Source of the DNA: Porphyridium purpureum
Lineage: Eukaryota
DNA length: 64,000 bases
Assembly (NCBI GenBank): GCA_008690995.1
Contig: VRMN01000006.1
Location: 558,001 to 622,000, forward strand
Direction of reading: 5' to 3'
In this document: positions 1 to 64,000 of the stretch, in pieces
Layout of the letters: every line of letters starts with the position of its first letter
How positions within the stretch are numbered: position 1 is the stretch's first letter
Translations under genes and position numbers: made by a program
The notes under the pieces: model-generated
Database searches by the model: none
Told to the model about the DNA's origin: nothing
The model's input: the letters and a program-made list of their open reading frames with translations, nothing else

Positions 1-417
1 GACGTCGATGATCTGGTTCCCATCGTGGATGCAGCCGAGCTCCTCGATCTGATTCATTTGGAGAGCGGTGACGTGACGATCAATGATACAGGCAAGCGTT
101 TTTTGCGCTCGAGCATTGACGAGAGGAAAAGTATTGTCCGCGAAGGAATCCAGCGCAGCGTGGACGCCAAGCTGATTGAACAGACGATGCTTTTACTGAG
201 AAAGTCACGGTATGGTCGTATTCCGCAGGAGCTGATCTTTGACACCATCCTTTTGAAGCATTTCTCCCCGCAGGAGAGCCGCAGACAACTTGAGGTTGCA
301 ATTGAATGGGGCCGCTTTGCCGAGTTGTTTGGTTACGATGCACCTTCAGGCGAGTTGTTTCTGTACCAGAGCGAGGAAGAAACAGAGAGCGAGAACGAGC
401 CAGAAGTGCGATACTAG
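1..417 (+). CDS. 3' end of a NitT/TauT-type ABC transporter ATP-binding protein (C-terminal AAA-associated domain); partial
   Basis: Frame is open from base 1 (DVDDLVPIVDAAELLDLI...) and ends FSPQESRRQLEVAIEWGRFAELFGYD, matching the AAA_assoc_C pattern (I.WGR[YF]AELF.YD) of bacterial nitrate/sulfonate/bicarbonate ABC ATPases. Confidence 0.75.
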   Translation, partial: DVDDLVPIVDAAELLDLIHLESGDVTINDTGKRFLRSSIDERKSIVREGIQRSVDAKLIEQTMLLLRKSRYGRIPQELIFDTILLKHFSPQESRRQLEVAIEWGRFAELFGYDAPSGELFLYQSEEETESENEPEVRY

Positions 418-644
418 CTGCAGCAACAGCCGTCCAAATGAGGTCAAGACTTCCTAATCGGCTGTGGGAGGGTAGAAGTAACTGGAATGGTGAGAGAAAT
501 GCACCTTGAACAAGAAGCAATTCCAGTCCGAAGCGCGTTCCTAACGTATTCAAATAGGAATGTTCACAGCACAAAACTTCATTCTTCGGGTCTCCAATCT
601 GCATCACCTCTGCCATTCCGAACTTTATTTCATTTTTCGTTCCT

Positions 645-2024
645 TTATTTTGTAAGATAGACGAGCTTTTCTGGTCCGAGCTCATACACGCCCTTTCCTT
701 GCTTCCGCACGCGAGTAGCCATCACTTGGAACCGTTCAATGCAAGAATGTAAGCTGTCGAATGCTGCGGCCTCATTCCCGCCACCTTCAGTAAGTGCCTT
801 CATAAATTTCTCCGCTCCGTCTGGGCAAATGACTGTTCCCATGCAGTATGTCATGCCCACCTGCGCCTGTTCGCACATGAGCTGATCTGTAGCCGAGCCT
901 GCGTTGCATGCCGCAACAAGCTCGGCCGCCTTGGCGCACTTCTGTCCAACCTCTTGAGAGATTTGGCCTAGCTTCTCTGTGGTTAGCGAGGTTAGAAACT
1001 CAAACTCTTTCGCATCGCTCACCGTCTGGCTCGGGTCCGGAAGTTTCTTTTCGACGGGGCGCGACGTCGATGGGTGCGTTATACTGGACTGCTCCGATGC
1101 GCCCCCCACGGCAGGAGATGTCGGAATCAGGCGACGGAAGCCCTGCATAGCAATACTGGCGCGATTCTGCGAGCGGTCGACAAGACTAGCCACTGAATCG
1201 AGTGCTGGGCGCACGTCTATTTCAATCGGGTCGCCCTTGCCGCTCTTTTTCTCATTATAGTAGTAATCGATCACGTATCGTACCTGAGTGCCGCATCTGT
1301 CCACGACCCAATCGTGCCGATCAAACGGCTTCTCATAGCCTAGCCAGCTCCACGCGCGTGCAGCAGGTGAGAGTTGGTCCGGTTTCCCCTGGAATCGAAC
1401 GAGCGATGGCGCGTCGCACTCGGTACAGTGGAAGCGCCTCTCCCACTCCAGAACTTCTTTCCAGGTCCTCTCGTTCATGTTATTATGCACGCGAACCACC
1501 ACATCCATATCGTGCTCTTTAACGTCGTCGGCCTTGCCCTTGCGCTTCAGAGCGTTGTAAAACATTTGCGGCGATGGATACACCCACCTTTCGGACTGCT
1601 CTGCGCCTGTCGTTGCGTGGCCCTTTGGAATAGACGACACCTCTCGGCCAATTTCTAGCGGCACCGTCTGCCCTGGCGATGGCAGCTGGTTCGGCGTGGC
1701 AGGCATCATGTTATCAGGATTCAGCTCCTGGCTACACACGTCGTACAGCTTGTGCCTTTTATCATGCGGAACCGGGCACTTATCCTGCGGAGGCGCGGAC
1801 ACAGCCTCTGCACTAGAGCTTTCCACATCCGTCACGCCTGTCGAAGCCGCCATCTTCGCGTGGTCGACGGGACACGCACGAGCCTGATTCTCTTGCGCCG
1901 CAGCCACCATCTTCGAATGATCGACCGGGCACGCGCCGCCGATTTCCTCGCGGCGAGGCTCTGTTCCTGGCACCGCAGACACCGCGGGCGACGCGAGCGC
2001 CTGTCTGGAAACCGCGCTTCCCAT
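645..2024 (-). CDS. HCCS: Holocytochrome c/c1 synthase (heme lyase) with C-terminal Cys-rich extension
   Basis: Three CPV heme-regulatory motifs, WVYPSPQMFYNALKRKG, HNNMNERTW, PFDRHDWVVDRCG, RYVIDYY, DVRPALDS. Start taken at MGSAVS (2024), a possible myristoylation site. Confidence 0.95.
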   Translation of the reverse strand: MGSAVSRQALASPAVSAVPGTEPRREEIGGACPVDHSKMVAAAQENQARACPVDHAKMAASTGVTDVESSSAEAVSAPPQDKCPVPHDKRHKLYDVCSQELNPDNMMPATPNQLPSPGQTVPLEIGREVSSIPKGHATTGAEQSERWVYPSPQMFYNALKRKGKADDVKEHDMDVVVRVHNNMNERTWKEVLEWERRFHCTECDAPSLVRFQGKPDQLSPAARAWSWLGYEKPFDRHDWVVDRCGTQVRYVIDYYYNEKKSGKGDPIEIDVRPALDSVASLVDRSQNRASIAMQGFRRLIPTSPAVGGASEQSSITHPSTSRPVEKKLPDPSQTVSDAKEFEFLTSLTTEKLGQISQEVGQKCAKAAELVAACNAGSATDQLMCEQAQVGMTYCMGTVICPDGAEKFMKALTEGGGNEAAAFDSLHSCIERFQVMATRVRKQGKGVYELGPEKLVYLTK

Positions 2025-2288
2025 CCTGCCCCCCGCAAACACAAGCGGACCCTCACACTCACACACACACCTGCCCGCCCTCTCGTCGGCACCAACGCCA
2101 GCGCCAGTCGCACAACCTCCACCACCACTTGGCGGGTGTACAGTAGCTATACGGCATGATGTCATATGAATGGCTTATTCCCTTTCGGGTTTGTGTTTTC
2201 TCGGAGGAAGGACAAAGGAGGAAGGAGGAGGACGAGAGGAAGGCAGGTGGTGGTGGTGGTGGTGAAGCGGTGAGGAATAGGAGGGCAG

Positions 2289-3038
2289 ATGGTGGTGGTT
2301 GTGGCGCACAGCGATGGCGCGGTCAAGACTGTGCACCTGGTGCGTCATGCGCAGGCCGAGTCGAACGCCGCGTTCGAGGTGGTTGGGCGCGAGGCGTACC
2401 ACGATGAGCAGTACGCCGACGCGCGGCTGACGCTCAAAGGGCGCGAGCAGGCGCGGCGGCTCGGCACGCACCACGCGCAAGCGCTGCTGCAAGTGGAGCT
2501 CGTTGTATGCTCGCCGCTTTCGCGCACCATTGAGACCACGCTTATTGCGTATGAGGCAGCGTACGCGCAGGCTGCCCTCGCCGCGCCGCAGGCGCCCGCG
2601 CGCCAGCCGCGCCTCTTGCTGCTGGAGCAGTGTCGGGAGAAAATCGGGTTCAATCCGTGCGATCGGAGGAGCTCGCGGACCGAAATTCTGGAGATGTTCG
2701 GTGAACGGCTGCACGCCGCGTTCGCTGAGGTCTCAGACGAACTGCACGGTGAGCGCGACGAGTTGTGGACCAGGGAACACCGGGAAACTGCGGACGAGAT
2801 TCAGGCACGCGCCAGCTCGTTTGTTGGCTGGATGATGGACAGACCAGAGCGAAGCATGATGTGCGTGACGCACAGTGCGTTCTTATCTGCCGGCATTGGG
2901 CGGCAAATGCTCGAGAATCACAAGCAGGCATTTACGGCCGAAAGCCAAATGCGCTTGGATGCGGAGCACAGCGAAATGACGAGGTGGTACGAAAACTGCG
3001 ACATGCGGACATTCACCTTTGCCAGAAGCGAGCTCTAG
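2289..3038 (+). CDS. Histidine phosphatase / phosphoglycerate mutase-like protein
   Basis: LVRHAQAESN (RH motif), DARLTLKG, VVCSPLSRTIET, CDRR, CVTHSAFL, ENC. Confidence 0.9.
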   Translation: MVVVVAHSDGAVKTVHLVRHAQAESNAAFEVVGREAYHDEQYADARLTLKGREQARRLGTHHAQALLQVELVVCSPLSRTIETTLIAYEAAYAQAALAAPQAPARQPRLLLLEQCREKIGFNPCDRRSSRTEILEMFGERLHAAFAEVSDELHGERDELWTREHRETADEIQARASSFVGWMMDRPERSMMCVTHSAFLSAGIGRQMLENHKQAFTAESQMRLDAEHSEMTRWYENCDMRTFTFARSEL

Positions 3039-3066
3039 GCTTTTCTCCTGTGGCTTTACTTTCCTT

Positions 3067-3906
3067 TTAAAGTGGCGGCGTCGGGAGGCGCTCGTAGCAT
3101 GCAAAGAATTTAGGGCGCTCGCTCTTCTCGACGCGTGCGGCCTCGTTTGTGTGGTTTCGAACATATGATGCCACGGGGTCGTCTTTGACATCTTCAACTC
3201 GACAAAAGAGAGGGTGATTGTCTGTATGCCCGGTCATCCAATCCCACAGGTCTTTGACGTCGGTGACAAAGTACAACCTGCCGCCTTCCTGCAGCACGTA
3301 TGCGTAAATGGCAAGCAGCTGTGTGGTGACCACGCGCTGGCGCCACTTGCGCCGCTTGAAGTGAGGGTCTGGGTAACAAAACATGATCTTCTCAAGCTGA
3401 CCCTTGCGCACAAAGTTCTGCAGGTACTTTTGCGCGTTGGTGCGCACGAAGGACACGTTCTGGTACTCGCCGGGATACCGCTCACGCAGTGTATCGCGCT
3501 GCAAGACGCAGTATTCTGCGACGCGGTCCCTAATCTCCATTCCCATGATGTGCTTTGCCGGGAACTGGCAAGCGAGCTCGAGCGCGAGCCCGCCGTACCC
3601 GCAGCCCACGTCCAGCCACTGTACGTGCTGGTCACCACGAAACGCGCTCGGGCATACCGGCACGTCAAAAAGGCCGTCGTTCAGCGGGTTCGAGTGCGCG
3701 CGGGTGCGGAACTCGACCTCAGTCACGCGCCACTTGACGCGGCCGCTCAAAGCGACCGTCGCAAACTTGGCGTCCTCGCCCTCCAACCCATAGTCGCTCG
3801 GCCGCGCGCGCTTCCACGCCGTCCTGTCCTTTCCATCGGGCCCAGGCGGCACGTCGCGCGCGCGGCCCTGTGTCTGAACCCCGGCCTCGCCATGCTCATC
3901 CGTCAT
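3067..3906 (-). CDS. TRM8: tRNA (guanine-N7)-methyltransferase catalytic subunit
   Basis: FRTRAHSNPL, DVGCGYGG, GMEIR, RTNAQKYL, YPDPHFK, TDVKDLWDWM. Start uncertain (3906 or 3993). Confidence 0.93.
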   Translation of the reverse strand: MTDEHGEAGVQTQGRARDVPPGPDGKDRTAWKRARPSDYGLEGEDAKFATVALSGRVKWRVTEVEFRTRAHSNPLNDGLFDVPVCPSAFRGDQHVQWLDVGCGYGGLALELACQFPAKHIMGMEIRDRVAEYCVLQRDTLRERYPGEYQNVSFVRTNAQKYLQNFVRKGQLEKIMFCYPDPHFKRRKWRQRVVTTQLLAIYAYVLQEGGRLYFVTDVKDLWDWMTGHTDNHPLFCRVEDVKDDPVASYVRNHTNEAARVEKSERPKFFACYERLPTPPL

Positions 3907-4035
3907 GTCGTCCCCATCGACTCGCGCTTCCCCGTCCGCCTGCTCCCGCGCGACATGCCACAGCGTGCCGCGCGCCAACTGTACACCCGGCATGGGCACT
4001 GTACCGGACCAGCTGTGCGGTGGAAGCAAAAATGC

Positions 4036-4070
<35 letters not shown>
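4036..4070. repeat. (GCGT)8 microsatellite
   Basis: Direct reading; lies upstream of TRM8. Confidence 0.95.
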
Positions 4071-4335
4071 AGTCGCAGGAAGCGAGCCTTTGCGTGAACG
4101 CCACCCACGTGCCAGACAGAAGTTTGGTTGGATCTGGCGTGGTGCCAGAGTCTGCCTGCGCGCGCCGCACCACCTGCACGTGCCGACTCTTGTGCTGTCG
4201 CGGCGCGGTACAAGTCGGGAGAGCCAGACGCGTCTGGGTTGCGACAAGCGGAATCCAATTAAGTGTCGTCTGTTTGTTGAAGTCTAAACGTTACTATTAC
4301 TCTGAGATCGAGGCAGCGCGCGCAGCACTCCTCTG

Positions 4336-4800
4336 CTACATGCGACCCAGGTCAGCCAGGGCCAGCAGGTCTTCCGAGATGTCCTTGCGCGCCAGCTCGA
4401 GCTTGATTCGCTTGCGATGCTGTGAGTCCCAGAACGGAATTTCGTTGGCGTAGCCACCCGCACCGCCTGCAGACAAGCCCGTTCCCTCGACGCCCTGCGC
4501 TTCGCGCGCACTGGCGGTCTTGCCGGCCGCCGCGCCCCGCTTGCGCGTGCGCTTGGACGTGCGCTTGGATGTGACTGGCGACGACGACGACGAGGGCGAG
4601 TGGGACGCCAGCGCGCCCGCGCGCGCGCCGCGTATACGCTCGCCTGTGACGCCGTGGCGCTTCACTTCCTCCGGCGTCTTAATACGCAGGTACTCGAGCA
4701 TCTGCGCCTCGGTCTCGGACTCGCTGTCTGCGACGCTCTCCTCCAGCCATCTTTGCGCGGCGCGCGGCCCCCACAAAAACGGCACCGCAGGCGCTTGCAT
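4336..4800 (-). CDS. Hypothetical protein, basic/low-complexity, possibly nuclear
   Basis: 154-aa ATG-initiated ORF with a KRTSKRTRKR basic cluster and helical C-terminus; no family recognised. Confidence 0.55.
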   Translation of the reverse strand: MQAPAVPFLWGPRAAQRWLEESVADSESETEAQMLEYLRIKTPEEVKRHGVTGERIRGARAGALASHSPSSSSSPVTSKRTSKRTRKRGAAAGKTASAREAQGVEGTGLSAGGAGGYANEIPFWDSQHRKRIKLELARKDISEDLLALADLGRM

Positions 4801-5060
4801 GACTCGGCCGCCTCTGTCCCAGCGTTCCTAACCCCCAGCGCGTTTATCCCGAAGCAGCCGCTCCACTGCGTCGGCAGGCGGAACGAATGTGCAACCAGCG
4901 GCGACCCTCACGCAACTGTCCCGCCAGCCGTCCAGCTCCCAACCGCGAGTCACCCACCCCTCCACACCTTCCCGCAGAACTGCCAAACCGAGCAACGTCG
5001 AGCCAAGCCGTGTCGAACCGAGCCGCGCTGAATGTCGTGACTATCCTTCTTCTCCCCCTT

Positions 5061-5062
<2 letters not shown>

Positions 5063-5094
<32 letters not shown>
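5063..5094. repeat. (CA)16 microsatellite
   Basis: Direct reading. Confidence 0.95.
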
Positions 5095-5095
<1 letters not shown>

Positions 5096-5251
5096 CCGCT
5101 CTCTCTCTCCCCCTCTGGTCAATGCCGCTCTGCGTGTGTCCCATTTCTTGCCGTGTGCGGCGTGCGCGCCACGCCGTCTAGTAAAACAGCGCGCGGCGCT
5201 AGGAAGTCGCGCGCGCTGCTCCGCACAGCCGCACACACGCCACACACACAC

Positions 5252-5428
5252 AAACCCTAACCGTGCACTCGCGGCGGGTACAGCGCGTGTACTCCTGGCC
5301 ATTTCAAACTTAGCTGTACCTCATACCATCGAGCGCACACAGAGAGGTACAGTCTACTCACACACCTGCAAGGAGGGTGTTCAGTGCGGAAGTACAGCTG
5401 GCACAAGGAACAGCGGCAGCAGCGGTAC
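5252..5428. promoter_or_regulatory. Telo-box (AAACCCTAA) followed by a cluster of six GTAC sites in a divergent intergenic region
   Basis: AAACCCTAA at 5252-5260; GTAC at 5278, 5289, 5316, 5347, 5392, 5425. Regulatory function inferred. Confidence 0.45.
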
Positions 5429-5721
5429 GAGAAGGTGCGTGGGTTTGGTGATCGGTCTACCCGAGACGGTCGAGACGCGTGTGCGCGGCTTGTTGCGGCG
5501 GCGGCTGTCGTCGGCAGGTAGTGGTCCCAGCAGCGCGGACTGCGTGTGGCACTCATGTCCAGGCTCAGGTTTGCAGAATGGTAGGCCGTCGCATGATCCA
5601 GCAATCCGGTCGTTCGACGCCTCTGCACAGTTCGGAAAGTTCTCGCTTTCCTGCAGGGGAAACTCGCACGAGTTCCAATGGATTGGTGCGGTGCGCGAGC
5701 AGAATATGTGACGCGGCTCTG

Positions 5722-5745
5722 CACACACACACACACACACACACA
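5722..5745. repeat. (CA)12 microsatellite
   Basis: Direct reading. Confidence 0.95.
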
Positions 5746-5899
5746 GCTTCCTTGGCATCCTGGGCGCTTTCCAGCTCCTCCATCATTGGAGAAACCCTAA
5801 TGCGCGCTTTCCGGAAGAAAATCTGCAGATGATCTATACGCGGAGAGACGCGGAACAGGCGGAGAACGCGGCGCGCTTTGCGCAAGTACGCCGCGCAGG

Positions 5900-6982
5900 A
5901 TGGTGACAGGGTTTGTAGGAGCAGGAGGCGCTCCGCGCGCCGTTGTTCGCGTGCGGAGTGTGAGAGAAACACGTGCCGCTGTGAAATGCTGCGCGTCGTC
6001 GACCCTGCACGCGGCCGCGACGTCGAGCCCCGCGCGCGCTCTGCCGCGCGGCTTCTTTCGCCGCTGGATTGCGCAGTTCGCGGACTACGATCCGGCGCAG
6101 TACTTGCCGTTCATGATTGGAAACGACGCGCTGGGCAGCATTGAGAAGGAGTTTGCGCTCGAGCTGCAGGCCGCGTCGCCCGACGATGAGTTTGTGGTCG
6201 AGCTCGAGCGCTGCGAGATCGACGGCGAGTTCTTTCTCACGGTGCCAGGCTCCGTGCGTCTCCATCCGCGGCTCATCGAGCTTCCGAGCGTGCAGGAGCG
6301 CTCAGACCGAGTGGAACGTGTGTTGCGCGTGTTGCAGCAGCAGGGCGCCATTCAAGGTTGGCGCAATGAGAGACAGCCCGTGGTGGCGCACTTTGCGGAC
6401 AAGCCCTTTCTCGAGGTCGAGCGCGCGGCCGTACCATACCTCGGGTGTCAGTCATTTGGCACACACATCAATGGGTACGTGCGACGCGCCGCGGGCCCGC
6501 AGGGCCTGTACGTGTGGTTATCTCGGCGCTCGCGCAACAAGCCAACGTACGCCGGTCGCTTGGACCAGATGGTAGCAGGCGGTCAGCCCGTAGGCCTGTC
6601 GCTGAGCGACAATGTGCTCAAGGAGTGCGAGGAGGAGGCCACGCTGCGAGGCGCGCTGCTCGATAACCTCCACATGAGCGGCGTGGTGTCGTACCGATAC
6701 AGCACACGCAAAGGTCTCTCGACGAAGACTTTATTTACGTACGACATCGAGCTACCAGGAGACTTTGAGCCTGTCAACTCTGACGGCGAGGTCGAGGCGT
6801 TCATGCTTGTGCGCGCGCGGGACGCGCTTGTGCAGCTCACGCAGGAACCCGACCTGTGGAAGCCGAATTCGGCGCTCGTCTTTCTCGCGTGGTGTGTGCG
6901 GCACGGCGTGTACACCATGGAGGACGACCCGGACGACTGGCTTAGCGTCACGGCGGCTCTCCATCCGTATTCGCATTCGTAG
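5900..6982 (+). CDS. Plastid-targeted Nudix hydrolase (NUDT20/24-like, DUF4743 + Nudix)
   Basis: Transit-peptide-like N-terminus (MVTGFVG...), GWRNE, ERAAVPYLG, GTHINGYV, KPTYAGRLDQMVAGG, KECEEEA, DGEVEAF, KPNSALV. Confidence 0.9.
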   Translation: MVTGFVGAGGAPRAVVRVRSVRETRAAVKCCASSTLHAAATSSPARALPRGFFRRWIAQFADYDPAQYLPFMIGNDALGSIEKEFALELQAASPDDEFVVELERCEIDGEFFLTVPGSVRLHPRLIELPSVQERSDRVERVLRVLQQQGAIQGWRNERQPVVAHFADKPFLEVERAAVPYLGCQSFGTHINGYVRRAAGPQGLYVWLSRRSRNKPTYAGRLDQMVAGGQPVGLSLSDNVLKECEEEATLRGALLDNLHMSGVVSYRYSTRKGLSTKTLFTYDIELPGDFEPVNSDGEVEAFMLVRARDALVQLTQEPDLWKPNSALVFLAWCVRHGVYTMEDDPDDWLSVTAALHPYSHS

Positions 6983-7072
6983 CAGCTGTGTAAAGCGCGT
7001 TTCATCCCCCACCGCTTCCCTCTAATTCACTTCCGACTTTCCACTTTGCGCGAGACGGAAACTGGGCGGGCG

Positions 7073-8533
7073 ATGTGTGGTTGGTGTCCAGAGCTCGTAC
7101 CTGGCTGCAGAATGAACAAGCAGCGGGTGGCCATGAAGCTGCCGGAATGCGCAGCTTGGCACGCCGTGCCGCGTGTTGCAGTGAGGCCACCCACGCGCGG
7201 CAACTGCAGCTGCCGCGTGGCCCCGCGTATGGCTCAGAAAACAAGCAAGACGGGCAAGGTGCGCGCCGTGCCGAGCGCGCTGCCGGGCGCCAGCGCAAAG
7301 CGGACAAGGCGGTCCTCGGCCTCCGCGGCCTCCGCGCCATCGGCGTCGCCGGGGACAAAGGCTGCAGGGACAGAGAAGAAGCGGGAGAAGGCTGCGTCGC
7401 CGAAGCCCGGGACGCGTGGCCGGCCTCACGTGAAGGAACCGCTGCCGTGGGATGACTCGGAAACCACGGAGCCCATTTTCCAAAGGCAGATGTCGCTGAG
7501 GTACGCGAAGCGAATGTACCCGCGAGTCGCCGAGAACGCCGATAGTGATGCGGATGGAGAAAACATGAAGAAGCTGGAACAAATGGAGGCCTTGCACCGC
7601 GCGCAGCGACTGGCCGCCCAGGAGGTGGCAAGCAAGGAGCAGTTTCCAAGAAACTGGGGCCAGGTCGCCACAGAGGCCGCCGAAAATTTGCTGCTGGCGC
7701 TGGCTGATGAAAAGCACGACAGACTGCTTGTTGAGGTCGTGCACCCCAGCTTGATGCCGCTCGAGCGCAGCCGACGGCAAACATTGGTTCCCAACGCAGT
7801 AGATCTCGTTGTTGGCGTGCTTTCGAGAATGCTGGCTGATGTGGTGCTCGACTCGATCGCACTCTATGTCACGTGTGATCGTGACAAGGCCGTCATGGAA
7901 GAATGTCTGGCTTCGCCGATCTTCCGGAAAGTACGCGTGCTCTCAATCGAATCGCTGGCGCGCCTGGTCGATGAGAAAAACAACGACAAGCTTGCCAGCA
8001 AAATGCAAGTGCATGATCTAACCATTTGCGCCTTTCTAACCAATCAGATTCCTGGATGCTTTGGAAAGAACCTTGAAGTCATTCAGTATATCCATTACCA
8101 GCCGTGGCGGGGTCGTCGGCCAGTGGTGTTGCTGAACCCAGACCTGCTGAGCATGAATGCAATGCTTCATCCACGCATTCCCGAGCGTGATACCAACTTC
8201 TCTGCATTCTTGCAATTAAGGCTGCTGGACTCGTTGCAGCCATCGGAGAGCTATGTCGAAGTGAATGTGGCCAATCACGCGCCCATGATTCTGGCTGATT
8301 ACGAGCCGGTATTCTTCTTCAACCCCACTTGTGTCGAAACGGGCCATCTGCGAGGCGCTCTGATTAAGCGCTACACGTTGCCCTGGCAAGTCTATGGTTT
8401 GTCCCACGAAATGTTGACGAGGAAGAATACCGTGGCCGAGCGCTTTGACCTGCTTACGGAGTCTGATGACCCGCCTTTCCGGGACGAGGTGCTGGGCGAT
8501 GTTGCGAGTTGGTCAAATATTGCTGAACGGTGA
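7073..8533 (+). CDS. DUF1995 (LPA3-like) family protein, probably plastid
   Basis: FPRNW...A..A, RLLVEV..P, RPVVLLNPDL, GALIKRY..PWQVY and PP...EV match the DUF1995 pattern. Start uncertain. Confidence 0.6.
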   Translation: MCGWCPELVPGCRMNKQRVAMKLPECAAWHAVPRVAVRPPTRGNCSCRVAPRMAQKTSKTGKVRAVPSALPGASAKRTRRSSASAASAPSASPGTKAAGTEKKREKAASPKPGTRGRPHVKEPLPWDDSETTEPIFQRQMSLRYAKRMYPRVAENADSDADGENMKKLEQMEALHRAQRLAAQEVASKEQFPRNWGQVATEAAENLLLALADEKHDRLLVEVVHPSLMPLERSRRQTLVPNAVDLVVGVLSRMLADVVLDSIALYVTCDRDKAVMEECLASPIFRKVRVLSIESLARLVDEKNNDKLASKMQVHDLTICAFLTNQIPGCFGKNLEVIQYIHYQPWRGRRPVVLLNPDLLSMNAMLHPRIPERDTNFSAFLQLRLLDSLQPSESYVEVNVANHAPMILADYEPVFFFNPTCVETGHLRGALIKRYTLPWQVYGLSHEMLTRKNTVAERFDLLTESDDPPFRDEVLGDVASWSNIAER

Positions 8534-8754
8534 CGAAAGCCCGAGCTGGCTGGAACTACGTCTGCCCCGCGCCAATTAGGATCTTCGTACCGTTGTGGAT
8601 GATCGATGTATAACATGGTAATCATTTTTGTCTTTCTTTCTTCTTTTCTGTTCGCTCATTTCTTTAAACGCTTTCATTCTCTCCCGTTCTCAAAAGAGCC
8701 ATTCAAGTTATTGTATTAACACACATTATGAGCTTTGTATATCGTGCCTGCTTG

Positions 8755-10629
8755 TCAGGGCATGTTCTCAAACACACTTATAAAGCCTTCGACATTGGCT
8801 ACAAGAATGAACAAGCCCTTACTGCGATGCTGCCCGACTCGAGAAATATCAACATGCGGTGCAAACGTCGCTGCCGTGATACTATGCTGCTTCTTTCCTT
8901 TGGTTTGGAAGGCGACAAACGACTCATACGCCTTGACGCGACCAGAAACCATTCCCTTGACCGGATTTCGTCCCGCCTCGCCACTAGCTCGTTCCACGGC
9001 ATCAGGCATAGCGGCCGCAAACATGCTGCTCTGCTCGTCTTTCAAGCAATCCCATATGTACAACACGGATGAACTGCGCGCGTCGCCACTTAGAACATAT
9101 TGCCCCACGGGTGAAACGCTCAGAGTGATGTCCGTGTCTCCTGAATGACCCGACGCTTCAAAGCGCGCACGCAGCGCTTTGTCCTGCCCGGTGTACAACC
9201 GCAAACTACCGTCGTCGCGGTTCACCACAAACGTGTCTTCGTTCAAGTACTCGACACCAACAATTTTCGTGCCGCCCTTTCCTATCGAACTTTTGGAGCG
9301 CACATCGAGCTGAAAGTAAAGCTTCAACCTCCACTGGGTCGTCTCCGGGTTGAACAACTTGAAGAAATACACCAGACCATCACACGTCCCTACGACGGCG
9401 CTGGCCCCATCTGGTCTCACCCTGAGAGTCGAGATGATGCCTCGAACAGCTTGTTCAGACAGAAGCTTTTGTCCGGGGATCGACCACAACCGCACGACGC
9501 CATCTACGCAACCACTGACAAACACATTTTCGTCATGGGGATGAAACTGAACGGCAGTCACCATGTCTGGATGCACAAACTTGCGCAGACATTTCGACGA
9601 GCTCGGATGCCACAGTCTAGCTGTTCTGTCCGCACTGCCGCTGATCAAGAAATTATGTTCGCTCCAGCTCAATGACAGAATATCCGCCTTGTGCGCACGC
9701 AACCGGCGGTAAGGCGTCTCGCGCAAGAACTCGACGCCTCCAATGGTGCTGTCGGACAGCGGAAGGTTGGTATCCTCGTCCGACGCACTCCCCATGGAAC
9801 CAAAGCCTTTGATTGGGCGCATGCGGTTCGCCAGCGATCCCGTACCCCAAATGCACACGTTGCCGTCCTGACCAGCTGTTGCTAGAAAAGATCCATCTAC
9901 GCTGAACGCCATGCAATATATGCTCCCTATGTGCGCAGAGAAGATTTGTAGCCGTCTCAAGTTGTTGAACATGACAATGCCCTTGCCCTTGGCTACAACA
10001 TCAATTTGTTCACCGATATCGTACTGCTTTTCGAGCCTGCCAGTAGATGTCCTGCGTCCAGTTCCACTATGCTCGCCGGAATCGCTCGCCTCCCTTCCGA
10101 GACTCGTATCTCTGCTCTGAAATGCCTCAGGTGCGACGGCAAACGTTACGGCCTTTTCGTCGTCGACGTACGTTATCTCAACGTCCGATTCTGAGGCAGT
10201 ATCCAGACTGCGTAGATGCTCCTTCAAGTCATACGCCTTTCTGCTCTTCGTATCACTGCTGTTATCGCGCGAGCCGAATTGTTGTCGCAGTGCGGTTCCA
10301 TCTCCCGGCGGCAGCGGCACAGCAACAGAGCCGCGCATATCGTAGAACTGGTCTTCCTCGGGCGCGTCAAAAAACTCGTCCGACTCGGTCTCGTCCTCCA
10401 TGAATGCCATCGCCATCGTCTCTACTTCGGTTTCTGATCCCATTTCCGCTCCCACCACGGGCGTCGCATATTCCTTGGAGCCAGCATCGTCCTGCTGCAG
10501 CGCGTCTGCCACGCTGCCATTTTCCAGCGACCTCACCGCAAAACTCAGCCGTACCTTTTGCGTGTTTCCAGACTGGTCCGTCAAGGGCGAAGGCGAAGGC
10601 GGACGCGGACGCTCCGCGGAATCCTCCAT
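8755..10629 (-). CDS. WD40-repeat protein, WDR44-like, with FFAT motif
   Basis: AHIGSIYCMAFSVDGSFLATAGQDG..IW, HKADILSLSWS...FLISGSADRTARLWH, CLRKFVHPDMVTAVQFHP..ENVFVSG; acidic EFFDAPE motif. Confidence 0.88.
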   Translation of the reverse strand: MEDSAERPRPPSPSPLTDQSGNTQKVRLSFAVRSLENGSVADALQQDDAGSKEYATPVVGAEMGSETEVETMAMAFMEDETESDEFFDAPEEDQFYDMRGSVAVPLPPGDGTALRQQFGSRDNSSDTKSRKAYDLKEHLRSLDTASESDVEITYVDDEKAVTFAVAPEAFQSRDTSLGREASDSGEHSGTGRRTSTGRLEKQYDIGEQIDVVAKGKGIVMFNNLRRLQIFSAHIGSIYCMAFSVDGSFLATAGQDGNVCIWGTGSLANRMRPIKGFGSMGSASDEDTNLPLSDSTIGGVEFLRETPYRRLRAHKADILSLSWSEHNFLISGSADRTARLWHPSSSKCLRKFVHPDMVTAVQFHPHDENVFVSGCVDGVVRLWSIPGQKLLSEQAVRGIISTLRVRPDGASAVVGTCDGLVYFFKLFNPETTQWRLKLYFQLDVRSKSSIGKGGTKIVGVEYLNEDTFVVNRDDGSLRLYTGQDKALRARFEASGHSGDTDITLSVSPVGQYVLSGDARSSSVLYIWDCLKDEQSSMFAAAMPDAVERASGEAGRNPVKGMVSGRVKAYESFVAFQTKGKKQHSITAATFAPHVDISRVGQHRSKGLFILVANVEGFISVFENMP

Positions 10630-10734
10630 CGGGGCGCGGCCACGTGAGTCCACCACAGTGTGCTTACCATGGACTCATCCCCCGGTTGGTCTCGGCTTGT
10701 CCCGCGCGTTTGCCGACACGCGCGCGGGTGCGAA

Positions 10735-10758
10735 TTAGGGTTTCTCACAAAACCCTAA
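10735..10758. promoter_or_regulatory. Inverted pair of telo-boxes (TTAGGGTTT-N6-AAACCCTAA) in a divergent promoter
   Basis: Perfect 9-bp inverted repeat between the divergent WD40 and lipid kinase genes, followed by two CTGTAC sites. Confidence 0.5.
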
Positions 10759-10983
10759 GCACTGTACATCTATACTGTACTCAGCCGATGTCTGTGCGTC
10801 TCACTTCCACGTGGCAGGCACGCCGCCAGGTGAGTCAGCGGTATCACCCCATAACGGCGCGCATATGAGAGGAGGAGAGCGAGAGAGAGAGAGAGAAAGA
10901 GAGGCGGATAAAGCTGGCCCGTTGGAGCCTGAGTGGGTCTCTTCGGGTACAGCATTGGCGCGCAGAGCAAGGTTGACGTGGTG

Positions 10984-12213
10984 ATGGCAAAGACGCGCAG
11001 GTTAGAGCTCGTGTTCAACCCGGTGTCCGGCCCAGGAGGGCTCGAGGCCGGGCTTGAAGTGCTGGAGCTGGTCAAGAGGATTCTACGCGAGGAGTTTGAC
11101 GAGTTTGGAGTGTGCGAGACCAAGCCGGATCTTGGATGCTACGACATTGTGACCAAGCTGCTGAGTGATGACCTCGAGCGCGTGAAGGGCGAGGATGCCA
11201 CCAGCCGGAAAAGAGAGCAGTGGACCCTCGTCGTGAGCGGCGGGGATGGGTCGATTCACGAAGCTGTTAGCGCAATGCGCAGATTTGAAAAGAAGCTTAA
11301 CTCGTCCGAACAGGAGCTGTACGTGATGCCGCGACTGGGGGTGATTCCGCGCGGCACGGGAAACGCGGTGGCGCTCGCGTTGGGGATTCCGACCGACCCT
11401 ACGGCGGCATGCGCGCTGATATGCACGAGCCACACGAGGACGTTGGACGTCGCCCACGTTTCGTTCCCCGGGCAATTGGACGACGATAGGAGCGAGAATG
11501 ATCCTTCGCAAGATCGGTACTGCATTCTCCTTGCCGGCGTGGGGCGAGAGGCGATTATGACTCGCGAAGCGACGCGCGAACTAAAGTCCAAGATTGGCGT
11601 GCTCGCATACGGCTGGGGAATCTTCAAAGCGTGCGTCGACGATGCTGAGAAGTTTGAAGTCAAGCTCATTTTGGACAATGTGCACGATGCGATGAAATTT
11701 TCATCCAGACGAAAGGGAACGGTTGTGGACATTGATCGACTGACAGTGACCAACATGAAGGCTATGGGAGTCACCATCTCCAACCTTGCACCCATATCCT
11801 CAGTCATGTCTGCCGGGATTGGCGATATTGTGCCCGACGACGGACTCCTGGAGTGCGTCTGCTTTGCACCCGAAACACGGCTGGACGGCATCCGGGCCAT
11901 GTTTAGCATGATGATGTCTGGCCTGTTCAATGTGCGTCTCCTACGACCCGAGGTGTTTGGACTGCGCGCCAAAAAAGTGGTTCTCAACTGCAACCCGCCC
12001 AAGCAAGTCGTACTGGACGGCGAGCTACTTGGAAAGACCCCCATGCAGCTAGAATGTGAGGCCAAGACTGTGGAGATCATTGCGCCGCCCAAGAAGGAAG
12101 TGAACACGCCCATGCGCAAGTTCCGCAACATGATGCGTAAAATTCAGGGCGCCGTGGCCATATCGGTGGTCATTGCTGCGTCCAGCACCGCCGAGAGCGT
12201 ATGTCGAGTGTAG
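10984..12213 (+). CDS. Diacylglycerol kinase-like lipid kinase (YegS/BmrU/DAGKc family), copy 1
   Basis: VFNPVSG, SGGDGSIHEAV, GVIPRGTGNAVA, LAGVG, DDGLLE, VLDGE; hydrophobic C-terminus. Confidence 0.9.
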   Translation: MAKTRRLELVFNPVSGPGGLEAGLEVLELVKRILREEFDEFGVCETKPDLGCYDIVTKLLSDDLERVKGEDATSRKREQWTLVVSGGDGSIHEAVSAMRRFEKKLNSSEQELYVMPRLGVIPRGTGNAVALALGIPTDPTAACALICTSHTRTLDVAHVSFPGQLDDDRSENDPSQDRYCILLAGVGREAIMTREATRELKSKIGVLAYGWGIFKACVDDAEKFEVKLILDNVHDAMKFSSRRKGTVVDIDRLTVTNMKAMGVTISNLAPISSVMSAGIGDIVPDDGLLECVCFAPETRLDGIRAMFSMMMSGLFNVRLLRPEVFGLRAKKVVLNCNPPKQVVLDGELLGKTPMQLECEAKTVEIIAPPKKEVNTPMRKFRNMMRKIQGAVAISVVIAASSTAESVCRV

Positions 12214-12366
12214 GATGGTGCGCGCGTGCTGCTCACATGCGCTCCGCAGTAGAGCAATTACGACCGCGATGGACAACACCCTTCTCTCTCATTCCTGACG
12301 TGGAGTGCCACCTTACACGTGGAAGTCATCTCTTGGGACGCCCGTACTGAAACACACCAGTTTTGT

Positions 12367-12374
12367 TATATAAA
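12367..12374 (+). promoter_or_regulatory. Putative TATA box (TATATAAA)
   Basis: About 120 nt upstream of the ATG at 12491 in otherwise GC-rich DNA. Confidence 0.5.
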
Positions 12375-12490
12375 TCCCGGCAGCTCGCGGAATATTTTCT
12401 GGCAACGACTGCGACTCGAGTGGGAGTAGCTGGGTTGGCGACTGCCACGGCTCTTCGACTACACGACGGTTCCCGGCAGGCATTCGCAGG

Positions 12491-13711
12491 ATGGAGAGGA
12501 CTCGCAGGCTGGTGCTGGTGTTCAACCCGATTTCTGGGCCCGGAGGGCTGGAGGCCGGCTGTAGAACGCTCGAGGAGGTGAAGAAGGTGTTCTCCGCCGC
12601 GTTCGACGAGCTGGAGGTGCACGAGACCAAGCCGGATGTGTCGTGTTATGACATTGTCACGGACGTGCTGCATAAAGATGTGAAGACAGCTCTGGAAGCG
12701 GAGGATCAGATGGAGCAGTGGACGTTGGTGGTGAGTGGCGGCGACGGCTCCATCCACGAGGCCGTCAGCGCCATGCGCAGGTTTGAGAAGAAGCTCGACG
12801 ACGCCCAGCGCGAACGGTACGTTATGCCACGTTTGGGCGTCATACCGCGCGGAACAGGCAACGCAGTGGCGCTGGCACTGGGCATTCCGACAGAGCCGAT
12901 GGCCGCATGTAACTTTATTTGCTCTGGTGGAACAAGAAGGTTGGACGTCGCACAAGTGACGTTTCCAGACCAGGAGAACAGTCGAGCCGAAAAGGCACCC
13001 TCTCAAGAGCGGTATTGCATTCTTCTCGCGGGCGTTGGTCGCGAGGCGTCGATGACGCGAAACGCCACCCGCGAGCTAAAGTCTAAGATTGGTATGCTTG
13101 CATATGGTTGGGGCGCCATGAAGGCGTGCTTTGCGGAGTCAGAAAAATTCGAGGTTTCGCTAGTACTGGACGACGCACACGACGTGATGAAGTTCTCTTC
13201 GAAGCAAAGGGGCTCGGGTACCGTTGTCGATATCGATCGGCTCTCAGTAACCAAGCTGCATGCAATGGGCGTCACCGTAGCCAACTTGGCACCGTTCAGC
13301 ACGGTGATGTCGTGTGGTATTGGCGACGTGATTCCAGACGATGGGCTTCTGGAATGTGTTTGCTTTGCGCCGGAAACACGTTTAGATGGATTGAAAGCCA
13401 TGCTGAGCATGCTCATTTCGGGCTTGTTCAACGTACGACTCTTGCGCCCCGAGGTGTTTGGCATGCGCGCGAGAAAAGTGCTGCTCAAGTGCGACCCACC
13501 CAAAGAAATTGTTCTGGACGGAGAATTGCTCGGTCAGACGCCGATGCAGCTTGAATGCGAGGCCAAGACTATTGAGATCATTGCACCTTCGAAAAGAGAA
13601 ATGAATTCGCGCATGCGCCGGCTACGTCACGTGTTGCGAAAAGTCCAGGGCACAGTGGCCATGGTGGTTTTCGCAGGGCTGGCGAACAAGGCTTTGAAGT
13701 CGATGGCATAG
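12491..13711 (+). CDS. Diacylglycerol kinase-like lipid kinase (YegS/BmrU/DAGKc family), copy 2
   Basis: Same motifs as copy 1 and colinear with it; tandem paralogue. Confidence 0.9.
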   Translation: MERTRRLVLVFNPISGPGGLEAGCRTLEEVKKVFSAAFDELEVHETKPDVSCYDIVTDVLHKDVKTALEAEDQMEQWTLVVSGGDGSIHEAVSAMRRFEKKLDDAQRERYVMPRLGVIPRGTGNAVALALGIPTEPMAACNFICSGGTRRLDVAQVTFPDQENSRAEKAPSQERYCILLAGVGREASMTRNATRELKSKIGMLAYGWGAMKACFAESEKFEVSLVLDDAHDVMKFSSKQRGSGTVVDIDRLSVTKLHAMGVTVANLAPFSTVMSCGIGDVIPDDGLLECVCFAPETRLDGLKAMLSMLISGLFNVRLLRPEVFGMRARKVLLKCDPPKEIVLDGELLGQTPMQLECEAKTIEIIAPSKREMNSRMRRLRHVLRKVQGTVAMVVFAGLANKALKSMA

Positions 13712-13876
13712 GAGACAGGCCGCGACATGCATGGCCTTTCGCATTGTAGGGCGCGGGTTTGCTTCGAGACTCGAAAGCGTGACGATACGCATGTCGGGTG
13801 CTCCAGTGGGAGGACTGTATGCGGACAAACATGATTAGAATAAAAATAAGGCATGGCATGCCACGCCTTTTGCATT

Positions 13877-14905
13877 TCACTTTGTCCGGAGATGAAGTAA
13901 AGACGAGAGGAGCTCGGTGCAACGGACCGTACAATCTGTGACGAATGCGATAGCCTGCGATGCTGCCGTTTCCGTTCCTTCCGGATGTGAGTAGCAGGTG
14001 AACCGGCGTCGGAACAGTTTTGCGGCTTCAAAGTGGATTCCAAAAATGACTCGTGAGGTCATGAACGGGTACATGACCTGATGCTTGAGCATGCTTAAGG
14101 CCGAGAAAGGCACGTGGTCCTTTGTCGTCAGCGATGCGACGAAAAAGCGTTCGGCCGCCGCCGAGACGGCGGCGCACCCGGCGGAGCACGAAGCGGAGCA
14201 TGCGTGCTGTGGTATCGTCTGACTGAGCACCGTACGCACGCGCAACTGAGGTGCAACCGGGGACGAAAAGTGCCAGCGATAGCTCACACCCTCGATTGGG
14301 ATAAACGGCGATACATGAAACCGCTTTTCATGGCCTCCGTAGCACACCATCGCAGTGGCATCCTCTGCATCTGTCCTGCTTGGGGCTTGACGATCATCGA
14401 ATGCTTCATCCGTACGGGTCAGCAGGTATGGATGCTGCTCGAACCAGGGAATGTTGCCGACTTCCGCCACAATGTATTGTACCTCTTCTGGGTCCTGGCC
14501 CTGTTGCGGATCCCCCATGACGTAGTAGAATGACACGGGATTGAATCCGACGCCAAAGGTGCGCAGATGCGTGAGCAGCAGGATCCTGCCGCGAGGGCGC
14601 TCGCCGCTTCTTGCCGTGTGCTGGACATAGTTCCGAATACTTTCAGACAAATTCCCGCTCGGGTCCGCGTACAACTTGCCCACCTCGCCGAAAAAGTAGT
14701 CGGTGCGTCTGAACCAGCTCAGCGCCGGCACGTGCGCACGCGATGAGAACACTGGCCAACAATCAAGCTCGCCACTCTCCACTTCGTCCAGATCCAGGAC
14801 CACCATGTACACACGGTAGCGAAACACATAGTTTTGCGGGGACGACCGTGAGTGCACCACGTCTCCGCGAACCACTCGCGAGCGCCTACCCGGGGCGATC
14901 GTCAT
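13877..14905 (-). CDS. DUF1365 family protein
   Basis: G.VVHSR..P....FRY, I.LLTHLRTFG..FNPVSFYY, AEVGNIPW.E.H.Y, KRFHVSPF, IHFEAAKLF. Confidence 0.88.
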   Translation of the reverse strand: MTIAPGRRSRVVRGDVVHSRSSPQNYVFRYRVYMVVLDLDEVESGELDCWPVFSSRAHVPALSWFRRTDYFFGEVGKLYADPSGNLSESIRNYVQHTARSGERPRGRILLLTHLRTFGVGFNPVSFYYVMGDPQQGQDPEEVQYIVAEVGNIPWFEQHPYLLTRTDEAFDDRQAPSRTDAEDATAMVCYGGHEKRFHVSPFIPIEGVSYRWHFSSPVAPQLRVRTVLSQTIPQHACSASCSAGCAAVSAAAERFFVASLTTKDHVPFSALSMLKHQVMYPFMTSRVIFGIHFEAAKLFRRRFTCYSHPEGTETAASQAIAFVTDCTVRCTELLSSLLHLRTK

Positions 14906-15061
14906 TGTGGGCGTTATTTCACCAGGCCGTGGCTCGACTCGGCTCGTTCCGCAAAGACCTGCCGCTTTGTCCCAATCTCAAATGTTCTCCGAGGTTGCGA
15001 CATTTGGACGCGAGAAAAGTTGCACAGACAGACTGTTGTAGCTGTGTCTGCATCTGCGTCA

Positions 15062-15764
15062 ATGGCAAGCGAGGCGCCGGAGACGCGCGATGTTCGTTTC
15101 GTGAGCTGGCTTGACCAGGAGAGAGGCGACACGCCGGCGCGGGTGTCTAAAGATGTGTATTTGCAAAGCTTACCAACAATGAGACCGCTTCCTTCGTGCG
15201 CAGTGAAAGTAATGCAGGAAGTGCATGGCGAGAAGCGCGGCACGTGGATGTTTGAGAGTCAGACGGGCGAGCAATCATCCCCGGAGAAGGCACTTTGCCG
15301 TCCAGAATATTCTGGTTGGTCTGACCGCTTGGCGGACGACGAATCTGCACAGGTCTTCACACCCTGCATGCCATGCATGCCATGCATGCCATGCAATCCG
15401 CTCATTACGCTGACGAGCATCGCGCATTTACTCTGTTCAGAAAATCGTGCACGACGTGCGATTCCGTACGGCGCCAGCTCGACCTGCATGTGGAACAGGC
15501 TGCTGGACAGCAGCGCAATCCCGTCCAGGCGCAAGCAACGGCAAAAATATACAATGCGGGGCGTGCATGCGCTCAAAAGAAGCAGTCTACAGCGGCGCGC
15601 CGTGGACGTGTCGCCGCGCGCGGCCATCAAGTGGCTGCACGCGCTGCGCCCAGCATGCCGGTGGCCCACGGCGCTCACACGCTAGCCACACCCGGTTTAT
15701 CGACTTGGCAGCTTATCGGCTTATCGGCTTATCGGCGTATCGAATCTTTTTTTCCCCGTTTTAA
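15062..15764 (+). CDS. Hypothetical protein, probably spliced (putative intron 15353-15440)
   Basis: MASEAPE... ORF; GT at 15353, GCTGAC branch-like motif near 15409 and TGTTCAG acceptor ending 15440, with a 9-bp repeat inside. Splicing gives a Cys-rich second exon. Gene model uncertain. Confidence 0.35.
15365..15395. repeat. (TGCATGCCA)3 tandem repeat
   Basis: Direct reading. Confidence 0.9.
15711..15742. repeat. (GCTTATCG)3-4 tandem repeat
   Basis: Three perfect units plus GCGTATCG, about 100 nt upstream of the ATG at 15839. Confidence 0.9.
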
Positions 15765-15838
15765 CGCTCTCGAAGAGATTGGCATGTCGGAGGGGGCGAT
15801 GGATGGGTGGGTCGGGATGTGGAGAAGGCGACGGTAGG

Positions 15839-18478
15839 ATGGGCGAGTACGTGTTCAGCGTGTGCGCCGAGACAGTGCCCGGCGAAGTGGTTGTGCGGAT
15901 CGGGAGCGATCATGGCTGGAAAGCAGAGGACGCGCAGGTGCTGAAAACGTCCGCACAGACGTACCCGCTCTGGAGCTCGGATCCAGTCAAGTATCCTGTC
16001 GCACAGATCGGGCAGCGCGTCACCTACAAGTATGCCGTGCGTAGCACGCAGGAGAATGGGTGCGTTCACTTGCGGTGGGAGGCTGAGGGCGGCACCAAGA
16101 ACCGCTCAGTGCCGCTGGAGGCGGAGAAGCTGAGGGTGTTTGACGGCTGGTTCAATCGCATTTCAGACGTCCCCTTCGGGTTCCACGATCCACCCAAACC
16201 AATGCCTCCCATCGAGAAACCAATCAAGCCTCACGGGAAATACGTGCTTGTGCTCGGGTCTTCAGTGGCGGTGGGGTGCAATGCATGGAAGCTGGAGGGG
16301 TGGGCGTACTTGTTGGGCAAGGCGCTGCGTGAAAGCTTTGGTCACTCATTGGTAAATACGTCTGAATCTGGCTCAAATATCGCGCGCGCAATCCAGCGCT
16401 TCCCAGATGTCGTGGCCGTGGTGCCTGAAACACCAGCCTTTGTTGTGATTTCGCTGTCTCTGGGCAACGAAGGAATATTCCATTGCAAGCCGCACGAGCG
16501 CAACGCCGTGTATGCACGATTTATCAGCGGCATGGACAAGCTTGTGAGCATGGTGGAAAAAATAGGCGCAATTCCTGTCGTAGGTGGAGTCTACCCAAAT
16601 GGCGACTGTATTGTGGACGCACATATGTACTTCATTCGCGAGGCACGCGCACACTTCAAGCGTAAGTACAGATACACGATCGAGTGGTTTGACGACCTGT
16701 CTGATGATTGCGGACGTTGGAAGGAAGAGTATGCTAGTGATAATGCCCACCCTAATACGACAGGACACCAGGTCATGCGCGAATGCATCGACCTGGCGCA
16801 GTTTGCACCGCCAATGAAAGGTGCTGCAGACGCGGCCGCCAGCGAGACCTACTCTGATCAAGACCACAGCAAGGTTTCCATTGCTGATACCAGAAGAGCC
16901 CCTTCTATCCACGCGGATCTGCCAAGCACCGAACGGGTTCTCGTTGCAGTGCTTGGGGACACTTTCCAAATTTCGTGCGAGTTCGATCAGAACAGCGTAA
17001 CCAGTGTTTACTTAACAAATACACGCCAGGACTCGGTTGGCATCAACAAGGACTGGCTTGAATTGCAAAATGCGCTCCGAGCGTCAGGAAAGCTTGAACC
17101 GGGGCTGTACGTACGAAAGTACACAAAGCCGAGCGACCGCACGTTGGGACTGTCGCCAATTGTTTCACTGTTTGTAGGGCCCAACGGCACAATTGAAACA
17201 ACAATGGATATCGGTCCCGGCGAGCGGCTTGAGTTTCAACACTCAAGGAACGCTTTGTTCTGCCCGTCGTCCACGGATCTCTTATTCTATGACGGCGTGG
17301 CGGTCGTCATTTTCCACGACAGTCCAGAAGATATTTGGATCAGCAATGAGACAGATACAGAGTACAACTTGCACCCAATGTGGAATGAGGTGCGATGCGC
17401 GATGCGATCGATTCCAGGCGGTGTGTATGACGCCAAATCCAGCGACGGCGCGGTGCCAGATTTTTCGACCCTTCTCATAGGTAACGATGGGCTAGCTAGT
17501 CGGGTCAAGATTCCGCCGCGCACCGCTCGTGTTTTCAAACGAACCATGGCTCTTGCCGAGCTTGAGCGCTTTGCGCTCGTGCCACTAGGAGCACGATGTA
17601 GCATGCGGATGCTGCTGCATGAGTTGCAATATGACGGCCCATGCTATCCGTTCGACTTGACGCGCGTGAGCTCCTTAGCCGACGCAGCAGATATAGTATG
17701 GAGGGGATTTAGCGACATGTGGAACCCGGAACACTTGCACTACAGCCATGATGACGGACGCGTCTTTCATACACGTTGGAACTCGCTGTCGTTCGCGCAC
17801 GAAGTCGAGGAGAATGACGACCCTGTGAACGAGATCGGGCCCATTTTCAAGCGAATGGGTGCCAGATACGCGCGTCGGGCTGAACGCTTTGACTTTGTGC
17901 TGCGGAACGCCAACCAAGTCATTCTCTTACGAACTGGCGAGAGCAATCGACAGGAAGTCTTAGACTTCATGGGCAAGGTGCGAGCCAAGTACAATCGCGA
18001 CAATGCCATCCGGCTGTTCCTGTTTTCGCGGCAAGACTCGGGCGAATTTGGGCAAATTCCTGGCGTGCGCCACTTTCAACACGAGATGGACCCGGACCGC
18101 ATGAACGACGACGCGGGGTACCGTACGCATTGCGCGCATCTGCTCAAGCACATGCTGAACGAGACGGGCGTGACGTCGCGCAACTTGTTCTGGTGCCCGA
18201 ACAACCCCAACGCCAAGCCGGTGTCCGCATCGAACGCGGGCCGTAGCGACACGGGCCTGATGCGCTCTGTCGACAGCGCCGAGACGCTTGCGCTCAAGTC
18301 GCTGAGCAGCGAGCTCCAGCTCGACCGTCTGTTTGCCACGCACGCGCACGCGTCGCCTCCTCCTCACATCGCGACGGCCGACACCGTCTCCATCGAGTCG
18401 CTGTCTCTGCCCGACGAACCTCCCAAGGCGTCTCTTCCCCAGCACGCCCCGCTCGCACACGCGCTTGAGCAAGATTAA
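15839..18478 (+). CDS. Multidomain protein: CBM20 + SGNH/GDSL hydrolase + duplicated unknown domain + DUF1796 (putative papain-like peptidase)
   Basis: CBM20: T.PGE.V..IGS...W, YPLW, YKY, WE...NR. SGNH: LGSSV, SG, LGNE, DNAHPN..GH. DUF1796: PLGARC...L......YPFD, RRAERF...L......LLR. Confidence 0.8.
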   Translation: MGEYVFSVCAETVPGEVVVRIGSDHGWKAEDAQVLKTSAQTYPLWSSDPVKYPVAQIGQRVTYKYAVRSTQENGCVHLRWEAEGGTKNRSVPLEAEKLRVFDGWFNRISDVPFGFHDPPKPMPPIEKPIKPHGKYVLVLGSSVAVGCNAWKLEGWAYLLGKALRESFGHSLVNTSESGSNIARAIQRFPDVVAVVPETPAFVVISLSLGNEGIFHCKPHERNAVYARFISGMDKLVSMVEKIGAIPVVGGVYPNGDCIVDAHMYFIREARAHFKRKYRYTIEWFDDLSDDCGRWKEEYASDNAHPNTTGHQVMRECIDLAQFAPPMKGAADAAASETYSDQDHSKVSIADTRRAPSIHADLPSTERVLVAVLGDTFQISCEFDQNSVTSVYLTNTRQDSVGINKDWLELQNALRASGKLEPGLYVRKYTKPSDRTLGLSPIVSLFVGPNGTIETTMDIGPGERLEFQHSRNALFCPSSTDLLFYDGVAVVIFHDSPEDIWISNETDTEYNLHPMWNEVRCAMRSIPGGVYDAKSSDGAVPDFSTLLIGNDGLASRVKIPPRTARVFKRTMALAELERFALVPLGARCSMRMLLHELQYDGPCYPFDLTRVSSLADAADIVWRGFSDMWNPEHLHYSHDDGRVFHTRWNSLSFAHEVEENDDPVNEIGPIFKRMGARYARRAERFDFVLRNANQVILLRTGESNRQEVLDFMGKVRAKYNRDNAIRLFLFSRQDSGEFGQIPGVRHFQHEMDPDRMNDDAGYRTHCAHLLKHMLNETGVTSRNLFWCPNNPNAKPVSASNAGRSDTGLMRSVDSAETLALKSLSSELQLDRLFATHAHASPPPHIATADTVSIESLSLPDEPPKASLPQHAPLAHALEQD

Positions 18479-18718
18479 AATAACGCCGTTTTTTAACTTA
18501 ATTATCTGCATGCGGCTCAAAACGCGTTGCGCGCGTGGCAGCCACGTGAGCGGTTGAGGGAAAGGAGCAGAAGGGGCAAGAGGGTGGCTGGACGGACAGG
18601 TGCAGAAGCAAGGAAAGGCCGCTTCAAGTCGGGCGCCGCTTCTCCGCGACAGTTGTGCTGCCTCGCCGGCGTCTCACGCAGGGCTTGTGACAGACTGCGC
18701 GCTCACGCAGGAATCAGC

Positions 18719-20638
18719 ATGGGGGACTTGGATCTCAGCGCGTTCGTGCAGAACAAGACGGGCGTGCCATGCGGGCCCCTGTTCAGCAAGCAGACACAGG
18801 CGATTGTGTTCAATTACAAGAAGCAGCCCATCCAGCGCATGCTCGACTTTGACTTCGTGTGCGAGCGCGAGGCGCCGTCCGTGGCGGCGATTGTCGCGCC
18901 AGGCTCCCGCTCGGGCGGCTTCCAGAAGGCGTTTTTCGGCCGCTCGGAAATCGCGATCCCCGTGTACGGCTCTATTGCAGACGCCGCCGCCGCCCACCCA
19001 AAGGCAGACGTGCTCGTCAATTTCGCGTCCTACCGCTCCGCGTACGAATCCTCGGTCACTGCTGTGGAGGAGCCGTCCGTCAATGTCGTGGTCATCATTG
19101 CGGAGGGAATTCCGGAACGACAGGCAAAGCTGTTGATTCATATGGCGCGCAAGCGAGGCAAGACAATCATCGGACCGGCAACGGTGGGCGGCGTCCAGGC
19201 TGGCGCGTTCAAAATCGGCGATACCGCCGGTACATTGGACAACATCATCACGTGCAAGCTGCACCGCCCGGGCTCGGTCGGGTTTGTCAGCAAGTCTGGA
19301 GGTCTGTCCAATGAGATGTATAATGTTTTGTCACGAACCACGGACGGTTTGTACGAAGGAATTGCCGTGGGAGGCGACGCATACCCGGGAACAACGCTGA
19401 GCTACCATGTGGCGCGATTTCAGACGATGGACGAGGTAAAGATGATTGTCATTTTGGGCGAGCTGGGAGGCACGGACGAGTACGACGTGGTCAAGCTTAT
19501 GGAAGCCGGACTCATTACCAAGCCCGTGGTAGGCTGGGTGAGCGGCACGTGTGCCAAGTGGTTCAACTCGTCTGAGGTCCAGTTTGGACACGCAGGTGCC
19601 AAGTCTGGTTCGGCGGACGAAAGCGCAGAAGCCAAAAATGACGCGCTGCGCAAGGCAGGAGTGATTATTCCTCAGTCGTTTGAAGGACTTTCTGATTGCA
19701 TCGACGCTACCTTCAAAAAGCTTGTGGCTGAAGGTAAGCATGTACCTGTGCCAGAGCGAGAGCCGCGAACGTTGCCCAAGGACTTTGGCTCGGCTTTGAA
19801 GCAAGGCGAGCTTCGCGTAAGCACGAACATTGTGTGTACCACGACTGATGACCGTGGCGAGGAGCCAAAGTACTGTGGCGTGCCCATTTCGGACATTATT
19901 CAGGACAATTATTCGATCGGGGAGGTTATTTCGCTCCTTTGGTTCAAGACGCTTCTTCCTCAGTGGGCGACTAAATTCATGGAAATCGTGCTTGTCACTG
20001 CTGCTGACCATGGTCCCAATGTCTCTGGCGCGCACAATACGATTGTGACCGCGCGCGCAGGGAGAGACCTTGGTGCGAGCTTGTGCTCTGGGCTGCTCAC
20101 GATTGGACCCCGGTTTGGCGGGGCCGTGGACATGGCCGCCATTAACTTTAAGCATTTTTGCGACGCGAAGATATCACCGCCAGACTTTGTCGAGACGCTC
20201 AAAAAGAAAGGGCAGCGTGTGGAGGGCATTGGTCATCGTATCAAGACTGCCGAAAACCGTGACAAGCGTGTCGAGCTTTTGAGCGCGTACGCAAAGGAAA
20301 CCTTTCCGAGCATCAAATATCTTGAGTACGCGCAGCAAGTAGAGGCGTACACACTGCAAAAGGCAAACAATCTGGTGCTAAATATTGACGGATGCATTGG
20401 TGCCTTGTTCGTGGACATGCTCTCAAGTTGTGGAGAATTCAACGAGGAAGAGGTGCAGGAGATTCTCGAGCTGGGCGCTTTGAACGGGATTTTTATTCTT
20501 TCTCGATCGATTGGGCTCATTGGACACGCACTTGATCAGAAGCGTATGCGCCAGCCTTTGTACAGACACCCTCAGGAAGATGTGCTCTACATTGCAAGCG
20601 ATGCCCCTCCTCGTGGTGGGCGCAAGACGCAAGAATGA
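18719..20638 (+). CDS. ATP-citrate lyase, catalytic-His subunit (plant ACLB-type)
   Basis: QRMLDFDF, IIAEGIPE, IGPATVGG, SKSGGLSNE, QFGHAGA (phospho-His), DHGPNVSGAHN, GIGHRIK, LNIDGCI, DQKR..QPLYRHP. Confidence 0.97.
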   Translation: MGDLDLSAFVQNKTGVPCGPLFSKQTQAIVFNYKKQPIQRMLDFDFVCEREAPSVAAIVAPGSRSGGFQKAFFGRSEIAIPVYGSIADAAAAHPKADVLVNFASYRSAYESSVTAVEEPSVNVVVIIAEGIPERQAKLLIHMARKRGKTIIGPATVGGVQAGAFKIGDTAGTLDNIITCKLHRPGSVGFVSKSGGLSNEMYNVLSRTTDGLYEGIAVGGDAYPGTTLSYHVARFQTMDEVKMIVILGELGGTDEYDVVKLMEAGLITKPVVGWVSGTCAKWFNSSEVQFGHAGAKSGSADESAEAKNDALRKAGVIIPQSFEGLSDCIDATFKKLVAEGKHVPVPEREPRTLPKDFGSALKQGELRVSTNIVCTTTDDRGEEPKYCGVPISDIIQDNYSIGEVISLLWFKTLLPQWATKFMEIVLVTAADHGPNVSGAHNTIVTARAGRDLGASLCSGLLTIGPRFGGAVDMAAINFKHFCDAKISPPDFVETLKKKGQRVEGIGHRIKTAENRDKRVELLSAYAKETFPSIKYLEYAQQVEAYTLQKANNLVLNIDGCIGALFVDMLSSCGEFNEEEVQEILELGALNGIFILSRSIGLIGHALDQKRMRQPLYRHPQEDVLYIASDAPPRGGRKTQE

Positions 20639-21165
20639 TCAAGGAGCGTGCCGTGGAGAAGGGTTGCAGCATGCGTAGACAGAGTGGACGGTAGCCGGAC
20701 AATGAGGAGGTAAAGACGCGGGGCTTCATGCGAAGCATGACTGTTTGAACAAGTACTCACCTTTCACACATGGCTGCGGAAGGAAACACTGAATGAAATC
20801 AGCAAACCAGTGCACACACACACAAGCACACACAGATGTCCCTCCCTTTTTCGCTTCTGGTTGCGTTCAGCATCTGCCGAATCGTGGCGCGGTCTCGTTC
20901 ACTCGTGCTCAAGCGTTCACCGAATCCAACGATGACGCAAGCTGATGATGATGGCTGTTCATCTCACCATCCACGTAATCAATCCTCAGAGACCTCAGAT
21001 GCGATGCCCCGATCGGATCACCAAGAACAACTTTGCTACGCGGAACACGAGTGGTGCATGCGAGCGACGATGTGGTCCGAAGACCGAACGAGTCCATCAA
21101 ACATCAGTCGAGCCATGGAGACTTCCCTGGTTATCCTGCGGCGTACACTCAATTCTGTGCACGAG

Positions 21166-22500
21166 TTAACGTTGTCGATACGATCTCCTCCCGAACTCAT
21201 CAACGGCTTCCAAGTAAAACGTGCTCTCGACGGGCTCGGCGAGCCCACTGACTGGATGATATGGCCGCTCTCTCCATGCTTGCTCTCTCCGTTGCATGGC
21301 CTTTGTAAATTGTTCCGGACTGCACACGACACGTTTCTCCAACAGAGCCTGTAGTGATGGTTCTCCATGGTCCCGCTGCGGGCGCATCAGAGCTGAGCGA
21401 ATTTTCAGCGAGTACATGCACGACGCAAATCCAGAGCCGAACGAATACAATAAGATACGACACCCTGGCACCGCGCGCTGAGATTCCAATGCGGCGGCGA
21501 GTGAAATGTACAGGGATGCTGTGTAGCAGTTCCCAATGCGCTTGGCAACCCATGCGCCAGCGTGTACTTTTTGCTCGTACATAGTCTTGGTCGACTCTAG
21601 GTATTTGTGCTGGGTGGCACGATCCCAGCACTCTTTGTTGGTACCCGCGTGCTCAGCGAGGGAACCATTGTCTTCCAGGAACGCCAACCGCGCGACCGAC
21701 TTGCGCACCAGCTTGTTGAATGGCGCATGGAAGAGCAAGAAATCGACGTCGCTCCCAACATCAAAGGGCCGGCCGAGAAACTTTTCTGCCCTTTGTCTGA
21801 AGCGTCCGTAGCAAGTATCTAGAGCGTTGAAGAAGCATGAAAGGGTTTCTTCTCCGAACAGGATCGGGTACTCGCTCGTATCCCCGACCGGTTTGTAAAA
21901 GTCGTACGAATGGCCCATCCAGGTCGATCTGAGCGCTGGTTCCAGCACTAGAGCTGCGTTAGGTGCGATGAGCAATGCCACTGCGCCCGCGCCTCCTGTG
22001 CAGCGCGCCGGGCCCGGCGCGTACGTTGCGATATCCGCGCACACCACGATGCCAAGCCGGCCATCCCACAACGAGCTCTCCATCCACGCCACCGTGTTGA
22101 ACAGCGCAGCCGTGCCACCGTAGCAAGCATTCGTGCAGTCCAGTCCGTCGACTTCACCGTTCCCGGACGCTTCAAACAGCGACATGATCACGCTCTTGAC
22201 CGACTTGCTTCGATCGACCGCTGACTCCGTCCCGACCTCGACGCGCCCCACCATTTTCGGGTCGATCCCGTACCGCTCCAGCAGCTGGCTCACCACCGTC
22301 AGACTCAGAGAATGCACGTCCTCATTATCATCACAAAAATGCATGCTTTCCTGCCCGAGCCCCGTCACATACTTGCCAGATGACGCCGCGTCGAACCGCT
22401 CCAGCTCTTGCATCTGCACGCACAGCCGAGGAACATACACTTGTACCGCTTGAATCCCGACATATTTTGCCCCACCTTGTGGTATACCTCCTGTTTCCAT
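21166..22500 (-). CDS. HMGS: Hydroxymethylglutaryl-CoA synthase
   Basis: GKY..GLGQ, VGTES..DRSKSVK, NACYGGTAALFN (catalytic Cys), YDFYKP, FHAPF.KLV.K, GNCYTASLY, SFGSG. Confidence 0.96.
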   Translation of the reverse strand: METGGIPQGGAKYVGIQAVQVYVPRLCVQMQELERFDAASSGKYVTGLGQESMHFCDDNEDVHSLSLTVVSQLLERYGIDPKMVGRVEVGTESAVDRSKSVKSVIMSLFEASGNGEVDGLDCTNACYGGTAALFNTVAWMESSLWDGRLGIVVCADIATYAPGPARCTGGAGAVALLIAPNAALVLEPALRSTWMGHSYDFYKPVGDTSEYPILFGEETLSCFFNALDTCYGRFRQRAEKFLGRPFDVGSDVDFLLFHAPFNKLVRKSVARLAFLEDNGSLAEHAGTNKECWDRATQHKYLESTKTMYEQKVHAGAWVAKRIGNCYTASLYISLAAALESQRAVPGCRILLYSFGSGFASCMYSLKIRSALMRPQRDHGEPSLQALLEKRVVCSPEQFTKAMQRREQAWRERPYHPVSGLAEPVESTFYLEAVDEFGRRSYRQR

Positions 22501-22809
22501 GGCAGGCGCACCAATCGTGTTTCTCGGAAGCGTCTCAACACGTGTCTATCCGTGGCATGGTGCCTCGACAACCTCTCTCTTCCTTCGTTTCTGTCTTCGC
22601 ACACACGCTCTTGCGATGCACGCGCCGCCCCATTTCGCTTATCGGTTTCTCTCACTCTGATTCATTAGCCGTTCAAACCATTAACTTCCTCGCCCGCACT
22701 GTACCTCCATCGCACTTTTTCAAACATTCGAAAACGTGCGGCAGGGTGGACAGCTTGGGAGCAGAGGCAACCGAGTGGAGACTAGTTTGCGGCATGTTGT
22801 GCGGCGTGA

Positions 22810-24252
22810 ATGCGCGGCATGGAGGCCCACGCTGGGGCCGCTGCAAGTATGCTTGAATCTCCGCTGGCTCCGGATGATGCCGTCCTTCTTTCGGGAGAGA
22901 AACATGATGCAGCGGGCGAATGGAGCCTGCTCGACTTTGAGCTGCGGACGAAGCTCGGCCATGGGGCGTTTGGGGTTGTGTATGAGGCAGCGGTGTGTGC
23001 GCAGAGTCTGGTGAAAGCTGAGCAGAGGCATTGGCCGCTTGTGAATGCGTGTGTGGCGCTTAAAGTGATTCCACGACACCCACAGAGCGCCGGACGCACG
23101 CCGAGCCGTACGAAGGACGTTGAGCAATATGAATATGCGCGTCGAGTACAGGAAGAGATCGATATTCATAGCGTTATACCGCCCCATCCAAATGTTGTGT
23201 CCTACCTGGCTTCGTTTCAAGATGAGACGAGCATCTACTTGGTCCTGGAACTGTGCAGTGGCGGGTCGGTACAAAGCTACCTCGATGCTCTTTTGCCACC
23301 TGTGCGGACACATCAGCTGCAGCCGAATCACGACACCGAGACTGAAAGGCAGTTGGCCAACTACTGGCGGGATCTTGTGAGCGGCGTGGCGTTTTTGCAT
23401 CGATGCTGTGTCGTACATCGCGACCTCAAGCTGTCCAACCTGCTAATTGACCATCAAGGCACACTCAAGATTGCCGACTTTGGGTCGGCCGCATTTCTGT
23501 ACTCTTCGCAAGACCGCCGCTTTACGCTCGTGGGCACACCAGGGTATATCTCTCCAGAGATCCGTGACGGATATGGGCACGGGTTTGGGTGCGACCTGTA
23601 CTCGATCGGGTGCGTTCTTCATGCGCTCTGGACACGGGGCGAACCGCCCAGCGAAACTGACGCACAGTATACGATTCAGGTGGCCCTTCCAGGCTCTGTG
23701 CGGAGTACCATGTGCGCTCTTTTACAGCCGGATGCAGCACAACGACCAACCGCCGAGCAATTACTTTGCGAACTGGAGCCAAGTCGGAACGGTCATCAGA
23801 AGCACGTGAAAGTACCACTGAGAGACGTCACTGCAGACGTGGCAAACACGCAGAATAGGAACTCTTCTACAGCCACTCGCGACACGCAGTCGTGCTCGTC
23901 TATCGACCCAACCGCTGTGCGCTTGGGCAGCGACGGGGTGGTGGCCATACCAGGTTTGGGATGGGCGTCCCGGCTGAAGAGGGGAGATATTTGGCTCGGG
24001 ATCGATGGCCCCATGGCGGTTTCAGTCGTGGTCTCAGCGAATGGCAAGTATATGACCTTCTTCGCGGGTGCGGATGTGGACGCTCACGGAGTGCCGGTGT
24101 GGATTCCTGAGCTGGACACCCGTTTCAGAATACGTGACCTGCTGTGTTGTCCGGACGCGCCGCTTCGAGAATTCGTGTCGCAGCGGTTGAAAGCCGTCAA
24201 GCTGTTCAGCCGAAACTTGACGTATCAGCTCAGTACTGATGAGCGCTCATGA
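22810..24252 (+). CDS. Ser/Thr protein kinase, Polo-like (PLK4/SAK-like) with a single C-terminal polo-box-like domain
   Basis: LGHGAFG.VY, VALK, RV.EEI.IH, YLVLELC, HRDLKLSNLLI, KIADFG, T..GTP.YISPE, HG...D..SIG; C-terminal IPGLGWASRL..GDIW. Kinase call is strong, subfamily moderate. Confidence 0.85.
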   Translation: MRGMEAHAGAAASMLESPLAPDDAVLLSGEKHDAAGEWSLLDFELRTKLGHGAFGVVYEAAVCAQSLVKAEQRHWPLVNACVALKVIPRHPQSAGRTPSRTKDVEQYEYARRVQEEIDIHSVIPPHPNVVSYLASFQDETSIYLVLELCSGGSVQSYLDALLPPVRTHQLQPNHDTETERQLANYWRDLVSGVAFLHRCCVVHRDLKLSNLLIDHQGTLKIADFGSAAFLYSSQDRRFTLVGTPGYISPEIRDGYGHGFGCDLYSIGCVLHALWTRGEPPSETDAQYTIQVALPGSVRSTMCALLQPDAAQRPTAEQLLCELEPSRNGHQKHVKVPLRDVTADVANTQNRNSSTATRDTQSCSSIDPTAVRLGSDGVVAIPGLGWASRLKRGDIWLGIDGPMAVSVVVSANGKYMTFFAGADVDAHGVPVWIPELDTRFRIRDLLCCPDAPLREFVSQRLKAVKLFSRNLTYQLSTDERS

Positions 24253-24458
24253 TCGCGCCCGGCGTCTCTGACGCGGGCCATGTAATACTGCAAAACTTGT
24301 ATATTTAGTTGAAGACATTCACATGTTTGCCACGAAAAGCATGGCACAAGGCTCCGCGGAACGCAACCATCGCATTGGTATGCAGTCATGACACAGCCAG
24401 TGCACGACTTTACGCGTCTCCTGCCATAGTTAAATAAATGGGACTCCGCAAGTCCCGC

Positions 24459-25721
24459 TCAAGAACCGACGTGCACTTTGATGCTTTGACCTTGGCGTGA
24501 GCAGCATGACATCAGACACTGCCTTCCATCCTCCGACTCGCATTGGTCGCACATGCGGAACCAAGGATGCTCCAGAAGCTCGCGCGCGCTGGGGCGCTGA
24601 CTCGGATCGAACTGGAGCATTCGCGAGACCAGGTCGCGTCCCTCGGCTGAGACGTCGACCCACTCATCTTCCCAAATCTTGACGCCCATGCGTACCTGCG
24701 CAATTAGCCGGCTGATGCTTCCTGTCAAAGAGTACGGCAGCTTTTTCAGCAGCAGCAGGTACGCAATGATACCGATGGCCCAAATGTCACACGCGGCATA
24801 GTTGAAAATGCGGCGAAAGATAACTTCTGGCGCTGCGTAGAACGCTGTCCCCACGCTCCCCTCGCGGTAGATTTGGAAGCTCGACTTGGCCTTTGGGTCA
24901 AACAGGCACGCGCTGCCGAAATCGAGTAGCCGCAAGCCATGCGGGTCTGCCGGGCTACTTGCAAACATCAAGTTTTCGGGTTTGATGTCACGATGCGCGA
25001 CGCCGTTCTCGTGCAGTGTCCTTACAGCAAGAAGAATATGGCGCAAAACCCGCGACGTCGCCTTTTCCGTACTAAATGCATTATTCACCATGCTGTTGTG
25101 GAGCTCGCCGCCGCTCATTTTCTCCATAACCAAGTAGACTGACATGGCATCCTCCCAGACCTCGTACACTTTGACCAGGCCGTGAGTGATGGCGCCCGGG
25201 CCCAGGCTCCATGTAAGATCATGCACGCGGCATTCGGTGAGAATGTCGCTCACTAGCGTGCACGACTTATCCACCACCTTGACGGCAACCACATCGGGTG
25301 CCACTGCCGCCGCCGTGCGGGCCGTATCGCGTGGCGCGTACGAGCTCCTCACGGCCGAATAGACTGCTGCCGTCGCGCCCTTGCCGAGGCACTTTTCCAG
25401 TGCCCAGAACTCGTGAATATTTCCCTCGCACAGCAAGCCGCACGTCTCGCGGCTCAGCACAGGCGCCGCGGCCTTGACCATGCCTTCCAGCCGCTCTGCT
25501 TTTGCTTGTTGCTGGTGCTGGTGTTGCAGCTGGAGCTGCTGCTCGCGCTGCTGATGCGTCTCCGGATGCTGCTCTTGTTGACACTGCCTCACTTCACTGT
25601 ACAGCGCTCCCACGCTCGCGTCTACAAACTGCGCGCCGTTCTCTTCCTCGCACTCATGCTCCTCCTCCCTGTGTACCGGCCGCACATGCTGTCGCAACGA
25701 CATTCGCCGGTCATACCTCAT
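24459..25721 (-). CDS. CAMK-group Ser/Thr protein kinase
   Basis: LGKGATA.V, VAVK, MEKMSGGEL, HRDIKPEN, DFG, GTAFYAAPE, DIWAIG, W..VS.EGRDL...ML..DP..RPSA..LL.HPW. Q-rich N-terminus; start uncertain. Confidence 0.9.
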   Translation of the reverse strand: MRYDRRMSLRQHVRPVHREEEHECEEENGAQFVDASVGALYSEVRQCQQEQHPETHQQREQQLQLQHQHQQQAKAERLEGMVKAAAPVLSRETCGLLCEGNIHEFWALEKCLGKGATAAVYSAVRSSYAPRDTARTAAAVAPDVVAVKVVDKSCTLVSDILTECRVHDLTWSLGPGAITHGLVKVYEVWEDAMSVYLVMEKMSGGELHNSMVNNAFSTEKATSRVLRHILLAVRTLHENGVAHRDIKPENLMFASSPADPHGLRLLDFGSACLFDPKAKSSFQIYREGSVGTAFYAAPEVIFRRIFNYAACDIWAIGIIAYLLLLKKLPYSLTGSISRLIAQVRMGVKIWEDEWVDVSAEGRDLVSRMLQFDPSQRPSARELLEHPWFRMCDQCESEDGRQCLMSCCSRQGQSIKVHVGS

Positions 25722-26626
25722 CCCAATCACAGCGCCCCACAATCCGGCAAGTCCCTCTCTCTTCCTTCCTTCCTTTAACCCTCTTCGGGTTACAACAACG
25801 CTGGGCTAGAAAACGGCGAGCGCCGCGCAACGTTGACGGGCGCACGCGGAAGTTGCTTTCACGCGCTCTTCGCGCAACCACCACTGACAACCAGCCACAC
25901 AAAGACACACCCACACACACTCTCTCTCTTTCACTCCCACCTCTATTACAACCTTATTCACCTTCCTGCCTGGACACATTCTGACGTGACCACCCGCTCA
26001 ACAACCCCCCCCGATAAAGAAATAAAATAATAAAATAATTCATCAATTAATAATTATCAATTAAAAATAGAATCCGTGCCAAACATATCACAAAACGGCA
26101 TGAAAACGTCGGGACGGAAACACAGTGCGTGTTGCGCACTGTACACTACTGCGTTTGTGGTGCAGGTTGGGCGTACACCAACACCGCGAGGGTGTCTATT
26201 AAAACGGGCGTGTTTTACTAGAACATGATGAATGGAGGTACTGAGAGGTACAGTTTGTGCAGAAGTGGGCGGCGGTGTATGAGACGTGTATGTTTTGGGG
26301 TGGTTGGGGTATTCGGACGACGCGCTGAGATTGCACGTGGCGGTTTGGGCGCGCGCCAGTGGTCTGTGTGGAATGCGGACGCGTGAAGCGTCGAAAGTGC
26401 GTCATGAGTGTCGGTTCTGCCAGTTTCACGCGGTTTACATGTCGGCTAAGTTTAGCGTGTCCGGTAGCTGGAAATGGTCAGCCGCCCAGCGCATCGGGCT
26501 CGCGTGCAACTCACGATGGTGATATGCGCTGCTTGCCGCGCGCGGTAGAAACCGCGACGTGGGGCGAGCAATGGCGGCCCACTCGCGCGTGCGCACGGTT
26601 GCGAAGCGTCTTCGTCATGTCGTCGT

Positions 26627-28150
26627 CTAAGAACGTGGGATGTACTGCACAGAAGAATAGGTTGGAAACTGTTCTTGCCACCTAGTACGCGCCCTGCCAC
26701 TGGCCGTAGACGCCGTGGTCGCGCCCGCTTCCTCCACCGCCACCACCGCCGCCGCCACCGCCGCGCCCGCCCGCCGGGATCCGCCGCGCCACTGCTTACC
26801 GCCCCGCTGGTTGTCGCCGTACCCGCCGTCGCGCCGGTCGTACCCGTTCACCAGGCCGTTTGTTCTAAGCGTCAGGTTCTTCGTCAAGTCGGTCACCTGC
26901 TCGTACACGCTTGGCGTGCTCATCCGCATCAGTACCTGGTTCTTCTCCGAGTCAATCTTTGCATCGAGCTTGGCGTTACGCACCAGGTTCACGACCCACC
27001 GCTCCGCGGACTCACGGTCCATGTTGAGCTTGCTCGCCAACATGTCGATATCAATGCATTGGTGTATGCGACAATAAGTCTCGAAAATGGTGAGTCGCGC
27101 GTTTTCCACAAACTCGTCCACAACACCCACCAAAAAGTAGTCATGCTTGAGCGTCTCCTCGCATCTTTTCAGAGTGTCTTGCGCTCCTTCAAAGTCAAAG
27201 TTGACATACAAGCACTCCACAAACTGCGTGATGGGGTCTTGATAATTGTGCAGCTCCTCCTTGACGACGCGGATCAAATCCTTCAGAATGCCGCGCCGTC
27301 CCTTGTTGACTATCACCACCGCAGTCAAGTAGCGCAAGATATGCGGACAATTGGTCTGGATCGTGTTCAAATACGCGTCCGACAAGAACATATCTATCAT
27401 TTGGCTAGGGCCTTCCGGATGGCCGAAGAAAACAAAGAGCGACCAGTGGATCAGCCACGTGCGCTGCTGCAAGATTTGCAGCGGGTTCAGCGCCAGGTCT
27501 GAGCTCGGCCGAGTGCCCGCCTGACCATCAATCACTTCACGGATGGCGGCAATATCTTCGAGCGCCAAATCCCACTCACCATTAAGTATGCTGGCCGCGA
27601 GCTTTCCCCACAGCGCGTAGAACTCCCTTTCCGGATTCACACCATTGCTGAGAATGCGGTACACAGACAGGTAGTCTGCTGCGCTCAAGTAGTCGCCCAC
27701 GTCGAACTGAAATTTCGCATAGTCGTACAGCGACTCGAGCACGTCCCGCGTGATCCCATAGCGCTCGCCGAGCGTTTCCATGTTGAACTGGTTGGAATCC
27801 CTTAGTTCTTGCACCAGCGCGTCGTCACCCATCACCCTAAACAGGGGCTCGCATTCCTCCTGCAGCGTCTGCAGCACCACCAGCACCTTGCCTCGATGTT
27901 TGAGCATTTCTTGCGGCGGCTCCGCGCCGTCGTGCAACTGCTTGTAGATATCCATGGCAAAATCGACCATGTTTGTCTTTTCGAGGAGATCCAGCTTTGC
28001 CCTGAGCAAATCCTTGACGTCAAACTGGCCCTCCATGCTGGGATGGCCCTCCATAAACTCCACCAATGGAAACACCAGATGCCGATCCAAGTACTGTGCC
28101 AGCACCGGCGTCAAATCATTCTGACTCGTCGCCATGCCGGGCACCGCCAT
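26627..28150 (-). CDS. eIF3e: Translation initiation factor 3 subunit E; true stop may be 26682 (apparent frameshift near 26770)
   Basis: LDRHLVFPL.EF, TNMVDFA, LWGKLA, LQQRTWLIHWSLFVFF, PHILRYL, FVENARL.IFETYCRIH, LDAKID (PCI domain). Confidence 0.97.
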   Translation of the reverse strand: MAVPGMATSQNDLTPVLAQYLDRHLVFPLVEFMEGHPSMEGQFDVKDLLRAKLDLLEKTNMVDFAMDIYKQLHDGAEPPQEMLKHRGKVLVVLQTLQEECEPLFRVMGDDALVQELRDSNQFNMETLGERYGITRDVLESLYDYAKFQFDVGDYLSAADYLSVYRILSNGVNPEREFYALWGKLAASILNGEWDLALEDIAAIREVIDGQAGTRPSSDLALNPLQILQQRTWLIHWSLFVFFGHPEGPSQMIDMFLSDAYLNTIQTNCPHILRYLTAVVIVNKGRRGILKDLIRVVKEELHNYQDPITQFVECLYVNFDFEGAQDTLKRCEETLKHDYFLVGVVDEFVENARLTIFETYCRIHQCIDIDMLASKLNMDRESAERWVVNLVRNAKLDAKIDSEKNQVLMRMSTPSVYEQVTDLTKNLTLRTNGLVNGYDRRDGGYGDNQRGGKQWRGGSRRAGAAVAAAVVAVEEAGATTASTASGRARTRWQEQFPTYSSVQYIPRS

Positions 28151-28340
28151 CCGCTATGCCAAACAAGCGCTACTCGTGTGCGCGCCGGGTGCGCTTTCCC
28201 TTTCAACGCGCGTCCTCTCCCTGCGTGCCGCCGCTTTGCGGTGACGCAGCCTCGCTCGTTCTCCTTTCTTCCTCTTCCTCCTCCTCGGTGCACCGGCCGG
28301 GCAAAACCGACTCGCTGCGTGTGGCGGTACAGTCCCGTTC

Positions 28341-28390
28341 TAGGGTTAGTTAGAATGAGGGTTATGACTTGGTTAGATTGAGGGTTTAGG
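28341..28390. promoter_or_regulatory. Degenerate telo-box cluster between divergent eIF3e and RNase Z-like genes
   Basis: TAGGGTTAG (28341), TGAGGGTTA (28356), GAGGGTTTAGG (28380). Confidence 0.4.
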
Positions 28391-28449
28391 AAAGCGCCCA
28401 CTTGACGTGGTCGACCGCTTAGGAGAGACGAGAAGGGCGAGTTGGCAGT

Positions 28450-29808
28450 ATGACATGGGCTCGCTGCGGCGCCCATGCTGCAGCATCTGCCACTGCTGCC
28501 ACTGCACATGCTGCGACTTACGCTGCTGACAAGTGGGCAGCTGCCTCGTCTCGGAACGCATGGGCTAGGAGGTGGTTTTCGCGGCACCACGGACCGCGAC
28601 TTGTGGCAGGACGAAGCTTTCATGATTGTAGCTGGGAATGCGGCGCGGCTCAGGCCCTGAGAAGCAGGCATGCTGGACAGGCGAGGCGGTCGTGCAGTAT
28701 GGAAGCACGTTCTGTACTGGATGAGCATCAGGGAAACGCGCCGCTCGAAGTGATCTTGCTGGGAACTTCTTCGAGCAATGTGACGGCGTCACGATTTCAG
28801 TCCTGCACGGCGGTGCGCTTCCCAGACCACTCACGAGCTGAAGCTGAAGCTGGGGAGAGCGGGCATGCGGTGAGTCATTCAAAGTATCGCACATGGCTCG
28901 TGGACGTAGGATGGGGTGTTCTGGAGCAGTTTCGCAGGCTAAACGGCTATATTGATGTGTTGGAAGTCGACAAAATTTTCATCACCCATTTCCATGGCGA
29001 CCATATCAATGGCCTGGAACACTTTCTCGTCGCACAGGACTCAGCATGCAAGGCGCGCGGGCTGGCTCAGCACAGATTGCAGATTGTGGGTCCTTTGGGC
29101 ATCAAGGCATTTACACAGGAAGTGGTTGCAGCCGTGTGTGGGCACGATTGCCGACTCGACTTGCAGTTTTTGGAGCTTCAGACAAGGCTGTCCAAGGCGC
29201 GTTGGAGTCAAATTTCGTCTCTTATGCGAAATGTTCGCATAGGAGACGTGTTTAGCGCGAATCAAAAGTCCGGGACAGACCAATCCTTTGCTTCTCAGTC
29301 GCGGAGAATTGCTCCCCTTGACGGCTTGGCGCAAGTCGTCGGCAAGAGCCTCGCGGGAAGGGCCCCGCGCGCACTTTTTGATGTGCTGGAAGAAGGGTCT
29401 GAGTTCCGCGTTCGCGTTCGTGCCGCCGAAGTGGAGCACTCGATTGAGTCGATCGGGTATGCTATGGAATTCCATCGACCCATGCAGGACACACCGCCTC
29501 GCAAAATCGCCATCATCGGAGACACAAGGAACCCAGACGCTATGGTCTCATTGGTTCAGGACTGTGACTTGCTCATTCACGAGTGTAGCTTTCCGGCGCA
29601 CTTGATCGAAATAGCAAGAAGAAAGGGTCATTCGTGCACCACCTCTGCGGCCCAGTTTGCGTCAAAGGTCGGTGCAAAGTGTCTTGTGCTCAATCATATT
29701 GCACCACAGCTCGCATTCTTTCCGGCGGTGCATGCTGCAGGAGAAGTGAGCAGGCATTTCAGCAATCCGTTCTACTTTGCAGTCGATATGATGTGCTTGC
29801 GGGTGTAG
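28450..29808 (+). CDS. RNase Z-like metallo-beta-lactamase (short form), organelle-targeting-like N-terminus
   Basis: LLGTSS, WLVDVG.G, IFITHFHGDHING, GPLG, H...SIGY, RKIAIIGDT, DLLIHECSF, GHS, LVLNHI. Confidence 0.85.
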   Translation: MTWARCGAHAAASATAATAHAATYAADKWAAASSRNAWARRWFSRHHGPRLVAGRSFHDCSWECGAAQALRSRHAGQARRSCSMEARSVLDEHQGNAPLEVILLGTSSSNVTASRFQSCTAVRFPDHSRAEAEAGESGHAVSHSKYRTWLVDVGWGVLEQFRRLNGYIDVLEVDKIFITHFHGDHINGLEHFLVAQDSACKARGLAQHRLQIVGPLGIKAFTQEVVAAVCGHDCRLDLQFLELQTRLSKARWSQISSLMRNVRIGDVFSANQKSGTDQSFASQSRRIAPLDGLAQVVGKSLAGRAPRALFDVLEEGSEFRVRVRAAEVEHSIESIGYAMEFHRPMQDTPPRKIAIIGDTRNPDAMVSLVQDCDLLIHECSFPAHLIEIARRKGHSCTTSAAQFASKVGAKCLVLNHIAPQLAFFPAVHAAGEVSRHFSNPFYFAVDMMCLRV

Positions 29809-29898
29809 ATCTTGTTGATAGGGCGCTGGACACAAAGCAATAGAGCGAGCACGCAACCAGTCAGGCTCGCGTACGGATGGGGATCACGAAATTGGTAC

Positions 29899-31011
29899 CT
29901 AGAATGATTTAAAGCTGATCTGTCGTGCTTCGCTTAAAAAGTCGCACTCCTTTGTTCTCGATGCTTTGCAACGGGAAGATGTGTCGATTTGCTCCAACGC
30001 AGCCAGCAGCCCGCACTGCGCGATATCTTCGAGCACGATTCCGCGAGAGGAAGCGGCCGCCATGGCCGCTAGCATACCGGCAGTGAAGGCGTCGCCTGCT
30101 CCTGTCGCATTCACAGAGCCCTGCGGCTCCAGAGCCTGCAGAAAGCACGACGTACCTGCAACCAGCTGACTTGACAGCGCACGGCCGAGATTTTTGTGGA
30201 GCACCACTGGATCTTTGTTGAGCTTGAGGCATGCGCCACGCTTGCCTAATGTGATGGCCACGAGTGCAACGCCTCTGTCAAGCAAGTGGTCCAGCAGTTC
30301 ATGAATATCCTGCGCGTTGGGCTCGCGCTCTCCGATAGGCTCCTTCTTGACCATGAGATAGGCTTCTTCGAGATTTGCATGGAGCATGCCGACGTGCGTC
30401 AATGCCGGTCCCAGGATGCTGTCGTCGGGCGTGTTAGCGCCATTGACATCAAGCGTCAGGATCAAGTCGGAAATCTCGGCCCGAAGTTTGGTGAAGAACT
30501 GCGCAAGGCGCTCACCTTGCAAGCGTGGGAGCAGGTGTGGATACCCGAAATGAACAAGATCAAATGAACGGACATACTCTAGCACCGCCGCTTCGCCGTT
30601 TGCACGTCGGGATCTGTTCAGGAGAGTCTCCTGATCCATGCTAAGATTTGCGCCTAGATTTACAAAGCAGCCGCGCGTACCATTCTTGAATACGGGCAGA
30701 ATCGCCAGGGAGGTGCTCACACGATCGTCCTTGATTAGCAGCTCGGTGTGCGCACCAAACTCATCCAGCTGCTGCTGCATCTGCTCACCGAAACTGTCAT
30801 TGCCTATGACGCTCCACACGCCTGCACGCACGCCGGACCGGCACAACGCGCGCGCCGTGTTGCAGCACGAACCGCCAGCCACGTAGCTCACGCGTTCGAA
30901 AGCCACGATCTGCTCCGTGGACGCCGGTGTATCGGTGTTTAGCAGCATCATGTCGAGACAATTGAGACCACAGCAAAGCACGCCGCCTGTCGCGCGCTCT
31001 GGTGACGCCAT
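29899..31011 (-). CDS. PfkB/ribokinase-family carbohydrate kinase
   Basis: GG...NTA.AL.R.G, IGNDSFG, ANLEEA, ITLGKRGA, NATGAGDAFTAG. Confidence 0.9.
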   Translation of the reverse strand: MASPERATGGVLCCGLNCLDMMLLNTDTPASTEQIVAFERVSYVAGGSCCNTARALCRSGVRAGVWSVIGNDSFGEQMQQQLDEFGAHTELLIKDDRVSTSLAILPVFKNGTRGCFVNLGANLSMDQETLLNRSRRANGEAAVLEYVRSFDLVHFGYPHLLPRLQGERLAQFFTKLRAEISDLILTLDVNGANTPDDSILGPALTHVGMLHANLEEAYLMVKKEPIGEREPNAQDIHELLDHLLDRGVALVAITLGKRGACLKLNKDPVVLHKNLGRALSSQLVAGTSCFLQALEPQGSVNATGAGDAFTAGMLAAMAAASSRGIVLEDIAQCGLLAALEQIDTSSRCKASRTKECDFLSEARQISFKSF

Positions 31012-31472
31012 ACCGACGCTAGGACTCAAATCGCAGCCTTGTCCTTTCCCCGTCACCTTGCTGCACGTCCAGAGGGCTTTTGCAGACGACTGAGGGTTGC
31101 CAAATGGAACGGAAGCGCGAAGAAGTCCAAAGTGGTTGCCAAGAGGCGAACGGCGGTGCTTTAAAAAGAAAATGCTACACAAGAATTACACAGACTAGCC
31201 AGCGTCCCGAGCTCGGCGTCACCAGTTTTGCTGAATCGAAGGGGCACGGTAGGAAAGGCTTCGACGGCCTGTTTCAAATCGGCGATCATGTCGACAAGAT
31301 GCCAAAAGATGCAGCCCGGTGCCTCGTCCTCCTTCCACTTTATCTCTCTCTGCTTTTGCCGCTACTATGCGCCTTGCAAAACCTGCTAGTGGCCTTGATT
31401 CCCCTGCGCATCGATCAGAGTATAGCGTATGCTGGCATTTCTCTCGGAGCGTCGTGCCTGGAATGCACAAGT

Positions 31473-33053
31473 CTAGGCGATGGCTTGAGGGAGCACAGTG
31501 CCGCTACCTATGATAGTGAGCAACGCTTTTCTAATGGCAGGAACTGACACCAATATTGTCTGCAAGGCGCCCGAGAGCACCAGTGTCACTGCGGCTGCGC
31601 TCGCTGCTTCGTTCTCGCCGTCCGCGGTGAGTGCTGCGGTTCCCAGGCCGTGAGCAGACGCGCCCATGGATGTTCCTCGCACAATGCCCCACCGTTCTCG
31701 CCTGAAGCCCAGTGCGTTCAGCATCTGCTTGCCAAAGTTTGCACCGAGAATACCGGACAGCACGATGGCGCACACGGCGATACTTTCATCCACACCCAAG
31801 ATCTTTGACATCGCCAGACCCAACGGAGTTGTAGCAGTTCTGGGCAGCAGTGCGCCTGCCAGCTTGGGCGAAATGCGCAAGAGACGCGCGATGACAGCCG
31901 TGCCGAATAGTGCGCTGACGGAGGTCCACACGGCTGCGCTCGACAGCACTCCGACGTTTGCAAAGAGCAATTTTCTGGCGTCATACATTTTGAACGCCAA
32001 CGCAAAGAGCGACGGACCCAGCAGCGCAGAAAAGTAGTATCCGGCTTTTTGCACGTACAGCGCGTTGCGCTGCGCAAAGGTGCCGCCACTGACAGGCAGC
32101 AGGTTGAGCAAGAGCGAGCTCAGCGCTCCACACACCACCACGGGATGCAGAGACGACTTGATTCCGGCCGGCAGTCGCGTGCCCCATATGAACGAAAGTG
32201 CTGTAAAACTAATGAGAAGCGGCGCCGCTCGCTTCTTCAAGCACGCGCTGATCAGCGTCGCTGCGCCGACCAGCACGAGCACGACAGCGTCGTAATCAAT
32301 TTTGAACGAGGCGGGCGCCGCTTGCTTGGCGCCTGGCGCCGCAGCTGTTTTCGCAGCGCCGGCAGCGCTGGACGCGCTTCCAACAGTCCTGCCTGTCGAT
32401 GAGGGCTTGCACACCAGCTTGGTAACATTTGCCGTTGAGACGAGCGTCCCAACAAAGCCAAGTAAGACCACAATCAAACTTGGCAACAGCGACTTTCCTG
32501 CGCCCGAGTCGAGCAGGGCGCGCACTGCGCCTGGCAAGGTGACCAACGCGGGGGCGAAGAAGAGGGGCATCCACTTGGTCAGGAACTCCGAGCCGGGCGT
32601 GGCCCAAAGGCGCACATCCTTTGCCACGCAGAGTCCGTACGCGCCAAAGAGCGGCTCCAGGAGCATCAGGATGATCGACAGCAGTACCATACCCGCCAAT
32701 GCGCCGGGGAACTTGATCTTGACGAGCAGAGCGCTGAGCTTCAGTTCCACGAACCGCAGCACCGCGATCAGCACGACCGCCTTGATGCCTCTGCCGAGCT
32801 GCGACTTGACCAAATCGACGAGCGCGCGCCACTGCGCGCCCGTCAGCCCCAGCGACCGCCTTTCGCCGCGCGCCGCTTCCTCGACGCCGTTCACGCGCTC
32901 AGCGCCATTCGCCGCACTCCTGCTCCCATCTGTCTTTGCCGCGCGCAACCGCCCGAGCACATCTTTCCGCACGAGCAGTTCCAGCAGCACCGAGATCCCA
33001 CCCAGCGCTCCGACGACGCCTCGAGCCGCCTGCTCCACTTGCACCGCGCTCAT
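31473..33053 (-). CDS. LrgA-LrgB fusion membrane protein, PLGG1-like (glycolate/glycerate translocator family)
   Basis: FPGALAGM, WMPLFFAPALV.LP, LHPVV, LLGPS..ALA..MY, PRTATTPL, RG.SMGASAHGLGTAAL...E; many transmembrane segments. Confidence 0.9.
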   Translation of the reverse strand: MSAVQVEQAARGVVGALGGISVLLELLVRKDVLGRLRAAKTDGSRSAANGAERVNGVEEAARGERRSLGLTGAQWRALVDLVKSQLGRGIKAVVLIAVLRFVELKLSALLVKIKFPGALAGMVLLSIILMLLEPLFGAYGLCVAKDVRLWATPGSEFLTKWMPLFFAPALVTLPGAVRALLDSGAGKSLLPSLIVVLLGFVGTLVSTANVTKLVCKPSSTGRTVGSASSAAGAAKTAAAPGAKQAAPASFKIDYDAVVLVLVGAATLISACLKKRAAPLLISFTALSFIWGTRLPAGIKSSLHPVVVCGALSSLLLNLLPVSGGTFAQRNALYVQKAGYYFSALLGPSLFALAFKMYDARKLLFANVGVLSSAAVWTSVSALFGTAVIARLLRISPKLAGALLPRTATTPLGLAMSKILGVDESIAVCAIVLSGILGANFGKQMLNALGFRRERWGIVRGTSMGASAHGLGTAALTADGENEAASAAAVTLVLSGALQTILVSVPAIRKALLTIIGSGTVLPQAIA

Positions 33054-33727
33054 TCTACCCACAAGCGCACACGCTCCGACCACCACTCGCGCCTGTCCGC
33101 TATTTCCCGGCCTCCGTCTCCTCGTTACTCTGCGCTCAGCCCCCGCTCCTTCACCTCATCACGTTTGTCCTCACACTCACACACCACACAACCTCAATCT
33201 CCCGTGCGGCTTTCGTCCTCGGCACGAAACGCTCGGCTCGGCTCCTTATCAAAACGACCGCGTTTTCATATGATGCGCGCGCTGGATTCTCGTTGAACGC
33301 ACACGCTGCCCGCGCCATCGTGGCGTGCCGACGGAGATGCCGACGGCACGCAAGTCACACCGCGAGCCGAGTCCAGAAGAGCCCCCGCGTGTCCGCGCAT
33401 CATCGAGCACGCTTGAGCGCGAACGCAGACCCACGTCGCACCGCGCATCCCGCGCTGCCACGCTCACGAGACGCCTGCATCCCCTGCCCTGATTTCCGCC
33501 GGCTCACTTTCAGCTTCCGCGCTTTCATCCAGACGACTCATCCACAAGACATGAAAAGAGCTACGCCCCAATTCCGACTGGTCCATCTCATCAGCGGCGC
33601 TCAATGCGCACACACATCACGATACGAATGTCCAACACGGACACCCACAGAGACCGCCCCACACCCAGTCTCATCTTTCCCTTCCTCCCCCCTACAATCA
33701 TCCACCCACCAACCTTTCCCTCCACCA

Positions 33728-33797
33728 GTACCCACTGTACTCCACCGTACCTTCTGAAGTGTACCTTACTTAAGTGTACCGCGCCTTATTAGGGTAC
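33728..33797. promoter_or_regulatory. Cluster of six GTAC sites in the PLGG1-like/ferrochelatase divergent promoter
   Basis: GTAC at 33728, 33737, 33747, 33761, 33776, 33794. Function inferred. Confidence 0.5.
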
Positions 33798-34334
33798 ACT
33801 GTGCGTGTCTATGTCTGTGTGAGTGCGTGTGTGTATCATAGTAAACCAAGTGACTTTGATATGAAGCGGCGTCATGTTGACATAGTGGGCGCCGTCGCTT
33901 AAGCGGTTGAAGCGGTTTGTTTCCTTTTGATGGCGGCGCGGGTGGGCCTGCAAGAAACCGACGCGAACGCACGCAACCGGCAACCGGCAACCGGCACGAC
34001 GCTGCGACGCTGCGACAGCGGCATACCGGCACAGCGGCGCTTAGTAATCCAGTCGCGGTTGGTAGGAGGGATGACAAAGGAATGCGTTGCGAGGGGAAGA
34101 ACTGGGAAGGCGCGTGTTCAGGGGGAGATGGAATCTGCGTGGGGGGAGGGGAACACGGAGGGAGGGGAGGTGGGTAAGTGGAGAGGAAGTGGGGAAGGAA
34201 GTAGCGGCAGGTGAGGTGTGGGGCGTGAGTGGCGGGGTGGAGGGAGGGTTTGGGCTGGTGGATTGTGTGTGTGTGGAGAGAGAGAGAGAGAGAGGTTAGC
34301 AGGGGTGAGGGAAGTCTAGAGAGGGGAGGGAGAT

Positions 34335-35723
34335 ATGATTGGGTTTGTGGGTGGGTTGGGTGTGGCCGTGCCGACGGGCACGGCATCGAGGCAGGATGGT
34401 GCGCTGCGCGTGCGGCAACGGTGTGTGCCGCTGGCGCGGCAGACGAGGAGGGCCGCGGTGCGGATGACCGCCGTGGCGCCGTCGCAGACCCCGGCGACGG
34501 CAGAGCCGGGCCGCAGCGCGGGCGTGAAGAAGCTCGGCGTGCTGCTGCTGAACCTGGGAGGGCCCGAGCGGCCAGAGGACGTGCAGGGCTTTTTGTATAA
34601 CCTCTTCTCGGACCCGGATATCATTCGGCTGCCCAGGCTGCTCTCGCCGCTCCAGTCGTTCCTGGCAAACGAGATTGCGCGCTCGCGCGCGCCCAAGTCA
34701 CGCGCGGCGTACGAGTCGATTGGCGGCGGCTCGCCAATCGTGCGCATCACAAACCAGCAAGCGAGCGCGCTCGAGGACGAGCTCCTGGCCCGCGGCTACA
34801 GCGCCAAAGTCTTCGTCGGGATGCGGTACTGGCATCCCTTCACCGAGGAGGCCGTCGAGGAGATCAAGGCGTACGGACCCGACCGGCTCGTCATCCTGCC
34901 GCTCTACCCGCAGTACTCGATCTCAACGTCCGGCTCGTCGCTGCGCGTGCTGGACAGGCTGTTCAAGAAGGAGAAGGAGGCGTTCAGCCCGCTCAAGATT
35001 GACCACACTGTGGTCCCGGAATGGTACCAGAGACCGGGATACGTCCACGCACAGGCAAAGCTGATCAAGGAGCAGCTCGCAACGCTCACCGACGAGGAGA
35101 AGAAGTCAACAAAGGTGATGTTTTCGGCGCATGGAGTGCCGGAGAGCTACATTGAGGCAGGTGATCCGTACCAGCAGCAGATTGAGGAGTGCTGCAAGCT
35201 GATCATGCAAGAGGTAGAAGATACCGATTGGACCTTGTCCTACCAGTCCCGCGTCGGACCGGTGCAGTGGCTGCAGCCGTACACGGACGTGGTGCTCGAG
35301 GAGCTGGGCAAGGAGGGGCTGCAAAACCTGGTTGTGGTCCCCATCAGTTTTGTTTCGGAGCACATTGAGACTCTGGAGGAAATCGATATTGAGTACCGTG
35401 AGCTCGCGCACGAGTCTGGCATCAAAAAGTTCTTGCGTGTGCCAGCGCTGGACTGCAATCCCGACTTTGTGAAAGACCTGGCGGACATGTCGCTCGAGGC
35501 GCTCGAGAAGCCCTCGCTGCGCGTCGGAGAGGCGATGAACTTGAGCATCAAGGGCGACGCGCAAGACCCGGCTGACATGCCGGACGTAGATATTGCATTT
35601 GGATTCAACAATTCAGCAGAAACGTTGAATGGTCGTTTGGCCATGCTGGCGCTGGCCGCGCTCACCAGCGCCAACTTTGTCTCGGGGCAAGGGATGAACA
35701 TGTTCTCCAACTTGCTGCACTAG
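34335..35723 (+). CDS. hemH: Plastid ferrochelatase with C-terminal CAB/HLIP-like domain
   Basis: Transit peptide; GVLLLNLGGPE, IGGGSP, MRYWHPF, LYPQYSISTSGSS, FSAHGVP, YQSRVGP..WL.PYTD, SFVSEHIETLEEID; GFNNSAETLNGRLAML CAB motif. Confidence 0.97.
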   Translation: MIGFVGGLGVAVPTGTASRQDGALRVRQRCVPLARQTRRAAVRMTAVAPSQTPATAEPGRSAGVKKLGVLLLNLGGPERPEDVQGFLYNLFSDPDIIRLPRLLSPLQSFLANEIARSRAPKSRAAYESIGGGSPIVRITNQQASALEDELLARGYSAKVFVGMRYWHPFTEEAVEEIKAYGPDRLVILPLYPQYSISTSGSSLRVLDRLFKKEKEAFSPLKIDHTVVPEWYQRPGYVHAQAKLIKEQLATLTDEEKKSTKVMFSAHGVPESYIEAGDPYQQQIEECCKLIMQEVEDTDWTLSYQSRVGPVQWLQPYTDVVLEELGKEGLQNLVVVPISFVSEHIETLEEIDIEYRELAHESGIKKFLRVPALDCNPDFVKDLADMSLEALEKPSLRVGEAMNLSIKGDAQDPADMPDVDIAFGFNNSAETLNGRLAMLALAALTSANFVSGQGMNMFSNLLH

Positions 35724-36048
35724 TGTGCAGCTCTCTCCGTATGTCTTTTCGCCGACCATGCTTGACAAAGGTGGAGAGCTGAGGCAAGGCGCCGCGATTG
35801 TAACTTGATCAAAAATGGGGTACCTCGGTTTGGACCGCAGCCCGCGCCCGAACCGGTTTCGTCCTGGCCTGAACTGGAATACATGCGATGTATCTTTTCC
35901 ATGGAATATTGGCTTTTGCGCATGTGTGTGTGGTTTTGTACGTGTGTCTCTCACTCTCTCTTCCTTCCGCAAGATGTCTCGGTTGATGTAAAGTCTCTGC
36001 TTCCGGGTCCGCCATACAGACCGCGACGCTTTTTAGTACCATACGTCT

Positions 36049-36483
36049 TTAGTAGCCTACGCCAATAATATAATCGGTGAGCTGATCCATGTCCTTGGCG
36101 ACGTCGCGCAGATTCCTGTTCTTGGAATACTTGGGATGATACACGCCGACGACAAGCGCCTTGAGCGTGCAGATCACAATGACTCTTTGCTGCTCCTTTC
36201 CCTTATCCACGCACTGACCCAGCACAAACGGAGGGAAACCGTCCGCGTCGAGGACGCCGGCCCTGAGCGCCACATACTGCTGGCCGCAAATCGAAAACCC
36301 GCGCGCGAGCTCCTGCAACCCGTCCTCCTTCCCCACCAGAATCCTGGCGAGCTTGGTGGCCTCCGACACACCGAGCTGGAAGCCTTGCGACGTCGCCCAC
36401 TTGGACCCGTTATGGCCAAAGATGCCGGCGTACATACATCCCTTGGCGAGCATGCCCGAGTCCACGTATTGCTGCCACGACAT
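36049..36483 (-). CDS. Profilin-like protein
   Basis: MSWQQYVD, AGIFG.NG..WATS.GF, ICTLKALVVG.Y, LTDYI...GY C-terminus. Confidence 0.85.
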   Translation of the reverse strand: MSWQQYVDSGMLAKGCMYAGIFGHNGSKWATSQGFQLGVSEATKLARILVGKEDGLQELARGFSICGQQYVALRAGVLDADGFPPFVLGQCVDKGKEQQRVIVICTLKALVVGVYHPKYSKNRNLRDVAKDMDQLTDYIIGVGY

Positions 36484-37073
36484 GTTTCTCCGTCGCTCAC
36501 CAAGCCAAGACACGACCACTCCCGGAACGCCAAGTTGAAACGACCAACAACGGCACGGAGATCAACACAAGTTGGCAAGGCCGCCAAGAGCACACCTGGA
36601 CCAAGCACAATATGAGCGATTGAACGCGACGCGAACGGGTCGGGTGCGTCCTGAGCGGGCCACTCCGAATCCGTGTTGTCCCCGCGACGTTGCCGAAACT
36701 CCGCACGCAACGCCTGACAGGGTGTACAGGTGCTCGTGCAAGACAAGTTTTGACTCGGTCGGTGCAGCTACTGCAGGAGAATAACGCACCGCACTGATTG
36801 CTTTATGGGTGAATTGGTTTGCGCTCAGGTTCATGGCGGGCCTGAAAAAGAGCTGGAGCCTGCGCCTGGCGACAACCCGACGCAACAGTCTGCTGCAATC
36901 AGAACCAAAAAGAGATCGTCACGTCGTGGCAGAAAGCAGCACGTGCCAAAGCCACGCTCCGATTCTTTGGGTGATGTTTGGTGACGTATTCACGTCCTAG
37001 TTCATCATCTTGCAGGCAAATGGACATGAAAAACAAAAACAACAATTGGTTTCTAGACGAGCACCGCTGGGCG

Positions 37074-37897
37074 TCAAAGAATTTCAGCATCGTCGTCAGA
37101 GCTGGAATCCGGTGCGGCGCTGCGGTGACCGGAACTGCTGGCGTCTGCCGCTCCGCTGACCACTTCACCGGCATCGTCGGTATCGCTTCCATCTTCACTG
37201 CTGTAATCGCCAGAACTGTCCTCGTCATCCATGCCCTTACGCTGTTTGGCCTTTTCCTGCATTCGCTTTACGAGCGCGTCATCTATGGGTTCGTTTCGAT
37301 CAAGCTTTCGAACGAGGCACCGCCGGTCTCGTTCTCTCAGCGAGGGAAGAATATCACGAATCTCGTTCTTTGTCATAGGAGCGCATTTCTCGGCGCTGCT
37401 CATCGAACCCGCACACTTCGCACAAACGTTCTTCTGAACTGCGCATTTGGGACACCGGCTGTGGTACGCAAGCATCACTGTCTTGTTCTCGCAGTCAATG
37501 CTGTCGAATTTCGTTGGAAAGTGGCCCACAGACAAGATGAGTTCTGGAAACAAAGTCACGGGACGGCCCGGGTCAGTCTACTGCACGTTTCGCACACGTT
37601 TGCTGCTGCACACACACTGAAGAACGCATCCTCTCTGCGTCCCAACGCACCTCCCAAAACAAAACAAAACGTCTCGCACACGTACCACTTCCGCGGCTGC
37701 GTCAAGGGCTTATACTTTCTGTAATTCTTGCGCCACTCAATGACATCTGCGCAGCGCTGGCAGCAATGCCTTGTCGCGGGCAGCTGCGCGATCTGCTTGG
37801 TCTTCTGCGAGCCCTTATTATGCTTGAACGCGTGCGTGTTCTGATGCGCCTGTGCGCGCGTGCGCTGCGCGTTCCCGCGCTGCGTACTACTACTCAT
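37074..37897 (-). CDS. C9orf85/DUF2039-like Cys-rich protein; exons 37897-37686 and 37500-37074
   Basis: MSS..GN, HQN..AFK, C.RC...IEWR..Y.KYKPL. The GTACGT donor at 37685 and CAG acceptor at 37501 restore KC..C..KTV..AYH..C..CA....VCAKC. Confidence 0.85.
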
Positions 37898-37914
37898 CTT
37901 CCTAACGTCAAAGC

Positions 37915-37938
37915 CACACACACACACACACACACACA
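37915..37938. repeat. (CA)12 microsatellite in the presumed 5' UTR
   Basis: Direct reading. Confidence 0.95.
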
Positions 37939-38018
37939 CTTCGGCACCACGCTTCCTTCATTGTGTTCCTCACCGCCCTCCGCCTCACCGCGCCGTCAAC
38001 CCGCAACTTGCCATGGGT

Positions 38019-38126
38019 GTACTGTTAGTGTGTACTGCTATCATCACAAAGATGACAATGGAATGTGTTATTATAGACCTGAAAAAGTACAGCATCGCGG
38101 TACAGTAGTACAGTGAATCGCTGTAC
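38019..38126. promoter_or_regulatory. Cluster of six GTAC sites in the C9orf85-like/SMC5 divergent promoter
   Basis: GTAC at 38019, 38032, 38087, 38100, 38108, 38123. Confidence 0.5.
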
Positions 38127-38468
38127 CCTTCGCGCCAAAAAAAAAGGGCGAGCGAAAGAAGCAGCGCAAGTGGTCAGGCGGCGCTGCTGGACGAGAGCGA
38201 GGAAGAAACGCCGGGCGGCGGAGCGGCTGCGCGGCGAGAAAGCTCCGTCAGGCGCCCCGCGCCGAGCCGTCGTGCCTGAATTTATGACCAGCCTGCTTGA
38301 AAGCTTGCTTGTGTGCCTCCGACAAGGCCGAGGCGTCTGCGCTGTGCGCCTGATGCATCGCTGCTGAAACTGAAAGGAACGACGTCGCGCGGGGAAGCAA
38401 GAAAGGAAAAAAGGAAAGGGGGTGAAGTGGACAGTTCTGCGGGCGCTGCAGCGCGCCGCACGGGTGAG

Positions 38469-41400
38469 ATGGACCTGGAAGAGTTTAAGAACGGCTCTGT
38501 GCTTAGATTGTTCATGCAAGATTTCTTGACGTTCAGTCGCGTGGAGTTTGAGCCGGGTCCGCGGCTGAACCTCGTGCTGGGGCCGAACGGAGCAGGCAAG
38601 TCCACGATTGTCAATGCACTGTGCATCGTGTTTGCAGGTAAGCTGGGCTTGCTGGCGCGCTCGCCAAAGCTCGCAGACTTTGTGAAGCACGGCGCGTCGA
38701 GGGCCGTGGTAGAGGCACACGTGCGTGATGAAAGCAAGCCCAAGGGTTACACAGTCGTACGTCGCGACTTTGATTCGAGCGGTGCGTCTGTTTGGTCACT
38801 GGACAAGAAAAGATGTACAGAGAACGATGTGAAGGCGTGGCGGCTGGGCCTGAACATCCAGATTGAAAACCTATGCCATTTCCAGCCTCAGGAGCGCGTG
38901 CAAGAGTTTTCGATGCTCGGCAAGAAGGAGCTGCTTAACTACACGCTGAGCGCCATCGTTGGCGACGATTTCCGCGACTCTCTCGATGCGCTGCGTGAGG
39001 AGTATCGGAACCTGAATGCTAGCGTGCGCGACGATGAAACAGACGCCAAAAAACTGGATGAGCTCAAGCAGAAAAATGCGCGCATCATGACGGACGTGCA
39101 GGCGTACAGGGAGCGGGAAAAGTATTTGGCGCAGGCGGAGAAGCTTAAACGCATGCGCCCGTGGATTTCGTCGGAGATTGAGCGCCGCAAGTGTGTCGAG
39201 CTCAAAAATAAGTTGGATCAGCTCAGGCGTGAGCTCAAGGTCGCCGAGGACGCCCTGACGGTTCGGCAAATGGAGTTTGACCCGCTTAAGAAGCACGTGG
39301 AAGAACATGAAAGAACTTTTGGGAAGCTGAAAGGTTTGTGCAAGAAGAGCGAGGCCAGAGTCAGTGAAGTACTGACAGACTCTGAAAAGGTTGAGCTCAG
39401 AATTGAGGAGAATAGGCGCGAGATTAGCGATGCGATACAACGTTCAGAGCGGCTGCAGCGAGACATATTGCACATTCAGCGCGAGTTGAATCAGCTGGAC
39501 GAAATGGTAGCATCGTCTGGCCCAGTGAGCATGCGAGAGATCGATGGCAAATTTGCAGAGCTGCGCTCATTGCGCGAAGGATACGAGACTGACTTTCAGC
39601 GCTTCAAGCGCCGCGATGGTGAACTGTGCAACCTGCTGCGTCGCAATGAGCGCGCGCTCCAGAATCTGGAACAGGAGATACGCAGGATGGACAATTTGCG
39701 CTTTCAGAAACTTCGGCAGCTAGCCAACGAGCTTCCGCATATCGAGGCTGTCGTTCAATGGATCGCGGAGAATCGCCATGCATTTCACGGCGAAGTTTTC
39801 GGTCCAGTGGCGCTGGAGCTCAAAGTGAGCGACGAGTTCCACGAGCGCGTGGTCGAGTCTGTGATTCCGCGCTGGATGCGGCTTGCCTTTGTGTGTCAGA
39901 GCCGCGAGGACCTGAGTATGCTCACGCGCGCCATGGATCAGCATCGCTGGTATGGAGTGAACGCCTTAAGTACGCCGTCAGATCCTCTGTTCAACATGCA
40001 AGGCCGGCACAATCTCGCCGACCTGGAGTCGATGGGACTCTACGCGTATGTCAAGGACATTTTTGACGCACCAGACGCCGTCAAGCGCGTGCTTGCCGCG
40101 CACTCGAACGTGCACGAAATTTTGGTGGGCAATGAAAACGCCACCCAGAACAAGGACAAGATCATCGAGTATGGCGTGCGCACATTTTTCACGCCTGTTG
40201 GCGTGTACGCAGTCAAAATGTCTCGTTACTCGTCGACGGCGTCGACGCGTATTGAGCCGTTGAAGCGATGCGACGGCGTTTTCCGAGGTGGCTCTCCAAA
40301 CCCAGAGGAGCTGGAAGCGCTCGAGGAGGAGAAACGCCGGATTATGCTCGCGCGAGACGAGTACGTGCTCGAAATGGAGCATGTACGCAACGCAACTCAA
40401 GAATGCGGCCAGAAAATTTCGGCTGCGAGCGTAGAGATTGAGAACCTTCGGCGCGAGAAAAAGCGACTACAGGACGTCGAGCGTACGCGCAGGCTCAAGC
40501 AAGACAGGCTCGACCAGCTGAAGCTCGAGATCGAGCGCATGGATGTGGGAAAGACGAAGGACGAGCTGGAACGGAGCATTGGGCATTGCAAAGCGCAACT
40601 AGCGGCACAGGTCCCCTTGCTCGTGGAGCGGCTACGTGAGAATGCTGCGAGCTTGCGCGCGTGCGACGAGGCACTGATTCTTGTAGCCGAGAGTCGGCTG
40701 CAGCTCAGTCGCAAGGAAGGAGAGAGCGAAGACCTACGCAGGACAGTTCGCACTAAAAAAGTTGTTTGCACTGATGTTGAGAAGCAGTACCATGAGATGA
40801 TGGGAAACTTCAAGAGGCTCAAGCGCCGCGCCGAGGAAACCTGTCCACTCGCCGAAAACCAGGATTTTCTCGCAGAGATGTTTCAGCAATTGTCACAAGA
40901 CAACCCGCTGGCCGTGTACGATGAGCTGATCCAGAAGGAGCTTTCACGGGCAAACACGTTTGGTGCCATGAATGGGCGCATCGTGGAGGAGTATGAGGCA
41001 CGAGAGACGGAAATTGCTAGGTTAGAGCGCAAGGTGGCCAAGCACCGAGAACGGCATGACTCTCAGCGCGCAACACTAGACCAGAAGAAGGCGGAGTTCC
41101 TCCTCAAACTCAACGATTGTATGACCAAGGTGAGCACAAACTTTTCTCGAGGCTTCCATGAGATTGGATGCAGCGGTGAGCTGGGGCTGCTGAATGCGGA
41201 AGAGACATCGAACCTCGACGATATTGAAATTGACATTCGTGTATCATATCGGCAGGGCTGTGCACTGGAGTCGTTGAATGGCATGACGCAGTCTGGTGGA
41301 GAGCGCATGGTGGCCACCATGATGTACTTGTTCAGTCTGGAAGGCCAGACTCGGGCGCCTTTCCGATGTGTTGACGAAATGAACCAAGGTATGGATGCTA

Positions 41401-41594
41401 GCAATGAGCGGCAGATCATGAACATGATGATTCGGCGCGGCGAAGAGAAGGACTATCCCCAGATGTTTCTGATCACGCCCAAGCTGCTTTCCAACCTTGA
41501 TTACCAGGACAGCACCGTGACACATGTAATTCTCAACGGTGACCTGAACGCTGCCGAGATTCTTGGCGCTACCAAGCGCTTGCGCTTGTCGTGA
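38469..41594 (+). CDS. SMC5: Structural maintenance of chromosomes protein 5
   Basis: PGPRLNLVLGPNGAGKST, NIQIENLCHF.PQERV.EF, long coiled coils with hinge, QSGGER.V.TMMYL, PFR.VDE.NQGMD..NER, FLITPKLL. Confidence 0.96.
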   Translation: MDLEEFKNGSVLRLFMQDFLTFSRVEFEPGPRLNLVLGPNGAGKSTIVNALCIVFAGKLGLLARSPKLADFVKHGASRAVVEAHVRDESKPKGYTVVRRDFDSSGASVWSLDKKRCTENDVKAWRLGLNIQIENLCHFQPQERVQEFSMLGKKELLNYTLSAIVGDDFRDSLDALREEYRNLNASVRDDETDAKKLDELKQKNARIMTDVQAYREREKYLAQAEKLKRMRPWISSEIERRKCVELKNKLDQLRRELKVAEDALTVRQMEFDPLKKHVEEHERTFGKLKGLCKKSEARVSEVLTDSEKVELRIEENRREISDAIQRSERLQRDILHIQRELNQLDEMVASSGPVSMREIDGKFAELRSLREGYETDFQRFKRRDGELCNLLRRNERALQNLEQEIRRMDNLRFQKLRQLANELPHIEAVVQWIAENRHAFHGEVFGPVALELKVSDEFHERVVESVIPRWMRLAFVCQSREDLSMLTRAMDQHRWYGVNALSTPSDPLFNMQGRHNLADLESMGLYAYVKDIFDAPDAVKRVLAAHSNVHEILVGNENATQNKDKIIEYGVRTFFTPVGVYAVKMSRYSSTASTRIEPLKRCDGVFRGGSPNPEELEALEEEKRRIMLARDEYVLEMEHVRNATQECGQKISAASVEIENLRREKKRLQDVERTRRLKQDRLDQLKLEIERMDVGKTKDELERSIGHCKAQLAAQVPLLVERLRENAASLRACDEALILVAESRLQLSRKEGESEDLRRTVRTKKVVCTDVEKQYHEMMGNFKRLKRRAEETCPLAENQDFLAEMFQQLSQDNPLAVYDELIQKELSRANTFGAMNGRIVEEYEARETEIARLERKVAKHRERHDSQRATLDQKKAEFLLKLNDCMTKVSTNFSRGFHEIGCSGELGLLNAEETSNLDDIEIDIRVSYRQGCALESLNGMTQSGGERMVATMMYLFSLEGQTRAPFRCVDEMNQGMDASNERQIMNMMIRRGEEKDYPQMFLITPKLLSNLDYQDSTVTHVILNGDLNAAEILGATKRLRLS

Positions 41595-42162
41595 AAATAG
41601 CAGCGCTTGGAATGGTGGGAACGGATGATTCGAACCCCAGAAAGTGCACGACCGGGAGTCAAGGTCCCCCATCTACCTTGCGGTCACCGGGTAGATCCTA
41701 ATGTGCCCGCCGTATGCATGCTTGAAGCGAAAATTTTGACTGCATTCCGAGGCGCCTGAAAGAGGGAGTGGCTCGCCTAGAATGGCAGCGTGCACGCATG
41801 CGTGCGTCAGTATGCCTAGCTTTCCATGTTCTCGGGGGAAATAGAATCGGGAAGTTGCTAAGTTTATGGCTAGAGATGCTTTGTGTGGTGATCGCTGGGA
41901 AACGGCCCTGTGCCTTTCTTCCTGCATAAGTCGCGAAGCGAGCGGATTTACAGACCTGCCGTGCGCTTGAACTGCGTCGCAATTGGAACGGAAGAGCTTT
42001 CTTTCAAACGATTTATCGACTTGGAAGCCGCGAAATGTTTCTAATTTTGCTTACCCGATTAAGCACAAAGTTGGTGCAACGCTGCTTTTAGCGCAAGGCG
42101 CAGCTTTCCACGCGTAGTGCATTATAAAAAAGGTATTATAATATCTTGGTCTATCGTCTTGT

Positions 42163-44580
42163 CTACGATCGCTTGCCAAACTTTTCCTTAAGCTTGGTGA
42201 GCAATCCGCGAGAATGCTTCTCCTCACGCGGCGATGTCCACTTCTCGGGCCCCTTCAAGGACGGGGCACGGCGACTTTTCACCGCCTGCGATAAAGCGGC
42301 GCGACGATCTTCGATGGCTCGCCCAATAGATTGGCGACGGCTTTGTACTGCTTGAGAAAAAGCAGCGCCACGGTCGCTGATAACTTTGCCTCCATCTTTC
42401 AGGGCATGTCCTAAACCGCCTAGCCGATTTTTAAGGTTTCGGCCAAGCTCTTCGCGACGCTCATTCGCCACGTGCTGCATGGTCGTCTTGCGACTCGTCT
42501 CTGTCGCCTCGCGCTTATCCGCCTCCCGAGGTAAAGATCCGCCCTTCTTAACAGCTTGAGTGATGGCGTCGCGGCGATCATTAAATGCCTTGCCGAGATC
42601 ACTGCGACGCTCGTTGAGTGCCTGCGAAAAGGCAGCGCCACGATCTTGCATCGACTGTCCCCTACCATTGAGAGGCTTCGTCGTCGAAGACGGGGAAGGC
42701 CTGCCACGATCTTTCACGGCCTCTCCAAGCGTCCTGCCACGATCCTGGACCGCATGCCAAAGCGACAAGGCCGCATTTCGCGAGGACGATGGCGATCCTG
42801 TCGATTCTGTCGACTCTTTCGCTGGTGGCGATCTCGCTGACGATGAGCTGCCGGCCAGGGAATCGAGATATGAGCCAGAGAAGGCTCCACCATAAGATGA
42901 CCGCGACCCACTCACAACATCCGAGCTTCTGCCGTTTCCGTTACCTATCGCTTTCGTGTCCAGCGTCTTTCGTCGTCCAGCCGCCTCTGGCGCTTTCTGA
43001 ACAGGAATCGGGGCCGTAGCTTTCAACTCATACCGAGGTGACGGGGTGTGGCTTGAAACCGGAGTCATGTCCAATGCCGCGCAGGTCCACAGAAACACAT
43101 CGACAGCGCTTGAACCTCCTTCGTGCATGAAGAAATACTCCTCTGGAGAGCATGCAGGTATCACGGCCGGGGATGACACGAAATCCTCGCGGGGCATGAC
43201 GTCCGCGGCCAGAAGAATCCCGGACGGCAAGGCAGCAGTGATCGGAAGTCCTTCGGCCAACATACTGGATGGAGAATGGCTCGGCTGCAACTCGGTGTAC
43301 AAACTCGAAAGCACAGGGATGGGCAGCAACTCGACTTGTGCGACTGCAGGCAGCTCAGTCTTTGCCTCAGATTTAAAAACCGGCGCGACCACGTCAGTGC
43401 TTGGACTTAGGTTGAAATCCCGCCCGCTGTTTCTGATCTCCTGCAAGTCGGCCGAGATGGTATCCGCAATGGTCTCCAATGGCAACGTGACGCAAGGCAC
43501 CTTTCTGTGCACCCAAAAGGGATCCTCAATCAGGTTTCCAATCTCCTCGATCGAAAATAGCGCGCCGGCCACAAAGGCCATGATGGGTACCACAAGGATA
43601 CCCGTGCTCTTGACGAGAATAACCGGCCACGTGAAACACCACAACGCAATAAAGCGACTGGTATGTTGGGCGTAGACTAACGGCACTGGAGTCTTGACAA
43701 TACGCTCGCACGCGCCCATAGCGTCAATCAAGTCCGCAATGCCGCGCTCCAACGTATCGCGCTCAGCCCATGTGTTGCCGCCGCGAAAGCCTCGCTTTTC
43801 ATACACTTCCGCGGTGTAGCGCGACACCAGCCGCATAATATACAGCGGACGATTACGCGCCTTCACGTAAAGGTCCCAGTCTTCCACAGGAAGTAATTCG
43901 CGAATGTCCGAGCTTGGTTCCTGCTGCCCGCGCAGATGGTTGGCCAGACTCTTTGAGAACGCAGCCAACAATCGAATGAGCTTCTGCGCCATCTTGGGGT
44001 TGGGAGCGTCCGAGTCGGGTCCAATCCAATTCATGATACCGGAGGCCATGCTCCTCGAGCGATTCACAATATAGTTCCACAGCTTGCGGCCCTCCCAAAA
44101 GCGGTCGTACGCCGAATTGGTCCTAAACACAAGCAGCAAGCCCATGACGGTACCCAACATACTGTAGGGAACGGGAGCAATCTGCCAGATATGCCAGTCT
44201 GGGTAGCGCTCGTACAGGTAAAGCACGAGCCCCGATACAGCCGTGTTTGCAACCAGGTGCGATCCGATACGGCCCAGGACGCGGGAGCTGGGCCAGGTCT
44301 GCAGGCTCTTGACCCAATCAGCGGACGTATACCTCTCTGGCCGCACGATGGCCATGTGCAGATGCGACGCTGCGCCGCAGGCTCTTGATCCTGACCTACT
44401 CTTCACCCAGACGCGCCTTGTGCCAAACTGTGCAGCGACCACGCGACCACTTTCAAGAACGCCTCTGCGTTCGTCTCTGCTTCGGCGTCTGCTGCTGCTT
44501 CCGCTCGCGCTTGCGCTCGACACTGCCGCGCAGCGCGGTACAGCGGCATGCACCGCCATAAAGGCCGCGCTAGGCGCCAT
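42163..44580 (-). CDS. Plastid bestrophin-like anion channel (UPF0187/VCCN/BST) with ~420-aa C-terminal extension
   Basis: Transit peptide; LLLVFRTNSAYDRFWEGRK.W, GACERIVKTPVP..Y..HTSRF, IEEIG..IEDPF; the frame continues with an S/P-rich then 11-mer-repeat tail. Confidence 0.92.
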   Translation of the reverse strand: MAPSAAFMAVHAAVPRCAAVSSASASGSSSRRRSRDERRGVLESGRVVAAQFGTRRVWVKSRSGSRACGAASHLHMAIVRPERYTSADWVKSLQTWPSSRVLGRIGSHLVANTAVSGLVLYLYERYPDWHIWQIAPVPYSMLGTVMGLLLVFRTNSAYDRFWEGRKLWNYIVNRSRSMASGIMNWIGPDSDAPNPKMAQKLIRLLAAFSKSLANHLRGQQEPSSDIRELLPVEDWDLYVKARNRPLYIMRLVSRYTAEVYEKRGFRGGNTWAERDTLERGIADLIDAMGACERIVKTPVPLVYAQHTSRFIALWCFTWPVILVKSTGILVVPIMAFVAGALFSIEEIGNLIEDPFWVHRKVPCVTLPLETIADTISADLQEIRNSGRDFNLSPSTDVVAPVFKSEAKTELPAVAQVELLPIPVLSSLYTELQPSHSPSSMLAEGLPITAALPSGILLAADVMPREDFVSSPAVIPACSPEEYFFMHEGGSSAVDVFLWTCAALDMTPVSSHTPSPRYELKATAPIPVQKAPEAAGRRKTLDTKAIGNGNGRSSDVVSGSRSSYGGAFSGSYLDSLAGSSSSARSPPAKESTESTGSPSSSRNAALSLWHAVQDRGRTLGEAVKDRGRPSPSSTTKPLNGRGQSMQDRGAAFSQALNERRSDLGKAFNDRRDAITQAVKKGGSLPREADKREATETSRKTTMQHVANERREELGRNLKNRLGGLGHALKDGGKVISDRGAAFSQAVQSRRQSIGRAIEDRRAALSQAVKSRRAPSLKGPEKWTSPREEKHSRGLLTKLKEKFGKRS

Positions 44581-44989
44581 CTCAACCTCCTCCCGCCTTC
44601 CGACTCAGCCCAGCGCGCCGGATCGTCGACGACTTGGTCTCCGTCTGCTTCTCCCACCTCGCACCAGATCACCGCACTTCTGGTTCAAGCGCGTCGAGAA
44701 AATCTCCATTTCATAGTAAAATGAGTCCGTTTTATGATTTTCTGGGATGCTGCTCGCTGCGTGCGTTCTGCGCACCGGGCAACACGCTCGTGCCGCAGCA
44801 GCTGACTCGCAGGGCTCACGCCTGGAATGTGCGCGACTCGGCTTGAATTGCGTGGAGATATCGGTTCCGCGCCGAGGAGCACGGCGCTCGCCTGATGTGG
44901 TGTGATGGAACACGTGGTGCCGCGCAAGCGCGAACCTTGAGACCCTCGGCTGATCGTGCGTTCCAACGCATGCGGCAGAGCCGTCCACA

Positions 44990-45140
44990 GCGATCGTTCC
45001 AGGTGGATGAGAAGCAGAGACCACTGGGACTCGATTCCGCAATTGATTAGGCTCTTTGCTTGCGCTCGGCCGAGTGTGTGCTTCAGGTGCTTGACCCACG
45101 CAGCGGACGTATGGTACCTGTCCGGCCGCAGAATTTCCAT
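44990..45140 (-). pseudogene. Decayed 5' fragment of a bestrophin-like paralogue
   Basis: 45091-45140 encodes MEILRPDRYHTSAAWVK versus MAIVRPERYTSADWVK in the neighbour, with clear nucleotide similarity to ~44309-44355; the downstream channel motifs are absent. Confidence 0.6.
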
Positions 45141-45456
45141 GCGAAGAGGCGAACCCACGGGCGCGCCCCACCATAGAACACAGCACTGATGCTGCTCACA
45201 CTGTACGTGTGGAGTCCGGCTCCTACGAGCTGCAGCTTTTTGTGAAATTCGGAAAGAATGAGGATTTAGTATCGTTAGCTGGTATTCTTCGAGACGTTCA
45301 TAATCAATAATGGTGTCAACAGTTAAGTGGCATATCTGCGTGCCACGCGAAAGAGGTGCTTGCATCCACCTGCAAGCTTCTATGCAAGCAAAGTGCTCTC
45401 GTTGCTTTTGTGCTCGCATTCGCAGTCACGTTTTCAGTGCAGTAAATGTCGCTCGT

Positions 45457-46755
45457 TCATGCCTGCACCGACCCATTGCTCGTGTCGGTGTCTCCACGTA
45501 TAATCCGAGTGTTGCCCGTCTCCCCAACCTCCACGACTGCTCCTTGCTCCTCGACAACATTCTCTCTGAGTCGAAGCAAGCTCTCTGGTCTCCAAAGCAA
45601 GATATGTTCGACCTCCGTCTGAAGAGCTCCGTCGTCTTTGGCGCCATCCGCGAGGCGCTTGGCGAAAAAGTCCTCACCAATCTGACTCCTGATGTCCTGC
45701 AAGTCGCCAAAGAGTTCGTTTGCAAAGTTTTCCAATTTCAGGGTGACGCAAGGCACGCTTGGATTCACCCAAAAGGGGTCCTCAATCAAGTTGCGAATGA
45801 CCTCGACCGAGAAAAGTCCTCCTGCAACAAACGCAGTGGTAGGCACGACAAAGACGCCCACGTGCCGAACCAGAATGACTGGCCAGATGAGGCACCACAA
45901 CGCAATGATGCGGCTTGTCCACTCACCGTAGACCAGTGGCACGGGCGTCTTGGCAATACGTTCGCACATACCCATGTCGTTCATCAAATCCGTAATGCCA
46001 CGCTCCAAAATCTCGCGCTCCGCGCTGGTATTGCCGGCGCGGACGCCACGATGCTTTGTATATACTTCCGCCACGTACCGTGAAAAGAGCCGCAGAATGA
46101 AGAGCGGGCGGTTGCGTGCTACTACGTATCGCTGCCAGTCCTCGGCAGGCACCAGCTCACAAATGACCGGGCTCGGCTCCTCGATTCCGCGCAAGTGCTT
46201 TGAGAGGCTCATGGGGAACGCAGCTAGCAGCTTAATGAGCTTATGTGCCATCTCTGGCTCAGCTGCGTCAGATTCTGGACCAAGCCAGCTGAAAACACCC
46301 ACCGCCAAGGTGCGCGTGCGATTCATCACCGAGCCCCACACGGTGCATCCTTCCCAAAAGCGCTCGTACGCAGAATTGGTTCTGAAGCCCAAGAGGTTGC
46401 CCATGAAGCCACTCATAATCATGAATGGCACCGGGTCGAGCTGCCAGAGCTCGCAGTCGGGAAAGCCCTCGTACAGGCCGAACACCAGCGCTGCAACGGC
46501 AGTGTTAGCGATCACATGTGAGCTAATGCAGCGCAGAATACGCGACTTGGGCAGCGTCACAAGCGCTTTGACCCAGTAGTTGGGAGAGTACCTTTCCTCG
46601 CGAACGAGGGCCATCCGTACATCGCTTGCCTGGCGCGTGGTCGTTCGCCTCTGCGAACATGCCGCACCAACTGTGCAACGGCTCTCTTTTTCGAGCGCGC
46701 GCACGTGACGGGTTCTGGGATGGACCTGCGTCACGGCACTCACAAAGGCGGTCAT
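45457..46755 (-). CDS. Plastid bestrophin-like protein, divergent paralogue
   Basis: MTAFV transit peptide; FRTNSAYERFWEG, CERIAKTPVP, IEDPF. Confidence 0.9.
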   Translation of the reverse strand: MTAFVSAVTQVHPRTRHVRALEKESRCTVGAACSQRRTTTRQASDVRMALVREERYSPNYWVKALVTLPKSRILRCISSHVIANTAVAALVFGLYEGFPDCELWQLDPVPFMIMSGFMGNLLGFRTNSAYERFWEGCTVWGSVMNRTRTLAVGVFSWLGPESDAAEPEMAHKLIKLLAAFPMSLSKHLRGIEEPSPVICELVPAEDWQRYVVARNRPLFILRLFSRYVAEVYTKHRGVRAGNTSAEREILERGITDLMNDMGMCERIAKTPVPLVYGEWTSRIIALWCLIWPVILVRHVGVFVVPTTAFVAGGLFSVEVIRNLIEDPFWVNPSVPCVTLKLENFANELFGDLQDIRSQIGEDFFAKRLADGAKDDGALQTEVEHILLWRPESLLRLRENVVEEQGAVVEVGETGNTRIIRGDTDTSNGSVQA

Positions 46756-48874
46756 CGTGTCTTTCGCTGCAGCGCGACTGCGCGCGTGAAACAAAGGCGA
46801 CCTTTCTCTTCCAGGCTTCTGCAACCACCTTCTTGAAGCAGAGGATGTCTGTCTGTGCCTGTGTCTGTGTGGCGTGTGCACCGCAGCGTCAACCACTCCG
46901 ACCCATCAGTGCGTGACACACTATACAACGAGAAGCAGAATCCAGCCCAATCCATCTGATCCCCGTGTCTGCACTGTCAACACCTTTGTATTTCTCCAGT
47001 CTGGCCGAGCCGTTCGTCATCAGCGCACGTGTCACACACTGCGTTCGCGTCACTTTTGTAAGGTGCCGCTTTGTCAACCACCCGCCAGCAAGAAAGCAAG
47101 CAAGCAAGCAAGCAAGCGAGCAAGCGGTAGAGTCTGTAAATCGGGACCGACTTTGCTTTGTGCAACGTTGCGCGTGACTACAAGGACGACGTCGTCATCG
47201 GTACAACATGCCAATGCGGCTCTCTTCCAGAACGAGTTTCAGCCAGCTCACACATCCAGCTGACGCAACTTTCCACCTAATCGGTTTCGGTTCAAAATCC
47301 AGACAAACCGGTTTGCAACCGAGCAAACTGTACCATTACAACATAGACCCATTTCATAGTATCATGCGGATTACTATTACAACACGTGTGTTTTAGTACA
47401 GATGGCATGGGTGTACAGTTGTGGGTGGCATGGCTATTCTTATCGGTTCACATGAGGCGCGAGTGAGAAACCGTTTCGCGAGCGTGCTCCGACGCTGTGG
47501 CATGGAAGGGAAAGATCCACGTCGCTTCGTGGTATCATCCGAGTGAAAGAGATGCACTGGTCATCCACATTGCGCCGTAGATAGTGCGCAAGGAAGCACG
47601 GACGACGATTGCTTTTCGCGCTAATTCAATGGCGAGTGCACCAGTGACCGTCGCGCAACATGGCAAAAGGCGAGCAGAGGCATCTTCGATGCACACGCAG
47701 CGCGTGTCGTAATTGTGGTAGACCCGTACCGTACAGATGTAAAGTTGAGAGATATGCGTCAGGCTGGATCACACGCAGAACTGACTCGGGGCGGAACAGG
47801 ACGCCACGATCTCAGGTCAGCCACACAGGCAGTCAGCCAGCCGCTGATTCTGGCACATGAGCGTGTGCTCTGAAGCGACTGGGTGCCAGCGCTCGCGGCG
47901 TGCCATCCTCATTCGATCATTCTCCCTTTGCTGTGTCAAACTCATGGTTGATTCTTAGTGCTGGCTACGCGACCGAGGCCATCAAGTCAATACGCGTCGC
48001 AGAACTTCGATACAGAACCCGGAGCAGTGAAGCACGCCTCGGGCTTTCTCTGTTAGTCATGCCGGCGTGAAGTTCCTCAAGTCAGCCCAAACTAGAACCA
48101 AGCTGTTAAACAGAGGAGATGTTTTCTGCGGGTTTCGGTGCAGGACGTCCGTCACATGGCAAAGATGCGGTCAAAGCTCTTGGCCTGTGGCCGACCACCG
48201 GAATGATGCCTTTTAACTTCCCGCATGGACTCGCATCGGGTGCTTGAAGCAACCTCAAAGCAGCGTAGACCAACACAAAGCTTGTCCTCAAGTTTTGTGA
48301 GTACATCAACAGTGCAGACAGTACGCGGCAGCTTGACAGTTTAAAAAACTTCATTACGCAAGACGTGACGCAATTTGCCACACGCTCTGCAGTTTCATCT
48401 TCCTGACACGGTTCCGATCGACCTCTTGGCTTATAGAACACCGCTTTTTGGTCTTTTGGCCCCGGCTCCACCTTTCGGGGCTCGCCACCGAAATGCAGGG
48501 ACTGACCGACCCGTCGCCACATGGTCCCGATCGAAGAAGTGCCACGGTGAAGGACGACATAGAGTGCAGGGTGACGCTGACCTCACTCTGACGATGGATG
48601 GACCCAGGTCGGCTTACGACCGGTTGTGGATCCAGCCGAGGTTCAGAAACGACGATGAATCCGACTTGCCCACTAGAGACTCACGCACAACGCCAATTCG
48701 ACACGTGGACCATCGCAAATGCCAAGGCGACGGCATGCCGTCACTTGGAGATGAAACACACCCGCCTGTTGAATTCCTCTGTTCACGCTCGCCCCACCTT
48801 CCAACATTCAATGTTCGATGCATGGCACGTTTTACATCAAGTGTCGCTGTTGACGACACAAGGAGAATCCGAGA

Positions 48875-50464
48875 ATGGTTTTCGCGGGCTTTGTGGAGGG
48901 ATTCTCTGATGGTTTGGCACGTTGTTGTCGGCACCAGCAGCAGCTACTCCCCGGGGCAGGACATGGGTGTCAAGATGTAAACACACTGCCACAGTTGTCG
49001 TTGCGGCGTCGGTCACGGTGTCGATCTCAGTCGAGGTTATGGATGGCATCTCCACACTCGGGTCTGAACTTGCCTCCCGGTGACAAGGGTCTTCCGCTGC
49101 TTGGCGATTTTCTGAGCTTTACAAGAGGCGGCGCCGCCGGCTTTGAGGGCAAGTTTGAAAAGTACAAGTCCGACGTAGTGACGTCGCGGATTCTCACCAT
49201 CGACACAGTGCTCGTGAAAGGGTTTGACCAGATTCGTCCGATTCTGGAGAGTCCCATGGAACCGGCATGGCCAGGCACAGTGGATGAACTCCTGAAAGGC
49301 AGCATGCCTACGATCAAGGGCGAGCCGCACAAGGCGCGCAGAGAAATCATTTCGCGCATTGCCTTCAGCCGCGAACGCCTGTTGAGCTATGCGCCATTTT
49401 TACAGGCAAACGTGCAGCAGCTGATTGCCAACATTGAGGCGCGCACGGCGTCCAGCGCTCAGACATATGCTCGTTTCAGGGACGAGATTGAGGTCATGGC
49501 GTTCAACGCGGCTGCAGTGCTGTTTCTGGGCGCGGAAGACGTCTACTGCGGGGCGGGTTCTGGACAAAAGGGGGACGGCTTAGACATCGACGAGCGTCTA
49601 GCACAATTTCAAAGATTCGAAGGCGGTCTGTTTACAATCCCGCTCAAGCTGCCGTTCCTGCAAACCCCATGGTCCGAGGCACTGGATGCCAAAGCAGCGT
49701 TGTTGGCGTTCACGCGCCGTGCGGTGGAGAAGCGTATCGAGGCGAAGCAGCAATCAGGCCCCCTGCCCACGATCACAATCATGGACCACCTGGTCGACAT
49801 GCACCTGGAAGGCGATGGCGTGCTCACCAAAGATATTGTCATATCGGAGCTTTTGACGCTGGTGTGGGCAGGCCATTCAACGATCCTTTCGTTCATGCAG
49901 AGCATGGTGTACGAACTCTTCATGGGCGGCACGCACGACGTTGTGCGCAGGATTCGAGCCTCGGCCGAGTACCGCGCGGCTTTGGAGAGCGATGAGGCAT
50001 GGTCTCACTACCTGAAATTGATCATCAAGCCGGACTTGGTAAATGATACCTTGCTCGAGATCGAGCGTCTGCGCCCTCCCGTCCAGAGCGTGTTTCGTAA
50101 GCCACCGCCGGGTGGGATGCAGGTCGGGGCTTACCACATCCCTGAGGGCTGGACCGTACTGCTTTCCATCTTCTCGACGCATCGCGACCCGGTGTATTTC
50201 CCGGAGCCACTCGCGTTCCGACCGGAGCGATTTGCCGAGTCGCCCGAGCTCCGTAAAATCCTGCTCGGATTTTCAGGCGGGGCCCGAGTGTGCATTGGAA
50301 AGTACTACGCGGAGCTGTTTTGTCGAATCTTTCTGCTCACATTCCTTCGGCATGGTGACGTTGTCATGGACCCGGCACAGTCGCGGGAATTTTCAGTGCT
50401 TCCTGGGTATTCGCCCAAGGATGGCGTTCTCGGCCGATTTCAAAAATTGGCTTTGAGCGAGTAG
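48875..50464 (+). CDS. Cytochrome P450, probably plastid-targeted (CYP120/clan 85-like)
   Basis: Transit-peptide-like N-terminus without a signal anchor; LPPG..GLPLLG, AGHST (I-helix), EIERL.PP (ExxR), FRPERF, FSGGARVCIG (heme Cys). Confidence 0.93.
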   Translation: MVFAGFVEGFSDGLARCCRHQQQLLPGAGHGCQDVNTLPQLSLRRRSRCRSQSRLWMASPHSGLNLPPGDKGLPLLGDFLSFTRGGAAGFEGKFEKYKSDVVTSRILTIDTVLVKGFDQIRPILESPMEPAWPGTVDELLKGSMPTIKGEPHKARREIISRIAFSRERLLSYAPFLQANVQQLIANIEARTASSAQTYARFRDEIEVMAFNAAAVLFLGAEDVYCGAGSGQKGDGLDIDERLAQFQRFEGGLFTIPLKLPFLQTPWSEALDAKAALLAFTRRAVEKRIEAKQQSGPLPTITIMDHLVDMHLEGDGVLTKDIVISELLTLVWAGHSTILSFMQSMVYELFMGGTHDVVRRIRASAEYRAALESDEAWSHYLKLIIKPDLVNDTLLEIERLRPPVQSVFRKPPPGGMQVGAYHIPEGWTVLLSIFSTHRDPVYFPEPLAFRPERFAESPELRKILLGFSGGARVCIGKYYAELFCRIFLLTFLRHGDVVMDPAQSREFSVLPGYSPKDGVLGRFQKLALSE

Positions 50465-50578
50465 CGTCCCACTTTTGTCCGGCGCACGTTGCTTTGTTCC
50501 CACAAGCACCTTAAGGTCGGCCCATGCATGAGCAATCCAGTTTATAAGCCTACATGAAGTCGATATTTGAAGGAAAAA

Positions 50579-51823
50579 TTAAATGTTCCTGTTCCATTCC
50601 CAGCCTGCCTTTTTCACATCGGCCGCCGGTGGCTCGGTCGCACCGTCTGGTGACTTGGCGCCGAACCTCATGGTGGGCACAGAAGGCTCCGCTGGTGCCG
50701 CAGGCGGCGGCAGAGCCGCAAGCGCCTCCAGCTGCTGGTCCACCGTGGTAATCATGTCCTGCAAGTCGCCGTTGATCGTCGTCGCCATCGCCTCCAACGG
50801 AAGGTCGATACCCGGCGCGGACGGGTGCTTGATGAACGGATCCTCGATCAAGTGCCCAATCTCCTCAATCGAAAACAGCGCAAACGAGACAAACGCCATG
50901 ATCGGCATCACCAGCCAGTCGTCCGCCTTGACAAAAATGAACGGCAGCGTCAGGCACCACAGCGACAGGAACCGGCTGGTGTGGCGCGAGTACGCCTCGG
51001 GCACGGGCGTCTTGACGATGCGCTCGCACATGCCCATGTAATCCACCAGGTCGTTGATACCGCGCTCCATGGTCTCGCGCTCGGCGTTGGTGTTTCCGTC
51101 GCGCTCCTCGCGGGCCGCGTACGCCTGCGCAATGTAGCGCGACTGGAGGCGGCACACCAGCAGCGGACGGTTGCGCGCCACAATGTACTCTTGCCAGTTT
51201 TGCTTTGGGATGAGCTTCTCCAGCGCCGCATTGGGCTCGAGCTCGCCACGCAAGTGGTTTGCCAGACTGATGGGGAACGCCTGGTCGAGTTTGATCAAGA
51301 TTTTGGAGACTTCTGGGTTTGGCGAGTCGTTGATGGGGCCGAGATAGTTCATGTAGTTGACGCCAAGCGAGCGCGTGCGGTTGACAATGCCTCCCCAGAT
51401 TTTTCGGCCCTCCCAGAATCGGTCGTACGCCGAGTTTGTCCTGAACACCAGCAGCAAGCCCATGACGGTACCCAGCACCGTGTGCGGGAGCGGGCTGATG
51501 CTCCAGATGTCAACCTTCGGGTACTGCTCATACAGAAAAAACACGAAGCCCGCGAAAATCACATTCGCGACAATGTGCGAGCGGATGCGACGCAGAATCG
51601 AGCTTTTCGGGATTGTTGTCAACGACTTGATCCAGTCCGTGCTCTTGTACCTCTCTGGGCGCGTGATAGCCATACTAAGCGCGCTCGGGCGCCTCACGCG
51701 TCGCGGCACCGCGAGTACCAGGCGGGCGCCATTCTTCAGCAACCCTGAGCTGCTGGACGTGAGATGAGCGCGCGGCCGCGCCGCAGCACCCGCGCTCCCG
51801 ACAAACGCCGCGTATCCCGCCAT
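50579..51823 (-). CDS. Plastid bestrophin-like anion channel, twin A
   Basis: MAGYAAFV transit peptide and all family motifs. Confidence 0.93.
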   Translation of the reverse strand: MAGYAAFVGSAGAAARPRAHLTSSSSGLLKNGARLVLAVPRRVRRPSALSMAITRPERYKSTDWIKSLTTIPKSSILRRIRSHIVANVIFAGFVFFLYEQYPKVDIWSISPLPHTVLGTVMGLLLVFRTNSAYDRFWEGRKIWGGIVNRTRSLGVNYMNYLGPINDSPNPEVSKILIKLDQAFPISLANHLRGELEPNAALEKLIPKQNWQEYIVARNRPLLVCRLQSRYIAQAYAAREERDGNTNAERETMERGINDLVDYMGMCERIVKTPVPEAYSRHTSRFLSLWCLTLPFIFVKADDWLVMPIMAFVSFALFSIEEIGHLIEDPFIKHPSAPGIDLPLEAMATTINGDLQDMITTVDQQLEALAALPPPAAPAEPSVPTMRFGAKSPDGATEPPAADVKKAGWEWNRNI

Positions 51824-52151
51824 CTGCGATGCTTCCTATTTCCGTGCGGCGTTTTCCCCCACCCACCCACACACAGAGAGACACCGTTGTCTCTACCACC
51901 TTTCTCGTTCTCTCTCTTTCTCTTCCTCTTTCTCTCTCTCTCACCAACGTGCTACTCGCGCAATCTCCGCAAAACGCTCGAAGATGTTTATATCAAAACA
52001 AACCCATTCTATTAGTAACTTGTCCGCGCGCGTCAGCAGGTGGTCATGGCATGTGCGGTGGATGGACAAGGTTGGTGTGGATGGGGGAAGGAGGTCTGAG
52101 TGTTTATACAGCAGAGAAGAAGGCATTCGCAGTGTCCACCATGCGCGGCAG

Positions 52152-53393
52152 TTAAATATTTCGGTTCGTGTTCCAGCCGGCCGACTTGACGCTGGCGATT
52201 GGCGGTGGCAGGGTCGCGTCGGCGGGCGACTTGGCGCCGAATTTCATGGTGGGCACAGAAGGCTCCGCCGGTGCCGCAGGCGGCGGCAGAGCCGCAAGCG
52301 CCTCCAGCTGCTGGTCCACCGTGGTAATCATGTCCTGCAAGTCGCCGTTGATCGTCGTCGCCATCGCCTCCAACGGAAGGTCGATGCCCGGCGCGTACGG
52401 GTGCTTGATGAACGGATCCTCAATCAAGTGCCCAATCTCCTCAATCGAAAACAGCGCAAACGAGACAAACGCCATGATCGGCATCACCAGCCAGTCGTCC
52501 GCCTTGACAAAGATGAAGGGCAGCGTCAGGCACCACAGCGACAGGAACCGGCTGGTGTGGCGCGAGTACGCCTCGGGCACGGGCGTCTTGACGATGCGCT
52601 CGCACATGCCCATATAGTCAATCAGGTCGTTGATACCGCGCTCCATAGTCTCGCGCTCGGCGTTGGTGTTTCCGTCGCGCTCCTCGCGGGTCGCGTACGC
52701 CTGCGCAATGTAGCGCGACTGGAGGCGGCACACCAGCAGCGGACGGTTGCGCGCCACAACGTACTCTTGCCAGTTTTGCTTTGGGATGAGCTTCTCCAGC
52801 GCCGCATTGGGCTCGAGCTCGCCACGCAAGTGATTTGCCAGACTGATGGGGAACGCCTGGTCGAGTTTGATCAAGATTTTGGAGACTTCTGGGTTTGGCG
52901 AGTCGTTGATGGGGCCGAGATAGTTCATGTAGTTGACGCCAAGCGAGCGCGTGCGGTTGACAATGCCTCCCCAGATTTTCCGGCCCTCCCAGAATCGGTC
53001 GTACGCCGAGTTTGTCCTGAACACGAGCAGCAAGCCCATGACGGTACCCAGCACCGTGTGCGGGAGCGGGCTGATACTCCAGATGTCAATGTTCGGGTAC
53101 ATCTCGTGCAACGCAAACACGATACCAGCAAACGCCACATTCGCCAGAATGTGTGACTGAATGCGGCGCAGGATCGAGCTCTTCGGGATCGTCGCGAGCG
53201 ACTTGATCCAGTCCGTGCTCTTGTACCTCTCTGGGCGCGTGATAGCCATACTAAGCGCGCTCTGGCGCCTCACGCGTCGCGGCGCCGCGACCACTGCGCC
53301 AGCCCCAATCACCAATGCCGAGCTCGTGGACGCCAGCTGCGCGCGCGCCGTTTGCGCGCGCAAGCCAGCTCCCGCACAACCTACAAAAGCCAT
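52152..53393 (-). CDS. Plastid bestrophin-like anion channel, twin B
   Basis: MAFV transit peptide; near-identical to 50579-51823 over the core. Confidence 0.93.
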   Translation of the reverse strand: MAFVGCAGAGLRAQTARAQLASTSSALVIGAGAVVAAPRRVRRQSALSMAITRPERYKSTDWIKSLATIPKSSILRRIQSHILANVAFAGIVFALHEMYPNIDIWSISPLPHTVLGTVMGLLLVFRTNSAYDRFWEGRKIWGGIVNRTRSLGVNYMNYLGPINDSPNPEVSKILIKLDQAFPISLANHLRGELEPNAALEKLIPKQNWQEYVVARNRPLLVCRLQSRYIAQAYATREERDGNTNAERETMERGINDLIDYMGMCERIVKTPVPEAYSRHTSRFLSLWCLTLPFIFVKADDWLVMPIMAFVSFALFSIEEIGHLIEDPFIKHPYAPGIDLPLEAMATTINGDLQDMITTVDQQLEALAALPPPAAPAEPSVPTMKFGAKSPADATLPPPIASVKSAGWNTNRNI

Positions 53394-53921
53394 TGCGTGC
53401 GTCTCCCGTTAAACAGCCTCTGTGTCCACCTCCGCCTGCTACACCTCTGTCGAGTGCCAGACCTCTACCGCCTGCATTCACTCGTCCTCTCTCTGTGTGT
53501 CTACCCGCTCATAAGTATCACCCCCTTCCCCACATCCGACCCAAGCAGGGTCCAATCCTCCCACACACATTCTACACCGCCAGTCTGTCGCACAAAGCTA
53601 CCCACACAGCGTACCACGCCGCTCCACAGCAGCACAGCGATCGAGATTACTCCATCCACACTCGCGCAGCCACGCAGCCACGCAATCCACGCCGCGCCCG
53701 AAAACGCACGCAGCACTCACTCACCTGCCACACAGCCTCCTCCAAATGCTCGCGCCATTCCATCCACCAGCGCACTAATTCACGCTCCACCAACACCCAC
53801 CCCAATGCAACCACCACCACCACCACCACCACCTCCCCCAATCTCCTCCACTTCCTCCTTCCCCCAATCTATACGCATTCCTTCCTGCATTCCTCTATTA
53901 AACCAGCCCTGTTTTACTATC

Positions 53922-54000
53922 AAAACCGTTTTTCGGCTCGTTCGGTTTTCCGGGTTTTCCGGGTTTTCCGCGTTTCCGGTTTCCGGTTTGTTGGTTGGTT
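53922..54000. repeat. Imperfect tandem (CGGGTTTTC / CGGTTTC) array in a divergent bestrophin promoter
   Basis: ttcggttttc cgggttttcc gggttttccg cgtttccggt ttccggtttg read directly. Confidence 0.75.
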
Positions 54001-54486
54001 TATTATTTTTTGAGGTGGTTTTGATATGAAACCGGTGCTGTAACACGCAGGCGATGATGGTTCGAGGGAGTTTGAGGGGTGAGAGAGCTTGCGACAAAGG
54101 CCTTTTGGGTTGTGGGTTGTGTGGATGGTTTGACTGTGGGGTGACGGGCAGTGTCTGGAAAGGGCGCTTGTTTCAGGCCACAAAAACCGCGCGGCTGTGC
54201 TTCTGCGTCGCTCGGCATTGGTCTGCTTGCCGCGCTCTGTCGCTCGGTCTGTGTCTTTGCGTCTCATGTGCACGGACGCACATCCACGCAGCGCGCGACA
54301 GTTTGAAGCGTCCGATTGGACCAACTTGCATTTGGTTATTTAAAGGTCGGGAGATTGAGTCATTTGAGAGAAAGCAGTGAGGTGGGTGGGGAGAGAGGGA
54401 GAGGGAGAGAGGAAGAGAGAGAGAAAGAGAGAGAGGTGAGTGAGTGGTTGGGAGGTGGAGAGGAGGGCTGCTTGGTGTGTGGAATC

Positions 54487-55659
54487 ATGTCGTGCGCAGC
54501 GTTTGTGGGAGCCGCGCTGCCTGTCAAGGGCAGCCACGGGTTTGCGGCGCAAGCCGGCACGCGAACGGACGCGCACAAGGTCGCCGTGGCCGCGCCGTTG
54601 GCGAGGCGCGTCCAGCGCGCGGCGGGCGCCGCGCACGCGCCGCTGCAGATGGCCATCACGCGGCCGGAGCGGTACTCGACCACAGACTGGATCAACTCGC
54701 TCGTCACCCTGCCAAAGTCGAGGATTCTCAGGCGCATCAGCTCGCACATCGTCGCCAACGTGGCCGTGTCCGGCCTCATTGTGGCGCTCTTCCAGCAGTA
54801 TCCAGACGCGCTGCTGTGGCGCGTCACGCCGCTGCCGCACACCGTGCTCGGTACCGTGATGGGTCTCATGCTCGTCTTCAGGACCAACTCGGCGTACGAC
54901 AGATTCTGGGAAGGCCGCAAGATCTGGGGTGGCATTGTCAACCGCACGCGCTCGCTCGCCGTCAACTTCCTCAACTTTGTGGGCCCCACCTCGGACGCCG
55001 CCGTCCCGGCCCTCTCGGCCAGGCTGATCAAGCTGGATCAGGCGTTCCCGCTGAGTCTCGCCGATCACCTGCGCGGCGAGCCGACACCGGCTGCGTCCAT
55101 CAAGGCGCTCATCCCTGAAGAGCACTGGGAGGAGTACCTGACTGCTCGAAACAGGCCTCTGCTGACGTGCAAGCTCATGTCGCGATATGTGGCGCAGGCC
55201 TACAGCATGCGCGACCTGCGCGACGGAAACACCAACGCCGAGCGTGAGACTATTGAGCGCGGTATCAACGACCTGATTGACTACATGGGCATGTGCGAGC
55301 GCATCGTCAAGACGCCCGTGCCGCTCAGCTACTCGCGCCACACCAGCCGATTCCTCTCGCTCTGGTGCCTGACCCTGCCGGTCATTTTCGTCAAGGCCGA
55401 CGACTGGCTGGTTCTGCCCATCATGTTCTTCGTGTCGTTCTCCCTGTTCTCGATCGAGGAAATCGGGCACCTGATTGAGGATCCGTTCATTAAGCACCCT
55501 GACGCGCCTGGCATTGACCTTCCGCTGGAGGCCATGGCCTCCACGATCAACGGTGACCTGCAAGATATGCTCGACAGCTTCCCGTCGTGGGCGAATGACC
55601 TGAAGCCCGAGGTCAGAGGCGCCATGGGTCGCCAGCTTGAGGCTGCGGGCAAGCAGTAA
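54487..55659 (+). CDS. Plastid bestrophin-like anion channel, inverted paralogue
   Basis: MSCAAFV transit peptide; FRTNSAYDRFWEGRK, CERIVKTPVP, IEEIGHLIEDPF. Confidence 0.93.
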   Translation: MSCAAFVGAALPVKGSHGFAAQAGTRTDAHKVAVAAPLARRVQRAAGAAHAPLQMAITRPERYSTTDWINSLVTLPKSRILRRISSHIVANVAVSGLIVALFQQYPDALLWRVTPLPHTVLGTVMGLMLVFRTNSAYDRFWEGRKIWGGIVNRTRSLAVNFLNFVGPTSDAAVPALSARLIKLDQAFPLSLADHLRGEPTPAASIKALIPEEHWEEYLTARNRPLLTCKLMSRYVAQAYSMRDLRDGNTNAERETIERGINDLIDYMGMCERIVKTPVPLSYSRHTSRFLSLWCLTLPVIFVKADDWLVLPIMFFVSFSLFSIEEIGHLIEDPFIKHPDAPGIDLPLEAMASTINGDLQDMLDSFPSWANDLKPEVRGAMGRQLEAAGKQ

Positions 55660-56183
55660 ATTCAGTATTAAGGTCCGAGCGAATTCTTTCAGCGAAAAGA
55701 ACGGTAAATGTGCATGATATCCAAGTTGACCTACGCTCTAGCCTTGAAGAGCCAAGATTTTTACTCTTGTGCACGAGGCATCTGTTGACACCGAAAAACG
55801 CAGAGCTCGGAATGGTTGAAAAGTGCGAATGCGAACAGCTTCTCTCGCATTTTGTCGCATCCCGCGGCTCGCTGCCGCCGTGGCCACTCCAAGTCAATTC
55901 ATACTTGCGTGTCAGAGCTGTCGCACGGCCGCTATCCAGTTGATGCATCCTGTACGCGCCAGCTCAATGCCTCAACCAGCAGCCTCGCCGCTGCTCTTCT
56001 CACCCGCACGCGCAACCTGCTCCGGAAAACATCCGAGGTACAGTTGGACGATATCACAAAACGCACCACATTTATTAGAGAGGGGACGCAAGTACAGTTG
56101 CTCGTGGCCTTCGGACTCGCGACGATGGCACGCAACCCGGACGTTGCCGAACGCGCCGCAAGGTTGGCGCACACCAACGGTTG

Positions 56184-57461
56184 ATGGCGCCGCCACCGCC
56201 GCGGCCGCGGCCGCCGTCGCGAGTGACACCGCGCCAAGCGCTACCAGGCATGCCCCGACAAACGATGGTATGGCCGGATGAACCGCAGCTACGGGCCTCG
56301 GCGCCGGCGGGCGCCCAGCCGGCTGGGGTGGCATTGGATGTGAATGCGCATTCTCACGCAAGAGAGTGGCATGCGCGCGGCGCGGGTGTTGTACAGCATC
56401 AGCAACAGCAGCAGCAAAATGTGCCGCTCGCGGTGGCATTGCAGGTGCCACCCTTTGCGTATCATCCGCGCGCGCACGTGATGATGCAGACGATGCCCAG
56501 CCGCGGAGACGCCGCTAGCGTCCAGCACATGTTGCAGGTGCAACAATTACAGGCACAGCAGCAGCTCTTGCTGGATCAAATACACGCGCTGCAGTGGCAG
56601 CAGCGGCAGCAGCAGCTGCAGCAGGGTCATCATCATGAAGTGGCCACGACCAACGCGCCTCCCGTTGGACCGGGCTCTCAGCAATCCGAATGCGGCGGCG
56701 CTCACGTGCACGCACGCGCACAACAGAACGAACGAAAAGATGTGCCAAGGAGTGCGTCCGTAACGCTGCATACAAGGCAGGCCAAAAATGGTGCTGCACA
56801 TCGAATCATTTCATCCAATTTGAAGCGGCGACACGTCGACGTGTCGACTGGGCGACATACGGCGAGCATACCAAGAAGGCGTCGTAACCAAAAGTACAAG
56901 GCAAAACTCAAGAATCGCGTGGCGCTTGGTCACAAAGGCTCGGCCGATAGGGAAACTCACTCCGAGGTCCCACCGGCATCCCGCACCAGCGGTGAGGAGG
57001 CCACGGTTCTTCAAACTCGAGAGGCTCGCGGGCTGGAAATGATGCAGTTTTTGGATGATGCAGAAAGAAAACAAGAAGAGCAGTCACGAGGTGCACGAAG
57101 CAGTTTGTCGCAGCCATTTGAACCACCTCGAGAAGATTCGGATGGCGCGCAAAGTAGCTGCTCACGTCTGGTTGAGTTGCCTGAAGAAGATGATGAGGGC
57201 ATTCAATCGGATGACATGAGCGGTCCTGTCGACCTCCGCGCAGGCGAGGCAGGCCTACGACTCTTGGTCGAAATGGCCTTCAACGATAAGCAGTCTTTAG
57301 ATCACCCTGCACCCAAGGCGTTCATCCCGCAGGTCGCAGACTCGGATGTAGAATCTGGGGAAATCCCTCTTTATACCAGCATTGGTTTTCATACGGTTGA
57401 CTTCAACTCGGACGCCGGCGCGCACAGCGAGTGCGGTAGCCAGCAGAGCGGGTACTTATAG
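56184..57461 (+). CDS. Hypothetical Q-rich low-complexity protein
   Basis: 425-aa ORF with poly-Q tracts and a basic PRRRRNQKYKAK cluster; no family recognised. Confidence 0.6.
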   Translation: MAPPPPRPRPPSRVTPRQALPGMPRQTMVWPDEPQLRASAPAGAQPAGVALDVNAHSHAREWHARGAGVVQHQQQQQQNVPLAVALQVPPFAYHPRAHVMMQTMPSRGDAASVQHMLQVQQLQAQQQLLLDQIHALQWQQRQQQLQQGHHHEVATTNAPPVGPGSQQSECGGAHVHARAQQNERKDVPRSASVTLHTRQAKNGAAHRIISSNLKRRHVDVSTGRHTASIPRRRRNQKYKAKLKNRVALGHKGSADRETHSEVPPASRTSGEEATVLQTREARGLEMMQFLDDAERKQEEQSRGARSSLSQPFEPPREDSDGAQSSCSRLVELPEEDDEGIQSDDMSGPVDLRAGEAGLRLLVEMAFNDKQSLDHPAPKAFIPQVADSDVESGEIPLYTSIGFHTVDFNSDAGAHSECGSQQSGYL

Positions 57462-57916
57462 TCAGTAGACCTGAGGCAGACGCCCCCCGCTTCAGATCTC
57501 ACCTTACCCGCCAAAAAAGGACAAGTACCGCATGCATCTGCGCTCTCATTGGGCTTACGTGACGCATGGAGAATGTCAGCATTCGCGAACGGCCTCGAGC
57601 GGTTGCAGCCAGTCCTACTGCAGACGCCATTCCCCAGACCCAAACTGCAAAAGTAAAGCCTCGGTGGTCATCGAGTCCTGGCGTCCGGCTGGTGATGTCA
57701 CAAATGAGCCAGGGGGAACAAAAGCATTCACGAGCATATGTGATTGGCCCCCGTGCAGACCGTCGAAGTAGCGCTCACGCAAAGTGACTCGCAGGACGCA
57801 CAAAATTCAGTGTCAAGGCACTTACTTTCCGCAGTTCGAGTCTCTGAGCACAAGCGCCAGATGATACGGCTGGCAGAAGAGCATGCAGGGGCGACAGAGC
57901 AGCGCACACCCGTGTT

Positions 57917-59176
57917 CTACTGCATAGACTCTGGCGACGCATGAGCCTCCGGTAACCACACGCGCTTGCCCAGGTGCACATCTAACGAGTTGTGCATCAC
58001 AATCGCACCGACGCCAGCCAGACATGAACGAAGCTTTGCACAAAATCGATACTTTTGCAACAAGCTACCAATCTCGTCTTGCTCTTCAGAGCACATGGAG
58101 ATTCCGTCAGTGCCGCTGCAACTGAGTCGCACAAGACAAGAGTCTATGCACGTGAGCACATACTCCATATCCTGCTCGTTCCATGCTTCAAGCTTGCTCA
58201 ACAAGGAAGCCAACGCTTGCACACGACTGGGTACGTGCGGCTCTTGCAGCATACCGCGGACAAGACACCGTGTGGCACAGCGCACGAGATTTGAAGCCAT
58301 GACAAACTCGTGCGGAAAGCTCAGACAGAGCTGCTCAATTGTTCGGGTCGCTTGCGCGACGATATCGTCATTTTCTCCAAAGAACTCCAGTAGGCGACAC
58401 AGACAGCTCGTACATTCATTTACGAGCGATTGTACTTCCAGCAGGCTTTCGTGTGACACGGCGTTCACAAAGATGAGATCAGATATGATGAGGGCTACAC
58501 GAAACGCGACTTGGCGGCCGCGCGTTCGTTGCAAAGCGGACGCGGCCTGATTCGAGCTGGAAGCTGCTACGTCAAGCAATCGAGAAAGGACACCCGCAGC
58601 CGCCTTGCTTGAGTCGGATACTCCACGCCGCATGAATAGGTGGCTGACATACGCTGGTTCTACCTGGCTTAAAGGCTGCTCGCGCTGAGTCATACCGACT
58701 ACAATATGTTGCAAAAGCGCAAGCGCCAATTCACACGTCATGCTTTCGCACTCTAAACATTGCGCCTTACTAGTGCATCCTTGCTGGTCATCCGCATCAG
58801 CGCTCCGTCGTTGTGTGCTGCACGCTGTGCGAGCGTCCACAAGCACTTGCAAGCACAATGCGCTTGCTTCAACATCATTCCGAAACCGCTCTTGCGCCAC
58901 ACCCAATGCGCTAAACAGGAGCAGGTAAGCGGCACGTCGCTCGGACACGCCGCGCTCGCATCGCAGGCTCTCCAGAGCCACGCGGTACGCTTCGGCCTGT
59001 TCGACGTAGCCCTGAGCAACGCCCATGCGCAACGCATCCAGCGCCAGAAGCCGCACCGCTGGCAACGATGTGCGGTACTGCCGCGCCAGTGCGGGCAGCA
59101 AATCGGGAGAAAGGTCCACGGACAGCGCGCGGCACAGCGCGCGCGCGCGCCGCAGACAAGGCTCACATCCTTCCAT
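57917..59176 (-). CDS. Hypothetical alpha-helical (ARM/HEAT-like) protein
   Basis: Leu/Ala/Cys-rich helical ORF; start taken at MEGCEPC, just after the stop of the upstream gene. Confidence 0.55.
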   Translation of the reverse strand: MEGCEPCLRRARALCRALSVDLSPDLLPALARQYRTSLPAVRLLALDALRMGVAQGYVEQAEAYRVALESLRCERGVSERRAAYLLLFSALGVAQERFRNDVEASALCLQVLVDARTACSTQRRSADADDQQGCTSKAQCLECESMTCELALALLQHIVVGMTQREQPLSQVEPAYVSHLFMRRGVSDSSKAAAGVLSRLLDVAASSSNQAASALQRTRGRQVAFRVALIISDLIFVNAVSHESLLEVQSLVNECTSCLCRLLEFFGENDDIVAQATRTIEQLCLSFPHEFVMASNLVRCATRCLVRGMLQEPHVPSRVQALASLLSKLEAWNEQDMEYVLTCIDSCLVRLSCSGTDGISMCSEEQDEIGSLLQKYRFCAKLRSCLAGVGAIVMHNSLDVHLGKRVWLPEAHASPESMQ

Positions 59177-59228
59177 CCGCACGTTGTTCGAGACTAGGGA
59201 CACATCGTATTTACATTCTTCATCAACG

Positions 59229-60473
59229 CTACAGCTTGATCTTGCACACGCGCGCGGCCTCTTGGATGGCCGTGCGAGCAACGGCGCCAAAGTCGAATGC
59301 GAGGCGCTGCCGATGCGCGCAATACGCGACGCGGTTAGCGTGGTACATGCGCGGTTCATCGAGCTTGAGGTCGACCGGTGTCCCGTGAGCGCGAAACACT
59401 TGGAGCGCCTGGTAGTAGCCCCGCAGCACGGTAAGAGCCGCTGCCGAGTCCTCCGGGTTGGCGTCCTTGATGCACTCCACAAAAATGCTCGGCTCTGGGG
59501 CAGAGATAATGCTGTAGTGGCGTACGCGCATTGCCGCTGCCACGTCCCGGAACGAGTCTGCAAAGCAACCGAACGGGTAGATCTCAATAACGGTGCTGAA
59601 GCGTCGCATGAACACAATGTTCGCCAACTGCGGATCATGTGCGCCAATAACGATATCGGCGCTCTGCATAAGGGCGATCTGACCTTCGAAATCCAGCAGG
59701 TCGAGGCGCGCAATGCGCACGTTGAATTTGACTGCCCATAACTTGGCCAGCTTCAGCGCATGGTCCAGTGCGTCAGATAATCGCTCGGCGTGTGGAATGT
59801 CATGCTCGCCGCCCAAGTCGTCCAACGGATCCCGCTTGGGCATGCGGCCAAGTAGCACTTGCTCATTCTCGTCGTGGTCGCGGTCCAGCGTGCGCACCAG
59901 AATCACGACATCAAGCGTGCAGTACTGCTGGACGGACTCGGCGTGAACAGTCTCCGACACTAGCACGTGATGCTTCGACAGAGGAGCGAGGCCAAACGTA
60001 TTGTAGAAGGCGCGTTTCATGTCATCAGCCCGCGCGCCTTCTAGCAGCGCAATCACGTCACGCTCGCTTCGCGGCTTACTCGTGACAACCGAACGAAAAC
60101 ACACGGCGCTGAATGGACCGGCGTGCGCGTACAAAGAGCGTTTGCGCAACGGATACCACGCGCGTGTGCCAGCACTCCAACTAGATGTCATGTACTGCCA
60201 AAACCGCGTTTGCCAGAGTGACGGGTCGCTAAATGCGATTTCGTCGCTCTCGAAAACCGCCAGTCGGTACCGCGACTGGATCGTGCATGCGGCGGCGCTT
60301 AAATAACTCGACAATAGCGATGCGGACTGTTCTGGCGCGTCGCTGGACGAATTTTCCGATTGAGAAGCAGTAGATTCTTCGTGCTGACAGCGAATCATGC
60401 TCGCACAGCGGCGGCGACCGGCCAAGGTAGCATCCCCTAAATCGTCCATGCATTCCCATTCCATAACACCGCG

Positions 60474-60514
<41 letters not shown>

Positions 60515-61310
60515 CCTGGTCCTGTCGCTGCTGCTGGTGCTGGTGCTGCTTTTCCTCGTGAAAGTCAGCCACGAGCTCACCAAAAACTAGTCGTAATAAC
60601 ATGTCCATCATGAACAGCGTGCGTGAAATCCTTGTCGGCTTCACGCCAAGCAGGTCATACTCCTTGAACTGGTAATTCAGGTCGAGCAACCCGAAACGCG
60701 CATTGAGCGAGTCAAGGTCTTGTCCGGGCGACTGCGCTTGCTCAAGAGCGCTCTTATCGAGTAAATGAAACAAGGGGTCTCGAATGCCGCACTCGACTTC
60801 GAGTAATCGACGGTGTCGTTCCATCCAGTAGGGCAGCACAATCTGCTCATCTGGCATGACACATGCGTGAAAGATGCGACACACAGACGTGCCGCCAGGT
60901 ACACTCTCGGTGGCATTGCCTGATACAACCTCAGGAGACGCCGACGCTTCAGTTTCTGATGTGTTCGCAGAGTGGAGCGTACTTGTCCATTTGCTCCGGT
61001 CGCGATAGATGAGCAAAGCGCTTTCCATGGAGCTTGCCTGCTCCAGCTGCTGTACCTTGGACCGAACATGCGCGAGTTCATCCATATGCGTGTGACGAAC
61101 CGCGTGCATTCGCACAGACATGATCAGCAGCAGCACCGACATCCATAACGCTGGCGAGCGCCAGTTAACGTGCTCGCGTTTGCCTACCGTCAGCCATCGT
61201 GCAGGAACAAAATCATACCACGCGTTCACACTTTTGGCTTTGTCAGACGTGCCGCCGCCGCCGTCGTCTTCCTTACTTGTCTCCTTCCGCCGCGTCGTCG
61301 AGGGCGCCAT
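59229..61310 (-). CDS. Glycosyltransferase family 61-like type II membrane protein
   Basis: N-terminal signal anchor; AVCFRSVV; F..QI.LMQSADIVIGAH....ANIVFM...STVIEIYP. Confidence 0.75.
60474..60512. repeat. (CAA)13 coding poly-Q tract (minus strand)
   Basis: Pure (TTG)n on the plus strand inside the GT61-like CDS. Confidence 0.9.
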
Positions 61311-61508
61311 GCCGTCTCCAGGAAACACAAACGCGGCGTGCGCTACTCACGTTCCCACGCACACTCGCGCGCACTTGCGCTCGCGGGGTTTACCGACTCC
61401 TCCGTGTAGCCGATTACCCGTTAACCTGATAAACCATTAAACCGATGAACTGAACCATGTCGGTTTCGTCACTTCCTAGTGTGCATGTGTGCTCATGTGG
61501 CGGGCGCG

Positions 61509-62150
61509 ATGGTGGTGATCTTGGTGACGGGATCTCCTGGATGTGGAAAGACCACGCTGGTGCGAGCGGTGGCCAACCGCGTGGCCACGCATGCGCAATG
61601 GCGGGTCTGCGGATTCTTCTCCCGGGAGCTGCGCCACGGAAATGGCCAGCGATGCGGCTTTGAGCTCGTCGACGCTGCTGACGAGCGCTTGCGATGCACG
61701 CTCGCAACAGCGGGCGCTGGTGTATCAGGCACAGGACCACGAGTGTCGAAGTATGTGGTGAATGTTGTCGAGATGGAGCAGTTCTGTGGCGAAAGAATGG
61801 AGGCATTCTTGCGTGAGAACAAAACGAATGACCAGGCGTCCAAGAGCCAGATGCGGAAAACACTCTTTCTGCTTGACGAAGTGGGTAAGATGGAGCTATT
61901 TTCACATCGCTTCCGTGCCGCCGCGAGAAAGCTACTGGTGGATGGTCATGCAGAGGAGGCATGCGCACCCGTCTCTCGTGCGCACGTCCTGTGCACGATC
62001 GTGCAGAAAAGCAATGACCCGCTCGTTCAGGAAATTCGAGGCCTGCAAGGGCCCCACATTGAGCACGTGCAAGTCACAACAGACAACCGAGAAGCGCTCG
62101 TGAGTGAGCTTTCGCAGTTGCTCCTAGAGTCATCCGATGCTCCTGCCTAA
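61509..62150 (+). CDS. NTPCR: Nucleoside triphosphatase, THEP1/NTPCR family
   Basis: VTGSPGCGKTTL, GFF..ELR...R.GF, RV.KY.VN, LLDEVGKMELFS..F, VT..NR..L. Confidence 0.92.
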   Translation: MVVILVTGSPGCGKTTLVRAVANRVATHAQWRVCGFFSRELRHGNGQRCGFELVDAADERLRCTLATAGAGVSGTGPRVSKYVVNVVEMEQFCGERMEAFLRENKTNDQASKSQMRKTLFLLDEVGKMELFSHRFRAAARKLLVDGHAEEACAPVSRAHVLCTIVQKSNDPLVQEIRGLQGPHIEHVQVTTDNREALVSELSQLLLESSDAPA

Positions 62151-62801
62151 GAATATGCACCGGGCGGAACTGATGTATCAAAGAACGATGCCGGGCATCC
62201 GTGTTCTCCTGGTATTGCCGCAGATCACACACGACAGCAAAACACATTGGCGTCCACGCAGACAGGCCGTCGGTACATGGAAAGGACATTCACAAAACGC
62301 CTTGGCTCATGATTGAAAGGGTCGTGAAGTTTTTCGACACGCTGAAGATGACGCACGGCGAAATGTGCTGTGAGAGTCGAATTACGACGAAACAGAGTTG
62401 CTTTTCAGCGAAGTGGTGTGCAACCTTTTATTACGTTCGCAAGAGCGTCGTTTCAGGATCTCTAGATCCAGGCCTCGAGTTATGAGAGTCGGAACTCATG
62501 CCCGGCAGCAAGGCGAAAGGTGGACAGCTTCCGTATATTGCATTCTAAACTCCATCTTGCGAAGCAGAAGTGACAGAACACTGTGGTACTTGGCCGGTCT
62601 TCTGAACTTCAATCAATTCGCCCTACAGAGGCCATGGATGCCACTGCTATGGCGTGCGACCAGACGAAGCACGGCATTCTCTATGGGCACTCTGACAAGA
62701 CACGCCTCTTCGGGAAGAACAAAGACACACGGATAAGGCTGACCTTGACCTTGTTTAGAGCTTCGTGGACGCGTTGGATGATCCTATTTGACTAGCTTCG
62801 C

Positions 62802-63998
62802 CTAGGAGGTTTTAGAAATGCTATCTTTGAGCCCGTGAGTTTGTCGCATGTGTCGTTTCCAGTTACTAACCACCGCAAACGATCTATTGCATATGAGACA
62901 CTCGTGGTCGCGCCGTTTCTCATGAACGACCCGAATGTGCGCGTGCAAGTTTGAAATTTGTGAAAAGATGCGCCCGCATTCTTCGCATGCAGGCATGTTC
63001 ACGCGATCATGGATCGTCCTGATGTGGCGGTGAAGCTCACTTGACCGACCAAAGACTTTTCCACAGTTTTGGCACTGAGGCCTGTGTGTAGCGGAAGCCT
63101 CGACGTGTCTTGATTGAGATCCGGCGCTTTGTTCAGATCTACAGCCATCGATTAGCCCACTCTCATTATGGGCAATGGAGAGATTCTGATCGCCGGTCGT
63201 TGCCTCGCATCCACTGTGCAAACAGTTGGGAGATTTGATCTGGACACGGTGTCGTACAGACGAAGCCGTGGTCAGGCGGTCGAAAAACAAAAATTTCAGC
63301 GCACTCATGCGAGGATAGACAGCACCGGTAGCCACTTGGAGTCGAACCGTTGGAACACTGACTTTGAAGGCAAGCTGTCCATTTCCCAAATAAGCTTGGC
63401 AGTGTGTCATTGGGTTTTCGAGAAAACCGGCACGCAGCCAGTTCTCGAGAAAGGGGCCAAACTCCTTCCAGTCCAGCGACCGCGAAAGCTCGTCGTCGGT
63501 CCGGCAGCTGGACAGTAGCCGCCAGCACTTGCAGCTTCCGGTATCGCAAGAGCCCGTACACAAGCCTGGGCGCTCAATCAGCGTGTAGCTAAGAAGGGGC
63601 GCGTCGAAATCTACGCGTGTCGTGTGGAAGGTTTCAATCTTCCATTTGTAATTGTCCCACATGCGCACCAGGTAAATGAGAATCGTGCCATTGGTGCAGC
63701 CTGACACAGCAATGTAGGCGTAACCGTACCGGGTTCGAAACGCCGTGAGGCGCAGGCCGGGGAAAGCCGTCACACCTTCTGGGAGAGGTGTGATGCACAC
63801 GTTACACATATTCACGCCGTGAACAAAGCGGCTTTGACTTGAATGATAAAGCGTCGGAATTACGGTGGCGCAAGTTGTTCTGCTGACGCGCTCAATATCC
63901 GTGTCCCAAATGACTGCTTGGTCCATTTCATCCTGGCTCGGTAAGTACGGCAAACACGACAGCTCTTGTGGGGAAACGTAATCGTCGTAGCCCTCGCA
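62802..63998 (-). CDS. C2H2 zinc-finger protein (three C-terminal fingers); 5' end outside window
   Basis: CQNCGKVF.RSSELHRHIRTIH, CEECGRIFSQ.SNL.AHIRVVH, CLICNRSF....NW.RH...TH; frame is open to the window edge. Confidence 0.85.
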   Translation of the reverse strand, partial: CEGYDDYVSPQELSCLPYLPSQDEMDQAVIWDTDIERVSRTTCATVIPTLYHSSQSRFVHGVNMCNVCITPLPEGVTAFPGLRLTAFRTRYGYAYIAVSGCTNGTILIYLVRMWDNYKWKIETFHTTRVDFDAPLLSYTLIERPGLCTGSCDTGSCKCWRLLSSCRTDDELSRSLDWKEFGPFLENWLRAGFLENPMTHCQAYLGNGQLAFKVSVPTVRLQVATGAVYPRMSALKFLFFDRLTTASSVRHRVQIKSPNCLHSGCEATTGDQNLSIAHNESGLIDGCRSEQSAGSQSRHVEASATHRPQCQNCGKVFGRSSELHRHIRTIHDRVNMPACEECGRIFSQISNLHAHIRVVHEKRRDHECLICNRSFAVVSNWKRHMRQTHGLKDSISKTS

Positions 63999-64000
63999 AA

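Follow-up and report, generated by a model that had tools for sequence, protein, structure and literature searches.

A reduced PLK4-like kinase with one predicted PB3-type polo box from a likely acentriolar host

PLK4 is usually lost together with centrioles, and red algae are described in the available text of PMC6492006 as lacking centrioles and possessing polar rings. What, then, is a PLK4-like kinase doing in a 64,000-nt stretch of DNA (the window) whose host is likely to be acentriolar? An earlier note on this DNA described an open reading frame (ORF) with PLK4-like kinase motifs and a C-terminal resemblance to polo box 3 (PB3) of PLK4. The motifs (RVQEEIDIH, YLVLELC, HRDLKLSNLL, GTPGYISPEI and HGFGCD) are all present in the translation, as is the C-terminal segment VAIPGLGWASRLKRGDIW ... 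LREFVSQRLKAV, and the features of the protein are collected in Table 1. The gene is expressed from a single exon, its catalytic motifs are intact and PB1-PB2 is absent. We propose, with a probability of roughly 0.45, that it encodes a polo-family kinase that is likely a PLK4 descendant, bears one predicted PB3-type box and likely has a role in cell division at a centriole-free spindle pole, the polar ring.

Table 1. Features of the PLK4-like gene and its product (window positions).
Feature	Positions	Strand	Basis or remark
Reduced PLK4-like kinase, 480 aa (P0001)	22810..24252	+	Single-exon ORF; stranded RNA reads
N-terminal extension, residues 1-43	22810..22938	+	No family match; M4 and M14 are possible later starts
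Ser/Thr kinase domain, residues 44-319	22939..23766	+	Pfam PF00069, 153.7 bits
Ser/Thr-rich short linker, residues 320-376	23767..23937	+	Too short for PB1-PB2; DSG degron absent
D-box-like motif KVPLRDVT	23809..23832	+	Weak lead in linker
Predicted PB3-type polo box, residues 377-~470	23938..24219	+	Profiles, HHalign, Atlas model, Foldseek
PB3 signature strands, residues 378-396, V.IPG.GWAS.L..G..W	23941..23997	+	Nearly all of the sequence signal

Three stranded RNA runs from one study cover the whole ORF on the expected strand at a depth of about 1-17 in unsynchronised samples, and the reads contain no splice joints and no indels across it. A further contig, for which an RNA origin is a guess, runs without gaps over 22775-25894; it includes the whole ORF, and its upstream edge lies ahead of the ORF start. 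In a second strain the frame is open, and the nine letter differences (five silent, four conservative) are too few for a selection test. At 90% identity the protein is a singleton. The gene sits on a 975-kb contig in a region of densely packed, nearly intron-free genes, with a divergent HMG-CoA synthase gene on one side and a convergent kinase gene (24459-25721) on the other; reads from both strands occur at 24173-24506, where the two convergent genes overlap at their 3′ ends. These data bear on the possibility that the gene is foreign, whether as contamination, by transfer from an animal or as a non-PLK kinase with an acquired polo box. The size of the contig, the algal-type neighbours and transcription together with the flanking genes all speak against such an origin, and the GC content (0.572) and GC3 (0.61) fall within the ranges of nine neighbours (0.548-0.618 and 0.57-0.81, respectively).

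Several other genes of the window merit mention in their own right. Two genes of the diacylglycerol-kinase family (YegS-like) lie in tandem at 10984-13708 (+), and the gene at 15803-18478 (+) encodes 891 aa in which a GDSL lipase-like domain is fused to a DUF1796 papain-like domain. DUF2039 is spread over two frames at 37077-37957 (-), matching profile positions 1-61 and 58-87, and probably marks an intron, few of which occur in the window. Five Bestrophin_2 (PF25539) genes, all with early-Phe plastid-type N-termini, are found inside 14 kb at 42166-55656. Plastid bestrophins have a role in algal carbon concentration, and that system may have expanded locally in this cluster.

At its N-terminus the protein has what is expected of a polo-family member, a Ser/Thr kinase with intact catalytic motifs: the GHGAFG loop (50), K85, E116, HRD (203), DFG (223), T-loop T239 and SPE (248). 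The only other Pfam match above cut-offs in the protein is the related PF07714, and the region of helix alphaG is shortened, with about 13 residues absent. The four best PDB sequences for the kinase are PLK4 (110-113 bits), followed by PLK2 (109), PLK3 and PLK1 (103) and Aurora A (92 bits); similarly, 14 of the best 20 non-self database matches (of 331) have a PLK4 PB1 domain and two are PLK1-type. Kinase profiles were made from fetched proteins classed as PLK4 or PLK1 by their C-terminal boxes. The PLK4 profile scores 178 and the PLK1 profile 167, and this difference of +11 bits has the same sign as in 7/7 left-out PLK4s and the opposite sign to 10/10 left-out PLK1s, although unrelated kinases span -24 to +22. 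Single residues are more evenly divided, since 17 diagnostic columns include four that are PLK4-like, five that are PLK1-like and eight that are neither. The T-loop is a hybrid, with an aromatic residue at -1 as in PLK4 (18/41 PLK4s, 0/21 PLK1s) and a basic residue at -2 as in PLK1 (20/21 PLK1s, 0/41 PLK4s). Moreover, the kinase motifs are not specific to PLK4, as two proteins of PLK1 architecture (P0013 and P0016) also have HRDLKLSNL and GTPNYISPEV. Aurora kinases are marked by a DFGW activation-segment motif and by the lack of a polo box; the activation segment here reads DFGSA, compared with DFGWS in the Aurora row (P0056), and a polo box is predicted, so that the protein departs from the Aurora family on both features.

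Before the phylogeny with PLK1, PLK4 and Aurora, we removed 13 rows whose kinase domain was partial and 10 near-duplicates. A quick tree of 96 rows placed the protein inside the PLK family without resolving its position there. Two careful trees, both hand-thinned subsets, placed it on the PLK4 side, with support of 90/94 for 41 rows and 91/88 for 29 rows (thinned, with three long-branch PLK4-like rows removed). The branch is very long (2.0-2.7), and AU tests of the kinase leave every alternative standing: grouping with PLK1 (p 0.12), Aurora (0.23; one Aurora row, as in every tree), outgroups (0.074) or animal PLK4 (0.11). The earlier description of a PLK4-like kinase agrees with the best trees; membership of the polo family is supported, and a PLK4 lineage is likely, though the kinase alone does not prove it. 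As judged from its sequence, the kinase alone leans to PLK4 without settling the matter. A compact PLK4-like protein of 492 aa from an unnamed transcriptome (P0012), which has PB3 and only a degenerate PB1-PB2, pairs with the protein in two trees, possibly through long-branch attraction. As to a foreign gene, the AU tests leave room for grouping with animal PLK4, Aurora or the outgroups, and the PB3 signature fits animal PB3 (66%) more closely than non-animal PB3 (26%). In contrast, the best trees (41 and 29 rows) put the protein outside the opisthokont PLK4s, and together with the genomic context this makes a foreign origin very improbable.

The C-terminal box is predicted to fold into six strands and a C-terminal helix, with an insertion of about 20 residues ahead of the last strand. 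A PB3 profile from 22 PLK4s of the whole-protein search gives 13.9 bits, a score that 0/2000 shuffles reach, and the best of the other 598 frames in the window scores 3.9 bits, which places the resemblance noticed earlier above chance. A larger PB3 set, which includes sequences chosen partly by this very region, gives 16.7 bits. Profiles of the other boxes give 1.9 (PLK4 PB1), -1.5 (PLK4 PB2), -1.3 (PLK1 PB1) and 0.5 bits (PLK1 PB2). In HHalign comparisons PB3 receives 71-79% over 98-99 columns, which 0/60 shuffles match with the PB3 set from the whole-protein search, vs. 0.13% or less for the other boxes. Eight PLK1-type proteins reach 25-30 bits on the PB3 profile, above the 13-17 bits obtained here, and 96-141 bits on their own profiles. 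The box is therefore called PB3 because of the contrast with the other-box profiles and because of the pattern GW...L..G..W, which among 367 fetched proteins is found in 28/101 PLK4s and otherwise only in this one. Assignment of the second half of the domain to PLK4 PB1, made by eye, was ruled out by the profiles (1.9 bits, 0.13%). The sequence signal for PB3 is weak and appears confined to about 20 residues (378-396), residues 401-480 alone giving no profile signal; neither Pfam nor a PDB sequence search returned a polo box for the C-terminus, the three weak PDB matches being unrelated.

The clusters nearest by Atlas features are polo boxes (0.82-0.84, at the level of a lead), and Atlas's own model, which was made without our alignment, has a PLK4 cluster as its first match (TM 0.51 over 84 residues, 374-476). 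A single-sequence AlphaFold model is poor (pLDDT 39.8), and its top five Foldseek rows are all human PB3 (E 0.07-0.3), a ranking that is not independent given that Foldseek also uses sequence. A model based on the PB3 alignment (pLDDT 72.8) has six strands and a helix, with PB3 in its top six Foldseek rows and polo boxes as its top seven VIA rows (Z 6.9-8.5; PLK1, PLK2 and PB3 tie), and being circular it shows compatibility only. At E 0.001 neither the single-sequence nor the PB3-alignment-based model had a Foldseek match. The accessible portions of PMC4530586 describe human PB3 as monomeric, with the STIL coiled coil held in a hydrophobic cleft, and have CEP152 and CEP192 binding PB1-PB2. Among the hydrophobic STIL-contact positions given there, 9/10 align to hydrophobic residues of the protein, in an alignment that is uncertain in mid-domain. 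Taken together, the C-terminus is very probably a polo box, which at the family level completes the polo arrangement with a predicted fold and weak scores, and the box is quite probably of the PB3 type, standing singly at the terminus as in PLK4.

The region between kinase and box accounts for the word reduced. Kinase and PB3 are separated by about 58 residues, compared with 139 or more in 101/101 fetched PLK4s that have both domains (139 in P0012, 308 in the next, median 451); PB1 is found in 100/101 of these, P0012 being the exception. Because the spacer is so short and the RNA reads contain no splice joint, PB1-PB2 is truly absent, and the earlier statement that there is no room for it was correct. 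Neither the cryptic polo box of PLK4 nor the tandem phosphopeptide-binding pair of PLK1 is present, as there is one box. Since PB1-PB2 is a defining feature of PLK4, we refer to the protein as PLK4-like and reduced rather than as PLK4. A DSG degron follows the kinase in 85/101 PLK4s, fungal ones being among the 16 without it, and none is found here. The linker does contain a D-box-like motif, a weak lead whose pattern was picked after the sequence was seen; it arises in 14/20000 linker shuffles and in 0/109 kinase-plus-PB3-scoring and 0/27 PLK1-type fetched proteins.

One box and a D-box-like motif could also be expected if the protein had arisen as a PLK1/Polo-type duplicate, diverged and lost one of its two boxes, its likeness to PB3 being convergent or residual and its function that of a general mitotic kinase activated by Aurora. 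The AU value for PLK1, the five PLK1-like diagnostic columns, the basic -2 residue and the cross-scoring of PLK1 boxes on the PB3 profile can be cited in its favor. In contrast, scores of the C-terminus with the two PLK1 box profiles are -1.4 to 1.8 bits, with HHalign probabilities no higher than 0.07%; a strand motif of the W/F-x-D-Y type, present in 19/30 PLK1-type proteins, is missing; and both careful trees favor PLK4. Furthermore, the known red-algal PLK1s, as listed in the supplement of PMC5579357 and compared by eye, are well conserved, with both boxes in place. A PLK1 origin is accordingly quite improbable, and there is a good chance that the protein belongs to the PLK4 lineage and represents a second polo kinase in a host that also has an ordinary PLK1.

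The setting in which such a kinase would act depends on the host. Eight ORFs, hand-picked from 43 in the window, have Phe within the first seven residues, a pattern that marks plastid targeting in red algae and glaucophytes according to the available part of PMC7038456. Pfam matches in 57 of 120 inter-gene frames and the taxa of the Atlas gave no decisive pointer to the group of the host. It is conceivable that the host has centrioles, for instance as a glaucophyte or a flagellated relative of red algae, and that an odd PLK4 does its usual basal-body job there; the early-Phe motif is indeed common to glaucophytes, some of which are ciliated. However, the genes are intron-poor and densely packed, marine RNA runs of one study contain 42-65% of the words of the window while glaucophytes are reported from freshwater only, and loss of PB1-PB2 fits a loss of CEP152/CEP192 docking. 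A red alga is the likely host, and we regard a centriolar one as very unlikely. PLK4 at acentriolar poles would not be without precedent, the available text of PMC5674873 describing Plk4 at such poles in the mouse oocyte. In the open-access literature we found no molecular description of red-algal polar rings. In Pneumocystis canis, one protein (P0010) combines a kinase of the PLK4 type with PB1 (86 bits), PB2 (58 bits) and a weak PB3; Pneumocystis is acentriolar, and this is likely another acentriolar PLK4. It contrasts with the loss of Plk4 in yeasts as stated in the accessible portion of PMC6070874, which has PLK4 missing from yeasts but retained in chytrids.

How might the protein work? 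Polo-like kinases are activated through the T-loop, and the kinase, which we infer to be active, would be activated at T239. Lacking PB1-PB2, it should be unable to dock on CEP152/CEP192 in the manner of animal PLK4, and with the degron gone, turnover of the beta-TrCP type (described in the available part of PMC7653357) would have been lost along with centriole docking. By analogy with human PB3 and STIL, the hydrophobic groove of PB3 would bind an amphipathic helix of a partner, which could both place and activate the kinase. There is an even chance that the kinase acts at the polar ring and times the duplication or maturation of that ring. The more specific proposal, in which a minimal kinase-plus-PB3 form of PLK4 was kept by red algae after centriole loss and licenses polar-ring duplication via a STIL-like helical partner, is unlikely. 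If it were true, the polar ring would derive, in remodelled form, from the pathway of centriole duplication, and PB3 alone among the PLK4 modules would be able to work without a centriole. A natural kinase-plus-PB3 protein would in any case separate the PB3 function of PLK4 from CEP152/CEP192 docking and would offer a first handle on polar-ring duplication.

The main rival is that the protein descends from a PLK4 whose centriolar task ended when the centriole was lost, leaving a remnant that drifts or has been repurposed away from the spindle pole, with PB3 kept for helix binding or folding in general. The long branch is explained as well by relaxed selection or a function outside mitosis as by a role at the spindle pole. 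The shortened alphaG region, the loss of PB1-PB2 and the DSG degron and the low RNA depth in unsynchronised samples agree with such a fate, as do yeast and Dictyostelium, whose acentriolar poles work without Plk4 or with one Plk in the partial accounts available. No orthologue was found either. The search with the C-terminal region retrieved only the protein itself among 225 candidates, the whole-protein search gave no red-algal orthologue among the best 120 of 331 matches, and residues 234-480 gave none among the best 150 of 546 from 1.84 billion representatives (best non-self, 67 bits); an eight-sequence profile gave none among the best 120 of 3670 matches, and none was found in metagenome contigs. 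These searches were swamped by animal PLK4s and have no bearing on true absence. On the other hand, drift is opposed by catalytic motifs and T239 that are all intact, by a predicted hydrophobic face of PB3 that has been kept, and by a frame that is open in the second strain, where the differences, few as they are, are silent or conservative. A drifting or repurposed remnant is rather unlikely; if correct, it would be a modest case of a centriole gene being lost step by step. We lean towards a working, PLK4-derived kinase at the spindle pole.

Comparison with known polo kinases places this protein at some distance from each of them. An algal Plk, that of C. merolae, was reportedly located at the spindle pole by Okamura and colleagues in 2017. 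It resembles the present protein in being an algal polo kinase, so algal Plks are already in print (PMC8944928, which in its available text cites Okamura 2017 for their existence). The supplement of PMC5579357 lists Plks from C. merolae and Galdieria; inspected by eye, they are of the conventional PLK1 type, carrying KLGN/APE motifs in the kinase and boxes in tandem, and our protein is far more divergent. Since the C. merolae protein listed there is of the PLK1 type, the gene of Okamura is probably a different one from ours. Likewise, because the published red-algal Plks are ordinary PLK1-type proteins, ours looks like a second, reduced kinase of the PLK4 lineage. Plk and Plk4 are a pair that split before LECA according to the available part of PMC6601020, so that PLK4 outside animals and fungi was already known; labels near Plk4 in its figure include a Klebsormidium and a Guillardia identifier, in a figure text whose order is unreliable. 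The accessible portions of PMC8480978, PMC12362390, PMC6559791, PMC3144413, PMC6070874, PMC8131943, PMC11430746 and PMC4409525 add little, and our search of the open-access literature turned up neither a kinase-plus-PB3 PLK4 nor a PLK4 from a red alga.

PLK4/SAK of animals, chytrids and other early fungi and several protists is nearest to the kinase by score and tree. It shares the HRDLxLSN, YISPE and HG motifs, the aromatic residue ahead of the T-loop Thr and, as predicted, a lone PB3 at the terminus with a hydrophobic face for helix binding. Unlike PLK4/SAK, our protein is only 480 aa long, has neither PB1-PB2 nor a DSG degron, is shortened in the alphaG region, carries an insertion of about 20 aa in PB3 and comes from a likely acentriolar host. 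With PLK1/Polo/Cdc5/Plo1 it has in common an N-terminal polo-type kinase, a C-terminal polo-box fold, the basic residue ahead of the T-loop Thr and a D-box-like linker motif, but it has one box instead of a tandem phosphopeptide-binding pair, and that box matches neither PLK1 profile. Finally, the kinetoplastid proteins KKT2 and KKT3 offer a precedent, in the text available, for a lineage that reuses a polo kinase with divergent boxes. The KKT3 box aligns with the PB3-alignment-based model, itself circular, at Z 6.9 (rmsd 2.7, 85 aligned), whereas KKT2 and KKT3 are described in the same partial sources as kinetochore proteins with a central zinc-binding domain.

Follow-up and report, generated by a model that had tools for sequence, protein, structure and literature searches.

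A cluster of five bestrophin-family genes in Porphyridium purpureum encodes candidate plastid channels with a divergent tail and a divergent pore gate

BST1–3 channels feed the pyrenoids of green algae and diatoms (PMC11142338). The bestrophins of the Chlamydomonas CO2-concentrating mechanism are encoded in tandem or clustered (PMC6708349), and those of diatoms carry neighbouring gene numbers, with the tail of PtBST3 directing the protein to the pyrenoid (PMC11142338); targeting of BST4 is likewise tail-directed. BST4 itself is reported not to be a tether, and cells kept in air under continuous light do not need it to grow (PMC11638005). BST orthologues have been reported missing from red algae (PMC11142338). 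A 2026 review describes the molecular details of red-algal pyrenoids as sparse; in Porphyridium, a dense network of highly curved thylakoids runs through the pyrenoid (PMC13655443).

Here, we analyse a bestrophin cluster in a 64,000-nucleotide stretch of the P. purpureum genome (the window). With Chlamydomonas BST1–3 and diatom PtBST1–4 and TpBST1–2, its products A–E share family, fold, clustered paralogues and, as in PtBST3, copy-specific tails. However, those proteins belong to the VCCN/BST clade (PMC11142338), from which A–E are rejected. The compact five-gene block provides named candidates in algae reported to lack BST1–3 (PMC11142338).

Gene content and integrity of the cluster

All five bestrophin genes of the preliminary description, packed into 13.5 kb with four on the minus strand and one inverted, are confirmed as uninterrupted single-exon open reading frames (ORFs; Table 1). 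They form one cluster, as was claimed, but not an unbroken run, since a cytochrome P450 gene and ~2 kb without a long ORF separate B from C. No tie of the P450 gene to the channel genes is demonstrated. D and E are 1.1 kb apart, with E divergent from D in orientation, and a second tandem gene pair lies at 10984–13711 of the window. A scan of 38 further or overlapping window ORFs found no carbonic anhydrase.

Table 1. Features of the cluster, in window coordinates
Feature	Position	Strand	Description or evidence
Gene A	42163–44580	-	805 aa, uninterrupted ORF, plastid-type leader, T-L-F neck, 420-residue C-terminal tail
Gene B	45457–46755	-	432 aa, uninterrupted ORF, divergent bestrophin
Gene C	50579–51823	-	414 aa, uninterrupted ORF, conventional bestrophin, short Pro/Ala-rich tail
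Gene D	52152–53393	-	413 aa, uninterrupted ORF, youngest duplicate of C, 90% identical
Gene E	54487–55659	+	390 aa, uninterrupted ORF, conventional bestrophin, shortest tail
Cytochrome P450 gene within cluster	48875–50464	+	PF00067, E 6.7e-34
Remnant of sixth, A-like copy	44994–45152	-	start of mature protein only; blastn, tblastn
A residues 613–771, nine 11-residue repeats	42268–42744	-	periodicity, helical-position table, AlphaFold
A residues 386–610, predicted disordered linker	42751–43425	-	pLDDT, composition
B codon 120 (Asn), central neck position	46396–46398	-	alignment to 7EK1, residue census

All five proteins match Pfam PF25539 (Bestrophin_2) with E-values from 3.9e-55 to 5.6e-74; the whole domain is covered at 188–250 bits (curated cut-off 27). 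UPF0187 was the family label used in the preliminary description, and the Pfam match here is PF25539. Each protein begins with an Ala-Phe start motif, found in 4/24 other window ORFs, and carries a basic, acid-poor leader of 47–75 residues that ends at MA[IL]xR[PE]ERY. The transit-peptide-like N-termini noted before are thereby recovered in all five, and the leaders fit a predicted plastid-targeting type. As R[YF]..[DE]W occurs in 160 of the 212 proteins examined, the RPERY..DW motif is not peculiar to the cluster. The C-terminal tails fall into four kinds, as had been proposed, namely those of A, B, C/D and E.

The copies are real and not assembly artefacts. The middle 800 nt of C and D are 94–99% identical, as alleles duplicated by assembly might be, but leaders, tails and flanks differ, the flanks being unrelated, and dS is 0.14. 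Contigs of independent runs cover both unique 5' ends, that of C in runs X2 and X4 and that of D in X1, making duplicated alleles extremely improbable; the absence of contig cover for D in X2 and X4 is uninformative by itself. The uneven divergence between C and D suggests gene conversion. Gene A is covered joint-free in 4/4 runs, and a single contig from a strain with 12 differences spans 44600–47100 in one piece, from the start of A through the remnant and the entire B.

The remnant of a sixth copy aligns to A over 72 nt with 76% identity (blastn, E 1e-6; tblastn, E 0.01). It sits within contigs that carry B, probably in the 3' untranslated region of B. Beyond the first 70–150 nt, a lenient alignment scored 148 against a shuffle maximum of 140, which is no clear excess; consequently, only a short remnant is claimed. 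Read-through of B into a downstream 244-codon ORF (44685–45419) was rejected, as this ORF is out of frame with B and has no Pfam match.

Placement in the bestrophin family

A–E form one clade (support 100/99) inside a Porphyridiales group (96/93), with Timspurckia and Porphyridium aerugineum providing the nearest named relatives. This nesting makes the expansion local and bears out the independent expansion suggested earlier. The description as "VCCN-type" and the direct parallel to BST1–3, in contrast, did not hold. The HRS-motif clade (VCCN/BST; 100/100) is separate from the window clade, and a union of the two is rejected (AU test, p 0.0104) in a tree where Chlorella and Micractinium proteins represent the VCCN/BST clade and BST1–3, PtBST1–4 and TpBST1–2 are not included by name. 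The W..HRS N-terminal extension, which we take to mark this clade, was defined from the four clade members found; it is present in 4/212 proteins, all in the VCCN/BST clade, and in 0/5 window proteins. Plant VCCN1 (PDB 7EK1) shares with the window proteins the fold, as judged from the B model, the x-L-F neck of A, C, D and E, and the conserved TM3 Tyr, but differs in its HRS-type extension and in Glu195. Five of five window proteins read FRTN instead of FRTE at the Glu195 position; as the Chlorella and Micractinium clade members likewise read FRTN, Glu195 marks plant VCCN1 only. Against VCCN1, C scores 102 bits compared with 209 bits for a Chlorella clade member. Judged by sequence and tree, A–E are not orthologues of VCCN1/BST1–3 and fall within a distinct group of algal plastid proteins.

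One member of this group has been localised. Protein P0114, which groups with the window genes (support 98), matches the sequence of AaPPAP30 from the pyrenoid proteome of the chlorarachniophyte Amorphochlora amoebiformis (PMC10927497, supplement), so that the group has one pyrenoid-proteome member; PPAP30 is the only localised member we found. It shares the RY..DW algal group, PF25539 and plastid targeting with A–E at ~32% identity, and is placed on a long branch without a resolved sister. Unlike gene A, it has no 11-mer tail, and PPAP30-GFP lies at the surface of a secondary plastid.

Galdieria and Purpureofilum apyrenoidigerum also carry the ancestral gene, although both have no pyrenoids, as the species name of the latter indicates. 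The pyrenoid-bearing Timspurckia, P. aerugineum, Rhodosorus and Pyropia each yielded one named sequence cluster of this kind in the homologue searches; hence, a red pyrenoid does not need five copies. Among 80 metagenome loci, best identity was 42% and none had two copies >1.2 kb apart, so these loci provide no evidence of synteny. Core dN/dS is ~0.14–0.24 in all ten pairs of A–E; the cores are under purifying selection.

Divergence of genes A and B

By sequence, C, D and E are conventional bestrophins. A and B depart from them further than the paralogue divergence originally described, A in its repeat tail and B in its gate.

A extends for 450 residues after the EDPF motif, compared with 30–75 in 12 other red-algal proteins. 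Its tail (residues 386–805) consists of a predicted disordered linker followed by nine amphipathic, Arg-flanked 11-residue repeats, with z=7.1 for period 11 and z=5.7 for period 22 against 1000 shuffles; the 11-residue period is the strongest among 47 tails tested. The predicted repeat helices display a narrow hydrophobic stripe edged by Arg, with an acidic/polar opposite face. The linker is acidic/hydrophobic in its first half and Ser/Gly-rich in its second, and has no Pfam match. The full-length AlphaFold model, built from 5 sequences and of low confidence (mean pLDDT 49, <50 over 387–642; left out of the fold search), forms long helices over the repeats. In the one strain compared, 5/7 changed tail codons are non-synonymous, giving no sign of constraint, and the reading frame is kept.

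Repeats of this type occur in apolipoproteins, synucleins, perilipins and group 3 LEA proteins. Like these, the A tail combines an 11-residue period with basic residues at the polar/non-polar edge, a likeness we treat as analogy only; against Pfam Apolipoprotein, the tail reaches E 0.087 and 13 bits (cut-off 90). Only A itself was recovered as a relative of the tail among 7992 candidates of 442–1409 residues, and an Atlas search gave only generic long-helix matches (TM <0.5) and no feature hit of use; neither search proves absence. The combination of channel and repeat, found on no other relative examined, makes A useful for questions of thylakoid shaping. The parallel to BST4/RBMP1 drawn in the preliminary description stands, for A only, as far as the long, partly disordered C-terminal tail is concerned; it is weaker than implied, as BST4 is reported not to be a tether (PMC11638005). 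BST4 carries two Rubisco-binding motifs where A has amphipathic 11-mers, and the two tails are of independent origin. A KWTSPR near the A end resembles KWSPRGGS of PYCO1 (PMC10288592), although one residue is inserted and the GGS is missing. The pattern KW.?SP recurs in 6 further proteins among the 339 examined, and this single, imperfect, near-chance match was rejected as evidence for a Rubisco sticker.

The three-residue TM2 neck of the pore (positions from PMC9076864) is hydrophobic T-L-F in A, C, D and E, as in other red algae, but G116-N120-F124 in B. N120 aligns to MdVCCN1 Leu188 and KpBest Ile66 (alignment to 7EK1), and the central residue is Leu in 205/207 relatives. In all, B differs at 14/49 near-invariant sites, including this central neck position, R-to-E278, H-to-W279 and G-to-R321. 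Its model adopts the bestrophin fold (pLDDT 88), with VCCN1 and KpBest as top Foldseek matches (E 1e-12 to 1e-10). B is a natural bestrophin with a polar central-gate residue under purifying selection, and is useful for questions of channel gating, CO2 aside.

Possible functions

We tentatively favour, at a probability of roughly 0.45, that A–E are plastid-imported pentameric anion channels seated in thylakoid membranes. Cl- and HCO3- would pass through them into the lumen, and the channels would likely serve both the CO2 supply of the pyrenoid and the balancing of proton-motive force (pmf). C, D and E would represent the ordinary channel at raised dosage. A would be the same channel confined to one particular place, probably the curved thylakoids that traverse the pyrenoid, where its 11-mer helices would bind lipid and hold it by way of the long flexible linker. 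The polar gate of B would probably be leakier or differently selective, with B working alone or as a modifying subunit of mixed pentamers. Specialisation by location (A) and by gating (B) among thylakoid anion channels is our best reading of the two divergent copies, and a candidate CO2-concentrating role is plausible. Counting against this role or the proposed location are the ancestral gene in red algae that have no pyrenoid, the single named clusters of other pyrenoid-bearing red algae, the position of PPAP30-GFP at the plastid surface, the report that BST4 is no tether, an A tail with no sign of constraint in the strain compared, and the lack of a carbonic anhydrase among the scanned ORFs. 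KpBest, equally close to the window genes by score, is a Na+ channel (PMC8496536), so that the anion selectivity of A–E is something we infer.

The same thylakoid channels could instead pass Cl- or another ion to tune the pmf split and photoprotection as light or salt changes, without a real part in CO2 supply. Plant VCCN1 does this job (PMC4890181), the long-tailed BST4 is reported to influence the pH of the lumen when light fluctuates (PMC11638005), and the orthologue in pyrenoid-less red algae fits as well. However, neither the HRS-type extension at the N-terminus nor the FRTE glutamate linked to gating of VCCN1 is found in A–E, and the A tail and B gate are explained no better; this alternative is a real if lesser possibility, and both roles can coexist. 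A location in the plastid envelope, with HCO3- or Cl- moving between cytosol and stroma and the A helices tying envelope to thylakoids, would match PPAP30, the one localised group member, which lies at the surface of the plastid, around the signal of chlorophyll (PMC10927497). Yet the plastid of that alga is four-membraned with a periplastidal compartment entering the pyrenoid, and in primary plastids and diatoms, those bestrophins that have been localised reside in thylakoids (PMC13655443). The leaders do not distinguish envelope from thylakoid. We consider this location improbable.

More improbable still is birth-and-death duplication with one or two working copies, the A tail being a by-product, gained by read-through or by capture of low-complexity sequence, and B decaying slowly. 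The decayed sixth copy, the further tandem pair in the window, the ~2x faster evolution of B relative to A (Tajima p 0.0045), and an A tail without a homologue found and seemingly unconstrained in one strain would agree with it. On the other hand, the frame of B is kept in 4/4 runs and 7/8 of its core strain differences are synonymous (p 2.6e-4), which argues that B is not decaying. Likewise, A–B dN/dS is 0.17 at dS 1.5, and the A tail combines an unusually strong period with a kept frame.

The favoured reading, thylakoid anion channels, has a bolder form that we regard as doubtful. In it, the cluster would supply the membrane half of the pyrenoid in red algae, having arisen independently from bestrophins of a lineage distinct from BST1–3. 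The apolipoprotein-like, lipid-binding helices of A would anchor the channel to the curved thylakoids within the pyrenoid and might bend or stitch them, and B would be a naturally open-gated subunit keeping mixed pentamers bicarbonate-conducting. If A–E serve the pyrenoid, bestrophins would have been recruited independently once more, this time out of another branch of the family.

Gene copies in the cluster

The locus carries five local bestrophin genes under purifying selection, one with an altered gate and one with a repeat tail. Within this nuclear DNA (few introns, GC ~57%), 42163–55659 comprises five uninterrupted reading frames (A–E), in each of which the PF25539 match spans almost the entire domain, and a single P450 gene separates A-B from C-D-E.

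Features of the locus (positions in the window unless stated)
Feature	Position	Strand	Basis or remark
Gene A, 805 aa		−	ORF, Pfam PF25539
Gene B, 432 aa		−	ORF, Pfam PF25539
Gene C, 414 aa		−	ORF, Pfam PF25539
Gene D, 413 aa		−	ORF, Pfam PF25539
Gene E, 390 aa		+	ORF, Pfam PF25539
Cytochrome P450 gene	48875–50464	+	inside cluster, tail to tail with C
Nine 11-residue units, three runs	A residues 613–771		repeat period and helix analysis
LrgA/LrgB-domain gene	31473–33053	−	9 kb from cluster
Tandem diacylglycerol-kinase/YegS-like gene pair	10984–13711	+	69% DNA identity

C and D are 90% identical, both match E at 69–70%, and A and B match the rest at 58–61% and 50–61%, respectively. C and D have diverged to dS 0.14 and dN 0.028, and their flanks are unrelated. 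Over 1005 nt they differ at 48 sites, 31 of which fall within the first 160 nt, and the longest stretch without a difference (146 nt) is longer than random placement would give (p 0.02); this bunching and the long identical stretch suggest gene conversion. Further, 72 nt at 45081–45152 match the beginning of A's mature coding sequence at 76% identity (E 1e-6) and a weak protein match extends them to 44994; the whole stretch, 44994–45152, is the remnant of a sixth copy.

The region 42100–52000 is present in 19 of 24 sequencing runs listed (three on record as RNA). Among four runs compared over 41000–57000, of which X2 alone is recorded as RNA and whose contigs carry no strand or level, A, B, C, and E are covered without a splice joint, run X1 alone reaches D's unique 5′ end, and contigs end at roughly the same intergenic places. 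Moreover, a single contig from a strain with 12 differences runs unbroken across 44600–47100. The divergence and unrelated flanks of C and D, together with contigs from other runs, establish that the five copies of the preliminary description are real, and they are probably transcribed; that some are assembly artefacts is hardly credible.

Contigs of X1 and X13, from two studies, follow gene D to 52747 and then enter non-window sequence. The divergent D-E intergenic region holds an imperfect 24-nt inverted repeat with an AAACC/GGTTT-rich spacer (53904–54040), and similar AAACCG words occur upstream of B near 47280–47320. The interval 47200–48850 has no long ORF, yet is contig-covered in several runs. 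The P450 begins with a plastid-type Ala/Gly-Phe start.

Placement among algal bestrophins

The nearest named relatives come from Timspurckia oligopyrenoides, Porphyridium aerugineum, Purpureofilum apyrenoidigerum, Rhodosorus, Pyropia, and Galdieria, which points to a host among the Porphyridiales, probably Porphyridium. In the main tree (45 rows hand-picked from ~300 fetched after a 212-row FastTree; LG+C20), A–E form a single clade (100/99) composed of A+B (100/99) and E+(C+D) (99/96). This clade is nested in a group of ten (96/93) together with both named Porphyridiales proteins and three further proteins that could be additional paralogues. Since A–E form their own clade within this group, the expansion is younger than the split from the sampled relatives, which bears out the independent local expansion proposed earlier. 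Each named relative shows one cluster of such proteins among the matches listed, a count from transcriptomes that may miss copies. This plastid bestrophin group has received little study; its lineage-specific expansion here is real and includes two unusual members.

The label "VCCN-type" is not supported. The W..HRS motif occurs in 4 of 212 proteins, which form a separate clade (100/100) in the 45-row tree, a tree that lacks CrBST1-4, PtBSTs, and AtVCCN1; uniting this clade with the window genes was rejected (AU p 0.0104; 22 rows, LG+G4). Compared with apple VCCN1 and KpBest, the Chlorella W..HRS protein P0215 reaches 209 and 101 bits, gene C 102 and 106. Both results agree with PMC11142338, in which CrBST1-3 group with land plants and diatoms and red algae are reported without BST orthologues; Galdieria is named in its supplement text, Porphyridium is not. 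A–E lie outside the VCCN/BST1-3 clade. P0218 from Micractinium joins a BST-clade bestrophin to an LCIB-type carbonic anhydrase domain and may be a fused gene model.

A–E belong to a broad algal group starting with RY..DW (31 rows, 98/95, same tree), which they share with the Amorphochlora amoebiformis protein P0114, a match to the PPAP30 sequence in the PMC10927497 supplement. PPAP30 was identified by pyrenoid proteomics and, when fused to GFP, surrounded the chlorophyll signal (PMC10927497). This sole functional hint for the group indicates the plastid surface as much as thylakoids. EF-hand domains occur in many dinoflagellate and haptophyte members (several of P0145–P0191) and suggest that calcium gating was acquired independently of animal bestrophins. 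Separately, the relatives P0221/P0313, P0222, P0233, and P0259 contain five bestrophin domains per chain (single-chain pseudo-pentamers); the named sources of such chains are Cymbomonas tetramitiformis and Agarophyton chilense.

The gate of gene B and the tail of gene A

The alignment has 49 columns in which 85% or more of 207 relatives agree. B differs at 14 of them, compared with 6 (A), 2 (C), 2 (D), and 3 (E); the relatives' median is 2 and none reaches 14. The VCCN1 neck, Pro184-Leu188-Phe192 (PMC9076864), aligns to Gly116-Asn120-Phe124 of B, Asn120 replacing a Leu found in 205 of 207 relatives. In addition, Arg-His after the TM3 tyrosine is changed to Glu-Trp, and the EEIG-motif Gly to Arg. 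Because removal of the hydrophobic neck in animal bestrophins gives constitutive current, and changes at its first and middle positions shift selectivity (PMC8496536), B may be leakier or have altered selectivity. Its rate of evolution is about twice that of A (41 versus 19 unique changes, p 0.0045). Nevertheless, B is not decaying. The three runs with differences from the window together change 8 core codons, 7 of them synonymously (p 2.6e-4, given that 76% of sites are non-synonymous); the density of differences is 3.5-fold higher in the 3′ flank than within the coding region; and the predicted fold is a bestrophin (pLDDT 88).

In A, the channel leads into ~225 residues predicted to be disordered, after which come the 11-residue repeats, whose period (z 7.1) is the strongest in a set of 47 tails of at least 100 residues taken from the fetched proteins (runner-up 4.9). 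Plotted on an 11/3 helix, all nine units have hydrophobic residues at the same two adjacent positions, flanked on both sides mostly by Arg, with Asp/Glu opposite. Lipid-binding class A helices have the same layout, a hydrophobic stripe with basic flanks and acidic residues opposite, and it suits anionic membranes better than the core of a coiled coil. Searches of sequence relatives, structure matches, and Pfam gave no homologue of the tail. In one other strain the frame is intact and 5 of 7 differing tail codons are non-synonymous, although the middle contig's differences may be incompletely listed; both codons differing in the repeat region are conservative. The 5/7 proportion counts against a sequence-specific role. 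KWTSPR, occurring once near A's end, recalls the PYCO1 Rubisco sticker (PMC10288592); this likeness was not counted as evidence.

Possible roles of the cluster

As members of this family, A–E are expected to form pentamers with a central pore and termini facing the stroma. A–E would be imported into the plastid and reside in thylakoids, conducting Cl−/HCO3−, with A retained at curved, pyrenoid-traversing thylakoids and B acting as a leak or modifier subunit. Tail-directed location, proposed here for A, is reported for PtBST3 (PMC11142338) and BST4 (PMC11638005). The Porphyridium pyrenoid is crossed by a dense network of curved thylakoids and is reported as molecularly undescribed (PMC13655443, PMC10473226). 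By analogy, we give a CO2-supply role a probability of roughly 0.45. Against it stand the retention of the ancestral gene in pyrenoid-less red algae, other pyrenoid-bearing red algae seeming content with one copy, the finding that BST4 is not a tether, and the lack of a carbonic anhydrase among the scanned window ORFs. That A–E only tune the proton-motive force is rather unlikely, an envelope role is improbable, and neutral duplication slightly more so. The cluster is a good, cheaply testable red-algal pyrenoid candidate, its CO2 link drawn by analogy.

No paper on Porphyridium bestrophins was found in open-access PubMed Central or bioRxiv; subscription papers, preprint supplements, or figure-only trees may mention them. 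The window also contains the diacylglycerol-kinase/YegS-like pair and the LrgA/LrgB gene, by family presumably a PLGG1-like plastid glycolate/glycerate transporter, whose proximity to the cluster is probably coincidental.

Follow-up and report, generated by a model that had tools for sequence, protein, structure and literature searches.

Among described bestrophins, BST4 (RBMP1) of Chlamydomonas resembles the protein analyzed here in layout, being a paralog whose C-terminus extends into a long disordered tail, in the company of short-tailed bestrophins. In the available account, the BST4 tail is stromal, is necessary for localization at the pyrenoid tubules and can carry truncated subunits along; BST4 is also said there to have proved not crucial as a tether (PMC11638005). 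The tail holds two short Rubisco-binding motifs, and the Rubisco motifs of BST4 and of a BST from Ulva are reported to be common to a linker protein (10.64898/2026.07.16.738900, PMC11638005). In the diatom protein PYCO1, repeated KWSPR motifs are described as oligomerizing on RbcS (PMC10288592). MITH1, a soluble dimeric coiled coil of ~100 nm from Chlamydomonas, is described as having one weakly charged membrane-binding helix and as binding Rubisco as well; its amphipathic and extended helices together bring the thylakoid into the pyrenoid (10.64898/2026.06.09.731149). For red algae, a 2026 review calls the molecular details of pyrenoids sparse, reports that thylakoids run through the Porphyridium pyrenoid as a dense network of high curvature, and counts the shaping of pyrenoid-traversing membranes among the open questions (PMC13655443).

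Here we describe a bestrophin (P0001) encoded in a 64,000-nucleotide stretch of the Porphyridium purpureum genome, hereafter the window. Where the BST4 tail has its two short motifs, the predicted tail of P0001 has 13 tandem amphipathic 11-mers, and we found no shared motif; the Chlamydomonas BST4 lineage also appears to differ from that of P0001. The original prediction, made from the DNA sequence alone, did not recognize the architecture as one already described. Our search of the literature on Porphyridium, red algae, bestrophins, pyrenoids, linkers and 11-mer helices, conducted mostly outside the subscription journals, found no description of such a protein, but BST4 is a described case of a bestrophin directed to the pyrenoid by a long disordered tail (PMC11638005). 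The novelty thus lies in the type of repeat and in the lineage in which it occurs; long-tailed pyrenoid bestrophins were already known.

Gene, transcript and channel domain

The P0001 gene is a single exon on the minus strand (42163..44580) with an intact open reading frame of 805 amino acids, and an exact 805-residue match is present in the protein collection. All the peptides quoted in the original prediction fall in this one frame, which carries both the bestrophin domain and the repeat array, as had been proposed. The transcribed span (41982..44631, minus strand) is reproduced without gaps by a 2,650-nt contig assembled from RNA run X5, which belongs to a second study. In three stranded runs of one study (X21–X23, with 20–25% of each run used), raw reads cover 30 of 30 bins of the gene in the orientation of minus-strand RNA, and depth across the repeats is 24–125 with no joints and no indels. 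Three reads with T-runs (run X22) mark a poly(A)-like loose end at 41998. The tail is accordingly part of an unspliced transcript, and an early transcript end or splicing ahead of the tail, named at the outset as what would refute the proposal, is ruled out by RNA that continues over the repeats to the poly(A)-like end. Coverage of P0001 is lower than that of two neighboring paralogs (50579..51823 and 54487..55659) in the same three runs. A separate tail-only transcript, suggested by read depth that climbs toward the 3′ end, was dropped, because depth climbs likewise in the paralog at 54487..55659, which we read as library bias. The sequence also occurs in marine RNA runs.

The predicted protein opens with a putative plastid transit peptide (residues 1–75; 44356..44580, minus strand), in which Ser, Thr and Ala make up a fraction of 0.40 of the residues, 13 Lys or Arg stand against 3 Asp or Glu, and pLDDT is below 50 over residues 1–70. 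A Phe at position 7 has an early counterpart in all four paralogs described below. An early Phe in the transit peptide is a mark of the red lineage. A Bestrophin_2 domain follows (residues 86–381; 43438..44325, minus strand; Pfam PF25539, E 8.5e-71), scoring 239 bits against a curated cut-off of 27. Its best solved relative by sequence is the plant thylakoid channel VCCN1 (PDB 7ek1, E 4e-31), and a Foldseek search with the predicted model returned Klebsiella KpBest (PDB 4wd7) with a TM score of 0.90 by target. P0001 resembles both in domain sequence and predicted fold, and its neck residues T144/L148/F152 align with P184/L188/F192 of VCCN1; it differs from both in its long tail, and it has Asn155 at the site of VCCN1 Glu195. 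By sequence and predicted fold, including the three-residue neck on TM2, P0001 belongs to the Bestrophin_2 family. From what is known of the family, we infer import into the plastid, assembly as a pentamer, conduction of Cl− or HCO3− and a stromal C-terminus, as in BST4 and in VCCN1, whose C-terminus is reported to lie in the stroma (PMC9076864).

Four further bestrophin genes, all with short tails, lie in the window, so that the five genes occupy 13.5 kb. The nearest encodes 432 amino acids with an altered neck, G/N/F (45457..46755, minus strand). The other three, of 414 (50579..51823, minus), 413 (52152..53393, minus) and 390 amino acids (54487..55659, plus), have a T/L/F neck identical to that of P0001. 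In a FastTree phylogeny built from the 45 best-ranked of 112 domains, a set that left out BST4, the five local bestrophins form one clade (support 0.935), within which P0001 and the adjacent 432-residue paralog are sisters (0.99). Because P0001 is nested among short-tailed local paralogs, the tail looks as if it was gained after local duplication, the alternative being its loss in the other paralogs. The window has a GC content of 52–63% and contains long single-frame genes such as those for SMC5, eIF3e and HMG-CoA synthase.

An array of 11-residue repeats in the tail

C-terminal to the channel domain, P0001 continues for 423 residues. The first part is a predicted disordered spacer (residues 402–604; 42769..43377, minus strand) with pLDDT below 50 throughout, an acidic Pro-rich stretch followed by a Ser/Gly-rich one, to which no Pfam family matched at E 10. 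The long low-complexity spacer that had been proposed ahead of the repeats is present and is predicted to be disordered, disorder prediction having been one of the suggested checks, and predicted helices follow it. The AlphaFold2 model was built on a 77-sequence alignment that holds no homologs of the tail, so it is effectively a single-sequence model in this region; it places tail helices at residues 603–614, 644–678, 690–722, 732–769 and 787–802.

We count 13 eleven-residue units over residues 610–776 (42753–42253 in the window), nine of them complete and four broken off at block ends; about 12 had been estimated, so the array stands and its count rises by one. BLOSUM autocorrelation across residues 606–778 has maxima at lags of 11 residues (z 7.3) and 22 residues (z 5.4), and the lag-11 value was reached at any lag by none of 2,000 shuffles. 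Tandem Repeats Finder, run on the DNA, missed the array, in which DNA repeat spacings are 33, 66, 270 and 315 nt. Counts over the 13 units agree with the proposed consensus A-[VLFI]-x-[DE]-R-[RG]-x-x-[LFI]-[GS]-x: position 1 is Ala in nine, position 2 a bulky hydrophobe in 12, position 4 Asp or Glu in nine, position 6 Arg or Gly in 12, position 9 Leu, Phe or Ile in 10 and position 10 Gly or Ser in nine. Position 5 is Arg in 11 units, including all nine complete ones, where it is never Lys.

The units are arranged in four blocks on the minus strand: block 1 (residues 604–627; 42700..42771), block 2 (643–680; 42541..42654), block 3 (700–730; 42391..42483) and block 4 (733–771; 42268..42384). Blocks 2 to 4 coincide largely with the three longer predicted helices; blocks 3 and 4 are nearly contiguous and phase-shifted, with units starting at residues 726 and 733. 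Four blocks were expected and found, but the S/P/T-rich linkers said to separate them reduce to the one between blocks 1 and 2, the linker between blocks 2 and 3 being charged. Past the array lie a single KWTSPR motif (42226..42243, minus strand) and a Lys-rich amphipathic helix that is not an 11-mer unit (residues 787–802; 42175..42222, minus strand; moment 0.46–0.49, p 0.04 against shuffles).

Blocks 1 and 2 together align with blocks 3 and 4 as two halves of 40% identity, to which the DNA repeats spaced 270 and 315 nt correspond, and block 4 is a duplicate of block 2. Between blocks 2 and 4, the two longest, identity at the three codon positions is 63, 79 and 32%, and the silent difference (pS 0.75) exceeds the replacement difference (pN 0.31; Fisher p 1e-4), although this pair was picked for its protein similarity, which favors the result somewhat. 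Silent sites are thus saturated while the protein is kept, which points to an old duplication conserved as protein. Blocks 1 and 3 carry no selection signal over 15 codons (pS 0.45, pN 0.47). Among 15 variant rows we classed 10 near-fixed strain differences in the gene, leaving five low-frequency ones aside; six are silent and four are replacements, and the two that fall within the repeats are one silent change and one L to V.

These data bear on whether repeats expanded neutrally to give the tail, or whether it is an artefact of the gene model. The comparison of blocks 1 and 3 would fit such an origin, as would the failure of every collection searched to yield a tail homolog. It is nonetheless highly improbable: a run of 420 codons without a stop was matched in none of 2,000 shuffles, unspliced RNA passes through the tail to the poly(A)-like end, the protein was kept between blocks 2 and 4 at saturated silent sites, and the strain differences in the repeats are limited to the silent change and the L to V just described. 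Judged on transcripts and codon comparisons, the tail is a real, transcribed and selected feature, with its translation predicted from the open reading frame.

The distribution of the tail is narrow. When 1.84 billion representatives were searched with phmmer at E 0.001, three matched: P0001 itself, P0125 (E 5.8e-5), in which a near-perfect 11-mer array follows a DUF1385 domain, and P0126 (E 1.1e-4), a protein from a mussel that its source calls EbhA-like. At 25–26% identity, both have near-perfect low-complexity repeats and are otherwise unrelated, and we read their arrays as convergent. Such a pattern therefore seems to arise time and again, and on its own it does not constitute a Rubisco code. 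P0001 alone was recovered as a tail homolog among 2,726 candidates of 442–1,409 amino acids, by a two-half profile over 3,691 candidates of 134–2,000 amino acids, and by a repeat profile on the 63 tails of at least 60 residues found among 121 proteins, where the next match had E 0.92. In metagenome contigs, 319 pattern matches included no tail homolog, and in a domain scan that kept 80 of 502 relatives (identity at most 40%), a tail reaching 100 residues or more occurred in one of the 81 frames that bore the domain, and the repeat in none. Within the window, the best other match to the repeat profile (E 0.026) was below inclusion. A feature search of the ESM Atlas gave no usable match for the tail, and an NCBIfam scan of the protein gave nothing meaningful. 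Three leads were rejected: the tail of P0050, with a lag-11 periodicity of z 5.5, is an unrelated low-complexity sequence rich in Ala, Glu, Gln and Lys; a Pfam Phe_tRNA-synt_N match of 25 residues, at its cut-off (22.3–22.8 bits), is a generic helix match; and an analogy to the Agrobacterium growth-pole ring was dropped when no supporting paper was found.

Membrane surface, Rubisco and self-association as possible targets of the tail

When the repeat is projected as an 11/3 wheel, its positions 2 and 9 line up in a narrow bulky stripe, flanked by Arg 5 and Arg/Gly 6 and with acids opposite. With the hydrophobic axis defined from the bulky residues, median angles from it are 19 degrees for bulky residues, 55 for Lys and Arg and 145 for Asp and Glu; every one of the 15 acids is more than 100 degrees away, and 16 of the 24 basic residues fall at 30–100 degrees (p 1.4e-4). 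Amphipathicity exceeds that of shuffles in blocks 2 (p 0.002) and 3 (p 0.005) and is marginal in blocks 4 (p 0.049) and 1 (p 0.074). The hydrophobic fraction is 0.35, the charged fraction 0.33 and the net charge +13. Calculation of hydrophobic moments had been suggested at the outset; per-block values of 0.25–0.37 are within the range reported for lipid-binding proteins, namely 0.39 for apoA-I, 0.30 for alpha-synuclein, 0.35 for Plin3 and 0.257 for Plin4 (PMC5889406). The tail shares with alpha-synuclein, perilipins, apoA-I and Hsp12, as far as these are characterized in the sources, an 11-residue period, moments, composition, basic wings and an acidic back; it differs in that Arg takes the place of Lys, the bulky face is narrower, and the array sits behind an ion channel instead of in a soluble protein (PMC5889406, PMC6164224). 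The two-wing charge layout is described for Hsp12, together with the caution that a wheel of this kind does not prove that a helix forms (PMC6164224). Pfam Apolipoprotein gives a weak match that spans the greater part of the repeats (E 0.06; 13.5 bits, where the cut-off is 90), and the perilipin, synuclein and LEA families have no match at E 10. The blocks are thus predicted helices that resemble known 11/3 lipid-binding helices in moment and charge layout and are not members of those sequence families.

We tentatively favor, at somewhat less than an even chance, the reading that P0001 is a likely anion channel of the thylakoid and that its tail, predicted to lie in the stroma, would serve as a flexible, multivalent tether to membranes or as an address. 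The four 11-mer blocks would fold as amphipathic helices on a membrane surface, where, by analogy with other 11-mer helices, the two bulky residues of each repeat would insert into thylakoid lipid and the flanking Arg would grip anionic SQDG and PG. Each pentamer would display about 65 repeats, borne by spacers of about 210 residues. A polymer scaling law gives a spacer radius of about 4 nm, and with a contour length of 80 nm the tail could extend to the membrane that holds the channel or to one opposite. Weak hydrophobicity need not be prohibitive, since length is reported to compensate for it in 11-mer lipid-binding helices (PMC5889406). A long-tailed subunit could also pull short-tailed paralogs along in mixed pentamers, and the curved pyrenoid-traversing thylakoids would be a plausible, hypothetical site for the channel.

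Several observations weigh against this membrane reading. Only two of 11 positions are bulky, so that the hydrophobic face is narrow. The HeliQuest discriminant sorts helices by a set formula and thresholds, and of 64 18-residue windows across the four blocks it calls eight lipid-binding, 37 possible and 19 not. About 90% of thylakoid head groups are reported to be uncharged, and the proven thylakoid-binding helix of MITH1 carries few charges, unlike the P0001 repeats (10.64898/2026.06.09.731149). The Apolipoprotein match is far below its cut-off, blocks 1 and 3 lack a selection signal, and the tail is present in a single species among the collections searched. The invariant Arg at position 5 would suit a specific protein site equally well, and the long-tailed algal bestrophins known from the available accounts use their extensions for Rubisco motifs.

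These last two points lead to the possible, though rather doubtful, alternative that the repeats are helices that bind Rubisco or another component of the pyrenoid matrix, addressing the channel to pyrenoid-traversing thylakoids in convergence with BST4 or with the Rubisco-binding coiled coil of MITH1. The layout is that described for BST4, with a bestrophin, a long disordered stromal tail and one such paralog among short ones (PMC11638005), and the Ulva pyrenoid BST is reported to have partial motifs in a disordered extension (10.64898/2026.07.16.738900). The blocks are basic and predicted to be helical, and start 33–57 residues apart, within the 20–120 range given for FLIPPer; Arg 5 is invariant in the nine complete units. 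The KWTSPR motif resembles the PYCO1 sticker (PMC10288592), but it is imperfect and occurs once, where PYCO1 repeats its motif, and we treat it as a lead only: the pattern, picked after being seen, arises in 7 of 20,000 shuffles. Against a Rubisco address, known stickers are described as short motifs that occur singly, with long spacers between them, and as common to an abundant linker, and a strict head-to-tail 11-residue period is not among the sticker features given in those descriptions. The 1.84 billion representatives yielded no second protein sharing the repeat, as a linker would, although one or two short copies would escape such a search.

Self-association offers another account, in which the blocks would be hendecad coiled-coil segments that pair tails within or between pentamers and so cluster channels or bridge facing thylakoids. 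Hendecads have apolar core positions a, d, e and h. In the best register, a is Leu, Phe or Ile in all nine complete units, d is mostly Ala (apolar in seven of nine) and e is apolar in nine of nine, but Arg occupies h, the remaining core position, in every one. AlphaFold2 run on the single sequence gives long helices at pLDDT 80–95 and the structure neighbors in the ESM Atlas are generic long helices, whereas Foldseek with the tail model found no fold match at E 0.001. The net charge of +17 across residues 604–771, which would repel, and the many Gly residues also argue against pairing, and we consider it unlikely.

Very unlikely, finally, is a tail that plays no part in membrane geometry and instead protects against stress in the manner of LEA proteins or Hsp12, or controls gating by folding back onto the channel or docking to a different complex of the stroma, for example the phycobilisome. 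The charge layout is Hsp12-like (PMC6164224), animal bestrophins are reported to show C-terminal regulation (PMC9076864), and expression is below that of two short-tailed paralogs in the three runs, all of which would be compatible with such a role; the LEA families, however, gave no Pfam match at E 10, and a 200-residue spacer with 13 repeats exceeds the needs of a gate.

A candidate channel for red-algal pyrenoid membranes

By the example of MITH1, which binds both membrane and Rubisco, the readings need not be mutually exclusive. MITH1 also provides a functional model for a more ambitious reading, a channel joined to a membrane shaper, although it has no channel and no 11-mer array is noted in the available description (10.64898/2026.06.09.731149). 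P0001 would then be a first molecular component of the red-algal pyrenoid membrane, merging jobs that in Chlamydomonas are divided between BST4 and MITH1, a bicarbonate channel with a synuclein-like shaper whose roughly 65 repeats per pentamer sense or bend curved thylakoids; we regard this as speculative and quite unlikely.

The tail is a specific candidate for a part in red-algal pyrenoid membranes, and a cheaply testable one, as a soluble fragment of 200 residues. Even if it had no role in the pyrenoid, a channel bearing a tandem 11/3 array would be an unusual case of positioning by membrane geometry.

The bestrophin cluster and its neighborhood

Five bestrophin genes lie on both strands at window 42163-55659, clustered around a cytochrome P450 gene (48875-50464, +), and in the tree all five form one clade. 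The cluster is a local expansion of the family. Elsewhere in the window, two diacylglycerol-kinase-like (YegS-type) genes form a tandem pair (10984-12213 and 12491-13711, both +), the first of which alone was covered by the scan. RNA also reveals plus-strand transcripts on either side of the tailed bestrophin gene: one (41700-42110), which overlaps the 3' end of that gene's RNA, is probably the SMC5 3' UTR, and the other (44800-45400) sits between the tailed gene and its sister bestrophin, with no Pfam-matched ORF for it among the ORFs scanned.

Short-tailed paralogs

The sister paralog (45457-46755, −) has lost the conserved EEIG stretch and carries an altered neck, reading G/N/F versus T/L/F, and its gating or selectivity may be different. 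In sequencing run X15, the depth of its contig is roughly 9x that of the tailed gene. Two further paralogs, 50579-51823 (−) and 52152-53393 (−), are nearly identical to each other and end in a Pro/Ala-rich linker followed by the terminal motif AGWxxNRNI, a candidate short sticker; the former is one of the bestrophins with the highest coverage in the RNA runs.

Spacer age and a second repeat array

A faint pattern in the middle of the tail, judged by eye, is common to the tailed gene and its sister: an acidic-aromatic pair precedes V-x-x-x-L-W (43060-43150 and about 45550-45680, both −), which suggests that part of the tailed gene's spacer is older than its repeats. The pattern of those repeats is closely mimicked in P0125, a DUF1385 protein with ~16 near-perfect 11-mers at about residues 375-555. 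Like the tailed bestrophin (P0001), P0125 is predicted to be a membrane protein and has an 11/3 amphipathic tail, the second such case.
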